From: Halomicronema hongdechloris C2206
GTDB lineage: Bacteria; Cyanobacteriota; Cyanobacteriia; Phormidesmidales; Phormidesmidaceae
Length of the DNA stretch: 32,000 nucleotides
Direction of reading: 5' to 3'
NCBI RefSeq assembly: GCF_002075285.3
Contig: NZ_CP021983.2
Span: 1,470,001-1,502,000 of the forward strand
Part shown: positions 1-32,000 of the stretch, piece by piece
Layout of the letters: each line of letters starts with the position of its first letter
Position numbering within the stretch: the stretch's first letter is position 1
The notes under the pieces: model-generated
What the model was told of the DNA's origin: nothing
The model's input: the letters and a program-made list of their open reading frames with translations, nothing else
The model's database searches: none
Program-made: the position numbers and the translations under genes

Positions 1-877
1 TCACGGCCAGCAACAGATTTTGCCAGTTATGCTGTCCCACCATTTGGAAGGCATCGACTGCGACGATGGGCTGTCCTTGGCAGATGACCCAGCCACCTTC
101 TAAGTAGGTGATGGGACCGGTGGTGGCCTGGCCGGAGCCATGGGTAGGAGCTGAAGTCAGGGGGACCTTGCCGGCGATGCTGGTCCAATATCCCTGGGAA
201 AAGTGGTCAGGAATACGGCGCCGCAAAAAGGGGTCATCTCCATTGAAGACCCTGGCTTCGCAGCGATGCAGCAGCGAGGCTTTAATGGCAAAGTAATTGT
301 CTAGGGAATAGTGGCGCTGGAGATGATCGGGGGTGAAGGTGGTCCATAGGCCAATTTGGGGAGCCAGGGTGGCGGCGGCCTCGATCTGATAGCTGCTGAC
401 CTCTGCAATCACCCAATCGGGTACCTGATCACTCAGGGCCAGTTCACAGGCAGCGTAGCCAATGTTGCCACAGGCGGGGGCACGGAACCCGGCAGCTTGG
501 AAGATAGCTGCAGTCAGGGCAGTGGTGGTGGTCTTACCATTGGTGCCAGTGATGCCGACCCAGGGCCGATCCTTCAAGAAGCGCCAGGCCAGTTCCATTT
601 CGCCGATGACTTCTAGCCCCTGCTCCCGGGCGGCGATAAGGGCAGGGCTATCCCACGGCACGCCCGGACTGACCACCACCAGATTGACGGCTTCGCTGGG
701 GTCGAAGCTATAGCCTAGGCGCACGGTAATGCCAGCGGTTTCTAGGGCGCTCTGCTGGTCCAGCCAGCGAGGAGCCGGGTTGCGATCGCTTAAGACGACG
801 TGCCAGCCATCTTGATGCAGCAATCGGGCGGCGGCAATGCCGGATCTGCCAAGGCCAATTACGTGGGCATTATTCAT
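1..877 (-). CDS. murD: UDP-N-acetylmuramoyl-L-alanine--D-glutamate ligase MurD, N-terminal ~292 codons. The 3' end runs off the window.
   Basis: My own translation from ATG 877-875 gives MNNAHVIGLGRSGIAAARLLHQDGWHVVLSD...RPWVGITGTNGKTTTTALTAAIF...IAEVSSYQIE. It shows a Rossmann GxGxxG start and the Mur-ligase GTNGKTT P-loop. The frame stays open to base 1. It is absent from the ORF track because there is no stop inside the window. Confidence 0.85.
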   Translation of the reverse strand, partial: MNNAHVIGLGRSGIAAARLLHQDGWHVVLSDRNPAPRWLDQQSALETAGITVRLGYSFDPSEAVNLVVVSPGVPWDSPALIAAREQGLEVIGEMELAWRFLKDRPWVGITGTNGKTTTTALTAAIFQAAGFRAPACGNIGYAACELALSDQVPDWVIAEVSSYQIEAAATLAPQIGLWTTFTPDHLQRHYSLDNYFAIKASLLHRCEARVFNGDDPFLRRRIPDHFSQGYWTSIAGKVPLTSAPTHGSGQATTGPITYLEGGWVICQGQPIVAVDAFQMVGQHNWQNLLLAV

Positions 878-880
878 TGA

Positions 881-3037
881 TCAACTTTTAACAATGGCAC
901 CAAAGTCTGCCAATACGCGGGCATGATTACGCAGCAAGCCCAGGAGATTAAGTCGATTGCGGCGAATGGCTGCATCCTCAGCCATCACCAGCACGCTATC
1001 TGGCCCATCAAAGAAACGACTAACCACAGGGGTGGCTTGTTCTAAGCCAGCCACTAACTGACTGTAGTCCCGCTGGGCTTGGGCTGCCTGGGTTTGGGGC
1101 AATAGGGTCTGCAACGTTGCCAAGAAGGCCTGTTCTGAGGGTTGCTGAAACTGATCTGGGTCAACCACTGGTGTGGGATCGAGTATGTCGGTGTCGAGGT
1201 CCCCTTGGGCCGCTAGGCGAGTGGCCCGATTCACCGTCTCATAGATTCGCTCCAGGGTGCCATCTGAGCGCATGGCGTGTAGAAAACGGGCCCGGTCCCG
1301 GGCATCGAGCAGATCGCTCAGCATCCGTTGGGCATAGTCGGCATCAGCGTCTCCTAGCACGGCGTTGACTAGGTCATAGTCGATGGCTAACTCGTCCTGC
1401 AGCAGCGTCCGTATCCGTTGCAGGAAAAAGTCTTGCAACTGCTGCTCTAACTCCTTGGGCTGGGCCACGGTCAGGTTGGGATTCGCCGTAAAGTCTGCGA
1501 TCACGGTTACCAGGAGCTGCTCTAGGTTGATGGGCAACTCGGCTGTCCAGGTGACATTGACAATGGCATTGGCGGCTCGACGCAGGGCAAAGGGATCGGA
1601 GGAGCCGCTGGGTAACTGCCCTAGGCTAAAAATTCCCACCAGGGTATCGAGGCGATCGGCCATCCCCACTACTTGACCGGCGAGGGTTTGGGGTAGGGGG
1701 TCGTCGGCGCCGCGGGGCAGGTAATGTTCGGCGATGGCCACGGCCACGGCATCGGCTTCCCCCTGGTGGCGGGCGTATTTTTCCCCCATGATGCCTTGAA
1801 GCTCAGGAAATTCCCCCACCATCTGGGTGACTAGGTCGGCTTTACACAGTTGGGCCGCCCGTTGGATGACTTGCCGTTCGGGGGCGGCCAGGGACAGCTG
1901 GGTGGCGATGTGATCGGCGATGGCGACGATCCGGTCGACCTTATCGGCCATGGAGCCCAGCCGTTCTTCGAAGGTGACCTGATGAAGTCGCTTGCTGAAG
2001 GTCTCGAGGGCAATGGCCCGGTCGGCGTCGAAGAAAAACTTGCCGTCAGAGAGCCGGGCTCGAATCACCCGGGCATTGCCGGCGGCGATGATGTCGGCTT
2101 TGGCCGGGTCACCGTTGGAGACCGTGATGAAATAGGGCAACAGGGGGGCGGAGCCATCGTTGGGGCGCACTGGAAAGTAGCGCTGATGGCTTTCCATCTC
2201 CATGGTGATGACTTCCGGAGGTAATTCTAGGAAGGCCGGATCGAATTTACCCACCACGGCCGTGGGCCATTCCACCAGATGGGTGACTTCTTGCAGCAGG
2301 GCGGCGGCGATGATGGGGACGCCGTTGACGCGGCTGGCGGCAGCCTGGAGCTGCTGATAGATGTGGTCGGCCCGGCTGACTGGGTCGACGTCGACGTAGG
2401 CTTGGTTCAGGGTCTCACGGTAGGTGCTGGCTTGGGCAATGACTACCGGATCGGGGTGGAGGACTCGGTGCCCTGGGGAGATGCGATCGCAAGGACACAC
2501 CTCTGAGCCATTCTCCAGGGAGAAGGGCAATACCTGGTCGTCGAGGAGGGCCACTACCCAGCGAATGGGCCGGGGAAAGCGCAGGTCACCGTCCCCCCAG
2601 CGCATGAACCGCTTCCCCTCGAGGCCAAAGATCCACTGGGGCACTTGCTCCGGCAAGATGTCAGCGGCGGGGCGGCCGGCAATAGACTGGGTGACAAAGA
2701 CGAAGGGACCTTTATCGGTGTCCCGCACCTCTAGATCGGCGACAGCTACCCCGCGGGAGCGGGCAAACCCTTCGGCGGCGCGAGTAGGCTGACCATCCTG
2801 GAAGGCGGCTTGGGCTGGCGGTCCTTTCACCTCATCGGTGCGATCCGGCTGGCGTTCAGGCAACCCTGCTACCACCACTGCTAATCGGCGCGGAGTGCCG
2901 TATACGGTAACGGCGGCAGGCGTCAGGAGCTCCTCGGCCAACGCCGATGCTATGCTTCCCCGCCATTGGTTAATGGCATCCTCTACAAAGCTGGCCGGCA
3001 ACTCCTCGGTGCCAACTTCCAGCAAAAACGTCGCCAT
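881..3037 (-). CDS. glyS: Glycine--tRNA ligase beta subunit
   Basis: 718-aa ORF with the canonical GlyS N-terminus [18 protein letters not shown]. The stop (881-883) lies 3 nt upstream of the murD ATG, so the two are probably co-transcribed. Confidence 0.95.
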
Positions 3038-3184
3038 AGGTAACTTTAGAGTGCTTGCGATCGCATCAACGGCTCCCTGCCCACAAGCAGCGAGTCAGTT
3101 TCATCAGTCTACCGCGCCCTTAGCGGGAATTTGCAACGGAAATGGTCTCAGATTCCCCAGCTTTAGCAGCTGAGCAGGCAGGGC

Positions 3185-4906
3185 CTACTCCCTGGGTTGG
3201 ATCGTCAGCGTCCGTAAGCGATTGAGGGCGGCGGCCAGGTCTTGGGGACGAAATCGGACCAGATCGCCAGATACCCTATCATCTAGACAATCCAAGCCAT
3301 CCCGGTCGAGATCCGCCATAATCGCGCTCAGAATCTCAGCCAGGGAGCGCTGACCATCCATAAACTGGCGACCATAGACCATGGCGGCGGCCATGGCCCG
3401 CACTTGCCCCGGTTCCACTAACTGCTCCACGGCGCTGAGGTCGATGTCTTCGCGGCCAAAGCGCACCTGATCCACCTGACGCACCTTGAGGCTAACCGGC
3501 TTCCGGCCTTGGCTGGGATCAATGCCCTGGGGCAGCACCACCCGGGGGGTGATAGGCCCAAAGTGCTCGCCTCCCTCCCGCTGGCGCTCGGTGACATATT
3601 GGCGGGCAATGGCTTGGGCCTGGGCCGTGACCTCGCGGGGCTCATAATTGTCTAGGGCGATGACGGTGTCGGCCACGTCGAAGTAGTCGCCACTGCCCCC
3701 CATGACGAGCACCGTGGAAATGCCGTAGTCATCGTAGAGCTGTCGCACCTTATCGATGAAGGGGGTGATGGGTTCGCGATCCTTGGCAATTAGGGCCTGC
3801 ATGCGCCGATCGCGAATCATGAAGTTGGTGGCGGAGGTGTCTTCATCCACCAACAGAGCCTGGGCTCCGGCTTCGACGGCTTCCATAATATTGGCGGCTT
3901 GGGAGGTGCTACCGCTGGCATTGGTGGTGGAGAAGGCATGGGTGGAGCGCTCCTGGGGCAAGTTTTTGATGAAAGGAGAGATATCGACCCCACTGACGCT
4001 GCGGCCATCCTCGGCCCGCACCTTCACCGCCGCCGGCAGGCAGACTACTTGTTCGCGGCCGTCCCCAGGGATATGGGCATAGATGCCGGTCTCGATGGCC
4101 CGCAATAGGGTGGACTTACCGTGGTAGCCTCCCCCTACGATCAAGGTGATGCCGCTGGGAATGCCCATGCCAGTAATAGTGCCCGCATGGGGGCAGTCGA
4201 CGCTGACTCGCAGCGAGTCGGGGGAGCGAAAGGGAATCACCTCAGCCTCTAGGGGGCGCTCATCGATCCCACTGCGGCGGGGTAAGCGGGCCCCATCGGC
4301 GATGAAGGCCACCAGATCCCGCTGGGGCAACTGCTGCCGCAGCCAGTCGGCATCCTCGGCAGTATCCACGTGGCGCTGGAGGGCGGCGGCATCTAGCACG
4401 TCGTAGCAGAGGGCCTGGTCCAGAATATCTGGCAGGTCATCGCAGAGCAATTCTGCCGCCTGCCGACCGGCGATGCGACGGCCAAAGGCGGGGAGGCCTA
4501 CGGTGCAGCGGATCTCCAGGTCACCGTCCCTAACCTGGGCAGCGGTGCGAGCTAGGATGGCCTGGCTGGGCGGTGCGATCGCAATTAGGCCACTCTTGCC
4601 CGAGCCCCGATTACTCTTGAGTTGCTGGGCCACTTGATACACTTGGCGAGTGAGATAGTCGGCTAGGGCCACAGCCCGTACTGGCGAAGAGTAGAGCTCC
4701 GCTGGAAATCTCGCCGTTTGCCGGGGCACCTGCAGCCGTACCTGGCTGGGAGCGGCGAAGGGGTCTCCCTGGACATAGTCGATGTGCAAGGTAAAGTCCG
4801 GGAACTCGTAGGTGCCACGAATCGACTTATAGGCTTTGTAGCTTTGGCCATCGAGGCGATGAAGTTGCTGCCGCAGGGCACTGTCCAGGGTAGCCATGGT
4901 AACCAT
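3185..4906 (-). CDS. ABC-ATPase domain protein (COG3044/PF09818-like 'predicted ATPase of the ABC class')
   Basis: 573-aa ORF with Walker A LIVGGGYHGKSTLL and Walker B-like ALLVDEDTSATNF. The N-terminus LHRLDGQSYKAYKSI...FTLHIDYVQGDPFA is typical of this family as I remember it. Confidence 0.7.
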   Translation of the reverse strand: MVTMATLDSALRQQLHRLDGQSYKAYKSIRGTYEFPDFTLHIDYVQGDPFAAPSQVRLQVPRQTARFPAELYSSPVRAVALADYLTRQVYQVAQQLKSNRGSGKSGLIAIAPPSQAILARTAAQVRDGDLEIRCTVGLPAFGRRIAGRQAAELLCDDLPDILDQALCYDVLDAAALQRHVDTAEDADWLRQQLPQRDLVAFIADGARLPRRSGIDERPLEAEVIPFRSPDSLRVSVDCPHAGTITGMGIPSGITLIVGGGYHGKSTLLRAIETGIYAHIPGDGREQVVCLPAAVKVRAEDGRSVSGVDISPFIKNLPQERSTHAFSTTNASGSTSQAANIMEAVEAGAQALLVDEDTSATNFMIRDRRMQALIAKDREPITPFIDKVRQLYDDYGISTVLVMGGSGDYFDVADTVIALDNYEPREVTAQAQAIARQYVTERQREGGEHFGPITPRVVLPQGIDPSQGRKPVSLKVRQVDQVRFGREDIDLSAVEQLVEPGQVRAMAAAMVYGRQFMDGQRSLAEILSAIMADLDRDGLDCLDDRVSGDLVRFRPQDLAAALNRLRTLTIQPRE

Positions 4907-5147
4907 TCAAACTATCGGCAAATCATTTCTCACTCTAAAGGACGCCTCCTGGGACGTGACCCTGTACGGCTCTCTATTCGTCGTTGAGCACTGGTGAATT
5001 TGATCCTTCTGGCGCACCCTGGACTCCGTGGAAGGGCCTGTCAGTTAGGAGCCCTGGACCTCGATAAGACCGCACTTAGTTTTCCAAGCCAGAGAGCTCA
5101 CCCGAGGGGATCTCGCTCCCCTCGGACTCCGACGACCAGGGCAAACC

Positions 5148-5550
5148 GCTGCCCTGGACCTGCGGACGGGCATGTCGATTAGCAGTGCTGGATCGCGTCG
5201 CATTGGCAAGGTAGCAATAAATTTTGAATTTTGAATTTTGAATTGAAGCCCGCTGCCTTTTCCGCGCTGCTGCCCTGGACCTGTGGCAGGGCTGGTCGAT
5301 TGGTCGTTAGGTTTTCTGCACTGGGCGCGGCAACCGCGCCCCTACCCTGTCCCCTTACCTCTATCTGCTATCGGCCTACTCGCCCGCCCATCCACCGTTT
5401 GACAGGGAGCCAAACCATTCACTCAACACTCAACACTCAAAATTCAAAATTCAAAACTCAAAATTCAAAATTCAAAACTCAGCCCTCCGGGCAGGCTCCG
5501 CCTTTCTCGAATGCCGTTAGGCTATACACCCCACTACCCCATCACCCCCT
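5148..5550. repeat. Dispersed MITE-like repeat, copy 1. It carries heptamer tandem arrays and a nested ~72-bp hairpin element.
   Basis: 5253-5267 plus 5340-5430 plus 5482-5548 match the reverse complement of 16322-16510 almost base for base (for example CCCTACCCTGTCCCCTTACCTCTATC.GCTATCGGCCTACTCGCCCGCCCATCCACCGTTTGACAGGG). Extra segment 5268-5339 contains the hairpin GGGCGCGGCAACCGCGCCC. GCTGCCCTGGACCTG.GG also occurs at about 5148. Track ORF 5231..5650 is a translation of this repeat. Confidence 0.8.
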
Positions 5551-5593
5551 CACCCCTATCTACTCCTCACTCGTCACTCCTCACTCCTCACCA

Positions 5594-7615
5594 TTAACCT
5601 GTCCACTTCCAGAGGCGAATGGTCTTATCAGTACTGGCGCTGGCAATTAGGCGGCCGCTACTGTGGATGGCCACCGCTTGTACTGCCCCGGTGTGGCCAC
5701 TGAGACTATATAAACACTGACCTGTTTGCAGATCCCAGAGTTTGACGGTGCCGTCGTTGCTACCGCTGACCAAGGTGCGGCTATCTGGTGCGATCGCAAC
5801 TCCATTCACATCCTGGGTATGCTCTGCCAGGGTCTGCAGCAGAGTTCCCGTAGCCAACTCCCACAGCCGCACCGTACCATCCTTACTGGCACTCGCAATC
5901 AGCTTGTCATCCCGGCTGATGGCCAGATCATTGACGGAATGGAGGTGACCCGACAACGTTCTCACCAGGGTACCCGTGGCGATATCCCACAGCCGTACCT
6001 GGTTATCCAAGCCACCACTGACTAGGGTTTGCTCATCCGCCGTCATGGCCACCGCCTTGATTATGCCCGCTGTCCCTCGCAACGTCTTGAGATGGCGTCC
6101 CTGATCCAGCTTCCACAGCATCAACGAGCGATCCTCACCCCCACTGGCCAGGAGAAACCCCCGCTGCCCCATGGCCACAGACATCACATCTCGCAGATGG
6201 CCCGTGAGGGTATGCAGTACCTTGCCCTGAGCCAAGTTCCAGACTCGTACCGTATGGTCATCGCCGCAGCTGGCCATCACCTGTCCTCCCCGACTGATGA
6301 CCACATCATTCACCCCCCGGGGATGGGCCTCTAAGCTGTAGAATTCCTTCCCCGACGGCAAATGCCAGACCCGAATCGTGTCGTCTAAGCTGCCACTGAC
6401 TAGGGCCGGCGTCTTAGGATTAAAGGCCACCGCCATGACCCAAGACCGATGCCCCACCACCGTGCGGACACAGTGCCAGCCTCGAGAACGCGGGGTACCC
6501 GATCTGGGCCGTCTGCCCGAGGACTGAGGGCGAGAGGTCGGAGGAGGGGAACTTGTCTGGGGCTTAGTAGTAGCAGGCCTCGCCGTCGATGGCGGCTCTG
6601 ACGGCTCCGGCGGCTCCGACGGTGGGGAAGACGGCGGCTGGGGAGGGGATGAAATCGGTCCAGCCGGATGCTGCCGCACCCAACCCGGCACTACCCCCTG
6701 CCAAGCACCATTCCCCTGCAAATCTCGCAGGGCATCCTGGGCTGATTGATAGCGATCGCCGACCAAGTCTTGAACCAGCCGCTCCAACACCTGGGCCAAC
6801 GGGGGGTCAATGCTACGCCCCGCCGCTTGCAAGATCTGCCGCCACTGCCACTGTCCCTGCAGGGGGTCGTAGAGGTCCTCGGGTTTACGATTCGTCAACA
6901 GATGCAGACAGGTCACTCCCAGACTGTAGAGATCGCTGGCTGGATAGGCATGGCCCCCTCGCAATTGCTCGATGGGAGAATAGCCTTCGGTGCCAATGCG
7001 AGTCCCAGGTTGTGGCGTCACCGCCTCACTGAACTGCTTAGCTACCCCAAAGTCGATCAGAATCGCCTTACCATCTTGCTGGCGGCGCAGAATATTGGTG
7101 GGGGTAATATCCCGGTGAATCACCCCTTGATGGTGAATAAATTGCAGCACCGGCAACAAGTCCAGCAGCAATTGACGTACTTGCTGGCCATCGTAGGCCC
7201 CCCGCTCTTGCAGCTCTTGATAGAGGGTGGTGCCTTCAATGCTCTGCTGCACTAGATAGAGATAATGATCATGGGCAAAATAGGCCAGCAGGGTAGGAAT
7301 CTGAGGATGCTCCCCCAAATCATGCAGTCGCATGGCCTCCTGCTCAAAGAGTTTCACTGCCTTATCGAAGGATTTAGTGCCTTGGGTTTGGGGCGCAAAT
7401 TGCTTGATGACACAAGGGCTATTGAGGCGATCGGTATCTAATCCTAAGAATGTACGGCCAAATCCCCCCTGCCCCAGCAATTTAATCGGGATATATCGAC
7501 CCCGTAATCGCTTCACTAAAGGATGGCCACATCCCTGACACCGCTCTGCGGTTCTAGGATTGGACGGCAAGGGGCATTGAGGATTGAGACAGCAAAGCAT
7601 GGGCGACCCTAGCAA
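5594..7615 (-). CDS. Ser/Thr protein kinase with N-terminal Cys-rich motif, Pro-rich linker and C-terminal WD40 repeats
   Basis: Hanks kinase motifs are present: VIKQF (catalytic Lys), HRDITPTNIL, LIDFGVAK and GTEGYSPIEQ. The linker is PPQPPSSPPSEPPEPSEPP. About 7 repeats of the form GH...V..VA...DG..L.SGS.D.T(V/I)(R/K)LW follow. Confidence 0.9.
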   Translation of the reverse strand: MLGSPMLCCLNPQCPLPSNPRTAERCQGCGHPLVKRLRGRYIPIKLLGQGGFGRTFLGLDTDRLNSPCVIKQFAPQTQGTKSFDKAVKLFEQEAMRLHDLGEHPQIPTLLAYFAHDHYLYLVQQSIEGTTLYQELQERGAYDGQQVRQLLLDLLPVLQFIHHQGVIHRDITPTNILRRQQDGKAILIDFGVAKQFSEAVTPQPGTRIGTEGYSPIEQLRGGHAYPASDLYSLGVTCLHLLTNRKPEDLYDPLQGQWQWRQILQAAGRSIDPPLAQVLERLVQDLVGDRYQSAQDALRDLQGNGAWQGVVPGWVRQHPAGPISSPPQPPSSPPSEPPEPSEPPSTARPATTKPQTSSPPPTSRPQSSGRRPRSGTPRSRGWHCVRTVVGHRSWVMAVAFNPKTPALVSGSLDDTIRVWHLPSGKEFYSLEAHPRGVNDVVISRGGQVMASCGDDHTVRVWNLAQGKVLHTLTGHLRDVMSVAMGQRGFLLASGGEDRSLMLWKLDQGRHLKTLRGTAGIIKAVAMTADEQTLVSGGLDNQVRLWDIATGTLVRTLSGHLHSVNDLAISRDDKLIASASKDGTVRLWELATGTLLQTLAEHTQDVNGVAIAPDSRTLVSGSNDGTVKLWDLQTGQCLYSLSGHTGAVQAVAIHSSGRLIASASTDKTIRLWKWTG

Positions 7616-7822
7616 GCAGAATGTAGCTGGAAATGGTTACTAAAACTCTGTCACCCCCGCGGTGATGCACCCACGATGGCCAACGGTAACTTCCCTTAGT
7701 GTAGGGGAGATAAGGATAGGGCTTGTTGTATTTCGTTATATTTCGCATCTGGTTCTGAGGGGGGTGATGCGGTGCGGTATCGTGAAGCCATAGCGTGTTT
7801 ACCATGAGTTTTTGCATCGCCT

Positions 7823-9051
7823 ATGACCCTGGCCCAACCGTCCCACAAGAAAGCTAAGGCCCTGCGTCCGGGGGCTCGTCGTCCGGCCAAGGAGTTGTGC
7901 AGCGAGTGTGGCCTTTGCGATACCTATTACATTCACTACGTCAAAGAGGCCTGTGCGTTCCTCAATCAGCAATTTCCTCAGCTAGAGGCACAGGCCCATG
8001 GCCGGGCTCGGGATTTGGAGAACACTGACGACTGCTACTTTGGGGTGCATCAATCCATGATGGCGGCCCGCAAGCGGCAGCCCCTGGAAGGAGCCCAGTG
8101 GACCGGTATCGTCAGCACCATTGCCGTGGCCATGCTGACCCAGGGCCGGGTGGAGGGGGTAGTCTGCGTGCAGAATACGGAGGAAGACCGGTTTCAACCC
8201 CAGCCGATTCTGGCCACTACCCCAGAGGAGATTCTGGCGGCCCGAGTCAATAAGCCCACCCTCTCCCCCAATCTGTCGGTGCTAGAGCAGATCGAGCAGT
8301 CGGGGCTGAAGCGGCTGTTAGTGATCGGGTAGGCTGTCAGATTCAAGCGCTACGGGCAGTGGAACAGCAGCTGGGGCTGGAGAAACTCTATGTATTAGGC
8401 ACCCCCTGTGTGGATAATGTCACCCGGACTGGGTTGCAAAAGTTCCTCGAGACCACCAGCCGCTCGCCAGAGACGGTGGTGCACTATGAGTTCATGCAGG
8501 ACTTTCGGGTGCATTTCAAACATGAGGATGGCTCGGTGGAGACGGTACCGTTTTTTGGCCTCAAGACCAACCAGCTCAAGGATGTGTTTGCCCCCTCTTG
8601 TATGAGCTGTTTCGACTATGTCAATGGGCTGGCGGATCTGGTAGTGGGCTACATGGGCGCCCCTTTCGGCTGGCAGTGGATCGTGGTGCGCAACCAGACG
8701 GGGCAGGACATGCTGGATCTGGTCATGGATCAACTAGATACCCAGCCAGTGACGAGCCAAGGTAATCGTAAGGCGGCAGTGCAGCAGAGTATTCCGGCCT
8801 ACGACAAGGGAGTGACCCTGCCCATGTGGGCGGCGAAGCTAATGGGGGTGGTGATTGAGCGAATTGGGCCGAAGGGGCTGGAATATGCGCGCTTCTCCAT
8901 CGATTCGCACTTCACCCGCAATTATCTCTACGTGCAGCGTCACCATCCCGAGAAGTTGGCAGACCATGTGCCGGCCTTTGCCCAGCGCATTGTCAGTCAA
9001 TACACCCTGCCGGAGGCAGAGGAGAGCCATGCGGATTCTGCTGGTGGATGA
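7823..9051 (+). pseudogene. bciB: Ferredoxin-dependent 3,8-divinyl (proto)chlorophyllide 8-vinyl reductase BciB (slr1923/FrhB-like), split by a 1-nt deletion at about 8329
   Basis: ORFs 7823..8332 (frame 2) and 8359..9051 (frame 1) together give the full protein: ...PAKELCSECGLCDTYYIHYVKEACAF...KRLLVIG|VGCQIQALRAVEQQLGLEKLYVLGTPCVDNV...SCFDYVNGLADLVVGYMGAPFGWQW. Reading GTA GGC TGT CAG from 8329 restores VGCQIQALRAV. Confidence 0.85.
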
Positions 9052-9707
9052 CGAAGCCGAATTGACCGATCCCCTCAGCCGCTTACTGCAAGGTCACGGG
9101 TATACGTAGACGTGGCCAGTGATGGGGATAAGGGACTGGTCCTAGCCCAGGGCGGCGGCTATGACCTACTGATCCTGGATTGGATGCTGCCGCAGTTGAA
9201 TGGGGTAGAGATCTGTCGGCAGGTGCGATCGCAGGGCGACAGCACCCCCGTCTTGTTTCTCACCGCCAAGGACACGGTGGATGATCGGGTGGCGGGCCTG
9301 GATGCTGGTGGCGATGATTATCTGGTCAAACCCTTTGAACTGCGGGAATTACTGGCCCGGGGCGGGCCCTGCTGCGGCGTCCACCCACCCTGGAAACCGG
9401 CGCCCCTGGCGAGCGTCTCAGCTTCGAAGATCTAGAGCTAGACTGCGACAACCAACTGGCCTATCGCCAGGGGCAGGCCATTGAGCTCTCGGAAAAGGAA
9501 ACCCGCTTACTGGCCTTTTTGCTGCAGCATCCCCACCAGTTGCTCAGCCACGACCAGATCTACCAGACGGTCTGGGTCGGCCAAGAGCGGCCCAGCAGTA
9601 ATGTACTAGCGGCCCAGATGCGGTTGCTGCGCCGTAAGATCGAGCCCCCTGGCACCTCTGCGTTGATTCACACCGTCTATGGCAAGGGCTATCGCTTGGG
9701 GCAATGA
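9029..9707 (+). pseudogene. OmpR-family two-component response regulator, interrupted by two 1-nt deletions (about 9106 and about 9361)
   Basis: Three frame segments join as MRILLVDDEAELTDPLSRLLQGHGYT|VDVASDGDKGLVLAQGGGYDLLILDWMLPQLNG...DDYLVKPFELRELLAR|.RALLRRPPTLETGAPGERLSFEDLELDCDNQLAYRQGQAIELSEKETRLLAFLLQHPHQLLSHDQIY...VYGKGYRLGQ. This gives a receiver domain with a phospho-acceptor DW context plus a winged-helix output domain. Confidence 0.85.
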
Positions 9708-9749
9708 GCGTTTTTGTATACTGAAGACCTAACGTTCTCGGTGATCCCC

Positions 9750-10148
9750 ATGACCGTTTCTCCTACTCTAGAGTTCTTTGAGGGCATCTACGAAGACCTC
9801 AGCAATGTCAGCCTGCGCCAGAACCGGGGCACAGGGGTGCGGTCAGCCAAGCTGATCTTTGAGCACATGGAAGCCATCGAGCAGTTCAAGAGCTTTCGCC
9901 GTCAATTTTCCAAGGCGCTGAAGCTAACGGATGAGGAGGGCATCATCACCGTCGAGCCCAGCGGCATCAAGTTTATCTTCGGTGGCCCTGAGGGCGATGA
10001 TCTGGTGCGGGTAGAATGCCTGCTGGAGATCGACCGAGACGACCACTGGCAGCGATTTATGCGATTTATGCACCGCTATGCCGACGCCCATGGCATGGCC
10101 TACGGTGAATCTAATCCTGACGCAATTCAAGGGAGCAAGCCATCATGA
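9750..10148 (+). CDS. psb28: Photosystem II assembly/reaction-centre protein Psb28 (paralog)
   Basis: MTVSPTLEFFEGI...LRQNRGTGVRSAKLIFE...LTDEEGIITVEPSGIKFIFG...DHWQRFMRFMHRYADAHGMAY. The W.RFMRFM.RYA signature is Psb28. I prefer ATG 9750 over the TTG at 9714. Confidence 0.8.
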   Translation: MTVSPTLEFFEGIYEDLSNVSLRQNRGTGVRSAKLIFEHMEAIEQFKSFRRQFSKALKLTDEEGIITVEPSGIKFIFGGPEGDDLVRVECLLEIDRDDHWQRFMRFMHRYADAHGMAYGESNPDAIQGSKPS

Positions 10149-11071
10149 AGGTCGCCATTACTGGAGCCACCGGATTCGTCGGCAGCCGCCTGGTGAAACG
10201 GTTGCAAGAACAAGGGCATGACAGCCTGGTGCTGACTCGCGATGCCAGCAAAGGGCGGCGGGTGTTTCCCACCAGTGCCTTTCCCCGAGTGCAGGTGGTG
10301 GCCTATGAGCCGCTGCAATCGGGAGCCTGGCAAGATGCGATCGCAGGCTGCGACGGCGTCGTCAACCTGGCCGGAGCCCCGATCTCAGAACGGTGGACCC
10401 CAGAGCACAAACAAGCCATGCTCAACAGCCGCCAGATCGGCACCGCCAAAGTAGTCGAGGCCATTGCCAACGCCGAGCCCAAACCCAACGTTCTCGTCAA
10501 TGCCTCCGCCATCGGCTACTACGGCACCAGCGAAACGGCCCGCTTCGACGAAACTAGCGCCCCGGTAGAGGATGACTTTCTCTCCCAAGTCTGCCGGGCC
10601 TGGGAAGCAGAAGCCCACAAGGTCAAAGAGGCTGGGGTGCGCCTGGTGATTCTGCGCTTCGGCATCGTCCTGGGCATGGGTGGAGCCATCGCCCGCATGG
10701 TGCCGCCCTTCCGCCTCTTTGCCGGCGGCCCCATCGGCAGCGGTCGGCAGTGGTTCTCCTGGATCCACCGAGAAGATTTGGTCAGTCTCATCCTCAAGGC
10801 CCTCAGCGAAGACACTATGGCCGGCATCTACAATGCCACCACCCCTCATCCCGTACGCATGGCCGAGCTATGCCATGCCCTAGGAGAGGTACTCAATCGC
10901 CCTTCCTGGCTGCCAGTCCCCGACTTCGTCCTAGAAGCTCTGTTGGGGGACGGGGCTAAGGTGGTGCTCGAGGGCCAGCAAGTATTACCCAAACGCACTG
11001 AAGCCAGCGGCTTCACGTTCCAATATCCCCGCGTAAAAGCTGCCCTGCAAGAGATCCTCACCGATTCTTGA
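10145..11071 (+). CDS. TIGR01777-type SDR/NAD-dependent epimerase-like oxidoreductase (YfcH-like)
   Basis: 308 aa with Rossmann motif VAITGATGFVGSRLV. Length and C-terminal region are typical of the family. Its start overlaps the psb28 stop (ATGA at 10145-10148). Confidence 0.75.
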   Translation: MKVAITGATGFVGSRLVKRLQEQGHDSLVLTRDASKGRRVFPTSAFPRVQVVAYEPLQSGAWQDAIAGCDGVVNLAGAPISERWTPEHKQAMLNSRQIGTAKVVEAIANAEPKPNVLVNASAIGYYGTSETARFDETSAPVEDDFLSQVCRAWEAEAHKVKEAGVRLVILRFGIVLGMGGAIARMVPPFRLFAGGPIGSGRQWFSWIHREDLVSLILKALSEDTMAGIYNATTPHPVRMAELCHALGEVLNRPSWLPVPDFVLEALLGDGAKVVLEGQQVLPKRTEASGFTFQYPRVKAALQEILTDS

Positions 11072-11132
11072 GAGACCAACGCCTCGTCCTCGGTTTATGC
11101 TGAGGGCAGACGCATCTCGCCGGAGGGGGATC

Positions 11133-12133
11133 ATGTCCCAAGGCAACCGGGATCAGAACATCCCCGCGTTGATTGCCGCCTTGCTCATCACCATCGCCCT
11201 GGCAGGGGGAGCCTATTGGTTTCTCGGTAGGCCCCTACTCAGGCAATTCAGCAACAGCCCCGCCCCATCCTCTACCCCCGACAGTACCAACTCCCCGACT
11301 CCTAGCCCTGCCCCCCAAGCAAGGGACAGCCTCAACAGTCTCGATGATCTAGATACCTCACTGCCCAATCCCGCCGTTTTGACCATAGACGGCAGTGTTA
11401 CCCTAGTGGCCCTCGTCAAGCAATTTCAACTGGCCTACACTCAGGTCAACCCCAACATTCCCACCACCTACGGCGTCCCCGCTGGCCAACCCAACGGCAG
11501 CAATGCCGGTCTGCAGCACCTGCTCAATGACGAGGTGGTCATGGCCTTCAGCTCCCGCCCCCTAACTGCTGAGGAGCGCCAGGCCGGACTGCAAGCGATT
11601 CCCTTCGCCCGGGATGCCTTAGCTGTCGTGGTCGGGCAAACCAATCCCTTCAATGACAGCCTCACCCTGAGCCAACTGCAGCAGATCTTCCAAGGGCAAC
11701 TGACCAACTGGTCGGAATTAGGCGGCCCTAATGCCCCGATTCGGGTGATCAATCGCGCCGCCGATAGTGGCACCCATTCTCTCTTCAAAGACCTGGTGCT
11801 GCTGGGACAAGACTTTGCCCCCGATGGCCCCACCTTCACCACCCTGACGCAGGGGATGAAACCACTCCAATGCTGCGAACCCTGGAAGCCAATGGCATTG
11901 GCTACAGCACCGTGCAGCAAGTGGTCGATCAATCTACCGTCAAGATCTTGCCCATCGAGGGAACCTTGCCCACTGATGCAGAAGCGGTACGCCAGGGCAC
12001 CTATCCCCTTAGCCGGGTAGTTTATGTCGTGATAACCAACCCACCAGCCCGGCAGTGGCAAGAGTTCATCGCCATGATGCTCTCTGACCAAGGACAATCC
12101 ATCGTCGAGCGGGTTGGCTTTTTACCCCTGTAG
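11133..12133 (+). pseudogene. PstS-family periplasmic phosphate-binding protein-like gene, frameshifted in the G run 11852-11855
   Basis: ORFs 11097..12020 (frame 0) and 11870..12133 (frame 2) join as ...DGPTFTTLTQG|DETTPMLRTLEANGIGYSTVQQV...GTYPLSRVVYVVI. There is an N-terminal TM/signal anchor IPALIAALLITIALAGGAYWF and the RAADSGTHSLF motif typical of PstS-like PBPs. Confidence 0.65.
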
Positions 12134-12264
12134 ATATGCCTGCAAAATTGAGCCCCGAACAGCTATTGGCTTAGAATTTCGAGCAGGGGGAGTCACGATA
12201 TCGACAGCAATTCTGGGCTTGGGATGAGCGGTGGGCTGGCAAAACGATACGTTAGGAAGAGACA

Positions 12265-12645
12265 GTGATGACCAACAGTGCCGATGACCGACTGAGCCGC
12301 ATTGAGGCCATCGTAGAAGCTAATGCCACGGCCATTGCCGAACTGCAGCAGGCCACGGACTCCGGCTTTGAGCAAACCCGCCAACGAACCGCCGAACTGC
12401 AGCAGACCATGGACTCCGGCTTTGAGCAAACCCGCCAAATCATCGAGCGCGAAGCTGCCGAAGCCATTAGCCTCATCAGCGGTCTAGCCGAGCACCAAGA
12501 GGAAACCGATAGCCGCTTCAACAATCTGCTGCAGGAGGCTCGTGCGGACCGGCAGCGTAACGAAAACGAGCATCAGGCATTTCGGGAGTCCTTTCAGAAT
12601 ATGCTGGCCGAAATTGCCCGTATCTGGCAGCGCCTGGCAGGATAG
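12265..12645 (+). CDS. Hypothetical coiled-coil protein with an internal 18-residue duplication
   Basis: 126-aa ORF containing ELQQATDSGFEQTRQ / ELQQTMDSGFEQTRQ, encoded by a 54-bp-period tandem repeat. I recognise no family. Confidence 0.5.
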   Translation: MMTNSADDRLSRIEAIVEANATAIAELQQATDSGFEQTRQRTAELQQTMDSGFEQTRQIIEREAAEAISLISGLAEHQEETDSRFNNLLQEARADRQRNENEHQAFRESFQNMLAEIARIWQRLAG

Positions 12646-12737
12646 GCCTATACAGTGCCCTTGCTACTCTAGAGATCTATACACCCTCACGCTGCCAAGA
12701 TGTCAGGATCACCGAATTGTGGTATGTTATTGAGCAG

Positions 12738-12921
12738 TAGAAGGGGAGTAGCCCTAGATCCTGGCAGGATCTAGCCGTCTGAATCAACATGCTGGCGATG
12801 AGCCTGGTTCAGATGGCGAATCGATTCCAACTCATAGCTTTGGCTGTCCTACTGCCTAGGCAGGCCAAGATGTGAGTTTGGCGCTAATCAGCATTTTTCG
12901 ATTCGCACGCGAGACCTTCAC
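12738..12921 (+). promoter_or_regulatory. Candidate yybP-ykoY (Mn2+) riboswitch aptamer upstream of mnx
   Basis: GAAGGGGAGTAGCC at 12740-12753 matches the conserved GGGGAGUAGC L1 element. The 3' CGAGACCTTC (12910-12919) closes P1 (GAAGG/CCTTC). A perfect 9-bp hairpin CTAGATCCT-GGC-AGGATCTAG follows L1. GAATC-AACATGC (12781-) pairs with GATTC-GCACGCGAGACC (12900-), resembling the L3/P3.1 consensus. The P3 insert is longer than usual. Confidence 0.5.
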
Positions 12922-13012
12922 TGAGTCCACGGTTAAGTGGGCTTGGTGGGGTCTTTTAATCCTTTAAAGGGATCCGTCATGCCTGCTTAACCACCACATC
13001 ACGGAAACAGGC

Positions 13013-13639
13013 ATGAGCATATTGACCGGATTTACGGCAGGGTTACTCTTGATTACCCTGTCTGAGTTGGGAGATAAGACCTTCTTCATCGGCGCTATTC
13101 TAGCCATGCGCCATTCCCGTCGTTGGGTATTTACCGGGGTGACGGCGGCCCTGTTGGCCATGACCATCCTGTCGGTCCTCATTGGTCAGGTGGTGACGGC
13201 TTTACCCCACGTTTATGTACAAGGAGTCGCCATCGCCCTATTCCTGGGCTTTGGCGGCAAACTGCTTTACGATGCCTGGTCCATGGCTAGGCCAGGGGAC
13301 TTAGACCATGAACAGGCGGATGCCCTGGCAGCAGTCGAACAGCGAGAACAGGGCCTGACCACCTGGTCCACCGGAGCCATTTTGGCTGAGGCCTTCACCC
13401 TTACTTTCATGGCAGAGTGGGGGGATCGCACCCAGCTGGCTACCATTACCCTGGCCGCTGCCCATCATCCCATCGGCATTGTGGCTGGGGCCAGCCTAGG
13501 CCATACCATCACCACCTGCATTGCTGTCATCTGCGGCAAGCTGGTTGCCGGTCGCATCTCTGAGCGCCTCTTGACAGGGTTAGGCGGCGGGTTGTTTGTC
13601 TTATTCGGTCTGATTACCGCCCTGAGGATGGGCACCTGA
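13013..13639 (+). CDS. mnx: UPF0016/TMEM165/GDT1-family Mn2+(Ca2+) transporter (Mnx/SynPAM71-like)
   Basis: 208 aa, multi-TM, with two copies of the family signature E-x-G-D-[KR]-[TS]: ELGDKTFF and EWGDRTQL. Confidence 0.85.
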   Translation: MSILTGFTAGLLLITLSELGDKTFFIGAILAMRHSRRWVFTGVTAALLAMTILSVLIGQVVTALPHVYVQGVAIALFLGFGGKLLYDAWSMARPGDLDHEQADALAAVEQREQGLTTWSTGAILAEAFTLTFMAEWGDRTQLATITLAAAHHPIGIVAGASLGHTITTCIAVICGKLVAGRISERLLTGLGGGLFVLFGLITALRMGT

Positions 13640-13646
13640 GTCAGCT

Positions 13647-15035
13647 TCACCAGGATAATTGCTGTCCTCTGAGCCCGGCAGGGGCTACTAAGCTGTAGCG
13701 GTGCAGCAGGGAAGGCAGAATGTCGTAGAGCTGAGCCTGCTGCAGCACCTGCCCCTGCTTGGGATCCTGGGGATCATAGAAGATCATCAGGCCCTGGGGA
13801 GCGTGATTAGCGTCGTCGGGACCGGTGTCATTCTCGACCGCATAGATGCTGTCAAAGCCGACGCTACCGATGGAACGCCAGGCCAGATCATCGAAATAAA
13901 CGATCAAATCGGGGGCTCGTCCCCGCACCTTTTGGTAGATCTGCTGGGGCTTGAAGGCCTCCACCTTGAGGGGACATCCCGCCGGACCCGGCAGCTGACT
14001 CAGCTGGTCAATCAACTGGTCGCGGGTGGCCTCATAGGCGGCCATGGGCACCACTCCCTGGGGTTCGCGGCCCTTGACGTTGAGAAAGATGCGAGCGTAA
14101 TAGCCCCCGGCTCCCCAAGCTTGGGTCTGCTCCCAGTCCACCGCAACCTGATCCAAGGATTGGGGAGTGTCCGGCCGTTGCTTCAGAGTGAGGTAGCCCT
14201 GGGCCTGCAACCATTCATTGATGCAAATGCCCCCCATCAACGGTTGGGCCCCATGGTCTGAGACTACCAGCACCGCCGTGTCCTGATCGCAGTGCTCTAG
14301 CAGGGAGCCTACCCGCTGATCCACATGGCGGTAGTAGTCATAGATGGCCGTGGCATAGGGCGAGTCGGGCTCATACTGGGGATGGCGCGGGTCCATCGGT
14401 TTCCAGAAGGCATGGTGAATCCGATCGACCCCCATGTCGACCAGCATCAGAAAATCGGGACCGTCTTGAACAATCAGCTTCTCTGCCAGGGTGAAGCGCT
14501 GGTCGCAGAGCCGATAGAGATTTTCCAGAATCTGCTTTTTATCATCAGAGCGAAAATTGGGCACATCCATCATGAAGTCCGGCATCCAGCTGCGCAGCTG
14601 CTGTCCCAGCTCTGGCGGATGGGTAAAGGGCACCTCGGGGCTGGGAGTGAGAAAGCACGATACCAACGAGCCATTGACCGGATAGGGGGGCGACGTCCCC
14701 GGCACACTCAACACCGCCACCTGCCAGCCGGCCTCCCCCAGCAAGTCCCACAGTCGCGGAAATTTCACCGCCCGTCCATCAGAGATGGCCATACTGTGAT
14801 AATTACGGTCCTGACGGTTGCGAAACCCATAGATACCCAACTCCCCTGGATCGCGTCCGGTCATCATGCAGCTCCAGGCCGGTACCGTAATGGCTGGAAT
14901 GCTGCTCTCGAGACGACCATAGCTACCCTGGGCCATGAGGCGGCTGAGGTGGGGCAACTGAGAGCGCCACTGCTCGAACACCAGGGAAGGCTCCATGCAG
15001 TCGAGGCCGATAATCAGCAGGCGGGGAGTAGGCAT
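13647..15035 (-). CDS. Alkaline-phosphatase-superfamily nucleotide pyrophosphatase/phosphodiesterase (PF01663-like)
   Basis: The ORF runs 13647..15176. I place the start at ATG 15035 (MPTPRLLIIGLDCMEPSL), which removes the overlap with the upstream gene. LLIIGLDC and VLVVSDHG are the metal-site motifs of this superfamily. Confidence 0.7.
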   Translation of the reverse strand: MPTPRLLIIGLDCMEPSLVFEQWRSQLPHLSRLMAQGSYGRLESSIPAITVPAWSCMMTGRDPGELGIYGFRNRQDRNYHSMAISDGRAVKFPRLWDLLGEAGWQVAVLSVPGTSPPYPVNGSLVSCFLTPSPEVPFTHPPELGQQLRSWMPDFMMDVPNFRSDDKKQILENLYRLCDQRFTLAEKLIVQDGPDFLMLVDMGVDRIHHAFWKPMDPRHPQYEPDSPYATAIYDYYRHVDQRVGSLLEHCDQDTAVLVVSDHGAQPLMGGICINEWLQAQGYLTLKQRPDTPQSLDQVAVDWEQTQAWGAGGYYARIFLNVKGREPQGVVPMAAYEATRDQLIDQLSQLPGPAGCPLKVEAFKPQQIYQKVRGRAPDLIVYFDDLAWRSIGSVGFDSIYAVENDTGPDDANHAPQGLMIFYDPQDPKQGQVLQQAQLYDILPSLLHRYSLVAPAGLRGQQLSW

Positions 15036-15073
15036 AGTAATAGCCAGTAGCGATCTCCTTATTGTAGGCGTCC

Positions 15074-16255
15074 CTAGGACTGGGATAACCGTTTCACCGT
15101 TTCCCCCCCTAGGCGCTGGTGGGTCTCGGCCAACAGCTTGGGAATCTTCTGGGCGTGAGGGCTGCGGGCTAGGCACTTCGATAAGTCCAAGCGGTCAATA
15201 TCGCCAGCTTGTTGACCGGGAAACCAATGGCCGCCATTGCCCAGGAGATTGTAGCGGGCCTTGGCATACTCGTCCATATCAAAGGCCACCAGCAGGTTAT
15301 GCAGCCAAAGGATAGTGGGAATGTTGATGCGCCCAGGAGTATCTTCCGGCGTCGGCAGTCCCACCTGCCAGGTGCGTAGCCAATCGGTGCCTAGGGCATC
15401 GCTGGCAGCTTGCTCCAGTCGCTGCACAATTGGCGGTAGGATTTCTGCGGCTTGCTCTAACAGCGGCAAGACCTGCAAATGCTCATCAAAGTCGCTGGGG
15501 CGAGCCGCCCCTAGGCTGAGGGTATGGACCTGGGGATGGCTGAGGCAGAAGAGATCGTTGAAGACCATGGGGCTGAGGGGCGCACAGAGGTCAACTAGCT
15601 TCTGGGGCGGGTTGTAGAGATGGCCGCCCTTGTCTGAAGGACTGATGATGAATACCCCCATGTCATGGCGATTGGCGGCTTCAATGGCAGGCCAGTTGTC
15701 CTGATTGATGTAGTACCAGTGCAGATTGACGTAGTCGAATTGGTTGGTCTCGATGGCCTGCAGAATCACCCAGGTGGGGGCATGGGTAGAGAAGCCGATG
15801 TGGCCAATGCGTCCAGCCCGTTGAAAGGCTTGGGCCACCTCTAGGCAACCTCCCGGTCGGACGGTGTAGTCCAGCAGGTCTGGGGTGTTGATGCCATGGA
15901 TGCCGAGCAGATCGATGTGCTCCAGCCGTAGATTCTGCAGGGATTGCTCTAAGGTGCGACGAAAGTCTTGGGGATCGGGCTTGGGGGAAATTTTGGTCTG
16001 GACGATCAGCTTTTCCCGGGGCAAGCGGGGCAGAATCCGCCCCAACTGGATCTCAGAAGTACCATAGCCCCGGGCTGTTTCAATGTGAGTGATGCCGACC
16101 TCTAAGGCCCGGCGAATGGTGGCCTCGAGGTTAGCTTGGTTTTTCTGGGGAATTTGCCAGTGGGGACTGTCTTTCCAGGAATGCTGATAGCGCATGCCGC
16201 CGCAGGAAAAGACGGGCATGGGTAAATTGGTGCGGCCAAAGCGTCGATACTGCAT
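15074..16255 (-). CDS. Aldo/keto reductase family oxidoreductase with a C-terminal extension
   Basis: 393 aa: MQYRRFGRTNLPMPVFSCGGMRY...GITHIETARGYGTSE...IDLLGIHGIN...GHIGFSTH, an AKR fold pattern. Confidence 0.8.
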   Translation of the reverse strand: MQYRRFGRTNLPMPVFSCGGMRYQHSWKDSPHWQIPQKNQANLEATIRRALEVGITHIETARGYGTSEIQLGRILPRLPREKLIVQTKISPKPDPQDFRRTLEQSLQNLRLEHIDLLGIHGINTPDLLDYTVRPGGCLEVAQAFQRAGRIGHIGFSTHAPTWVILQAIETNQFDYVNLHWYYINQDNWPAIEAANRHDMGVFIISPSDKGGHLYNPPQKLVDLCAPLSPMVFNDLFCLSHPQVHTLSLGAARPSDFDEHLQVLPLLEQAAEILPPIVQRLEQAASDALGTDWLRTWQVGLPTPEDTPGRINIPTILWLHNLLVAFDMDEYAKARYNLLGNGGHWFPGQQAGDIDRLDLSKCLARSPHAQKIPKLLAETHQRLGGETVKRLSQS

Positions 16256-16321
16256 TGGTCAAATGTATGGAGGCTCTCTTCCACTGGTTCTATCACAGAA
16301 CTATAAAGAAGCACTTCCCCT

Positions 16322-16510
16322 GGGGTGATGGGGTGTATAGCCTAACGGCATTCAAGCAAGGCGGAGCCTGCCTGGAGGGCTGAGTGTTGAGTGTTGAGTG
16401 TTGAGTGTTGAGTGAATGGTTTGGCGCCCTGTCAAACGGTGGATGGGCGGGCGAGTAGGCCGATAGCGGATAGAGGTAAGGGGACAGGGTAGGGGCGCGG
16501 GAAAAGGCAG
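16322..16510. repeat. Dispersed MITE-like repeat, copy 2 (inverted relative to copy 1)
   Basis: This is the reverse complement of copy 1 (see 5148-5550). Its heptamer array is (GAGTGTT)x4 at 16381-16413. It lacks the nested 72-bp hairpin element. Track ORF 16293..16571 is a translation of this repeat. Confidence 0.8.
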
Positions 16511-16631
16511 CAAATATCTCGGGGGCACAAGTCTGGTCGGGGTAGGAGTCTGGTTCGGTAGAAGGCGGCAACCTAAGCGGCCTTCAGATCACCCTTTCAT
16601 CCTTTCTCCTTTTGCCTTCTGATTTTCTATC

Positions 16632-16666
16632 GTTTCCGTCCCCTTGCGGGGTAATGGGTTTTGAAC
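16632..16666 (-). CRISPR. Solitary CRISPR-like repeat (a single unit, no array)
   Basis: The minus-strand reading is GTTCAAAACCCATTACCCCGCAAGGGGACGGAAAC (35 nt). It has a GTTCAA..ACCC 5' end, an internal CCCC-GCAA-GGGG hairpin and a 3' GGAAAC. That layout matches cyanobacterial Cas6-type repeats such as Synechocystis CRISPR2 GTTCAACACCCTCTTTTCCCCGTCAGGGGACTGAAAC (quoted from memory). I found no second copy in the window. Confidence 0.4.
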
Positions 16667-16906
16667 CCCCTCGATCTGGAGCCCTTACAGGGCAAAGGTT
16701 TCAGGGGGGTGTTTTCGCTAGGGTCTCGTGGAAAGCAAAATTATTGCGAATCCCTGTCAATAGACCTCTGTGGAAAACACCTGAAACCTTTACGTAGCAA
16801 GCGATTCGCTAGGGTTAACAAAACTATGCGGTTTTCAAGGATCGGAAGACCCCCACGAAAGCGAGAGATTTACGAACATATTAGTCGCTGAATATTTGAA
16901 AATCAA

Positions 16907-17632
16907 TCAAATCGCAGGATTTCGCAATATTCCATAGTTATCCAGCTCTCTCGCCGCTTCCGACATCATCTGCTGTCGCACCACCAGCGGCGCAATCACC
17001 TCCCCCTGCGGTCGCCAATCGCGCAGTCGCATCGTTACATTAATATCCCCTACCCGCATCCAGCCCCGGTAGTAGGCATCTGTAGCGGGACGCTGGGCCA
17101 GTACCTGCAAAATCTCCTGCTGTTCCGTTGCCTCCGCCACCTCAATATGCACCAATTGCGCCAACTCCCCATAGCTCACCGGCCCAAAGGTGGGGTGGCG
17201 CTCCGTATCCTGTACATACCCGTGGGCAAACTCCGGCTCAAACCGCATGATCAGCAGTGCTTTGGGCAGATAAAAATTAAATCCCCAGGCCGCTGCCAAC
17301 TGCACCTGCACCTGTTCTGGGGTAGGCAGTTGCCCGGTGTCCCGCAGGGTTTTGAGCTCGGGGGGCACCGCTGGATCGCCCCAGGGTAAGACCCTCAGGT
17401 GGGGGGAGCGGATGCGATCCAGGCGGTAGTTATGCCAGCCAATGTGGCCATCGGGATCTTGGCCATAGGCGCTGAGGTACTTGGCCCGGCGGGCATAGTG
17501 CACACACACTGGATACACCGTCACCGTGGCGGTGCGCCGTTGGCGAACCACCCAGTTGTCAAACTGAATCACGCCGCCATCGGGGGTTTGCCAGAGGGCT
17601 TCGATTTGCTGCTGGTAGCTGTCCACCCTCAT
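16907..17632 (-). CDS. WYL-domain protein with C-terminal extension and no N-terminal HTH (CRISPR-associated WYL-like)
   Basis: GHIGWHNYRLDRIRSPHLRVL is the WYL signature, followed by a ~150-aa C-terminal domain. Only ~65 residues precede the motif, so there is no room for a wHTH. The 5' end is interrupted by a MITE. ATG 17632 sits at the MITE junction, and the TTG at 17668 used by the track lies inside the MITE. Confidence 0.7.
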   Translation of the reverse strand: MRVDSYQQQIEALWQTPDGGVIQFDNWVVRQRRTATVTVYPVCVHYARRAKYLSAYGQDPDGHIGWHNYRLDRIRSPHLRVLPWGDPAVPPELKTLRDTGQLPTPEQVQVQLAAAWGFNFYLPKALLIMRFEPEFAHGYVQDTERHPTFGPVSYGELAQLVHIEVAEATEQQEILQVLAQRPATDAYYRGWMRVGDINVTMRLRDWRPQGEVIAPLVVRQQMMSEAARELDNYGILRNPAI

Positions 17633-17756
17633 TGACTGACAAAACCTGCTAGAACCCAGACTATCCAAAGGGTCAGGGAACCTGCCCCCTACAGCATCCG
17701 AAATCTGGTAAGGGCGCGGAAACCGCGCCCAATGCAGAATCTTTTGTCAGTCAACC
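17628..17756. mobile_element. 129-bp MITE with 13-bp perfect terminal inverted repeats and a flanking 11-bp direct repeat
   Basis: The TIRs are TTGACTGACAAAA (17632-17644) and TTTTGTCAGTCAA (17742-17754). The direct repeat AGCTGTCCACC occurs at 17617-17627 and 17757-17767. An internal hairpin GGGCGCGGAAACCGCGCCC (17712-17730) is related to the one at 5323-5341. Confidence 0.65.
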
Positions 17757-17860
17757 AGCTGTCCACCTGCTCTTGCATCTCATCTGAAAGAATATAGTGC
17801 AAATGCAGAAAAATCCGATTGAAACCTTAATTTACGAACTTTTCACTCTAAAAAACTTGA

Positions 17861-18586
17861 CTATACTCGCCGTTTTTGATCAACTAATGCAAATGCAGGT
17901 GAAATGAGACCAACTACAGCCGCAGTTAAATTTAATCCCTGGATAAAAGAGCTTTCGGGTCCAATAGTTATAAAAACTATCAATGAAATCAACATAACGA
18001 CAAGAGATATGGCACCCACGTACCAGAGTAGGTATGATTTACGTAAAAGAGAGGACTGACTATTTCTGACTGGATCAGTCTTGCTCAAGCAAGTATAAGA
18101 GTAATCCGTTTCATTCAATACGTGGTAGAGAAAATCATCTGAACGATTTGGATCGTATTTTGGTTTCAATTCAAATGTGTAAACTGACTCAATACCAAGT
18201 GCAAGGCATACGGCAAAAACATCTATGCTTGGTCTTTTAGGAGCAGTCGTTAAATCAACTATCCATTTTGTATTTTTCTGACTTTTGATAACCTGGTACA
18301 ATTCTCGCTTCAGATTTGAGTACTCAATCGGAATTAATTCCCTTTTCAAAAGTTGCTCATTTATTTGTTTGTAAACACCAGAGAATCGCGAAGAAAGGTC
18401 GCCTAGTCGGCCCCATATTTTGCTAGAAATGTTACTTGCTTCAGAATCAGTAATTCCTGTTTCAGTTCCTTTGATGTGTATCAGTTTGATTGCTTCTATT
18501 CCCATATTTTCATAGGCATATGAAATCGCATTAATGTACGAATCGACATTGGGAGAGAAGAGAAAAACTAAAAGTGTTTTAAGCAT
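17861..18586 (-). CDS. CARF-like sensor domain fused to two C-terminal transmembrane helices (putative cyclic-oligonucleotide-gated membrane effector)
   Basis: I place the start at ATG 18586 (MLKTLLVFLFSPNVDSY...), which overlaps the upstream stop in ATGCTTAA. The N-terminal half is Rossmannoid: beta1 LLVFLFSP, IEAIKLIHIKG, and WIVDLTTAPKR, which fits the CARF motif [DN]x[ST]xxx[RK]. The C-terminal TM helices are LLWYVGAISLVVMLISLIVFITIG and LNLTAAVVGLISPAFALV. Confidence 0.6.
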   Translation of the reverse strand: MLKTLLVFLFSPNVDSYINAISYAYENMGIEAIKLIHIKGTETGITDSEASNISSKIWGRLGDLSSRFSGVYKQINEQLLKRELIPIEYSNLKRELYQVIKSQKNTKWIVDLTTAPKRPSIDVFAVCLALGIESVYTFELKPKYDPNRSDDFLYHVLNETDYSYTCLSKTDPVRNSQSSLLRKSYLLWYVGAISLVVMLISLIVFITIGPESSFIQGLNLTAAVVGLISPAFALVDQKRRV

Positions 18587-18971
18587 CAAGAAAATCCTCC
18601 AATTCTCTAAACTGACGAACACAATTCTTGCCACTTGTCTTAGCCAGCTTTAAAGCAAAGTAAGCTTCTCTTGGAGTTTTTCCAAGTCCTATTGATAGTG
18701 TGCTTTTGGCCTTTTTCTGAAATTCAAATCTAATTTTTTCGATCAGATTGAGAGTATCGTCTGTTTTGCTAATGCGGGCTAAAATATTATCTCCACCTGT
18801 AAATATTATTTCTGCCTCGCAAGACTCTATAAGCTCATATTCTAGCCAAAGCATCGCTTTATGAAATACTTTTGAAAATTCGAAAATTTTAGCTGATTCA
18901 TTTCTCAACATAAGATATTCAAGATGATGTCCAACATCATCACCATCGGCAGCAAAATAGAGTTTAGTCAT
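18579..18971 (-). CDS. Minimal Cas10-palm/GGDEF-like nucleotide cyclase (mCpol-like), 130 aa
   Basis: LYFAADGDDVGHH is the first acidic metal-binding motif. IIFTGGDNILARI is the GGDD/GGDEF-equivalent. LSIGLGKTPREAYFALKLAKTSGKNCV is the SxG...AK..GKN tail common to GGDEF and Cas10 palm domains. No other domain fits in 130 aa. Confidence 0.65.
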   Translation of the reverse strand: MTKLYFAADGDDVGHHLEYLMLRNESAKIFEFSKVFHKAMLWLEYELIESCEAEIIFTGGDNILARISKTDDTLNLIEKIRFEFQKKAKSTLSIGLGKTPREAYFALKLAKTSGKNCVRQFRELEDFLDA

Positions 18972-19224
18972 ACATTTTCTTTCAAATAATCAATGGTTTG
19001 CCGCCTAAATTTTAAGTTAGGAAGAACAAGGATAAATTCCATATAAAGAGACAAGTGTTAGGTGTCTGCCACCTTTATCATATTAATTAAGCAAGGATAT
19101 CGATTAGTCATGAAGTCAGATCATGGCTGATTTAAGAACAACGATACTTTTGTATGAATTGCACTTATCTTATATCAAGTCTCCATTCCTTGCCTCCCAA
19201 TAAATCAGGTCTTGTATCCAGTTT

Positions 19225-19695
19225 GTGTTACCTTCTCACCACCTGGGGGCGGCCCTGCTGGTGGTCGGCCCACCCGACAGCGGTAAGTCGGTACTCAGCC
19301 ATGCCCTGTTTCGGGCCTTGCTGCCGGAGTATCCGGACGTGTTTTTGCAGCGAGCCCAGTGGGATGGGGAGGGCAACTGGACTTTAGAGCTGCCGGAGTC
19401 AGCAACAGCAGCGGATCGGGAGGCCTTCAAGCTGTTCTATAAGGGCGGCTTGACGGCGGGCTTTTTCCCGTATCAGGCCCAGGCGATTTTGCAGCTGCGG
19501 CGACGGAAGCCGCTGGTGATAGTGGATGTGGGCGGCAGGGTGCAGCCGGAGAAGGTACCGATTTTGGAGGCGTGTTCCCATTACCTTGTACTCAGCTCAA
19601 AGCTCCGGGAGGTGAAGCAATGGCATGAGTTTTGCGGCGATCGGGGCAATTTATCGCCATTAGCAGTTATCCACAGTAGAATGGCACTGACATAA
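19225..19695 (+). CDS. Small P-loop NTPase, family not recognised. The 3' end is formed by the IS4 terminal repeat.
   Basis: It has a GTG start at the AT-rich/GC-rich boundary, Walker A VVGPPDSGKSVL and Walker B-like PLVIVDVGG. The last ~6 codons and the stop (..SRMALT*) lie inside the IS inverted repeat beginning at 19679, so the native C-terminus is probably lost. Confidence 0.55.
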   Translation: MLPSHHLGAALLVVGPPDSGKSVLSHALFRALLPEYPDVFLQRAQWDGEGNWTLELPESATAADREAFKLFYKGGLTAGFFPYQAQAILQLRRRKPLVIVDVGGRVQPEKVPILEACSHYLVLSSKLREVKQWHEFCGDRGNLSPLAVIHSRMALT

Positions 19696-21158
19696 GCCGT
19701 ATCAAGCAACTAGTTTAGCTTTCGCAACCGAGCGCGGTTCTTGCATTCTGGGGAACGGTTTGGGGCGACGTTTGACCACTCGGGGTTCTGAGCGGTGCGG
19801 TCGAAAAGGGATAATCAACTCCCGCACAGCGTTTAACAAGGCTTGGTAGCCTTGCGGTCGCGCAGATGGCGAGAGATGCAGCAACTCGGGTCGGAAATGA
19901 TTGAATTGTTGCCGCGTGCCCTGTAGGGAGAGCCGCAAAGCCCCGACCTCGGCATCGGCGCCGGCTTCCCACATCAGCGTTCGCAGCAGATTGTAGGCCA
20001 ACAAATGCACCCAAATACTTTTAGTCACCATGGTAGGGGTTTTGGCGGCAACCATCTCCATGGCTAAGGTGGTTTTGAGATGTCTGAGATTGACTTCAGC
20101 GGCTTGCCAACGCAACTGATAGAGTTGGGCCAATTTGGCTCTAGGATAGCGTTTGGGGTCTATCAAGGTGGTCACTACCACAAAGTTGCTCGGGCGAAAC
20201 CCAGGGACTTGAATCGAGAGATAGACTTCGCGCACCTCAAGCGCCTCGGGCAACGCCTCAAACTCCTCCGGTGAAAGGGCATGAGGACATTTTTTCGGGC
20301 GCTGCCACCGGACGATGTGGTCGCCAATGCCTAGCTTTTTGCCGCGCCTGAAATCACAACGGCGTTGATGATGCTTGCGAAAGACGGCATCGGCTCCCAT
20401 CGCGGTGACTCCAGCCAAATCGACATAGGTGCCGTAAGCCGAATCGGCCACCACCACATCCTCTGGGCACAACGTCTGATAGAGGTGACGGGCTAAGCGC
20501 CATTCACTGACCCGAAAGGGAGCCATTGCGACTTCCAATACCGCTCCTGTGGTCACACAAAACCACACTTGCAGCTTCAGGAGGGGAAAGCCACAGCCGC
20601 TCTTTTGATTACTGTGCTGGGGATACGCCCGTTGATTCACTTCGGTATCGCTCATCAAAATCGTCGTCGCATCAAACGCCCTCACGACCCGACCGCACCA
20701 CCGCTGAGCTGGGGATACCTGCGCCTGTAAAGCCGTGGCGACGCGCTTTACAAGCGGTGGAAAAATCGATTCGGGCCAGCGTTTGCGGGCTTTGCTGTAG
20801 GCGCCCGTATCCGCCGACGGCACGCTCAATCCAGCCACCCGCATCCAGGTCGTCACGCGCTTGACAGCATGGCTCAAACTGCTGTCCGAATCGAGAACTT
20901 GCGACAGCCAACTCCACAGCACCACTATCGGGGTGTAAAGCACTTGGCGATAAGTGACTCCCTGGGCCTCCAGCACCGCCTGAATCTCTGCTTCCGGCAG
21001 CACATCGCTAAACGGTAGACCGATGCTGTTCTGGTATTGCTCCTTGAGGACTGCTGCACGATTCGGCATCATAGAGACATGGTTATGGGCTTCGACGCTT
21101 TGATTCTTACAGATCAAGCGCTTGAAGCCTTTTTTGCTCTCTTATGTCAGTGCCATTC
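19679..21158. mobile_element. IS4-family insertion sequence (~1.48 kb), apparently intact
   Basis: It has 18-bp perfect terminal inverted repeats: GAATGGCACTGACATAAG at 19679-19696 and its complement CTTATGTCAGTGCCATTC at 21141-21158. They enclose one transposase ORF. There is no matching target-site duplication on the two flanks. Confidence 0.75.
19702..21072 (-). CDS. IS4-family DDE transposase
   Basis: The ORF runs 19702..21117, and I place the start at ATGATG 21072 (MMPNRAAVLKEQYQ...). The DDE context is VVRAFDATTI, VVVADSAYGTY and YQLRWQAAEVNLRHLK (a YxxR...E...K-type motif). Confidence 0.85.
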   Translation of the reverse strand: MMPNRAAVLKEQYQNSIGLPFSDVLPEAEIQAVLEAQGVTYRQVLYTPIVVLWSWLSQVLDSDSSLSHAVKRVTTWMRVAGLSVPSADTGAYSKARKRWPESIFPPLVKRVATALQAQVSPAQRWCGRVVRAFDATTILMSDTEVNQRAYPQHSNQKSGCGFPLLKLQVWFCVTTGAVLEVAMAPFRVSEWRLARHLYQTLCPEDVVVADSAYGTYVDLAGVTAMGADAVFRKHHQRRCDFRRGKKLGIGDHIVRWQRPKKCPHALSPEEFEALPEALEVREVYLSIQVPGFRPSNFVVVTTLIDPKRYPRAKLAQLYQLRWQAAEVNLRHLKTTLAMEMVAAKTPTMVTKSIWVHLLAYNLLRTLMWEAGADAEVGALRLSLQGTRQQFNHFRPELLHLSPSARPQGYQALLNAVRELIIPFRPHRSEPRVVKRRPKPFPRMQEPRSVAKAKLVA

Positions 21159-22058
21159 AGCCCTAGTAGACCCCCAGCAGTTGCAGGAGTGCTTCTTGAG
21201 TTGGGTGCAGCAGCTCACGGAGCAGTTGGAGATTAACCTGATTCATCTCGACGGGAAAACGGCGCGGGGGTCCTATGACCGAGAGAGGTCGTTGAGAGCC
21301 TTGCAGACCGTCAGTGCCTGGGCCTCAGAGCATCATCTGGTGCTGGCGCAACACCGCGTCGAAAGCACCTCGAATGAGATTACCGCTATTCCCGAATTGC
21401 TCAACCTGCTGGATCTCGACGGTGCGATTATCACCCTGGATGCCATGGGCACGCAACGGGAGAGTGCTGCCCAGATCCGGGAGCAAGGAGGGGACTACAT
21501 CCTGGCACTGAAAGGCAATCAAGGGACCCTCCACCACGCGGTGAAGACCTTCTTTCAGGAGGCGGAGCGCACTCAGTGGGCAACCCTGGATTATAGCTAC
21601 AGTAGCACCACAGAAGCCGGTCATCATCGCATTGAACATCGTCAGGTCTGGGCGGTGCCGCTGAGTCAAGTGCCCGAGTTGCCCACTCACCAGACCTGGA
21701 GCGGCCTGGCTACCGTTGTGATGGTCAGCGCGACCGCCAATTGTGGAACAAGACGACCCATGAGGTGTGCCTCTACATCAGCAGTTTGCCAGCTGAGGCC
21801 AGTGTGTTGGCCCAAGCGATCCGCTCCCATTGGGGCATCGAAAATAGCTTGCACTGGGTGTTGGATGTCACCTTTCGGGAAGACTCGAGTCGGATTCGCA
21901 GCGGTCATGGTCCTGAAAACATGGGCCTCTTACGGCGTTTGGCCCTGAATTTACTCAACCGGGCTCCCTCTAAGCAGAGTCTCAAACAGAAACGCTATCG
22001 CGCTGCCATGGACAATGACTTTGTCATCGAGGTGTTGCTTGCTCATGACGTTGGCTAA
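21159..22058 (+). pseudogene. ISAs1-family (H-repeat-type) transposase, 5'-truncated by the IS4 element or a rearrangement, and frameshifted at about 21731
   Basis: The sequence begins mid-protein at LVDPQQLQECFLSWVQQL...LIHLDGKTARGSYD...ITLDAMGTQRESAAQI..GGDYILALKGNQGTL. It then shifts frame to RQLWNKTTHEVCLYISSL...IRSHWGIENSLHWVLDVTFREDSSRIR. About 95 N-terminal codons are missing. The element's right end probably lies between 22059 and about 22235. Confidence 0.8.
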
Positions 22059-22210
22059 GGCCAGCGAAACGGCCCTGATAAGGGGACACAAACGATTGGA
22101 GGACACGACAATCCAGCTCATGCAGCTCTCAGACTATTCCAACGGGGTTGGAATCACGTTTTCAGCATCTAAAACTGGCATGACTCATAAAATCCTGATC
22201 TGGATTCTGA

Positions 22211-22444
22211 GCATTATGTCAAGCTGATTTACGTGCGATTGCCCTGTATGAGGGGCAGACCTTAGAGGCTGTAGTGACAGCCATTAAAGGTAACAGAGTC
22301 ACTTATGAAATGTTAGGCACTATCAAGCTAACGGCTAGGGAACCTCAAAAGGCCAAGCTACTGTCGGAGGGTCAGATTGTCACTGTCAAAGTCACGGCTC
22401 TAAAACCAGATGGATCACCTAAGAACGTCAAATTTACGGGTTAA
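22211..22444 (+). pseudogene. Orphan 3' gene fragment with no start codon, ending 5 nt before the TIR-SAVED ATG
   Basis: The open frame reads ..DLRAIALYEGQTLEAVVTAIKGNRVTYEMLGTIKLTAREPQKAKLLSEGQIVTVKVTALKPDGSPKNVKFTG* with native-like composition. The only ATG is internal. It abuts the ISAs1 right end. I do not recognise the family; the pattern is beta-rich and OB/S1-like. Confidence 0.3.
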
Positions 22445-22449
22445 TTATT

Positions 22450-23718
22450 ATGAATACTGCGCCAACCACTTCCTATCGGTCTCCCTTTGTTTCTACCTTC
22501 CTATCCCACTCCTCTGCCGATAGCGATCTGGCGGCAGCCGTGACCAAACGCCTAGGGCGTCGCGGTGTTTTAACCTGGCTTGATAAAAATGAACTACTCG
22601 AAATGGGGTCGCTGGATGGGGTTCTGAAACAGGCCGTCCAGCAGCAGGCAACCTTGACGCTTTTTCTATCTGAAGCCTCTCTAAAGTCTGAGTGGTGTAG
22701 AGACGAACTCAGATGGGCGATCGAGGCTCAGGCGGGGACCGATCATTTGCTGCCGGTATATTTGGGAGATCCCCTGAAGCTGATCAAAAGCCATCCTCTG
22801 CTGCGCGAAAGGTTTCTGCATGCCGATGGCAATCGCGTCAATCAACTGGGCTATGCCTGCCAGCAGGAGGCCGGCGAACCGAATCCAGATGCGATCGCAC
22901 AAAAAATTGCCGCCACCGCCTACCACCGTTCCATCCCTGACCCCTGGTCTGAGGTGGTGATTGTGTTAGACCAACGGGGCAGTGGCCCCCGCCGTGGCCT
23001 CCCAAAACTTCCTGCCAACATCGCCAGTCTCCAAGCCCCCACCCTCACCTTTCGCCCCGATACCAGATCCCGCCAGATGCGAGAACTGCTAACTGGCGAC
23101 GATTGGGACGATATGGCCAACACCCTGAAACAGTCCCTATCTAACGCCCTCGGCACAGTGCGGGGAGAGCCTCGTAAAGTACGGGTTCTCGGCAACGCCC
23201 AGACAGGGCTGGTATGGGCCGTGGGCCGCCACTTTGACCGCACCACCGCTGCCGACCTCTACGGCTATGATCGAGATGGTCTAGCCGTCACGAATCAAGG
23301 GCAAGCAAGGCACACCCCCTTACTGGGCGGAAATCCGGAGAGAGCCCAGCCAGCCAACGATAAAGCAAAAGCACCAGAGGTTAAGTTGCCCACGGTCGCT
23401 CTGGGCATTGGGTCACAGCGGCGATACGGTTCTCAAGTCCAAGACGCTGGGCCTGATCTGCCGTTGTTTTGGATAGAGTCTGGCTCAATCGAAGACTCCA
23501 AACAGGCTATGGAGCTAGTGGCAGATATCGTGGCCTCTGTCGAACAGTTGCGGCGAGAGTATGGCACTCGGGAACTCGTCCTGTTTTGGACCACCGCCAA
23601 CCATGTGGCCCTGCTGGCCGCCGCTAACCTGACCTCCCATGTCATTCCTAAAATCAAATATATGGAATGGGATCATGCCAATGATAGGTACGTGCATCTT
23701 CCCATGTTGGGGGATTGA
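22450..23718 (+). CDS. TIR-SAVED fusion protein (cyclic-oligonucleotide-sensing NADase-type effector)
   Basis: The N-terminus is a TIR_2 pattern: FLSHSSADSDLAAAVTKRLGRRGVLTWLDKNEL...LFLSEASLKSEWCRDELRWAIE. The C-terminal ~250 aa show two CARF-like halves typical of SAVED: VRVLGNAQTGLVWAVGRHFDRT and ELVLFWTTANHVALLAAANLTSHV..IKYMEWDH. It contains a HIP1 site at 22891. Confidence 0.7.
   Translation: MNTAPTTSYRSPFVSTFLSHSSADSDLAAAVTKRLGRRGVLTWLDKNELLEMGSLDGVLKQAVQQQATLTLFLSEASLKSEWCRDELRWAIEAQAGTDHLLPVYLGDPLKLIKSHPLLRERFLHADGNRVNQLGYACQQEAGEPNPDAIAQKIAATAYHRSIPDPWSEVVIVLDQRGSGPRRGLPKLPANIASLQAPTLTFRPDTRSRQMRELLTGDDWDDMANTLKQSLSNALGTVRGEPRKVRVLGNAQTGLVWAVGRHFDRTTAADLYGYDRDGLAVTNQGQARHTPLLGGNPERAQPANDKAKAPEVKLPTVALGIGSQRRYGSQVQDAGPDLPLFWIESGSIEDSKQAMELVADIVASVEQLRREYGTRELVLFWTTANHVALLAAANLTSHVIPKIKYMEWDHANDRYVHLPMLGD
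23256..23348. repeat. Direct repeat copy A (inside the SAVED-coding region)
   Basis: A 93-bp stretch CCTCTACGGCTATGATCGAGATGGTCTAGCCGTCACGAATCAAGGGCAAGCAAGGCACACCCCCTTACTGGGCGGAAATCCGGAGAGAGCCCA recurs at 24501-24593 with one mismatch. Weaker similarity extends ~15 bp upstream and ~30 bp downstream. Confidence 0.9.
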
Positions 23719-23814
23719 TAGACCTTCCATTTCAAGGCTTATTACTTTGAGCAGCATCGTCTGACAATCAGTCAGGCTATGCTGATAGCAAGACTGTCTC
23801 TGGGACCAGCCACC

Positions 23815-24435
23815 ATGCCGTTTAGCGGATTCAAGAGCCTGGGCGAAACTCTCAAAGAATTTGAGATTGTCTACACCGAAGCGAACTTTATCGAGGGTGT
23901 GCCGTTCGCTATCTCAGACTATTTCCGGCAAGACCTAAGGCTCATGTTGGATGATGCTGTGGTAGACAACTCCGAGTACGCGATTTGCGAGAACCTGGTG
24001 TATCCCATTCTCAAAGAAATCTGGAAGCAGTATCGGCGCAACTTTATTCTCTGGAGTCATGAGTTTCTCAACTGCGATGCTCAGCTGTCAGGGTTTCCCG
24101 AGTATATTTTGGCGCGGCGATCGCCCCTCGGCAAAATCGTCTTCGACAAGCCCTACTTCGTGCTGGTAGAAGCCAAGCAAGACAACTTTGATGCTGCCTG
24201 GAGCCAGTGCCTCGCTGAGATGATTGCCGCTCAGCGCTTGAACGACAATGAACAACTCGTGATTTTCGGCATTACCTCCAACGGCGATCGCTGGCAGTTT
24301 GGCAAGCTGGATGGAACTCAGTTCACCCTTAACCGAACTTTCTACACCATTCAAGAGTTGGACACGTTGTTTGCAGCAGTGAACTACGTGTTTCAGCAGT
24401 GCGAGCAACAGTTGAATGCCCTCATTGCTGTTTAG
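23815..24435 (+). CDS. PD-(D/E)xK nuclease-fold protein, type I restriction R-subunit N-terminal (HSDR_N)-like
   Basis: GFPEYILARR...PYFVLVEAKQDNFDAAWSQCLAEM gives a (P)E ... ExK arrangement, and the size is ~200 aa. The start is either ATG 23815 or ATG 23779. HIP1 sites lie at 24117 and 24284. Confidence 0.55.
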   Translation: MPFSGFKSLGETLKEFEIVYTEANFIEGVPFAISDYFRQDLRLMLDDAVVDNSEYAICENLVYPILKEIWKQYRRNFILWSHEFLNCDAQLSGFPEYILARRSPLGKIVFDKPYFVLVEAKQDNFDAAWSQCLAEMIAAQRLNDNEQLVIFGITSNGDRWQFGKLDGTQFTLNRTFYTIQELDTLFAAVNYVFQQCEQQLNALIAV

Positions 24436-24500
24436 ACCTCTGGTATATCGGCGACAGATGTTATAAATCATCCTGCCTTTCCCTCACCCACTGCCGCCAA

Positions 24501-24593
24501 CCTCTACGGCTATGATCGAGATGGTCTAGCCGTCACGAATCAAGGGCAAGCAAAGCACACCCCCTTACTGGGCGGAAATCCGGAGAGAGCCCA
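24501..24593. repeat. Direct repeat copy B (a remnant of SAVED-coding sequence upstream of glcF)
   Basis: See copy A. The offset is exactly 1245 bp. In frame it reads NLYGYDRDGLAVTNQGQAKHTPLLGGNPERA, a gene fragment rather than a functional ORF. Confidence 0.9.
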
Positions 24594-24675
24594 TCCAGTC
24601 AATAATAGAGCAAAAGAACCAATGGTCAGGAATCCAGCGCGGTACCCTGAAAGAGAGCACGCCGATAGCCTCACC

Positions 24676-26031
24676 ATGCAGACCTCCGAGCAGCCCCTGA
24701 AGTTAGATCCCAGCCTGACCACAAATCCAGACGGGTTCGATGCCCACGATCCTCCTAGCCCAGAGCTAATCAATGCCTGCGTTCACTGTGGCTTCTGCCT
24801 CACCACCTGCCCCAGCTATCGGGTCATCGGCAAGGAAATGGACTCCCCCCGGGGCCGCATTTACCTAATGGAGGCCATCAACAAGGGAGAAGCGCCCCTG
24901 TCGCCAGCCTCGGTGCAACACTTCGACTCCTGCCTGGGCTGCCTAGCCTGCACCACCGCTTGCCCCTCCGGCGTCCAGTACGATAAGTTAATTGCCGCCG
25001 TGCGGCCCCAGATCCAGCGCCAGCATCAGCGCCCTCTGCCACAGCGGCTGTTGCGACAACTGATTTTTTCCCTCTTTCCCTACCCCGACCGGCTGCGATT
25101 GCTGCTAGCGCCCCTGGCCCTGTACCAACGCCTGGGGTTGTCTCAGCTGGTGCAGAAAACCGGGGTGCTACAACGGCTCTCTCCCAATCTGGCCGCCATG
25201 GAATCCTTGCTACCGCCGGTGACGCCGAAGTGCTTCCAAGACAACTTGCCGGAGGTGGTTCCAGCCCAGGGAGAACGGCGCTACCGGGTGGGCATGATTT
25301 TGGGCTGTGTGCAGCGGGTATTTTTCACCGGGGTGAACGAAGCCACGGCCCGGGTCTTGGCCGCCAATGGCTGTGAGGTGGTCATTCCCAGGGATCAGGG
25401 TTGCTGCTCGGCCCTACCGGCCCACCAGGGGGAAGAGGCTCAGGCCGAGGCCTTGGTCCGTCAGATGATTGACTGCTTCGAGGCGGCCCAGGTCGACTAT
25501 GTGATCATCAATGCCGCTGGTTGCGGCCACACCCTGAAGGAATACGGTCACATTCTGCGCCATGATGACGCCTACCACGAGCGGGCCGTGGCCTTCTCCA
25601 ACCGGGTGCGAGACGTGCAGGAATTCTTGATGGAAGTGGGGCTGACGGCGACGTTGCATCCCCTCACCCCGGGATCGCTGCCCGTGGTCTATCAAGATGC
25701 CTGTCACCTGCTCCATGGCCAGAAAATCAGCCAACAACCGCGGCAGTTACTCAGCCAAATTCCCGGCATCGAGCTGCGGGACCCCCTAGACGCCGCCCTC
25801 TGTTGTGGCAGTGCCGGCGTCTACAACATGCTGCAACCCCAGGTGGCTGCAGAGCTGGGGCCGATGAAGGTGACGAACCTGCTGAATACGGGCGCCCACC
25901 TGATCGCCTCGGCCAACCCAGGCTGCTCCCTGCAAATTCAGCGGTATATGCCAGAGAACCAGATTCTCCTGATGCATCCCATGGAGCTCCTGGACCGCTC
26001 GATTCGTAATCAGCCCCTGTCAGGACTCTAG
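24676..26031 (+). CDS. glcF: Glycolate oxidase/dehydrogenase iron-sulfur subunit GlcF
   Basis: MQTSEQ... start. Two 4Fe-4S motifs are present, CVHCGFCLTTCPSY and CLGCLACTTACPSG, plus two CCG domains (QGCCSALPAH, ALCCGSAGVY). The track start at 24622 would add a leader encoded partly next to the repeat remnant. Confidence 0.85.
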   Translation: MQTSEQPLKLDPSLTTNPDGFDAHDPPSPELINACVHCGFCLTTCPSYRVIGKEMDSPRGRIYLMEAINKGEAPLSPASVQHFDSCLGCLACTTACPSGVQYDKLIAAVRPQIQRQHQRPLPQRLLRQLIFSLFPYPDRLRLLLAPLALYQRLGLSQLVQKTGVLQRLSPNLAAMESLLPPVTPKCFQDNLPEVVPAQGERRYRVGMILGCVQRVFFTGVNEATARVLAANGCEVVIPRDQGCCSALPAHQGEEAQAEALVRQMIDCFEAAQVDYVIINAAGCGHTLKEYGHILRHDDAYHERAVAFSNRVRDVQEFLMEVGLTATLHPLTPGSLPVVYQDACHLLHGQKISQQPRQLLSQIPGIELRDPLDAALCCGSAGVYNMLQPQVAAELGPMKVTNLLNTGAHLIASANPGCSLQIQRYMPENQILLMHPMELLDRSIRNQPLSGL

Positions 26032-26078
26032 GAAAGTCATCTCGCCTTATTCCACCCCCTGACTCCATTTAAATCTCT

Positions 26079-27809
26079 CTACTGCTGTTGGACACATTGG
26101 GCATCCAAGACCACCATGCCGTCTTTGGCAAAGACGCGACACTGGGGATCTAGTCTAGCCAAGGCAGAGGTCTCCCCGGCTCGCAGGTGTGCCAAGGCAT
26201 TGGCGGCGGCGGGCTGAAATTGCGTTAGCCATTCGTGGCGCTGGAAGTAGTCGACCGCGAAACTCTCGGCTTCCACCAGCCACAGATCGATGTCGTAGGT
26301 CTGAGTCACCGCCTGCAGGGTAGCCAGATCGGGGCTGTACTGGGCGGTGATCAGATCAAGCCCCCGCCGCTGATACTGGCGGTAGTAGCCCATGTGGTAA
26401 GGAATGCCATTCTCTCGATTGAACAGGACGGGGCGCCGGGCAAACATCTGCAGGTTGTCGGCCTCCCGGGACAGGCTGGCAATCAGGGTATCTTTAGGCT
26501 GCTGCCGTAGAAATTCATACAGGGCGGGGCGCTGTCCTTCCACATAGAGGGTAACGGGAAAATTGCTGACGGTGGCGGTGTAGCCCATCAAAGCGACGGC
26601 CACAGCCAGGGTACCGCCCAGGGCCAGGAGCCTACGGCAGGGCCGCGGGGGAGAAGTCGACGTGGCCCAAGCCAGCAGCCGGTCTAGCAAGACGGTGAGG
26701 GTGAAGCTAGCTGCGATCGCAAACAGAATCCGAAAACTGTGGTGGGTATAGCGACTGGGCAACTGCAGTCGAAACAGCAGCAGATGGGCCAGGACAAATG
26801 TCCCCAAAGAGGCCAATAAGAGCCGTCCCAGCAAACCACTATTGGCCTTAATCCGCTGCACCAACGGCCAATGGCTGCACCGGGTCAATAGAATCGGTAA
26901 ACCCAAGGCAAAGGCCAGGGTGACTGGGGTCAGGTAAGGATCGGGGAACAACCCGGCTCGGCCCCCTAACCAGAAGATGAGGGGATTGTCGTCAAAAAAT
27001 CTCACTCTCCCCCCAGGCCAAAATTCAGCCATAGTTTTAGCCAATGCCGGGGTCGTCACCGGGCCAAACTGGGAAATTTCCAAGCCGTAGGGGGCCAACA
27101 ACGCCAGCAGCACCCCTAATCCGATCCCAGAAAACCAGTAGTCTCGACGCTGCCGCGACAGGGCTGGGCGACCCCGATGCCATCGCAGCAACCCGGCTAC
27201 CAATACCCCTCCCGAGAGAATGCCACATTGTGGATAAAACAGGGGCTGTAGGACTAGGGCTGCCACCATGGGCCAGAGCTGTCGCCGATGATAGTAATAC
27301 AAGAAGGCCAACAGCATGGCATAGACAAAGGATCGCGGCGTCGCCGACACCAGATCATCCCTGAACCAGAGGCTCTGATTCAGCAATAGAGAGCTAGCAA
27401 AGGCGGCGACGGGAATCGGCAGCAGCCGTAGGGAAAACATGAAGCAGTAGCCCGTGGTCAATAGTCCCAATCCCGTCGGCAGCAGCTTATTGAATACAAA
27501 CGGATGAATCCCTAGCCAGGCCACGAAGCGATAGAAGGCACTGTAGCCAAAGGGGGCAACTGATTGGAAATAATCGGCAATTAAATCATTCGGCAATAGC
27601 TCCGGATCGACGAAACGCTGCATCCAGAAGATATGGTGCCTGGCATCGTCCTGCAGAATGTAGGGGCTGCTAAAGGCTTGCTCCAGGCCGAGGTAGCTGT
27701 AGTAACTCGAGAACCCTAAACTTAGGAGTAACCAGAAGCGCACCCTGGAGTCTGTCAGGCGGGCTGCCGGAGTCATTAAATACTTACGCAAACGAGTCAT
27801 TAGCAGCAT
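26079..27809 (-). CDS. Polytopic membrane protein with a C-terminal soluble domain (possibly a GT-C-type glycosyltransferase)
   Basis: The ORF runs 26079..28160. I place the start at ATG 27809 (MLLMTRLRKYLMTP...) because the upstream 117 codons overlap the preceding gene. More than 10 hydrophobic segments are followed by a ~150-aa hydrophilic tail. The functional assignment is weak. Confidence 0.5.
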   Translation of the reverse strand: MLLMTRLRKYLMTPAARLTDSRVRFWLLLSLGFSSYYSYLGLEQAFSSPYILQDDARHHIFWMQRFVDPELLPNDLIADYFQSVAPFGYSAFYRFVAWLGIHPFVFNKLLPTGLGLLTTGYCFMFSLRLLPIPVAAFASSLLLNQSLWFRDDLVSATPRSFVYAMLLAFLYYYHRRQLWPMVAALVLQPLFYPQCGILSGGVLVAGLLRWHRGRPALSRQRRDYWFSGIGLGVLLALLAPYGLEISQFGPVTTPALAKTMAEFWPGGRVRFFDDNPLIFWLGGRAGLFPDPYLTPVTLAFALGLPILLTRCSHWPLVQRIKANSGLLGRLLLASLGTFVLAHLLLFRLQLPSRYTHHSFRILFAIAASFTLTVLLDRLLAWATSTSPPRPCRRLLALGGTLAVAVALMGYTATVSNFPVTLYVEGQRPALYEFLRQQPKDTLIASLSREADNLQMFARRPVLFNRENGIPYHMGYYRQYQRRGLDLITAQYSPDLATLQAVTQTYDIDLWLVEAESFAVDYFQRHEWLTQFQPAAANALAHLRAGETSALARLDPQCRVFAKDGMVVLDAQCVQQQ

Positions 27810-27838
27810 GGGCGTCAATACGCTGAAACTCAGGCCGT

Positions 27839-28921
27839 TTATTGCTGGGATGAGGGAGATATGGTGCTGCGGGAACGCCCCATGGACGCGATGTAATGGC
27901 CAATCAGGGGTAGCCCTCCCAGGGCCGGGAGCAGATAACGTAACGTGCACAATAGCCCTAGGGCTGCCCCCGTGGCTGGCATGAGAAAGGGCTGATAAAA
28001 CAGGATCAAGGCGGCATCCCGAGTGCCAATGCCGGCGAAGGTGAGGGGCAGTAACCCCACTAAAATAGCCAACGGCGTTAAGGCTAAGCTCGTGACAAAC
28101 GGTGTCCAGGCATTGAGGGCTAAAATAAACAACCAAATCTGGCACAGATGAAGCAGCCACAGCAAGATAGACACCGCCGCAATCACTCCCACCTGGCGTC
28201 GGTTGGGCCAGAAATAGTCATGCATGTGATTCCATGAGCGCTGAAAGTTTTTGACTTTTTGGCGAATTGGGTGAGGTGAGATCGCCCTAATTCGACTCAA
28301 TAGAAAATTGGCTGCCGATCGAGATCCCAGCAACAGGAATCCCACGCCACTACACAATAAAACAACCCCTGCCAACAGCCAAAATGTCTGACCTTTCTGG
28401 GGATATAAAATAAGGCCAAAAGCACACCACAATAAGAGAGCAAGTAAGTCACATGCCTTTTCGAAAATAACCACTGTAAAGGCTAAGGATTGACGTAGAT
28501 TACCGCGATCCGCTAAGAAATAGGCCTTGACAATCTGCCCCATATTCGATGGCAGGACCATATTAAGAGTTCCTGCTACTAAGATTAAGCGGATAGCTTC
28601 AACCAGACCGATAGACTGTTGGGTTGGTGTCAGTCGCTGGAGCCGCCAGGCTGGGATGACAATCAGTAGCAGCATCATGGCCAGACTCAGGCTCAGCCAG
28701 AGCAAATTGCACTGCTGAAAGACATCCAGCAAGCTGACTAGATCGATTTGCCGATAAATGACGACCAGAAGAGCCAAACTGATCATCAGAGACACTACTT
28801 TTTTAATCGTGGCTGCCAGTGATATGTTGACAGCTAACGCTGGCTTCGCCCCCGCTTGCTCCTGCTGCAACTGATTAGACTGACTGTCCTGAGCATGTTT
28901 TCTGGGTTTGACAGGAATCAT
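27839..28921 (-). CDS. Flippase-like/LPG-synthase-TM (UPF0104) family membrane protein
   Basis: 360 aa with ~8 TM segments. The motif region LVAGTLNMVLPSNMGQIVKAYFL resembles PF03706 members as I remember them. Confidence 0.5.
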   Translation of the reverse strand: MIPVKPRKHAQDSQSNQLQQEQAGAKPALAVNISLAATIKKVVSLMISLALLVVIYRQIDLVSLLDVFQQCNLLWLSLSLAMMLLLIVIPAWRLQRLTPTQQSIGLVEAIRLILVAGTLNMVLPSNMGQIVKAYFLADRGNLRQSLAFTVVIFEKACDLLALLLWCAFGLILYPQKGQTFWLLAGVVLLCSGVGFLLLGSRSAANFLLSRIRAISPHPIRQKVKNFQRSWNHMHDYFWPNRRQVGVIAAVSILLWLLHLCQIWLFILALNAWTPFVTSLALTPLAILVGLLPLTFAGIGTRDAALILFYQPFLMPATGAALGLLCTLRYLLPALGGLPLIGHYIASMGRSRSTISPSSQQ

Positions 28922-29125
28922 AGTGGGTGGCGGTTGAGCATAAAAACCTAGGAAATCACTTTACCAGAAGAGCGTTTGCAGCGGTTGACCCCGGCTACCT
29001 TGACGGCAACCGCAACAGTTTGGACTGTCAATGGGGGCATCACCGATCAGTTCAAGATTCCTTCCCAAATCCGCGATTTTTGCTTAAGTTTGCCGTAAAT
29101 ACCGTAGCAAGTCTACTGCCAAGCC

Positions 29126-29515
29126 ATGTCAGCCATCATCCACACCAACAGCTCCCCAGAAGAATCTATCCTTTTGTTCGAAGTCACTCGCAGCAATGGC
29201 CAACTGCGGCCTCAGCAGCTCAAGCCTCAGGAGCTCGCTGTCAAGTCTGCCCAGGCCCTCGATCAGGCCATGGGTACTATTCAGGGAGTGGCCAACTGCA
29301 CCAGCGAGACTCTGGGCAAGTTGGCTCAGTCCCCCAGCGAAGTGGAGATAGAGTTTGCCATCAAAGTCGATGCTGAGGTCGGGGCCTTGATCGCTAATGG
29401 CCGCCAAGAAGGGAATCTGCGGGTGAAGTTGGTCTGGAAAAACGACAGGCATCTCCAGTTAGAGAATGGAGTTGACCACTCAGTTCCTGGACCAGGAGAG
29501 CCAGATCCAGCCTGA
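29126..29515 (+). CDS. Small trypco2-like (CU044_2847-family-like) protein
   Basis: The C-terminal core SPSEVEIEFAIKVDAEVGALIANGRQEGNLRVKLVWKN matches the E.EFG.K....G.....G..EA...V.L.W pattern of trypsin-co-occurring domain 2 (from memory). Confidence 0.55.
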   Translation: MSAIIHTNSSPEESILLFEVTRSNGQLRPQQLKPQELAVKSAQALDQAMGTIQGVANCTSETLGKLAQSPSEVEIEFAIKVDAEVGALIANGRQEGNLRVKLVWKNDRHLQLENGVDHSVPGPGEPDPA

Positions 29516-29683
29516 GATCGGTCGTTTTCCCTTAAGCAATCCTCCAGGTTTGGACGCGGACTCTCTACGCTATTACCCAGGAGATCTTCATCTCCGTCAT
29601 CCCTACGCAGGAATAGATAGGCAAAGAGTGGTCAGACACCGGTCTTAGCAGTAGGCTAGCGATGGAGTCAGCAGGGATTACCG

Positions 29684-31147
29684 ATGGACGTCCAGACGCC
29701 CGATTGGGTTAAGCATGCCGTTTTTTACCAGATTTTTCCGGATCGCTTTGCCCGCAGCAACAATCACTCCTATGGGCCGGCCATGGCGGCAGCCCTAGAG
29801 CCCTGGGACGATCCACCCACCCTAGAGGGCTACAAAGGCGGAAACCTCTGGGGCGTGATCGAACGGCTCGACTATTTGCAGGATCTCGGCATTACCGCCA
29901 TCTACTTCACCCCCATCTTTCAATCCACCAGCAACCATCGATACCACACCCACGACTATTATCAGGTGGATCCCTTGCTAGGAGGGAATGAGGCCTTCTT
30001 TGCCCTACTGGAGGCGGCCCATCAGCGGGATATTCGTGTTGTCTTGGATGGCGTGTTTAATCACACCGGCCGCGGCTTTTTCTACTTCAACGACATTCTG
30101 GAAAACGGTCCCCATTCTCCCTGGTTGGATTGGTTCAAGATCGAGGCCTGGCCCCTATCGGCCTACGATGGCTCCCTACCGGCCAACTATATTGGCTGGA
30201 TCGGCAATCGGGCCCTGCCCGAATTTAACCACGATAACCCCGCCGTGCGGGAATACATCATGCGGGTGGGCGAACACTGGATTCGGGCCGGCATCGACGG
30301 CTGGCGTCTGGATGTGCCCTTCGAGATAGCCACCGAGGGATTCTGGCAGGAATTTCGGCAACGGGTCAAGGCCCTTAACCCCGATGCCTATATCGTCGGG
30401 GAAGTCTGGAAAGATGCTCGCCCCTGGCTAGATGGCACCCAGTTCGACGCGGTGATGAATTACCTGTTTACCGGCCCCACCATTGCCTATGTGGCTGGTC
30501 CACGGGTGCAGATGGAATACGCAGAACTGCCCGATTATTATCCCTATCCGCCCCTCGATGCCCGAGGTTATGGAGACAAGATCCAACAGCTGCTGGAGCG
30601 CTATCCCTGGGAGATTCAACTCAGCCAGCTGAACCTGCTGTCGAGCCATGACATTGCTCGGCTGTTATCGGTAGCTGGAGAGGACCAAGCCAGCTTAGCC
30701 CTCGGCGTGCTATTGCAGATGACCTTCCCTGGAGCGCCCAGTGTCTACTACGGTGACGAGGTGGGCCTACCGGGGGGGCTCGATCCTGACTGTCGCCGCA
30801 CCTTTCCCCCCCAAGCGCAGTGGAACCAAGAGATGCTGACCCTGCATCGAGGGCTGATTGCCCTGCGGCGAGCACATCCGGCCTTGCGAGTGGGGGGCTA
30901 TGAGGTCTTAGCTGCTGAGGGAATGACCTATGTGTTCGCCCGGGTATTGCCCCAGGAACTCATCATCATTGCCGTGAATGCCGATGAGCAGCCCTCTCAA
31001 TTGACAGTGCCGTTTGCCCTGGATTGGTCTGAAGAGCTACCTCAGCAGCGGCTATTTGGTCAGGGCTCGGCCACCTGGCAACAGGGGACAGCCTCCCCCC
31101 AATTAGCCCTAGAGCTCCCGGCCCGCTCAGGATTAGTGCTGGGATAG
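29684..31147 (+). CDS. Glycoside hydrolase family 13 alpha-amylase (neopullulanase/cyclomaltodextrinase-like)
   Basis: All four GH13 conserved regions are present: VVLDGVFNHTG, GIDGWRLDVPFE, YIVGEVW and LLSSHDIAR. Confidence 0.9.
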   Translation: MDVQTPDWVKHAVFYQIFPDRFARSNNHSYGPAMAAALEPWDDPPTLEGYKGGNLWGVIERLDYLQDLGITAIYFTPIFQSTSNHRYHTHDYYQVDPLLGGNEAFFALLEAAHQRDIRVVLDGVFNHTGRGFFYFNDILENGPHSPWLDWFKIEAWPLSAYDGSLPANYIGWIGNRALPEFNHDNPAVREYIMRVGEHWIRAGIDGWRLDVPFEIATEGFWQEFRQRVKALNPDAYIVGEVWKDARPWLDGTQFDAVMNYLFTGPTIAYVAGPRVQMEYAELPDYYPYPPLDARGYGDKIQQLLERYPWEIQLSQLNLLSSHDIARLLSVAGEDQASLALGVLLQMTFPGAPSVYYGDEVGLPGGLDPDCRRTFPPQAQWNQEMLTLHRGLIALRRAHPALRVGGYEVLAAEGMTYVFARVLPQELIIIAVNADEQPSQLTVPFALDWSEELPQQRLFGQGSATWQQGTASPQLALELPARSGLVLG

Positions 31148-31149
31148 GC

Positions 31150-31541
31150 TCCTGGGTATCTAGGGCCGGAGCTTGTCCGCGAGGACGGGGAAATTGGCGC
31201 TCTGCCTGATGCAACCACTGACCACTGCTCAAGGCCCACCCCAGTGCTAGCGTCAGGCTTACTCACGCGTTGAGCCTCCCGTAGATGAGTCGCTTTGAGG
31301 CAATATCTTCGGCTCTTGCAAATGCTAAAGCGGGTTCCGATGCCCCATCGATGGGCATAGTCGGCAATCGCTCGCTTCGACTTGAATTGCGTGACCCCAA
31401 TGAGCGGGGTACCGTCTTCCAAGCGCAAGGCGGCGACATAGCCCCACAGCCAGCGCTTTTTGCGTAGGACCTGAGGCTGAGCCGGCTGCAGATGGGCAAA
31501 GATTTTTGGCCGGCCGGCAGCGACGACCATCGAAGAGACAT
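31150..31541 (-). pseudogene. Degraded IS4-like transposase C-terminal fragment
   Basis: Overlapping minus ORFs give ...LIGVTQFKSKRAIADYAHRWGIGTRFSICKSRRYCLKATHLREAQRVS. This resembles the Y..RWGIE..F...KSRGF.LE.THL tail of cyanobacterial IS4-type transposases. There is no intact ORF, and frames are mixed. Confidence 0.5.
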
Positions 31542-31560
31542 CGGTTTATTTTCGGGACAA

Positions 31561-32000
31561 TTACCCGAGCGCGGCGGTTGTCGGTAGAGGCGGTTCTACC
31601 TCGCTGCCCAGTCGGGCGCGGTACAGATCTCCCACGCGGGCTTCCAGACGGGTCAGCGTTTGGGCGATGCGATCGAGCAGGTCGCTGGTGACCGGGTCCG
31701 TGAGCTGCCCCGAAAACTTAGCTGCATCCAAGGCTCCGGTTTGCAGGTCGCCTAAGGCCCGGCGCAAAATTTCCACCTCATCGCTGGACTGAATCCAGTT
31801 TTGCAGCGTGGCCAGGGCCTCACTGCCGATCGCCTGCCAGCTTACCTCTTCTCCAAAGGCACGCAGACGCATTTCTAGCTGCTCGATATGGGTTTCTTTC
31901 GCGGTGATGACTTCCGTGAAGACCGTCTTGGCTTCGGCGTCTGATACTTTGCCCAGATACTGGCGAAACGCCGCCTGAGTGTATCGCTCTCCCACCAGAG
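31561..32000 (-). CDS. Hypothetical helical protein. The 5' end may extend beyond the window.
   Basis: A 144-aa ORF with a GTG at 31995. The frame is still open at the window edge. I recognise no family. Confidence 0.4.
   Translation of the reverse strand, partial: LVGERYTQAAFRQYLGKVSDAEAKTVFTEVITAKETHIEQLEMRLRAFGEEVSWQAIGSEALATLQNWIQSSDEVEILRRALGDLQTGALDAAKFSGQLTDPVTSDLLDRIAQTLTRLEARVGDLYRARLGSEVEPPLPTTAALG

Follow-up and report, generated by a model that had tools for sequence, protein, structure and literature searches.

An island in Halomicronema hongdechloris C2206: probably a ruined type III CRISPR-Cas locus, with an intact type II Panoptes operon

In Halomicronema hongdechloris C2206, an island of about 8 kb (16,580–24,640 of the window, i.e., the 32-kb stretch of DNA that was analysed) has housekeeping genes on both sides. 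Is it a working defence unit, the wreck of a former one, or a collection of fragments? A first-pass annotation had listed eight items in it (a solitary CRISPR-type repeat, a WYL gene, an insert with mCpol-like and CARF-2TM genes, a small P-loop protein, two IS elements, a gene fragment, a TIR-SAVED protein and a PD-(D/E)xK nuclease-like gene), and all eight were found, in the order stated (Table 1). It had also described the island as a dismantled type III accessory locus, and this was borne out: in relatives (L002, L132, L001, L107) these genes surround a cas10-csm operon that is intact. The island probably represents a wrecked type III CRISPR-Cas locus of the Csm type (III-A/III-D-like), together with an intact type II Panoptes operon. 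All of its parts are of known kinds, and it is best seen as an instructive example of an informative arrangement, not as a new system.

Table 1. Features of the island (positions in the window).
Feature	Position	Strand	Description
Array-distal flank	16580..16631		matches sequence just before first repeat of L002 array (79–81% identity)
Single CRISPR repeat	16632..16668	− (probable)	+ strand reads GTTTCCGTCCCCTTGCGGGGTAATGGGTTTTGAAC
Probable CRISPR leader	16670..16863	−	~200-nt flank conserved beside arrays of the same repeat family
WYL-C	16907..17668	−	C-terminal half (WYL + C-terminal extension) of TIGR03985-type CRISPR-associated regulator
MITE-like element	17632..17754		123 nt, inserted in WYL reading frame
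Short WYL relic	17755..17817	−	~aa 238–259 of full-length protein; upstream of MITE-like insertion
Low-GC cassette	17822..19239	−	1.4 kb; carries type II Panoptes operon (by homology); junctions mapped by alignment
CARF-2TM effector	17861..18586	−	241 aa; type II Panoptes effector (by homology); start overlaps mCpol end by 8 nt
mCpol	18579..18971	−	130 aa; OptS-like minimal Cas10-type cyclase
Csx3-AAA remnant	19240..19683 (ORF 19225–19695)	+	AAA (P-loop) part only
IS4-family element	19679..21158	−	complete; transposase ORF 19702–21117 (NCBIfam IS4 transposase 3.1e-55)
ISAs1-family remnant	21159..22210	+	dead; right end approximate
csx21 3′ fragment	22211..22447	+	~last 75 codons
TIR-SAVED ancillary effector	22450..23718	+	422 aa, intact; XM38_014060
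CRISPR-associated PD-(D/E)xK	23779..24435	+	intact; PADLOC PD_DExK 4.5e-46; start likely 23815
Duplicate of internal TIR-SAVED segment	24488..24626	+	139 nt; copy of 23243–23381

The locus is read as a dismantled type III locus because a comparison of synteny with relatives, which had been proposed earlier, recovered the undamaged ancestral layout. L002 has the order Csx3-AAA, Cas10, Csm3, Csx10, Csm2, Csm3, Csm3, Csx19, Csm3-like, Csx21, TIR-SAVED, PD-DExK, array, cas2, cas6. L132, which is 73–79% identical in nucleotides to the WYL and AAA blocks of the window, runs from Cas6 through Csm4, Csm3, Csm2, Cas10 and Csx3-AAA to a divergent WYL-N and WYL-C. In L107 an array is followed by a full-length WYL gene and Csx3-AAA, with 72 nt between these two genes; L001 has a Cas10-Csm operon, Cas6, a csx21-like gene and then TIR-SAVED; and in L130 TIR-SAVED comes directly after Cas6, which follows the Cas10-Csm operon. 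The ancestral order would have been leader-array, WYL (minus strand), divergent Csx3-AAA, cas10, csm genes, (cas6), csx21, TIR-SAVED and PD-(D/E)xK, and three kinds of event would have reshaped it: insertion of a cassette, loss of the effector module and collapse of the array.

The window retains only the genes flanking the position of the operon; the cas10-csm operon itself is gone. Profile scans (Pfam, PADLOC, NCBIfam) of the plausible ORFs of at least 120 aa in the 32-kb window gave no Cas10, Csm/Cmr, Cas6, Cas1/2 or CD-NTase, and a tblastn search that used type III proteins from relatives as queries gave no relics of Cas10 or RAMP proteins in the window. The profile scans also agree with the earlier statement that mCpol is the sole candidate signal generator in the window. 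A promoter scan found fewer sites than expected by chance.

The crRNA strand of the solitary repeat is probably the minus strand, on which the repeat would end ...ACGGAAAC. It aligns with the full Rfam model CRISPR-DR57 at 29.3 bits (E = 0.009), short of the gathering score of 39. Its first 20 nt recur without a mismatch in the repeat of an 8-unit array of Leptolyngbya sp. SIO1E4, at least 120 stretches of public genomes contain array repeats with an identical 20-nt core, and arrays within 1–2 nt of its sequence occur in L091 (Leptolyngbya PCC 6406), L011, L012, L014 and L037. On both sides, the sequence next to it is homologous to that bordering arrays in other genomes. The longer flank is 81% identical to the array flank of Leptolyngbya PCC 6406 and is also conserved in L105, L100, L094, L037, L077 and L002; because it is conserved next to arrays, it is assigned as a probable CRISPR leader. 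As the lone repeat keeps both conserved array flanks, the array would appear to have collapsed to a leader and one repeat.

Beside the leader, the WYL regulator is also reduced. WYL-C (TIGR03985 in the NCBIfam scan, E 1.5e-96; PADLOC HTH-WYL profile positions 205–436 of 437) aligns, for example, to residues 254–486 of a 488-residue member of a family whose members have about 440–510 aa, and lacks roughly the first 240 aa, the N-terminal half that includes the DNA-binding part. Its dN/dS is 0.11–0.23 versus relatives. The short relic upstream, translating as RIFLHLHYILSDEMQEQVDSW, matches residues 239–259 of the full-length WYL protein P0119 (67% identity, E = 5e-4, tblastn). The MITE-like element inserted in the WYL reading frame was overlooked in the first pass: it has 14-nt terminal inverted repeats TTGACTGACAAAAG (2 matches versus 0.21 expected by chance), a duplicated GGTGGACAGCT on both sides and a single-stranded DNA fold z-score of −6.6.

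The low-GC cassette had been described as an imported module. It is indeed foreign by its GC content (36–42% versus 52–60% in the flanks; overall 36% versus ~57%), but not a recent arrival. L003 and L004 have the cassette (GC 33% versus 53–60% in the flanks) at the same position, between a truncated WYL gene and a truncated Csx3-AAA gene, with cas10 still next door; their gene set comprises Cas10 (N-terminus, PADLOC 5.5e-59), a 5′-truncated Csx3-AAA, mCpol, CARF-TM and a WYL fragment, and the truncations lie at other points than in the window. The cassette is 79% identical in nucleotides to that of L003 across 17857–18992, and its dS (1.0–1.1, versus 0.8–1.0 in the flanks) indicates a divergence equal to that of the flanks. 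Because a second lineage has the cassette at the same site while keeping cas10, these sequences indicate that the insertion is old, not recent in H. hongdechloris. It would predate the split from the L003 lineage, and the cassette would long ago have replaced the divergent promoter region and the 5′ parts of the WYL and Csx3-AAA genes.

Within the cassette, mCpol (Pfam PF18182 1.8e-25; Cas10 palm2 4.3e-9; NCBIfam mCpol 4e-21) matches the Panoptes OptS entries 9mnr and 9nwn of the PDB over its full length (E ~6e-10), and its dN/dS is 0.08. The CARF-2TM protein is identical to XM38_014000, matches the PADLOC profile CARF_m9--CARF_TM over its full length (4.7e-67) and has a dN/dS of 0.12. Its AlphaFold2 model (pLDDT 83.5) has a CARF fold and two long C-terminal helices forming a two-helix hairpin, and the best Foldseek matches are the CARF domains of Csm6, Cad1, Can2, Cdn1 and Card1. 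Such a pair, mCpol with CARF-TM, makes up a complete two-gene system known as type II Panoptes, whose constitutively made cyclic tri-adenylate (cA3) keeps CARF-TM off (PMC13577387). Three systems of this type have been studied experimentally. By homology, the cassette is an intact, self-contained operon of this type. Following the published mechanism (PMC13577387, PMC12657218), mCpol would constantly make a small amount of cA3, which would keep CARF-2TM dimeric and inactive; depletion of the cA3 by a phage sponge or phosphodiesterase would make CARF-2TM change state, leading to membrane damage and growth arrest. The unit would need no other component of the island. The motifs DGDD and GGDN are invariant in the clade of this mCpol, whereas the Cylindrospermum enzyme that has been studied carries two aspartates (D63/D64) at the site of GGDN; therefore, the product could differ from that of the Cylindrospermum enzyme.

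To the right of the cassette, the small P-loop protein can now be named as the AAA portion of Csx3-AAA (PADLOC 3.2e-58, profile positions 107–246 of 286). It corresponds to aa 118–265 of the 306-aa L002 relative (76% identity; 82% to the L132 protein), with a dN/dS of 0.06 versus L003. At the cassette junction it lost its N-terminal ring-nuclease domain (Csx3/Crn3), and its last ~41–54 codons were removed by the IS4 element. This element has perfect 18-bp terminal inverted repeats GAATGGCACTGACATAAG and no target-site duplication, the flanks being different (…ccacagta versus agccctag…): it is bordered by Csx3-AAA on the left and by an internal part of the ISAs1 transposase on the right. The ISAs1 transposase (NCBIfam, in two frames, profile positions 52–243 and 245–314 of 314) is 5′-truncated, with about the first 51 profile positions missing, and has a frameshift near 21745. 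The gene fragment that follows is the 3′ end of csx21 (PADLOC Csx21 2.7e-19, profile positions 147–199 of 201; by tblastn, aa 134–207 of 209 of the L002 protein, and aa 54–132 of 132 of the L001 protein at 61% identity). Because an IS4 element without a target-site duplication lies at the breakpoints, loss of an effector module of about 8–9 kb by an IS-associated deletion is supported. IS activity would, more recently than the cassette insertion, have removed the whole stretch running from the 3′ part of Csx3-AAA to mid-csx21, i.e., cas10 and the csm genes; in the proposed order, ISAs1 inserted first, and the loss followed, either as a deletion associated with IS4 or through recombination of IS4 copies.

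Beyond the deletion, TIR-SAVED (PADLOC SAVED5--SAVED_TIR 1.7e-92; Pfam TIR_2 4.6e-16 and SAVED 9.2e-9) is off consensus at 2 of 92 highly conserved columns (family median 2), keeps the invariant E86 of the WCRDE motif and has a dN/dS of 0.12. By homology, it is a cyclic-oligoadenylate-activated NADase, with cA3 or cA4 as the possible ligand. The best Foldseek match of its AlphaFold2 model (pLDDT 89) is 7QQK, “TIR-SAVED bound to cA3” (E = 8.7e-13, TM 0.63). As cA3 is the product of type II mCpols, there may be cross-talk between mCpol and TIR-SAVED, and the first-pass annotation had suggested, as a speculation, that the two may have come to share a nucleotide signal after the effector complex was lost. 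Such a partnership is not supported: mCpol and CARF-TM already make up the complete published system; all the contexts observed (L003–L009 and 9 of 9 metagenome loci including upstream DNA) have mCpol immediately upstream of CARF-TM, and mCpol was seen with TIR-SAVED only in this island; TIR-SAVED orthologues adjoin type III effector operons in all four contexts examined; and a constitutive activator of an NADase would be toxic.

TIR-SAVED and PD-(D/E)xK (the latter 88% identical to the gene at the equivalent position in L002, dN/dS 0.07) would be intact orphans. To act, they would need an activator made by a cyclase encoded elsewhere in the genome; failing that, they would be recent relics that are still undecayed. 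In one sentence and one figure legend, the genome paper (PMC6416890) reports an intact type III operon in H. hongdechloris, an annotation that might refer to this island. The earlier alternative, that the island is just a graveyard of fragments, holds for the WYL, Csx3-AAA, csx21 and ISAs1 transposase genes, but not for mCpol, CARF-TM, TIR-SAVED and PD-DExK, which are intact with no signs of decay. The dN/dS values of 0.06–0.23 for all genes compared (cassette and flanks) average a long history and say nothing on function since the recent deletion.

The 139-nt duplicate of an internal TIR-SAVED segment was also overlooked in the first pass. It is a direct repeat with 91% identity, matches aa 260–312 of the L001 TIR-SAVED by tblastn, and is a rearrangement scar that marks the right edge of the island.

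The island retained in this stretch of the Halomicronema hongdechloris C2206 chromosome consists of genes that flank the effector module of a type III CRISPR-Cas locus, and of none from within that module. When compared with the intact layouts of relatives, this supports the proposal of the first-pass annotation that a type III locus has been dismantled here. All of the items which that annotation listed are present, several of them now named more precisely by profile searches, and all components of the island belong to known kinds. The type III ancillary genes stand in conserved order, i.e., those for a CRISPR-associated WYL regulator (TIGR03985), Csx3-AAA, Csx21, a TIR-SAVED protein and a PD-DExK nuclease-like protein that matches a CRISPR-associated profile. 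Three of these five are truncated (WYL, Csx3-AAA and csx21), which together with the transposase gene of an ISAs1 element makes four truncated genes in all; what the first-pass annotation listed as a gene fragment is the 3′ end of csx21. The TIR-SAVED protein is identical to XM38_014060 and the CARF-TM protein to XM38_014000, both of H. hongdechloris C2206. The rest of the window holds ordinary cyanobacterial housekeeping genes, including those for GlyS, Psb28 and an amylase.

Features of the island, with dN/dS of the surviving reading frames (window positions)
Feature	Position	Description	dN/dS
Island	~16,580-24,640	between genes for an aldo-keto reductase (15074-16255) and a GlcF-like iron-sulfur protein (from ~24,650)	
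Single CRISPR repeat	16632-16668	sequence GTTTCCGTCCCCTTGCGGGG…; Rfam CRISPR-DR57 over its full length, sub-threshold	
Probable leader	16670-16863	~200-nt flank of the repeat	
WYL-C		C-terminal half of a WYL protein	0.11-0.23
MITE-like element	17632-17754	123 nt; 14-nt terminal inverted repeats TTGACTGACAAAAG; GC-rich internal hairpin	
Low-GC cassette	~17,822-19,239	mCpol and CARF-2TM genes	
CARF-TM (CARF-2TM)	17861-18586 (-)	241 aa	0.12
mCpol	18579-18971 (-)	130 aa	0.08
AAA remnant	19240-19683	middle of Csx3-AAA	0.06
IS4-family element	19679-21158	perfect 18-bp terminal inverted repeats; full-length transposase	
TIR-SAVED			0.12
PD-DExK			0.07

Profile searches found no ORF in the window for Cas10, Csm/Cmr, Cas6, Cas1/2 or a CD-NTase, and no SMODS/CD-NTase match that would represent a CBASS cyclase occurs among the window ORFs. 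Relics of these genes were sought too: tblastn with the Cas10 proteins of three relatives (L001, L002 and L132) revealed no Cas10 relic in the window, and PADLOC together with tblastn using the proteins of relatives revealed none of the Csm/Cmr RAMP backbone or of Cas6. Among the best 120 of 1229 matches to the Cas10 profile, none is from H. hongdechloris. Entries for cas1 and cas2-3 appear in the genome paper's supplementary tables, in which the locus-tag rows seem mismatched (PMC6416890). A promoter and terminator scan of the island returned fewer sites than in shuffled sequence.

Synteny with relatives, which the first-pass annotation had proposed as a check, recovered the ancestral layout. 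In Leptolyngbya sp. SIO1E4 (L002), the genes for Csx3-AAA (306 aa), Cas10, Csm3, Csx10, Csm2, Csm3, Csm3, Csx19, a Csm3-like protein, Csx21 (209 aa) and TIR-SAVED run in one direction, and beyond TIR-SAVED lie PD-DExK, an array of eight repeats, cas2 and cas6. A metagenome contig (L132) has Cas6 through Csm4, Csm3, Csm2, Cas10/Csm1 and Csx3-AAA (319 aa), with WYL divergent and present as N- and C-terminal ORFs; the WYL and AAA blocks of the window are 73–79% identical to its DNA. Another locus (L107) has an array, a full-length WYL gene (a 512-aa ORF), a gap of 72 nt and Csx3-AAA. As for the other end, a Cas10-Csm operon with Cas6 is followed by a csx21-like gene and TIR-SAVED in L001 and by TIR-SAVED directly in L130, and in Sorangium (L131) TIR-SAVED stands against a RAMP operon; thus, in each of the four contexts examined, the TIR-SAVED orthologue has a type III effector module next to it. 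In its ancillary genes, in their order and orientation, in its repeat family and in its leader-like flank, the island agrees with cyanobacterial type III-D/Csm-type loci such as that of L002, with identities of 88% for PD-DExK, 76% for the AAA part and 66–81% for TIR-SAVED. It differs from them in lacking the whole effector module (cas10, csm2-5/csx10/csx19 and cas6), in having an array of one repeat, and in the truncation of WYL, Csx3-AAA and csx21.

The array has collapsed to a single repeat, around which both array flanks are kept; there is no second copy of the repeat in the window, and the island is without a repeat-spacer array. Arrays with repeats only 1–2 nt different from this one occur elsewhere, e.g., in Leptolyngbya PCC 6406, and therefore the repeat is a genuine member of its family rather than a chance match. 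The 20-nt core of the repeat was found in at least 120 stretches of public genomes, with H. hongdechloris absent among the matches listed. On one side, the flank of ~200 nt is conserved beside arrays of this family in no fewer than seven other genomes, so that it can be read as the probable leader, in which case the crRNA strand would be the minus strand.

The loss of the effector module can be followed from the breakpoints around the IS4-family element. On its left, homology to Csx3-AAA (amino acids 118–265 of the L002 protein) ends at 19683. On its right, the sequence resumes inside an ISAs1 transposase gene that is missing roughly its first 51 profile positions and carries a frameshift as well, and this ISAs1 remnant joins csx21 at approximately codon 134 of 209. 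The two IS4 flanks are unlike and do not repeat each other, i.e., there is no target-site duplication. In the simplest reading of the breakpoints, ISAs1 would have inserted into csx21 first; subsequently, either a deletion adjacent to IS4 or recombination between two IS4 copies would have removed the DNA from Csx3-AAA to the interior of ISAs1. The missing DNA probably amounted to about 8–9 kb, judging from L002 and L132. IS4 truncated the AAA gene at its 3′ end in a recent event. The island thereby resembles other cases of IS-mediated decay of CRISPR-Cas loci, which are similarly characterized by an IS-bounded deletion without target-site duplication, a collapsed array, and the survival of peripheral genes; what sets it apart is that the survivors are receptors of cyclic nucleotides beside a cyclase predicted to be constitutive, and it is otherwise ordinary.

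Repeated copies of insertion sequences are classic sites of misassembly. It could be argued, then, that cas10 and the csm genes are present in the organism and were collapsed out of the assembly at repeated IS copies: an IS4 copy marks the exact breakpoint, and there are 123 IS-related ORFs in the genome (PMC6416890). This is extremely improbable, as the genome was closed with PacBio, 454 and Illumina data plus Sanger sequencing of PCR products (PMC6416890), the succession of IS4, an already truncated ISAs1 and a truncated csx21 records a layered history rather than a simple collapse, and the array collapse, the insertion of a MITE and a duplicated fragment are independent signs of decay. The fragment is a copy, at 24488-24626, of the TIR-SAVED segment 23243-23381 (139 nt, 91% identity); it lies between PD-DExK and the GlcF-like gene, overlapping the nominal start codon of the latter, and is probably a scar of rearrangement. 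The MITE-like element, of which there is one copy in the window, sits in the WYL reading frame and splits the WYL relic. It is bordered by a duplicated GGTGGACAGCT on both sides, and its single-stranded fold has a z-score of -6.6.

Another change to the locus is a cassette of 36–42% GC in surroundings of 52–60% GC, which holds two genes, mCpol and CARF-2TM, that overlap by 8 nt. The cassette took the place of the divergent promoter region between WYL and Csx3-AAA, along with some 240 N-terminal residues of WYL and the ring-nuclease domain of Csx3. Members of the WYL family are ~440–510 aa long, and the window protein is the C-terminal half only, with a relic of 21 residues just upstream of the surviving ORF; this length and this relic rule out that the WYL ORF is a complete gene. 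Similarly, the ORF for a small P-loop protein was ruled out as an independent small ATPase, as it is the middle of Csx3-AAA. In L132, the closest WYL relative is itself split (9227-10720), into ORFs of 210 aa (the N-terminal half) and 239 aa (the C-terminal half), with the break at about the residue where the surviving WYL ORF of the window starts; a stand-alone C-terminal WYL module may be a viable form.

The same cassette is found at the same position in another organism (L003/L004), where it has 33% GC between flanks of 53–60%, with a 5′-truncated Csx3-AAA on one side and a piece of WYL on the other, and where the first 405 residues of a Cas10 are still encoded next to it. The truncation points differ, csx3 being 113 nt longer and the WYL side ~300 nt shorter in L003 than in the window. 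The synonymous divergence (dS) between the window and L003 is 1.0–1.1 in the cassette and 0.8–1.0 in the flanks. A recent, strain-specific insertion was ruled out, the cassette being common to L003 at equal synonymous divergence. The shared position, the differing truncation points and the equal dS in cassette and flanks fit an insertion that happened once, long ago, after which each lineage eroded in its own way. Over that history, strong purifying selection has acted on every surviving reading frame, and given the low dN/dS of the AAA remnant and of WYL-C, the shortened forms, AAA-only and WYL-C-only, seem to have worked as genes for a long time. In both lineages with a nested cassette (L003, 1212-1970; window, 19240-19683), the Csx3 (Crn3) domain has gone, while the AAA domain remained under strong purifying selection (dN/dS 0.06). 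This raises the question of whether loss of the ring nuclease was selected after the locus gained a system that fires when its cyclic nucleotide is degraded.

The two genes of the cassette constitute a type II Panoptes operon by architecture and homology, their chemistry being inferred from relatives. Burroughs et al. 2015 and Sullivan et al. 2025 were the first to draw attention to the association of mCpol with CARF-TM, and ~40% of mCpol genes are paired with CARF-2TM genes (Sullivan et al. 2025, PMC12657218). The systems tested are from Cylindrospermum, Sphingomonas and Ahniella: three type II mCpols make 3′3′3′-cA3 constitutively and slowly, at approximately one turnover per hour, and cA3 holds the CARF-TM effector as an inactive dimer, until phage sponges or phosphodiesterases (Acb2, Acb1 and Crn4) take the cA3 away, whereupon the membrane is permeabilised and growth is arrested (Gruschow et al. 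2026, PLoS Biol, PMC13577387). The mCpol of the window matches Pfam PF18182 (1.8e-25) and, over its full length, the PDB entries for OptS, 9mnr and 9nwn (E ~6e-10); D9 and D11 (DGDD) and D61 (GGDN) are invariant among members of its clade. Its partner matches PADLOC CARF_m9--CARF_TM over its full length (4.7e-67), adjacent to mCpol and in the same orientation. A PDB sequence search with CARF-TM returned nothing meaningful; the likeness came from a fold search, the AlphaFold2 model having a CARF fold and two long helices (171–208 and 213–240). The pair has in common with type II Panoptes a gene for an mCpol of ~130 aa, immediately followed by an overlapping gene for a CARF protein of ~240 aa with two TM helices, the conserved aspartates of the palm domain, a cyanobacterial host (as for Cylindrospermum stagnale) and type III CRISPR components in the genome or locus. 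It differs in that its clade has a GGDN motif rather than GGDD, and in that the operon lies inside a type III locus, between WYL and Csx3-AAA, where it destroyed the 5′ ends of both.

The two genes are passed on together as one unit. In L003–L009, and in all nine metagenome loci that include the upstream DNA, mCpol is directly upstream of CARF-TM, and the 8-nt translational overlap is kept in the window as in all relatives. The surroundings of the pair vary: in L008 it lies beside a phage-type integrase, and in two metagenome contigs a cas6-like gene adjoins the mCpol/CARF-TM cassette (L136, 570-2489; L140, 59-3284), a hint that type II Panoptes has become nested in CRISPR loci repeatedly. In Anabaena sp. 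CCY 0017 (L006, 8177-10729), the pair is directly 3′ of a gene for an XisA/XisC-type recombinase, within a segment of ~9 kb that parts nifK from nifD/nifH, so that there it seems to ride as cargo on a nif element (nifD-type) excised in heterocysts.

The TIR-SAVED protein at the other end of the island is full-length and differs from the consensus in 2 of the 92 columns that are highly conserved, the same number as the family median. It matches Pfam TIR_2 (4.6e-16), with E86 of the WCRDE motif invariant in 74 homologues, as well as the SAVED profiles of Pfam (9.2e-9) and NCBIfam (6.3e-11). The best Foldseek match of its AlphaFold2 model (pLDDT 89) is 7QQK, the cA3-bound TIR-SAVED of Microbacterium ketosireducens (Hogrel et al. 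2022), over the whole length, with E = 8.7e-13, TM 0.63 and 17% identity. With 7QQK and the CRISPR-linked TSR1 it shares the two-domain architecture and the conserved TIR glutamate, and by this homology it is predicted to be an NADase activated by a cyclic oligoadenylate; as identity to 7QQK is only 17%, the activator (cA3, cA4 or another) is not transferable. In the literature, cA3 is reported for two TIR-SAVED relatives and cA4, tentatively, for a CRISPR-linked TIR-SAVED. The window protein differs from these models in that its clade adjoins type III CRISPR operons rather than CBASS, and from TSR1 in being without a Crn4 domain. There is no cognate cyclase, neither Cas10 nor a CD-NTase, beside TIR-SAVED in the window, whereas there is one beside its orthologues in 4/4 contexts. 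PD-DExK, too, is intact and 88% identical to its syntenic counterpart in L002. The intactness of these orphans implies either that the deletion is recent or that the genes are still used.

The first-pass annotation offered as an alternative that the island is a graveyard, in which nothing is functional and all genes, including mCpol/CARF-TM and TIR-SAVED, are decaying. Such a picture would accommodate the four truncated genes, the MITE-like element and two insertion sequences, the collapsed array and the duplicated scrap of a gene at the right edge. It is nonetheless unlikely, because mCpol, CARF-TM, TIR-SAVED and PD-DExK are full-length, keep every family-invariant residue and have dN/dS of 0.07–0.12, and because the Panoptes pair still has its overlap. 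Moreover, a Panoptes operon that lost mCpol alone would be toxic, and the pair is therefore expected to be either kept whole or lost whole.

If these genes are functional, it can be asked whether they act together. The first-pass annotation suggested that after the loss of the effector complex, mCpol and TIR-SAVED may share a nucleotide signal; mCpol would supply the cyclic nucleotide sensed by TIR-SAVED, and the island would be a hybrid cyclase-NADase system. Several observations are compatible with this: the product of characterised type II mCpols is 3′3′3′-cA3 (PMC13577387), the best structural match of the window TIR-SAVED is bound to cA3, a CRISPR-linked TIR-SAVED-Crn4 protein is reported to be activated by cA3, mCpol is the sole cyclase in the window and only 3.5 kb from TIR-SAVED, and the literature describes a TIR-SAVED able to use the signal of a non-cognate host enzyme. 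Nevertheless, the suggestion does not hold up well. Synthesis by mCpol is constitutive rather than induced by infection (PMC13577387), so that such a signal would either poison the cell or be irrelevant, and the mCpol product inhibits its own partner; it is also a published requirement that the Panoptes signal, as a decoy, differ from the signals of co-resident effectors (PMC13577387). Furthermore, mCpol is always with CARF-TM, and is without TIR-SAVED beside the integrase, in the nif excision element and beside cas6, whereas TIR-SAVED orthologues are beside Cas10 operons. As the cassette occurs together with cas10 in L003, it is older than the loss of cas10 and was not recruited after it. The ancestral locus encodes Csx3/Crn3, a ring nuclease specific for cA4, and it is cA4 that has tentatively been assigned to CRISPR-linked TIR-SAVED. 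Lastly, mCpol and TIR-SAVED are on opposite strands, with two insertion sequences between them. The evidence thus weighs against a designed partnership of mCpol and TIR-SAVED, which we regard as very unlikely.

A different connection between the two can be imagined, in which the Panoptes cassette was a dedicated guard, within the locus, of a type III system whose TIR-SAVED used the same messenger, cA3; this, too, is improbable. The basal cA3 from mCpol would remain below the cooperative threshold of the NADase, yet be sufficient to keep CARF-TM silent; upon infection, Cas10 would raise cA3 and TIR-SAVED would fire; and if a phage destroyed cA3 in order to escape, CARF-TM would fire instead. 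The repeated occurrence of the cassette in CRISPR loci (in the window and L003/L004, and next to cas6 in L136 and L140) fits such a role, as does loss of the Csx3 ring-nuclease domain in both lineages that carry the nested cassette. If true, this would contradict the published rule that the Panoptes decoy differs from the signal of the resident system, and both receivers in H. hongdechloris would still be drawing on one nucleotide pool after the loss of Cas10.

That type II Panoptes guards type III CRISPR signalling is so far a published proposal only. A Panoptes operon inside a type III locus, in the interval between regulator and ring nuclease, in two lineages and long co-inherited, provides evidence of physical linkage for this idea. 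In addition, 3.5 kb separate a predicted constitutive cA3 synthase from a TIR-SAVED that is intact and whose closest relative in structure has cA3 as its activator, and thus the island could serve to test, in a natural setting, whether orthogonality to co-resident effectors is required of a Panoptes decoy. Beyond these points on guarding and signal compatibility, the island is an instance of ordinary, IS-driven erosion of CRISPR-Cas, and a caution that ancillary "CRISPR-associated" genes and single repeats can outlast the system to which they belonged.

Three minor observations were made in the housekeeping DNA to the left of the island. Two inverted copies of ~200 nt (5334-5541 and 16321-16500; 88–95% complementary), each with tracts of 7-nt repeats (TGAGTGT / AATTTTG), enclose an 11-kb housekeeping block, and the right copy adjoins the island on its left side; a dispersed repeat is one possible explanation, a substrate for inversion another. 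Within that block, two neighbouring ORFs (7823-8332 and 8359-9051) with 26 nt between them encode, respectively, the N-terminal and the C-terminal domain of an FrhB/FdhB-like protein, which suggests a gene that is frameshifted or naturally split. A match to the yybP-ykoY manganese riboswitch at 12742-12903 is sub-threshold (18.9 bits, with a gathering score of 45; E = 0.22); it is located just 5′ of a gene for a GDT1/UPF0016-family cation transporter (13013-13639), a kind of gene that is usually under yybP-ykoY control.

Follow-up and report, generated by a model that had tools for sequence, protein, structure and literature searches.

A block of low G+C content in the genome of Halomicronema hongdechloris C2206 very probably represents type II Panoptes, a guard system directed against phages, in which a two-gene operon encodes a minimal CRISPR polymerase (mCpol) and a CARF-TM membrane effector. 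Judged by sequence comparison, the pair appears to be a divergent, ordinary member of type II Panoptes that belongs to a separate subclade. The analysis covered a stretch of 32,000 nucleotides of contig NZ_CP021983.2 (positions 1,470,001 to 1,502,000 of the forward strand), referred to here as the window, and all coordinates are given in its own numbering.

Type II Panoptes was first tested experimentally in 2026, using pairs from Cylindrospermum stagnale PCC 7417, Sphingomonas sp. and Ahniella affigens (Gruschow et al., PLoS Biol; PMC13577387), of which the C. stagnale pair is the one directly compared here. The three diverse mCpols constitutively synthesize cA3, and CARF-TM is toxic in the absence of mCpol, is rescued by active mCpol and has a TM domain that is required (PMC13577387). 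In these systems cA3 holds CARF-TM inactive, whereas activation follows from Acb2, Crn4 or phage Acb1, and an Acb1/Acb2-dependent phenotype in a host without a type III system was shown for the A. affigens (Aaf) and C. stagnale (Cst) homologs (PMC13577387). Computational descriptions of operons combining mCpol with CARF-2TM date from 2015–2020 (Burroughs 2015; CARF census 2020; as cited in PMC13577387). In addition, PADLOC 2023 includes a model for the partner, and CARF-2TM is the companion of 40% of mCpol genes (PMC12657218). This kind of system is already catalogued and mechanistically characterized, in contrast to a preliminary description of the island, which took the partner of the cyclase to be functionally uncharacterized and possibly uncatalogued, and the Halomicronema copy is of modest value. 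As a representative of a distinct subclade, the pair could serve to test the generality of cA3 signalling.

The mCpol cyclase

The first gene (18579..18971, minus strand) encodes a 130-aa mCpol, predicted to act constitutively as the cyclic-oligoadenylate synthase of a type II Panoptes pair, and already carries the label of an mCpol domain protein (minimal CRISPR polymerase) in public records. The protein matches Pfam PF18182 (E 1.8e-25, covering positions 1–113 of 114) and NCBIfam NF033576 (E 4e-21), and its profile match in the PDB is the Panoptes cyclase OptS (9mnr, E 2.6e-19). An AF2 model of mCpol (pLDDT 95.6) was aligned by Foldseek with 9pd0, 9mnr and 9nwn, yielding TM-scores of 0.83–0.92 and an rmsd of 1.4–1.8 Å. 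The profile matches and the structural match to OptS bear out the earlier assignment of this gene as a stand-alone Cas10-like palm cyclase, which evolves with a dN/dS of 0.079.

Three stretches, D9-G10-D11, G59-G60-D61 and S113-G114-K115, occupy invariant columns of the mCpol family (26 homologs), and the first two, the second together with N62, are predicted to represent metal-binding motifs. The acidic and GGD residues, on whose conservation the preliminary description had staked its reading, are thus conserved (D9/D11 and G59-G60-D61), and the motifs it quoted for both genes are present in the translations and fall at invariant family columns. Compared with the C. stagnale mCpol, with which it shares 27% identity (pairwise E 3e-13), the Halomicronema enzyme carries GGDN rather than AGDD as its second motif, and N62 is nearly invariant within the GGDN subclade. 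Because the motif is GGDN and not AGDD, and because both aspartates were changed in the published inactive mCpol mutant (PMC13577387), the product could differ from cA3.

The CARF-TM effector

The second gene (17861..18586, minus strand) encodes, from its ATG, a 241-aa effector in which an N-terminal CARF sensor (approximately residues 1–182) is followed by two C-terminal TM helices (approximately residues 185–208 and 213–240). The protein is recognized over its full length by the PADLOC model PDLC01992 ‘CARF_m9--CARF_TM’ (E 3.7e-67). The alternative GTG start at position 18634, which would produce a protein of 257 aa, was ruled out, as the homologs all begin at ATG; the ATG start is favoured because every homolog opens with M-x-K-T-L. 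Helices are present at residues 185–208 and 213–240 of the AF2 model (pLDDT 82.5), and the C-terminal hydrophobic segments are bracketed by Arg/Lys residues and conserved in the alignment. Since basic residues flank both TM helices, the topology is predicted to be N-in/C-in.

A sequence search of CARF-TM against PDB chains returned nothing meaningful, and structure comparison was therefore needed. The top Foldseek matches in the PDB were almost all CARF proteins (best E 2e-4), with Sso2081, Cad1, Can2, Csm6, Card1, Csa3, Cam1 and Cdn1 among them; Cam1 ranked 27th, with the resemblance confined to the CARF fold. The PADLOC model, the CARF fold and the two C-terminal helices agree with the previously proposed CARF(N)-2TM(C) architecture. 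The C. stagnale protein (Cylst_4288), which was located by profile search and confirmed by genomic context, aligns with the Halomicronema CARF-TM end to end with 24% identity (E 4e-11; profile E 3e-50). Asp15, Tyr17 and Asn19, as well as D111-x-T113-x-x-x-K117, are invariant over 28 CARF-TM homologs, the C. stagnale protein included. CARF-TM proteins of the Halomicronema subclade comprise 241–246 aa and are without an insert of ~20–30 residues in the CARF domain.

A conserved, overlapping gene pair

The end of mCpol and the start of CARF-TM overlap by 8 nt, ATGCTTAA (18579..18586, minus strand), which can be read directly from the DNA and matches the two overlapping minus-strand genes originally reported in the block, with the overlap at 18586–18579. 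The overlap is consistent with translational coupling, and a GGAGGA motif is located 9 nt upstream of the CARF-TM ATG. The overlap also measures 8 nt in the related metagenomic contig L015, and 4 nt in C. stagnale and on a Nostoc plasmid. Upstream of mCpol, an AT-rich spacer (18972..19224, minus strand; 33.6% G+C) presumably provides the promoter region of the cassette; a scan of the minus strand for promoter and terminator consensus sequences found nothing convincing, with no sigma-70 match within 18972..19224.

The mCpol gene lies directly upstream of CARF-TM in all nine scan loci (9/9) with upstream DNA present, and this order is also seen on the Nostoc plasmid, in C. stagnale and in the closest relatives (contigs L015–L017 and L019). 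The surroundings of the pair are otherwise unrelated, and examples without cas genes include nitrogenase/GGDEF, ABC transporter/BioY and integrase-associated loci and the C. stagnale chromosome. Co-occurrence of the two genes in other genomes, which the preliminary description had suggested examining, thus reveals a conserved, co-oriented unit, and the pair is functionally constrained, with dN/dS values of 0.08 for mCpol and 0.12 for CARF-TM.

Comparison with known systems

The Halomicronema pair shares with type II Panoptes a stand-alone mCpol of ~125–130 aa and an overlapping gene that encodes an N-terminal CARF domain and a C-terminal TM hairpin. The homology extends from end to end, the catalytic Asp residues and the CARF motifs are kept, the genes form an autonomous two-gene cassette, and a cyanobacterial representative exists (C. 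stagnale). The differences comprise the modest identity to the Cst proteins (24% for CARF-TM and 27% for mCpol), the 241–246-aa subclade without the insert, and GGDN in place of AGDD. In addition, the Halomicronema cassette is embedded in type III accessory genes, which it truncates.

Type I Panoptes (OptS + OptE; PMC12657218; 9mnr/9pd0/9nwn) has the same cyclase fold (TM 0.83–0.92, ~28% identity), a membrane effector and, presumably, the same decoy/guard concept. However, OptE is an S-2TM-beta protein with a beta-rich nucleotide-binding domain, whereas the Halomicronema sensor is a Rossmann-like CARF domain, not the S-2TM-beta type that defines type I effectors. Moreover, the type I signal is a dinucleotide, whereas a cyclic trinucleotide is expected for Halomicronema, and OptS displays QAADG where the Halomicronema mCpol has TGGDN.

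With Cas10, mCpol shares a homologous palm/cyclase (Pfam Cas10-Cmr2_palm2, E 4e-9; Foldseek matches to Csm1/Cmr2) and, as a prediction, cyclic oligoadenylate chemistry. Unlike Cas10, mCpol consists of a single palm, without HD, zinc finger or domain B/D4 and without Csm/Cmr partners or crRNA; the window likewise contains no multidomain Cas10, no Csm/Cmr RAMP subunits and no array of a type III effector module. Cas10 is activated by target RNA, whereas mCpol is predicted from its homologs to be constitutive. Cam1 also fuses a CARF sensor to TM helices, and membrane-directed growth arrest of the Cam1 kind is predicted for CARF-TM. In Cam1, however, the TM segment is N-terminal and the solved CARF part spans residues 42–206, whereas the Halomicronema order is CARF followed by TM, rather than the N-terminal TM and C-terminal CARF of Cam1-type proteins. 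In addition, Cam1 is activated by its ligand, cA4, whereas the CARF-TM family of type II Panoptes is inhibited by ligand.

An AT-rich island within a type III CRISPR accessory region

A two-state likelihood change-point analysis delimits the AT-rich island to 17773..19238 (no strand assigned), with 35.5% G+C inside and 59.5% outside. The same value of 35.5% is obtained for the originally proposed span of 17768–19224, whereas the remaining 1457-bp windows have a mean G+C content of 57.5% (sd 2.9%, minimum 50.2%). The sharp break in base composition of this ~1.45 kb block (35.5% versus ~59% G+C around it) is therefore real, and a compositionally foreign block that carries a self-contained two-gene unit is supported. 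Absence of HIP1 sites from the island, considered as a sign of foreignness, was dropped. While the reported count of at least 12 sites elsewhere in the window proved to be exactly 12, the absence carries no weight, because a stretch of 1.46 kb would be expected to contain 0.55 sites (P of zero = 0.58), and the surrounding 12.5 kb (10345–22890) are HIP1-free too.

The island is present at the identical site in the metagenomic contigs L015–L019, representing at least three related lineages, and the low G+C content was measured over L015 and, in L019, for both genes of the pair. The closest relative has an equally AT-rich island, whose synonymous divergence matches that of the flanks (dS 0.8–1.1). 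Because the island is common to at least three lineages at one site and shows as much divergence as its flanks, it is not recent, contrary to what had been proposed. Rather, the cassette has kept a GC3 of ~0.25–0.31, compared with ~0.69 for the host, through ~1 synonymous substitution per site, illustrating that strong AT-richness and a lack of HIP1 sites do not have to signal recent arrival. The island ends display short, chance-level repeats only, with no terminal repeats or target-site duplications beyond these; no tRNA gene was found in the window, and no relatives were found among IMG/VR contigs or GenBank phages.

The island is surrounded by a type III CRISPR accessory region in decay, where it has taken the place of the divergent promoters and of the 5' portions of two accessory genes. 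On one side, a CRISPR-associated WYL gene of the TIGR03985 family (16907..17668, minus strand; NCBIfam TIGR03985, E 1.5e-96) retains its C-terminal half. This gene covers positions 205–436 of 437 of the PADLOC WYL model and aligns with approximately residues 262–503 of a 505-aa Nostoc edaphicum protein (tblastn and annotation of pNe_2), the 5' half being gone on the island side. On the other side, a crn3/csx3-AAA remnant (19225..19695, plus strand) comprises the P-loop part only (PADLOC Csx3-AAA positions 107–246 of 286, E 3.2e-58). The remnant corresponds to residues 127–274 of the 317-aa Nostoc pNe_2 Crn3 (70% identity, BLASTP) and is without the Csx3 ring-nuclease domain on the island side, of which the L015 crn3-AAA keeps the last 33 residues. 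Its C-terminus is lost at an IS, by ~43 residues relative to the Nostoc protein and ~57 relative to that of L015. The gene abutting the remnant encodes an IS4-family DDE transposase (19702..21117, minus strand; Pfam DDE_Tnp_1, E 3e-14). In L015, cas10 comes directly after this position, and a single gene separates the pair from cas10 in the closest relative.

On a Nostoc plasmid (pNe_2), crn3/csx3-AAA and TIGR03985-WYL are intact divergent neighbours, such that the adjacency of WYL and P-loop genes without the insert, which the preliminary description had proposed to look for, is indeed observed. The dN/dS values are 0.11 for the WYL gene (versus L016) and 0.069 for the crn3-AAA remnant; interpretation of the pair or of the truncated flanks as pseudogene remnants was dropped in view of dN/dS values of 0.07–0.12. 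We found neither a cas10 match nor array-like repeats in the window. The earlier statement that Csm/Cmr genes and an array are lacking is thus true of the window, but misleading, as truncated type III accessory genes flank the cassette. Similarly, the term CRISPR-independent is apt insofar as other genomes carry the cassette as an autonomous unit, but in Halomicronema it lies between truncated type III accessory genes.

At higher coordinates, outside the cassette, a TIR-SAVED gene (22450–23718, plus strand; Pfam TIR_2 and SAVED; PADLOC SAVED5--SAVED_TIR, E 1.7e-92) and a gene for a Cas-associated PD-DExK protein (23779–24435, plus strand; PADLOC PD_DExK, E 4.5e-46) form part of the context as orphan cyclic-nucleotide/CRISPR accessory neighbours (22450..24435). 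TIR-SAVED is located 3.2 kb from the cassette, and sequence comparison with solved structures matched its TIR domain alone, to Cat1 and plant TIRs.

Proposed guard mechanism and alternatives

We infer a guard mechanism for the Halomicronema pair because it is homologous to the characterized systems. The mCpol would slowly and constitutively make a cyclic oligoadenylate from ATP, with 3'3'3'-cA3 as the most likely product, and a CARF-TM dimer, placed in the inner membrane via its C-terminal helical hairpin, would be kept inactive by ligand bound to the cytoplasmic CARF domains. An Acb2-like sponge, or an Acb1- or Crn4-like phosphodiesterase/ring nuclease, that a phage deploys against CBASS or type III signalling would deplete the ligand. 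The resulting apo CARF-TM may then undergo a conformational change and oligomerize, perturbing the envelope, arresting growth and aborting infection. The preliminary description envisaged a mini-cyclase feeding a CARF-gated effector and left the choice between activation and guard logic open, whereas in the characterized homologs the ligand holds the effector off. With respect to its origin, the cassette is an autonomous AT-rich mobile unit that, in the Halomicronema lineage, inserted into a type III CRISPR-Cas locus between crn3/csx3-AAA and the divergently oriented TIGR03985-WYL gene. Insertion removed the 5' ends of both genes, and the cassette has since been inherited together with its flanks under purifying selection.

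A more speculative, and rather unlikely, extension of the guard mechanism is that the long residence in the type III locus reflects functional coupling, with Panoptes directly protecting the neighbouring CRISPR system and its cOA signalling from ring nucleases and sponges of phages. Loss of the Crn3/Csx3 ring-nuclease domain at the insertion site would then have been tolerated or selected, since a toxin repressed by its ligand could not coexist with a resident ring nuclease; in a variant of this scheme, the messenger of the GGDN subclade would be other than cA3 and orthogonal to TIR-SAVED.

Reliance of the same guard architecture on another messenger is a separate proposal, according to which the GGDN subclade makes and senses cA2, cA4, cA6 or a mixed nucleotide and thereby avoids a clash with TIR-SAVED. 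At least one TIR-SAVED is reportedly activated by cA3, and constitutive cA3 would be awkward for the cell if the neighbouring TIR-SAVED responds in the same way. The presence of TIR-SAVED nearby, the identity of just 27% to the cA3-making C. stagnale enzyme, the nearly invariant N62 coupled with a CARF domain without the insert, and the synthesis of dinucleotides by type I mCpols, showing that the product varies within the family, would all fit such a change. We nonetheless regard it as improbable, as the cyanobacterial, Sphingomonas and Ahniella mCpols all make cA3 despite their diversity, and as neither D15/Y17/N19 nor D111/T113/K117 differs from one clade to the other.

The invariance of these ligand-binding motifs across both clades equally speaks against activation logic, whereby mCpol would be silent until infection and its cyclic oligoadenylate would then open or activate CARF-TM, as for Cas10-Cam1 or CBASS TM effectors. 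Activation is the default logic of CARF effectors, the Foldseek neighbours Cam1, Can2, Csm6 and Card1 are ligand-activated, and the Halomicronema pair is divergent from the tested pairs. However, the 130-aa, palm-only mCpol has no sensor domain or partner able to detect infection. Moreover, in three phylogenetically diverse type II pairs the mCpols are constitutively active and the tested effector is toxic in its apo form (PMC13577387), making activation a very improbable reading.

It is scarcely credible that CARF-TM serves the adjacent type III system as an ancillary effector that answers Cas10-made cOA, with mCpol as an accessory or remnant. In favour of such a role, a single gene lies between the pair and cas10 in the closest relative, Crn3-AAA, WYL, TIR-SAVED and PD-DExK accessory genes flank the pair in the window, and PADLOC groups the CARF-TM model with the families of the CARF census. 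However, the two genes also recur together where no cas genes stand, the composition of the island is foreign to the CRISPR locus, the cassette disrupted genes of that locus instead of joining them, and the window is without cas10. With the type II Panoptes assignment, the Halomicronema locus offers a natural case of a guard cassette lodged within a type III CRISPR locus.

Composition of the island and its two genes

The composition profile falls from a G+C content of ~0.59 to 0.33–0.39 across about 17.75–19.2 kb, and a two-state likelihood fit places the limits of the block at 17773–19238, with 35.5% G+C inside versus 59.5% outside (the remaining 1457-bp windows have a mean of 57.5%, s.d. 2.9%). 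The island carries two minus-strand ORFs, gene 1 (mCpol, 18579–18971, 130 aa) and gene 2 (CARF-TM, 17861–18586, 241 aa), which overlap by 8 nt (ATGCTTAA), with GGAGGA located 9 nt 5′ of the gene 2 start. The encoded proteins match XM38_014000 and XM38_014010 of Halomicronema hongdechloris C2206, the source of the window, at 100% identity. The AT-rich block with two overlapping genes that was reported in the preliminary description is therefore real, and its tally of at least 12 HIP1 sites agrees with the 12 counted in the window. The lack of HIP1, which had been taken as a sign of foreign origin, adds nothing, since only 0.55 sites are expected within the island and HIP1 is absent throughout 10345–22890 of the window.

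Gene 1 is unambiguously an mCpol. It matches the full model of Pfam PF18182 (E 1.8e-25) as well as NCBIfam NF033576 (E 4e-21), with weaker matches to the Cas10 palm-2 domain and GTP cyclohydrolase III, and a profile of 26 mCpol homologs retrieves the solved Panoptes OptS mCpol (E 2.6e-19). The AlphaFold model (pLDDT 95.6) aligns to the OptS structures 9pd0, 9mnr and 9nwn with TM 0.83–0.92 and rmsd 1.4–1.8 Å, with GGDEF domains and Cas10 ranking lower, such that profile and structure both bear out the proposed palm-type cyclase. Within the 26 homologs, D9-G10-D11, G59-G60-D61 and S113-G114-K115 are invariant, including the acidic and GGD residues on which the original assignment had relied, and N62 is conserved in at least 90%; thus, the motif of the clade reads GGDN.

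Gene 2 matches the PADLOC model PDLC01992 ‘CARF_m9--CARF_TM’ over its entire length (E 3.7e-67). In its predicted model (pLDDT 82.5), strands and helices alternate in a Rossmann-like manner before two long helices at the C-terminus (185–208 and 213–240), and the best PDB Foldseek matches are almost all CARF proteins, including the ring nuclease Sso2081, Cad1, Can2, Csm6, Card1, Csa3, Cam1 and Cdn1, in agreement with the architecture first read from the sequence. D15, Y17, N19, D111, T113 and K117 are invariant in 28 homologs from two clades. Basic residues sit before TM1 and after TM2, so the CARF domain should, on this reading of the sequence, face the cytoplasm. The family comprises 267 clusters at 50% identity among 1.84 billion proteins, nearly all of 240–280 aa. 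We note that the CARF-TM homolog in one metagenomic contig (L009) is present in two pieces (59–445 and 1913–2065) about 1.4 kb apart, which suggests that this effector gene is interrupted by an insertion.

Relation to type II Panoptes

In type II Panoptes, the mCpols of Cylindrospermum stagnale PCC 7417, Sphingomonas and Ahniella perform slow, constitutive synthesis of 3′3′3′-cA3; CARF-TM alone is toxic and is rescued by active mCpol but not by the D63N/D64N mutant; cA3 co-purifies with CARF-TM, the TM domain of which is essential; and Acb2, Crn4 or phage Acb1 trigger the system (PMC13577387). Moreover, 40% of mCpol genes share an operon with a CARF-2TM gene (Panoptes paper 2025, PMC12657218). 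Cylst_4288 (263 aa), the C. stagnale effector tested there, is retrieved by the family profile (E 3e-50) and is adjoined by an overlapping mCpol gene. Both Halomicronema proteins align end to end with this tested pair (CARF-TM, 24% identity, E 4e-11; mCpol, 27% identity, E 3e-13). In the mCpol alignment, D61 coincides with the catalytic D63 of the C. stagnale enzyme. On these alignments the pair is assigned to type II Panoptes. In contrast to C. stagnale, the Halomicronema subclade is separate and shorter, lacking a CARF-domain insert of roughly 20–30 residues. The Halomicronema pair is a divergent member of a characterised system, and the suggestion that the partner family is uncatalogued and uncharacterised fails, because a PADLOC model exists and the system has been studied experimentally (PMC13577387). 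The remaining interest lies in the GGDN subclade and in the natural physical linkage of a Panoptes guard with a type III CRISPR locus, a relationship that published work raises as a hypothesis.

By homology, mCpol would maintain a low cyclic oligoadenylate pool, most likely of cA3, that keeps a ligand-bound CARF-TM dimer inactive. Depletion of the ligand by phage proteins that bind up or break down cyclic nucleotides would then allow apo CARF-TM to oligomerise, perturb the envelope and arrest growth. Homology with the characterised systems thus points to guard-type signalling, rather than simply a mini-cyclase feeding a CARF-gated effector, for which activation versus guard logic had been left open. 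Relative to the closest relative, dN/dS is 0.08 for mCpol and 0.12 for CARF-TM, and this purifying selection argues for a functional copy.

Conservation and age of the cassette

The mCpol gene lies directly upstream of CARF-TM, abutting or overlapping it, in 9/9 loci with DNA present upstream of CARF-TM (three genome and six metagenome loci), and likewise on the Nostoc flagelliforme plasmid pNFSY01, on the C. stagnale chromosome and in the related metagenomic contigs L015–L017 and L019, confirming co-occurrence as a unit. The surrounding genes differ by locus (nitrogenase and a GGDEF protein; ABC transporter and BioY; integrases), so the pair behaves as an autonomous two-gene cassette. No copy was found in the phage collections (IMG/VR contigs, GenBank phages). 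The G+C content of the pair is below that of its surroundings in most other loci (L003, L012, L013, L002, L005), with values such as 0.40 versus 0.61 (an Anaerolineae MAG) and 0.31 versus 0.41–0.44 (0.41 in C. stagnale); either slow amelioration or selection for low expression may account for this.

Contigs L015–L019 carry the nearest relatives of the pair (mCpol 86% and CARF-TM 77% identity in L015–L018; 73% and 77% in L019), and this set shares the order AAA (88%), mCpol–CARF-TM, WYL (84%). In L015, where both flanks are present, G+C is 0.34–0.36 in the island versus 0.58–0.62 around it. GC3 is 0.25–0.31 for the pair versus about 0.68 for the surroundings. Since dS is alike for island genes and flanks (0.8–1.1), the insertion predates the lineage split, and the island is old rather than recently acquired, as had been proposed. 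The pair of the Halomicronema lineage has retained its GC3 of about 0.25–0.31 through a dS of about 1.

Truncated type III CRISPR accessory genes around the island

The left flank encodes a WYL CRISPR-associated protein of the TIGR03985 family (16907–17668, minus strand, E 1.5e-96) that spans only positions 205–436 of the 437-residue model, and the right flank encodes the P-loop part of a Crn3/Csx3-AAA protein (19225–19695, plus strand, PADLOC). On Nostoc edaphicum pNe_2, crn3 (317 aa) and TIGR03985 (505 aa) are full-length, divergent neighbours separated by 281 bp within a type III CRISPR-Cas locus, representing the insert-free arrangement of WYL and P-loop genes that the preliminary description had envisaged. 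The Halomicronema WYL protein aligns only to about residues 262–503 of its Nostoc edaphicum counterpart, and the AAA remnant corresponds to residues 127–274 of Nostoc Crn3 (70% identity). Thus, the island stands in place of the divergent promoter region together with the 5′ parts of both genes, among them the Csx3 ring-nuclease domain. Comparison with L015 and a further locus, L020, places the loss of this domain exactly at the island junction; only its final 33 residues survive in the AAA gene of L015. The leftover AAA part is under purifying selection (dN/dS 0.07). We speculate that a toxin repressed by its ligand might not be compatible with a ring nuclease encoded in the same genome.

The WYL remnant (dN/dS 0.11) comprises the C-terminal half only, with no HTH region. 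It follows CARF-TM on the same strand, 192 nt downstream here and 42 nt in L015, and its expression may now come from read-through of the Panoptes operon. The spacer from the CARF-TM stop to the WYL start contains a perfect G+C-rich hairpin (GGGCGCGG-AAA-CCGCGCCC, 17711–17731), close to which are a 13-nt perfect inverted repeat (17632–17644/17742–17754) and an 11-nt direct repeat (17617–17627/17757–17767).

An IS4 element (19702–21117, minus strand, IS4-family transposase gene, 471 aa) truncates the AAA remnant at its 3′ end, at the position where L015 has a cas10 fragment (Csm1_B, E 3.4e-29) directly after the AAA gene. A second DDE transposase gene (DDE_Tnp_1), probably split by a frameshift, is represented by overlapping plus-strand ORFs (21037–21948 and 21741–22058). 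Further to the right of the island, also on the plus strand, are TIR-SAVED (22450–23718, PADLOC SAVED5--SAVED_TIR, E 1.7e-92) and Cas-associated PD-DExK (23779–24435) genes. The claim of a CRISPR-free setting holds insofar as no cas10, RAMP gene or CRISPR array is found within the window, but not for the flanks, which are truncated type III CRISPR accessory genes; the cassette thus lies in the decayed remains of such an accessory region.

The TIR-SAVED gene is an orphan, with no separate cyclase or cas10 in the window beside the mCpol pair, and lies 3.2 kb from the mCpol gene, whose product is presumed to synthesise cA3 constitutively. Because cA3 reportedly activates at least one TIR-SAVED protein, the ligand of the present one might or might not be orthogonal to that of the neighbouring mCpol. 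A 139-nt direct repeat (91% identical) has one copy inside the SAVED part of this gene (23243–23381) and the other 3′ of the PD-DExK gene (24488–24626), reaching the start of a CCG/4Fe-4S oxidoreductase ORF at 24622. The repeat resembles a duplicated piece of a gene that marks rearrangement or cassette exchange.

Other features of the window

Intergenic heptanucleotide tandem repeats (TCAACAC/TCAAAAT units) are present at 5423–5485, and ORF translations (HSTLNTQHSTLNTQ) suggest a similar tract at 16.35–16.57 kb. The N- and C-terminal domains of FrhB/FdhB fall on two consecutive ORFs (7823–8332 and 8359–9051), and the gene may be split or frameshifted. A Ser/Thr kinase-WD40 protein (5594–7615) strongly matches PADLOC PD-T4-6 kinase models (E 1e-112), which may reflect merely generic kinase similarity.

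What the first reader, a model, noticed from the sequence alone, without database searches (positions are those of the whole stretch)
22450..23718. Orphan TIR-SAVED effector with native composition
The 422-aa ORF has an N-terminal TIR pattern, FLSHSS..., with the SEWCRDEL glutamate context. Its C-terminal region has two CARF-like halves, which is SAVED. TIR-SAVED proteins are known as CBASS or type III CRISPR effectors. From memory, a cA3-activated filament-forming NADase was described by Hogrel et al. in 2022. Here no cyclase gene is adjacent. The upstream gene is a start-less fragment abutting an ISAs1 relic, which suggests the cognate partner was destroyed by IS activity. The gene carries a HIP1 site at 22891, so it is a long-term resident, unlike the mCpol-like insert.
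Basis: partly seen in the sequence, partly recalled or inferred. Interest (0 to 1): 0.65.

Follow-up and report, generated by a model that had tools for sequence, protein, structure and literature searches.

The report
Stranded CRISPR type III TIR-SAVED effector
This intact gene encodes a signal-activated NAD-destroying immune protein that normally ends a type III CRISPR operon, but here insertion-sequence-linked rearrangements have removed the CRISPR machinery that would switch it on, which makes it a well-resolved but fairly ordinary case of defence-locus decay.

Summary
Window 22450-23718 (+) is an intact 422-aa TIR-SAVED gene, XM38_014060 of Halomicronema hongdechloris C2206. The catalytic Glu (E86) is invariant in the family, and the predicted fold matches the cA3-bound TIR-SAVED structure 7QQK over its full length.

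It was a type III-D CRISPR-Cas effector module, not CBASS. In 18 of 21 ortholog loci the gene lies beside type III genes. It is usually the last gene of csx3-cas10-csm3-csx10-csm2-csm3-csm3-RAMP-csx21-TIR-SAVED(-PD-DExK) or of cas10-csm2-5-cas6-TIR-SAVED.

The window keeps, in the same order, a truncated WYL gene, a Csx3-AAA fragment, a Csx21 C-terminal fragment, TIR-SAVED and PD-DExK. An intact IS4 and an ISAs1 relic sit where about 8.7 kb (cas10 and the RAMP genes) should be. A low-GC mCpol + CARF-TM cassette (type II Panoptes-like) has replaced the 5' ends of WYL and csx3.

The gene shows purifying selection (dN/dS 0.125), and one peptide was reported in a published proteome. Whether it can still be activated in trans is unresolved. 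It is a new member of a known kind, of modest interest.

The parts
22450..23718 (+). Intact TIR-SAVED gene (422 aa; XM38_014060). The TIR domain is about aa 13-140 (22486-22869), with catalytic Glu E86 at 22705-22707. The SAVED domain is about aa 165-420 (22942-23709).
   Evidence: The PADLOC SAVED_TIR model scores 1.7e-92, the top fold hit is 7qqk_A (E 9e-14, TM 0.64), and E86 is invariant in 26 homologs.
22211..22444 (+). csx21 relic. Only the C-terminal ~75 residues remain, there is no start codon for the homologous part, and the stop lies 5 nt before the TIR-SAVED ATG.
   Evidence: PADLOC Csx21 scores 2.7e-19 against profile positions 147-199/201. The relic is 63% identical to the L001 gene and 55% to the L005 gene directly upstream of their TIR-SAVED.
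21159..22060 (+). ISAs1-family transposase relic. Its N-terminus is cut by the IS4 insertion, and it is frameshifted between ORFs 21037-21948 and 21741-22058.
   Evidence: Pfam DDE_Tnp_1 is split over the two ORFs. The genome annotation reads 'ISAs1 family transposase XM38_014040'.
19679..21158 (-). Intact IS4-family element (1480 bp, 471-aa transposase) with perfect 18-nt terminal inverted repeats and no target-site duplication.
   Evidence: The absence of a target-site duplication means the present flanks were not contiguous before.
19240..19683 (+). csx3-AAA relic. Only residues 118-265 of 306 remain; the N-terminal Csx3 domain and the C-terminus are missing.
   Evidence: PADLOC Csx3-AAA scores 3.2e-58. 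The relic is 76% identical to L005 Csx3-AAA.
17861..18971 (-). Low-GC (0.36) two-gene insert, mCpol (18579-18971) plus CARF-TM (17861-18634). It is type II Panoptes-like and occupies the place of the WYL and csx3 5' ends.
   Evidence: Pfam mCpol scores 1.8e-25, NCBIfam mCpol 4e-21 and PADLOC CARF_m9--CARF_TM 4.7e-67. No other ortholog locus has these genes.
16907..17668 (-). Truncated HTH-WYL regulator gene. The C-terminal half remains and the N-terminal ~250 residues are lost.
   Evidence: PADLOC WYL scores 6.7e-104 against profile positions 205-436/437. The fragment is 63% identical to aa 253-483 of the 490-aa gene that lies divergent from csx3 in L012.
23779..24435 (+). PD-(D/E)xK family gene, a recurrent downstream neighbour of TIR-SAVED.
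   Evidence: The PADLOC cas-associated PD_DExK model scores 4.5e-46. Orthologs lie downstream of TIR-SAVED in L005 (88%), L016 (86%) and L018 (72%).
24470..24626 (+). Roughly 150-nt relic of a second TIR-SAVED copy, corresponding to aa ~265-311 (the linker between the two SAVED halves).
   Evidence: Direct repeat D1 and its alignment. The relic is 92.5% identical to the resident gene and 78% to the L001 gene. The segment is native to the family. pN/pS is 0.78.

Best explanation
XM38_014060 is the accessory NADase effector of a type III-D CRISPR-Cas system that has lost its signal generator.

Normal mechanism (inferred from characterised relatives):
1. The Cas10 subunit of the crRNA-guided complex makes a cyclic oligoadenylate when it binds phage RNA.
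2. The nucleotide is sandwiched between SAVED domains of neighbouring TIR-SAVED molecules stacked head-to-tail.
3. That stacking brings TIR domains together into composite active sites that use Glu86.
4. NAD+ is hydrolysed, which arrests the infected cell.

History of this locus (shown by synteny): an ancestral locus WYL(-) | csx3-AAA, cas10, csm3, csx10, csm2, csm3, csm3, RAMP, csx21, TIR-SAVED, PD-DExK lost about 8.7 kb. The loss runs from the csx3 3' end to the csx21 5' part and is now occupied by an intact IS4 and an ISAs1 relic. Separately, a foreign low-GC mCpol/CARF-TM cassette replaced the 5' ends of WYL and csx3.

Present state (inferred): the effector gene is intact and looks functional, but it has no cis signal source. 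It can fire only if a cyclic oligoadenylate is supplied in trans, most plausibly by another type III system in the genome. Otherwise it is a silent remnant awaiting decay.
For: Identity:
- Pfam, NCBIfam and PADLOC hits.
- E86, W82, W43 and D45 are invariant in 26 homologs.
- E86 aligns with the Glu of Cat1 WDEL and of AbTIR NYEL. The equivalent residues, E84 in MkeTIR-SAVED and E86 in TSR1, are essential.
- The AF2 model has pLDDT 87.4. The top PDB fold hit is 7qqk_A, TIR-SAVED bound to cA3, at E 9e-14 and TM 0.64 over the full length, followed by Cap4, Cap5 and SAVED-CHAT.

Type III linkage:
- 18 of 21 distinct ortholog loci carry type III genes.
- TIR-SAVED is the last gene of the operon in at least 13 of them.
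- GGDD is invariant in the five partner Cas10 proteins aligned.
- The template locus is typed III-D by Csx10 (3e-137), a III-D Csm2 and Csx21 (9e-82).

Deletion history:
- Five collinear genes or relics are shared with L005/L012: WYL 63%, Csx3-AAA 76%, Csx21 about 52-55%, TIR-SAVED 66-67% and PD-DExK 88%.
- The 80%-identical CCT1 ortholog (L013) has the same III-D layout.
- IS4 has perfect 18-nt ends but no target-site duplication.
- No Cas10, RAMP or Cas6 trace remains in the window.

Still fit:
- dN/dS is 0.125 against the closest ortholog.
- One TMT peptide is listed for the protein, while the adjacent IS and hypothetical genes shown have none.
- The genome paper reports type III as well as type I CRISPR systems elsewhere in the genome.
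Against: - No biochemistry exists for this clade. It shares only 16% identity with 7QQK and is not detectable against it by sequence.
- The activating ligand is unknown. The literature and gene context point both ways. TSR1 uses cA3, and SAVED-CHAT, a cA3-activated effector, neighbours the L010 ortholog. A published survey tentatively suggests cA4, and the Csx3 ring-nuclease family co-occurs with the gene.
- I could not show that H. hongdechloris has a cyclase-competent Cas10 elsewhere. It was absent from the top 120 of 1,191 Cas10 hits, and the other leads were dead ends.
- Protein evidence is a single peptide.
- No consensus promoter was found upstream.
- dN/dS over a long divergence cannot reveal relaxed selection since a recent deletion.
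- The order of the IS and deletion events is inferred, not shown.
Confidence: 0.8

Rival explanations
1. Inert remnant. The gene is intact only because the deletion is recent. It receives no activating signal, contributes nothing and will decay like its neighbours.
For: Every other type III gene of the locus is truncated or gone. A second TIR-SAVED copy has already decayed to about 150 nt. No promoter consensus was found upstream. A trans Cas10 was not demonstrated. L003 shows the same kind of IS-truncated locus elsewhere.
Against: The 422-codon ORF is fully open with all family-invariant residues present. The adjacent PD-DExK gene is also intact. One peptide was detected in the proteome. The genome is reported to hold type III CRISPR elsewhere.
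Confidence: 0.4
2. Rewired stand-alone or hybrid sensor. The orphan responds to a nucleotide not made by a CRISPR complex. Candidates are housekeeping c-di-AMP, as reported for a haloarchaeal TIR-SAVED lacking its cyclase, or cA3 from the neighbouring mCpol.
For: There is a precedent for cyclase-independent TIR-SAVED activity through host c-di-AMP. Type II Panoptes mCpol enzymes make cA3 constitutively, and such a cassette lies 3.5 kb away. The nearest characterised TIR-SAVED proteins are activated by cA3.
Against: The Panoptes authors argue that a guard must use a nucleotide the resident systems do not use. Constitutive cA3 would be toxic to a cell holding a cA3-activated NADase. The cassette is compositionally foreign (GC 0.36), lies on the opposite strand, and occurs in none of the 21 other loci. 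The family is otherwise tightly tied to Cas10.
Confidence: 0.07
3. It is a CBASS effector (Cap-type TIR-SAVED) whose CD-NTase was lost.
For: The only solved full-length structural match, 7QQK, comes from a CBASS operon. Pfam defines SAVED as SMODS-associated.
Against: No SMODS/CD-NTase domain is listed among the called genes of the 11 annotated neighbourhoods, and none is present in the window. The flanking relics belong to families catalogued as type III-D accessory genes: Csx21, Csx3-AAA and HTH-WYL. By sequence the TIR domain is closest to the CRISPR effector Cat1.
Confidence: 0.02

Closest known systems
CRISPR-associated TIR-SAVED (PADLOC model SAVED5--SAVED_TIR; reported by Hoikkala et al. 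2024, PMC11229360, in 7 of about 1000 type III loci)
   Same: Same two-domain architecture and length, with a full-length profile match of 1.7e-92. [quoted passage not shown]
   Different: Here the type III module itself has been deleted. This cyanobacteria-rich clade (126 clusters at 50% identity with E<=1e-30) has no biochemical characterisation, and its ligand is only guessed (cA4).
MkeTIR-SAVED of Microbacterium ketosireducens (PDB 7QQK; Hogrel et al. 2022)
   Same: It is the best structural match over the full length (E 9e-14, TM 0.64). The catalytic Glu lies at the equivalent position (E84 versus E86). The inferred mechanism is the same: cA3-driven head-to-tail SAVED stacking and a composite TIR NADase site.
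   Different: It comes from a CBASS operon with a CD-NTase. It shares only 16% identity and is undetectable by sequence or profile search. The ligand of the window protein is untested.
TSR1, the TIR-SAVED-Crn4 protein of Arachnia propionica (bioRxiv 10.64898/2026.09.16.751991)
   Same: [quoted passage not shown] It is activated by cA3.
   Different: TSR1 carries a C-terminal Crn4 ring nuclease that makes it an obligate, self-limiting dimer. The window protein ends after SAVED. Longer family members carry EAD5 or EAD8 domains, not Crn4. TSR1 did not appear among the sequence hits.
Cat1 (CRISPR-associated TIR 1; TIR-CARF; PDB 9MUD and 9MUO)
   Same: Its TIR domain is the closest solved relative by sequence (profile E 3.7e-17), and the WxDEL Glu aligns. 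It is also a type III CRISPR NADase that is activated by oligomerisation.
   Different: Its sensor is a CARF domain that binds cA4, not SAVED. Only the first ~110 residues are homologous.
Stand-alone haloarchaeal H-TIR-SAVED (Choudhary et al. 2025, bioRxiv 10.1101/2025.06.19.660554)
   Same: It is a TIR-SAVED working without its cognate cyclase, which is a precedent for an orphan keeping a function.
   Different: It derives from CBASS, is archaeal and senses host c-di-AMP. No evidence here suggests that the window protein does the same.

Membership tests
TIR-SAVED effector | N-terminal TIR domain with the catalytic glutamate | tested here: met
   Pfam TIR_2 scores 4.6e-16. E86 is invariant in 26 homologs and aligns with the Glu of Cat1 and AbTIR.
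TIR-SAVED effector | C-terminal SAVED domain (two fused CARF-like halves) | tested here: met
   Pfam SAVED scores 35.7 bits against a cut-off of 26.2, and NCBIfam SAVED 42.3 bits against 33. The AF2 model shows two alpha/beta halves. Fold hits include the SAVED domains of 7QQK, Cap4, Cap5 and SAVED-CHAT.
TIR-SAVED effector | Whole-protein fold like a solved TIR-SAVED | tested here: met
   7qqk_A is the top hit: E 9.2e-14, TMq 0.64, 454 aligned columns.
TIR-SAVED effector | NADase activity dependent on cyclic oligonucleotide and oligomerisation | not testable with these tools
   This needs an NADase assay against cA2-cA6 and related nucleotides with an E86Q control.
Type III CRISPR-Cas accessory (cOA-signalling) effector | Encoded within or next to a cas10/RAMP effector module | tested here: not met
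   The window itself has no cas10, RAMP or cas6 gene and no array. The feature is met for the family: 18 of 21 ortholog loci carry type III genes. Relics of csx3, csx21 and WYL flank the gene in the window.
Type III CRISPR-Cas accessory (cOA-signalling) effector | Partner Cas10 has an intact GGDD cyclase motif | tested here: met
   GGDD is invariant in the five Cas10 proteins from ortholog loci. This cannot be tested for this genome's own Cas10.
Type III CRISPR-Cas accessory (cOA-signalling) effector | A Cas10 able to supply the signal exists in the same genome | tested here: inconclusive
   The genome paper states that type III CRISPR is present. No H. hongdechloris Cas10 was recovered.
CBASS Cap-type effector | Operonic CD-NTase (SMODS) gene | tested here: not met
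   None is present in the window or among the Pfam-listed genes of 11 ortholog neighbourhoods.
Type II Panoptes (neighbouring cassette, not the finding itself) | Adjacent mCpol and CARF-TM genes | tested here: met
   Pfam and NCBIfam detect mCpol, and PADLOC detects CARF_m9--CARF_TM at 4.7e-67. cA3 synthesis and guard function are not testable here.

The most novel reading that the evidence does not exclude
The orphan has been kept because it is no longer CRISPR-dependent. On this reading it reads a non-Cas10 nucleotide, either cA3 from the neighbouring type II Panoptes-like mCpol or housekeeping c-di-AMP. That would make the island a hybrid circuit in which a guard system's decoy nucleotide and a stranded NADase interact. 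The opposite possibility is also informative: if a cA3-making guard coexists with this TIR-SAVED, the CRISPR-type clade may be tuned to cA4 and blind to cA3. Either outcome would define the ligand logic of an uncharacterised effector clade.
Probability: 0.07. Interest if true: 0.7.

Novelty: new member of a known kind. Interest (0 to 1): 0.3.

Why it matters
TIR-SAVED effectors are known in CBASS and, rarely, in type III CRISPR loci, so the kind is not new. The value lies in three points.

1. This clade is cyanobacteria-rich, with 126 clusters at 50% identity, and is consistently placed as the last gene of type III-D or Csm-type operons. It is biochemically uncharacterised, and published work disagrees on whether such proteins read cA3 or cA4.
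2. The locus is a clean natural example of how IS activity strips a toxic effector of its activator. A second independent case (L003) suggests that the csx21-TIR-SAVED end of the operon tends to survive.
3. A cA3-producing Panoptes-like guard landed inside the same locus. This allows a simple compatibility experiment between a decoy nucleotide and a possibly cA3-responsive NADase.

Tried and rejected
1. I first suspected that direct repeat D1 (23243-23381 / 24488-24626) was a mobile insert inside the SAVED ORF. I rejected this because the encoded segment (LYGYxRxGxxxTNxGQxRxxPLxGGNP) is conserved across the family. The downstream copy is therefore a gene relic.
2. The CBASS reading is rejected because no CD-NTase was found anywhere.
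3. I looked for a Cas10 of H. hongdechloris acting in trans and did not resolve the question.
   - A Cas10 profile search listed only the best 120 of 1,191 hits, none named for this organism.
   - The unnamed hit P0178, on a 5.57-Mb contig, has no name or accession and a different contig length.
   - The genome paper's text and supplements give no type III gene names or coordinates.
   - The L001 CRISPR repeat is absent from the window and from the paper's repeat table.
4. I tested whether the longer family members P0071 and P0047 are TSR1-like Crn4 fusions. Their extra domains are EAD5 and EAD8.
5. Sequence searches of the SAVED half and of the PD-DExK protein against the PDB found nothing.
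6. The promoter and terminator scan of 21900-24800 found nothing above the shuffled expectation.
I repeated it with 13 closer sequences. H. hongdechloris itself was not among the 11 loci returned.
Full report
**The object.** Window 22450-23718 (+) is a 422-codon ORF. Its product is identical to XM38_014060 / ASC70467.1 of Halomicronema hongdechloris C2206.
- Pfam finds TIR_2 (E 4.6e-16, aa 17-108) and SAVED (E 9.2e-9), both above their gathering scores.
- NCBIfam finds SAVED over aa 197-416.
- The PADLOC full-length model SAVED5--SAVED_TIR matches aa 1-420 at E 1.7e-92.

**Catalytic residue and fold.** In an alignment of 26 homologs with 35-81% identity, E86, W82, W43, D45 and F17-H20 are invariant. 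E86 aligns with the Glu of Cat1 (WDEL) and of AbTIR (NYEL). The equivalent residues, E84 in MkeTIR-SAVED and E86 in TSR1, are essential for NADase-dependent immunity. An AlphaFold2 model built on that alignment is confident (pLDDT 87.4, pTM 0.88) and shows a TIR domain followed by two alpha/beta halves. Foldseek against the PDB puts 7qqk_A, TIR-SAVED bound to cA3, first over the whole length (E 9.2e-14, TM 0.64), followed by the SAVED domains of Cap4, Cap5 and SAVED-CHAT. By sequence the protein is far from 7QQK: identity is 16%, and neither phmmer nor a family profile finds it. Its TIR domain is closest to the type III CRISPR effector Cat1 (profile E 3.7e-17).

**What surrounds it in the window.** The 32 kb are housekeeping genes except for an island at about 16.5-24.6 kb, between an aldo/keto reductase gene and glcF. 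In order, the island contains:
- a WYL regulator gene lacking its N-terminal half (16907-17668, minus strand; PADLOC 6.7e-104 against profile positions 205-436/437);
- a low-GC (0.36) pair, CARF-TM and mCpol (17861-18971, minus strand);
- a Csx3-AAA fragment (19240-19683);
- an intact IS4 with perfect 18-nt inverted ends at 19679-19696 and 21141-21158 and no target-site duplication;
- a frameshifted ISAs1-family relic whose N-terminus is cut by the IS4;
- a Csx21 C-terminal fragment (22211-22444);
- TIR-SAVED;
- a cas-associated PD-DExK gene (23779-24435);
- a ~150-nt relic of a second TIR-SAVED copy (24470-24626).

No Cas10, RAMP, Cas6, CD-NTase or CRISPR array is present. Csx21, Csx3-AAA and HTH-WYL are all catalogued accessory families of type III-D loci. 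Csx3-AAA occurs mainly in cyanobacteria.

**What normally sits there.** I examined 21 distinct ortholog loci. Eleven came through exact-protein look-ups. Eleven came from a scan of species-representative genomes, one of which (L021) lies on the same contig as L006. All were screened by tblastn with type III proteins. Eighteen carry type III genes, in two recurring layouts.
- **Layout A:** csx3-AAA, cas10, csm3, csx10, csm2, csm3, csm3, RAMP, csx21, TIR-SAVED, sometimes followed by PD-DExK. It occurs in L005/L012, L013, L014, L016, L017 and L019, with a variant in L020. PADLOC types it as III-D through Csx10 (3e-137), a III-D Csm2 and Csx21 (9e-82), although NCBI labels its Cas10 as III-B.
- **Layout B:** cas10, csm2-5, cas6, sometimes csx21, then TIR-SAVED. 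It occurs in L001, L002, L006, L007, L008, L009, L018, L022 and L023.

GGDD is invariant in the five partner Cas10 proteins aligned, so these loci should be able to make cOA. L001 also has CRISPR arrays on both sides. The three loci without type III genes are L010 (SAVED-CHAT and CHAT neighbours), L011 (type I genes plus cas6) and L015 (only 980 nt of upstream sequence available). No CD-NTase appears in the Pfam listings of the 11 annotated neighbourhoods.

**Reconstruction.** The window is collinear with layout A. Identities to L005/L012 are WYL 63%, Csx3-AAA 76%, Csx21 about 52-55%, TIR-SAVED 66-67% and PD-DExK 88%. The 80%-identical ortholog in filamentous cyanobacterium CCT1 (L013) also has layout A. 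On the template, the interval from Csx3 residue 265 to Csx21 residue 134 is about 8.7 kb and holds cas10 and seven further genes. In the window that interval is occupied by IS4 and the ISAs1 relic. The missing target-site duplication around IS4 indicates that its flanks were joined by rearrangement and not by simple insertion (inference). A second, independent event replaced the 5' ends of the divergent WYL and csx3 genes with the foreign mCpol/CARF-TM cassette, which occurs in none of the other loci. L003 shows a parallel case: a DDE_5 transposase, a C-terminal RAMP fragment, then intact csx21 and TIR-SAVED.

**Is the orphan still fit?**
- Against the closest ortholog gene (L001), dN/dS is 0.125 (dS 0.90). 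The values are similar for the TIR half (0.094) and the SAVED half (0.139). This shows constraint over the family's history but cannot resolve a recent relaxation.
- The published TMT proteome lists one peptide for XM38_014060, and none for the neighbouring IS and hypothetical genes shown in the same passage. This is weak evidence of expression.
- No consensus promoter was found upstream, which is inconclusive for a cyanobacterium.
[quoted passage not shown] I could not identify a Cas10 of this organism with the tools available.

**Composition and HIP1.** Gene GC is 0.565 and GC3 is 0.59, near the genome mean of 54.6% and slightly below the flanking housekeeping genes. The mCpol cassette stands out at GC 0.36. 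One HIP1 site in 1,269 nt compares with 0.03 expected from base composition. However, the site lies at the same D-A-I-A codons (gene nt 442) in L002, L013 and L014, and at nt 436 in L001, whose protein is two residues shorter at the N-terminus. It is therefore inherited with the gene and does not date the gene's residence in this genome.

**Ligand.** The ligand is unresolved.
- For cA3: MkeTIR-SAVED and TSR1 are both activated by cA3. The L010 ortholog neighbours SAVED-CHAT, which the TSR1 preprint lists as a cA3-activated effector.
- For cA4: Hoikkala et al. tentatively suggest cA4 for CRISPR-type TIR-SAVED. The loci also carry Csx3-family genes; from my own knowledge, Csx3/Crn3 is a cA4 ring nuclease.

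The question matters locally. Type II Panoptes mCpol enzymes make cA3 constitutively to hold CARF-TM off, and the authors argue that a guard must use a nucleotide the resident systems do not use.

**Verdict.** The added specification is that the lost partner was a type III-D CRISPR-Cas effector module. TIR-SAVED as a type III accessory effector is already described, so this is a new member of a known kind in a decayed locus. Interest is modest. It rests mainly on the uncharacterised clade, the clean natural orphaning and the adjacent Panoptes-like cassette.

Noticed in passing
window 24470-24626 (copy of 23243-23381): A ~150-nt internal fragment of a TIR-SAVED gene (aa ~265-311) lies between the PD-DExK stop and glcF. 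It is 92.5% identical to the resident gene but only 78% to the closest ortholog's gene, and the differences look near-neutral (pN/pS 0.78). It is probably the scar of a lost duplicate. As a direct repeat it could also mediate deletion of the SAVED 3' half together with PD-DExK.
   Followed up: yes
window 17861-18971 (minus strand): A low-GC (0.36, GC3 0.25-0.33) mCpol + CARF-TM gene pair has the architecture of type II Panoptes guard systems, which a 2026 paper shows signal with constitutive cA3. It replaces the 5' ends of the WYL and csx3 genes and is absent from all 21 ortholog loci. The mCpol motif reads GGDN.
   Followed up: partly
window 24558-24629 (minus strand): A promoter-like site (CTGACC-16-TATTAT) and a terminator-like hairpin lie inside the TIR-SAVED relic on the opposite strand. 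Together they could give a ~45-nt RNA antisense to the TIR-SAVED mRNA. The counts are not above the shuffled expectation, so this may well be chance.
   Followed up: no
window 5334-5541 and 16321-16500: Inverted repeat arms of about 200 nt (88-95% complementary), rich in heptamer tracts (ACTCAAA / TGAGTGT), lie 10.9 kb apart. The right arm sits exactly at the left border of the defence island.
   Followed up: no
window 19679-21158: The IS4 copy has perfect 18-nt terminal inverted repeats and a full 471-aa transposase but no target-site duplication. It is probably still active, and its flanks were joined by rearrangement.
   Followed up: partly
window 23779-24435; L005 12171-12785; L016 11315-11956; L018 12000-12617: The PD-DExK gene downstream of TIR-SAVED recurs in three other loci. 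It is more conserved (72-88%) than TIR-SAVED itself in those loci (62-66%). It has no Pfam, NCBIfam or PDB sequence match, so it may be a co-effector of unknown role.
   Followed up: partly
L003 6969-11254: This is an independent case of IS-linked truncation of the same type III-D operon. A DDE_5 transposase is followed by a C-terminal RAMP fragment and then by intact csx21 and TIR-SAVED.
   Followed up: partly
L008 8175-9932; L010 4865-9608: Some orthologs have further immune-domain neighbours: a 585-aa pentapeptide-repeat TIR protein directly upstream (L008), and CHAT plus SAVED-CHAT proteins upstream with no cas genes within 10 kb (L010).
   Followed up: no
P0047 (604 aa), P0071 (554 aa) and other long hits: Family members exist with extra effector-associated domains, EAD8 at the N-terminus and EAD5 at the C-terminus. 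Much longer fusions of up to ~1600 aa also occur.
   Followed up: partly
window 7823-8332 and 8359-9051: The FrhB/FdhB N-terminal and C-terminal domains are encoded by two separate adjacent ORFs in the same orientation. This may be a split or frameshifted gene.
   Followed up: no
window 12337-12438: Two 48-nt copies at 96% identity, 54 nt apart start to start, lie inside ORF 12265-12645, which has no family match.
   Followed up: no
window 22891; orthologs L001, L002, L013, L014: The HIP1 octamer in TIR-SAVED lies at the same D-A-I-A codons (gene nt 442) in L002, L013 and L014, and at nt 436 in L001's slightly shorter gene. HIP1 sites can therefore be inherited with a gene and are not a clock for residence in one genome.
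   Followed up: yes
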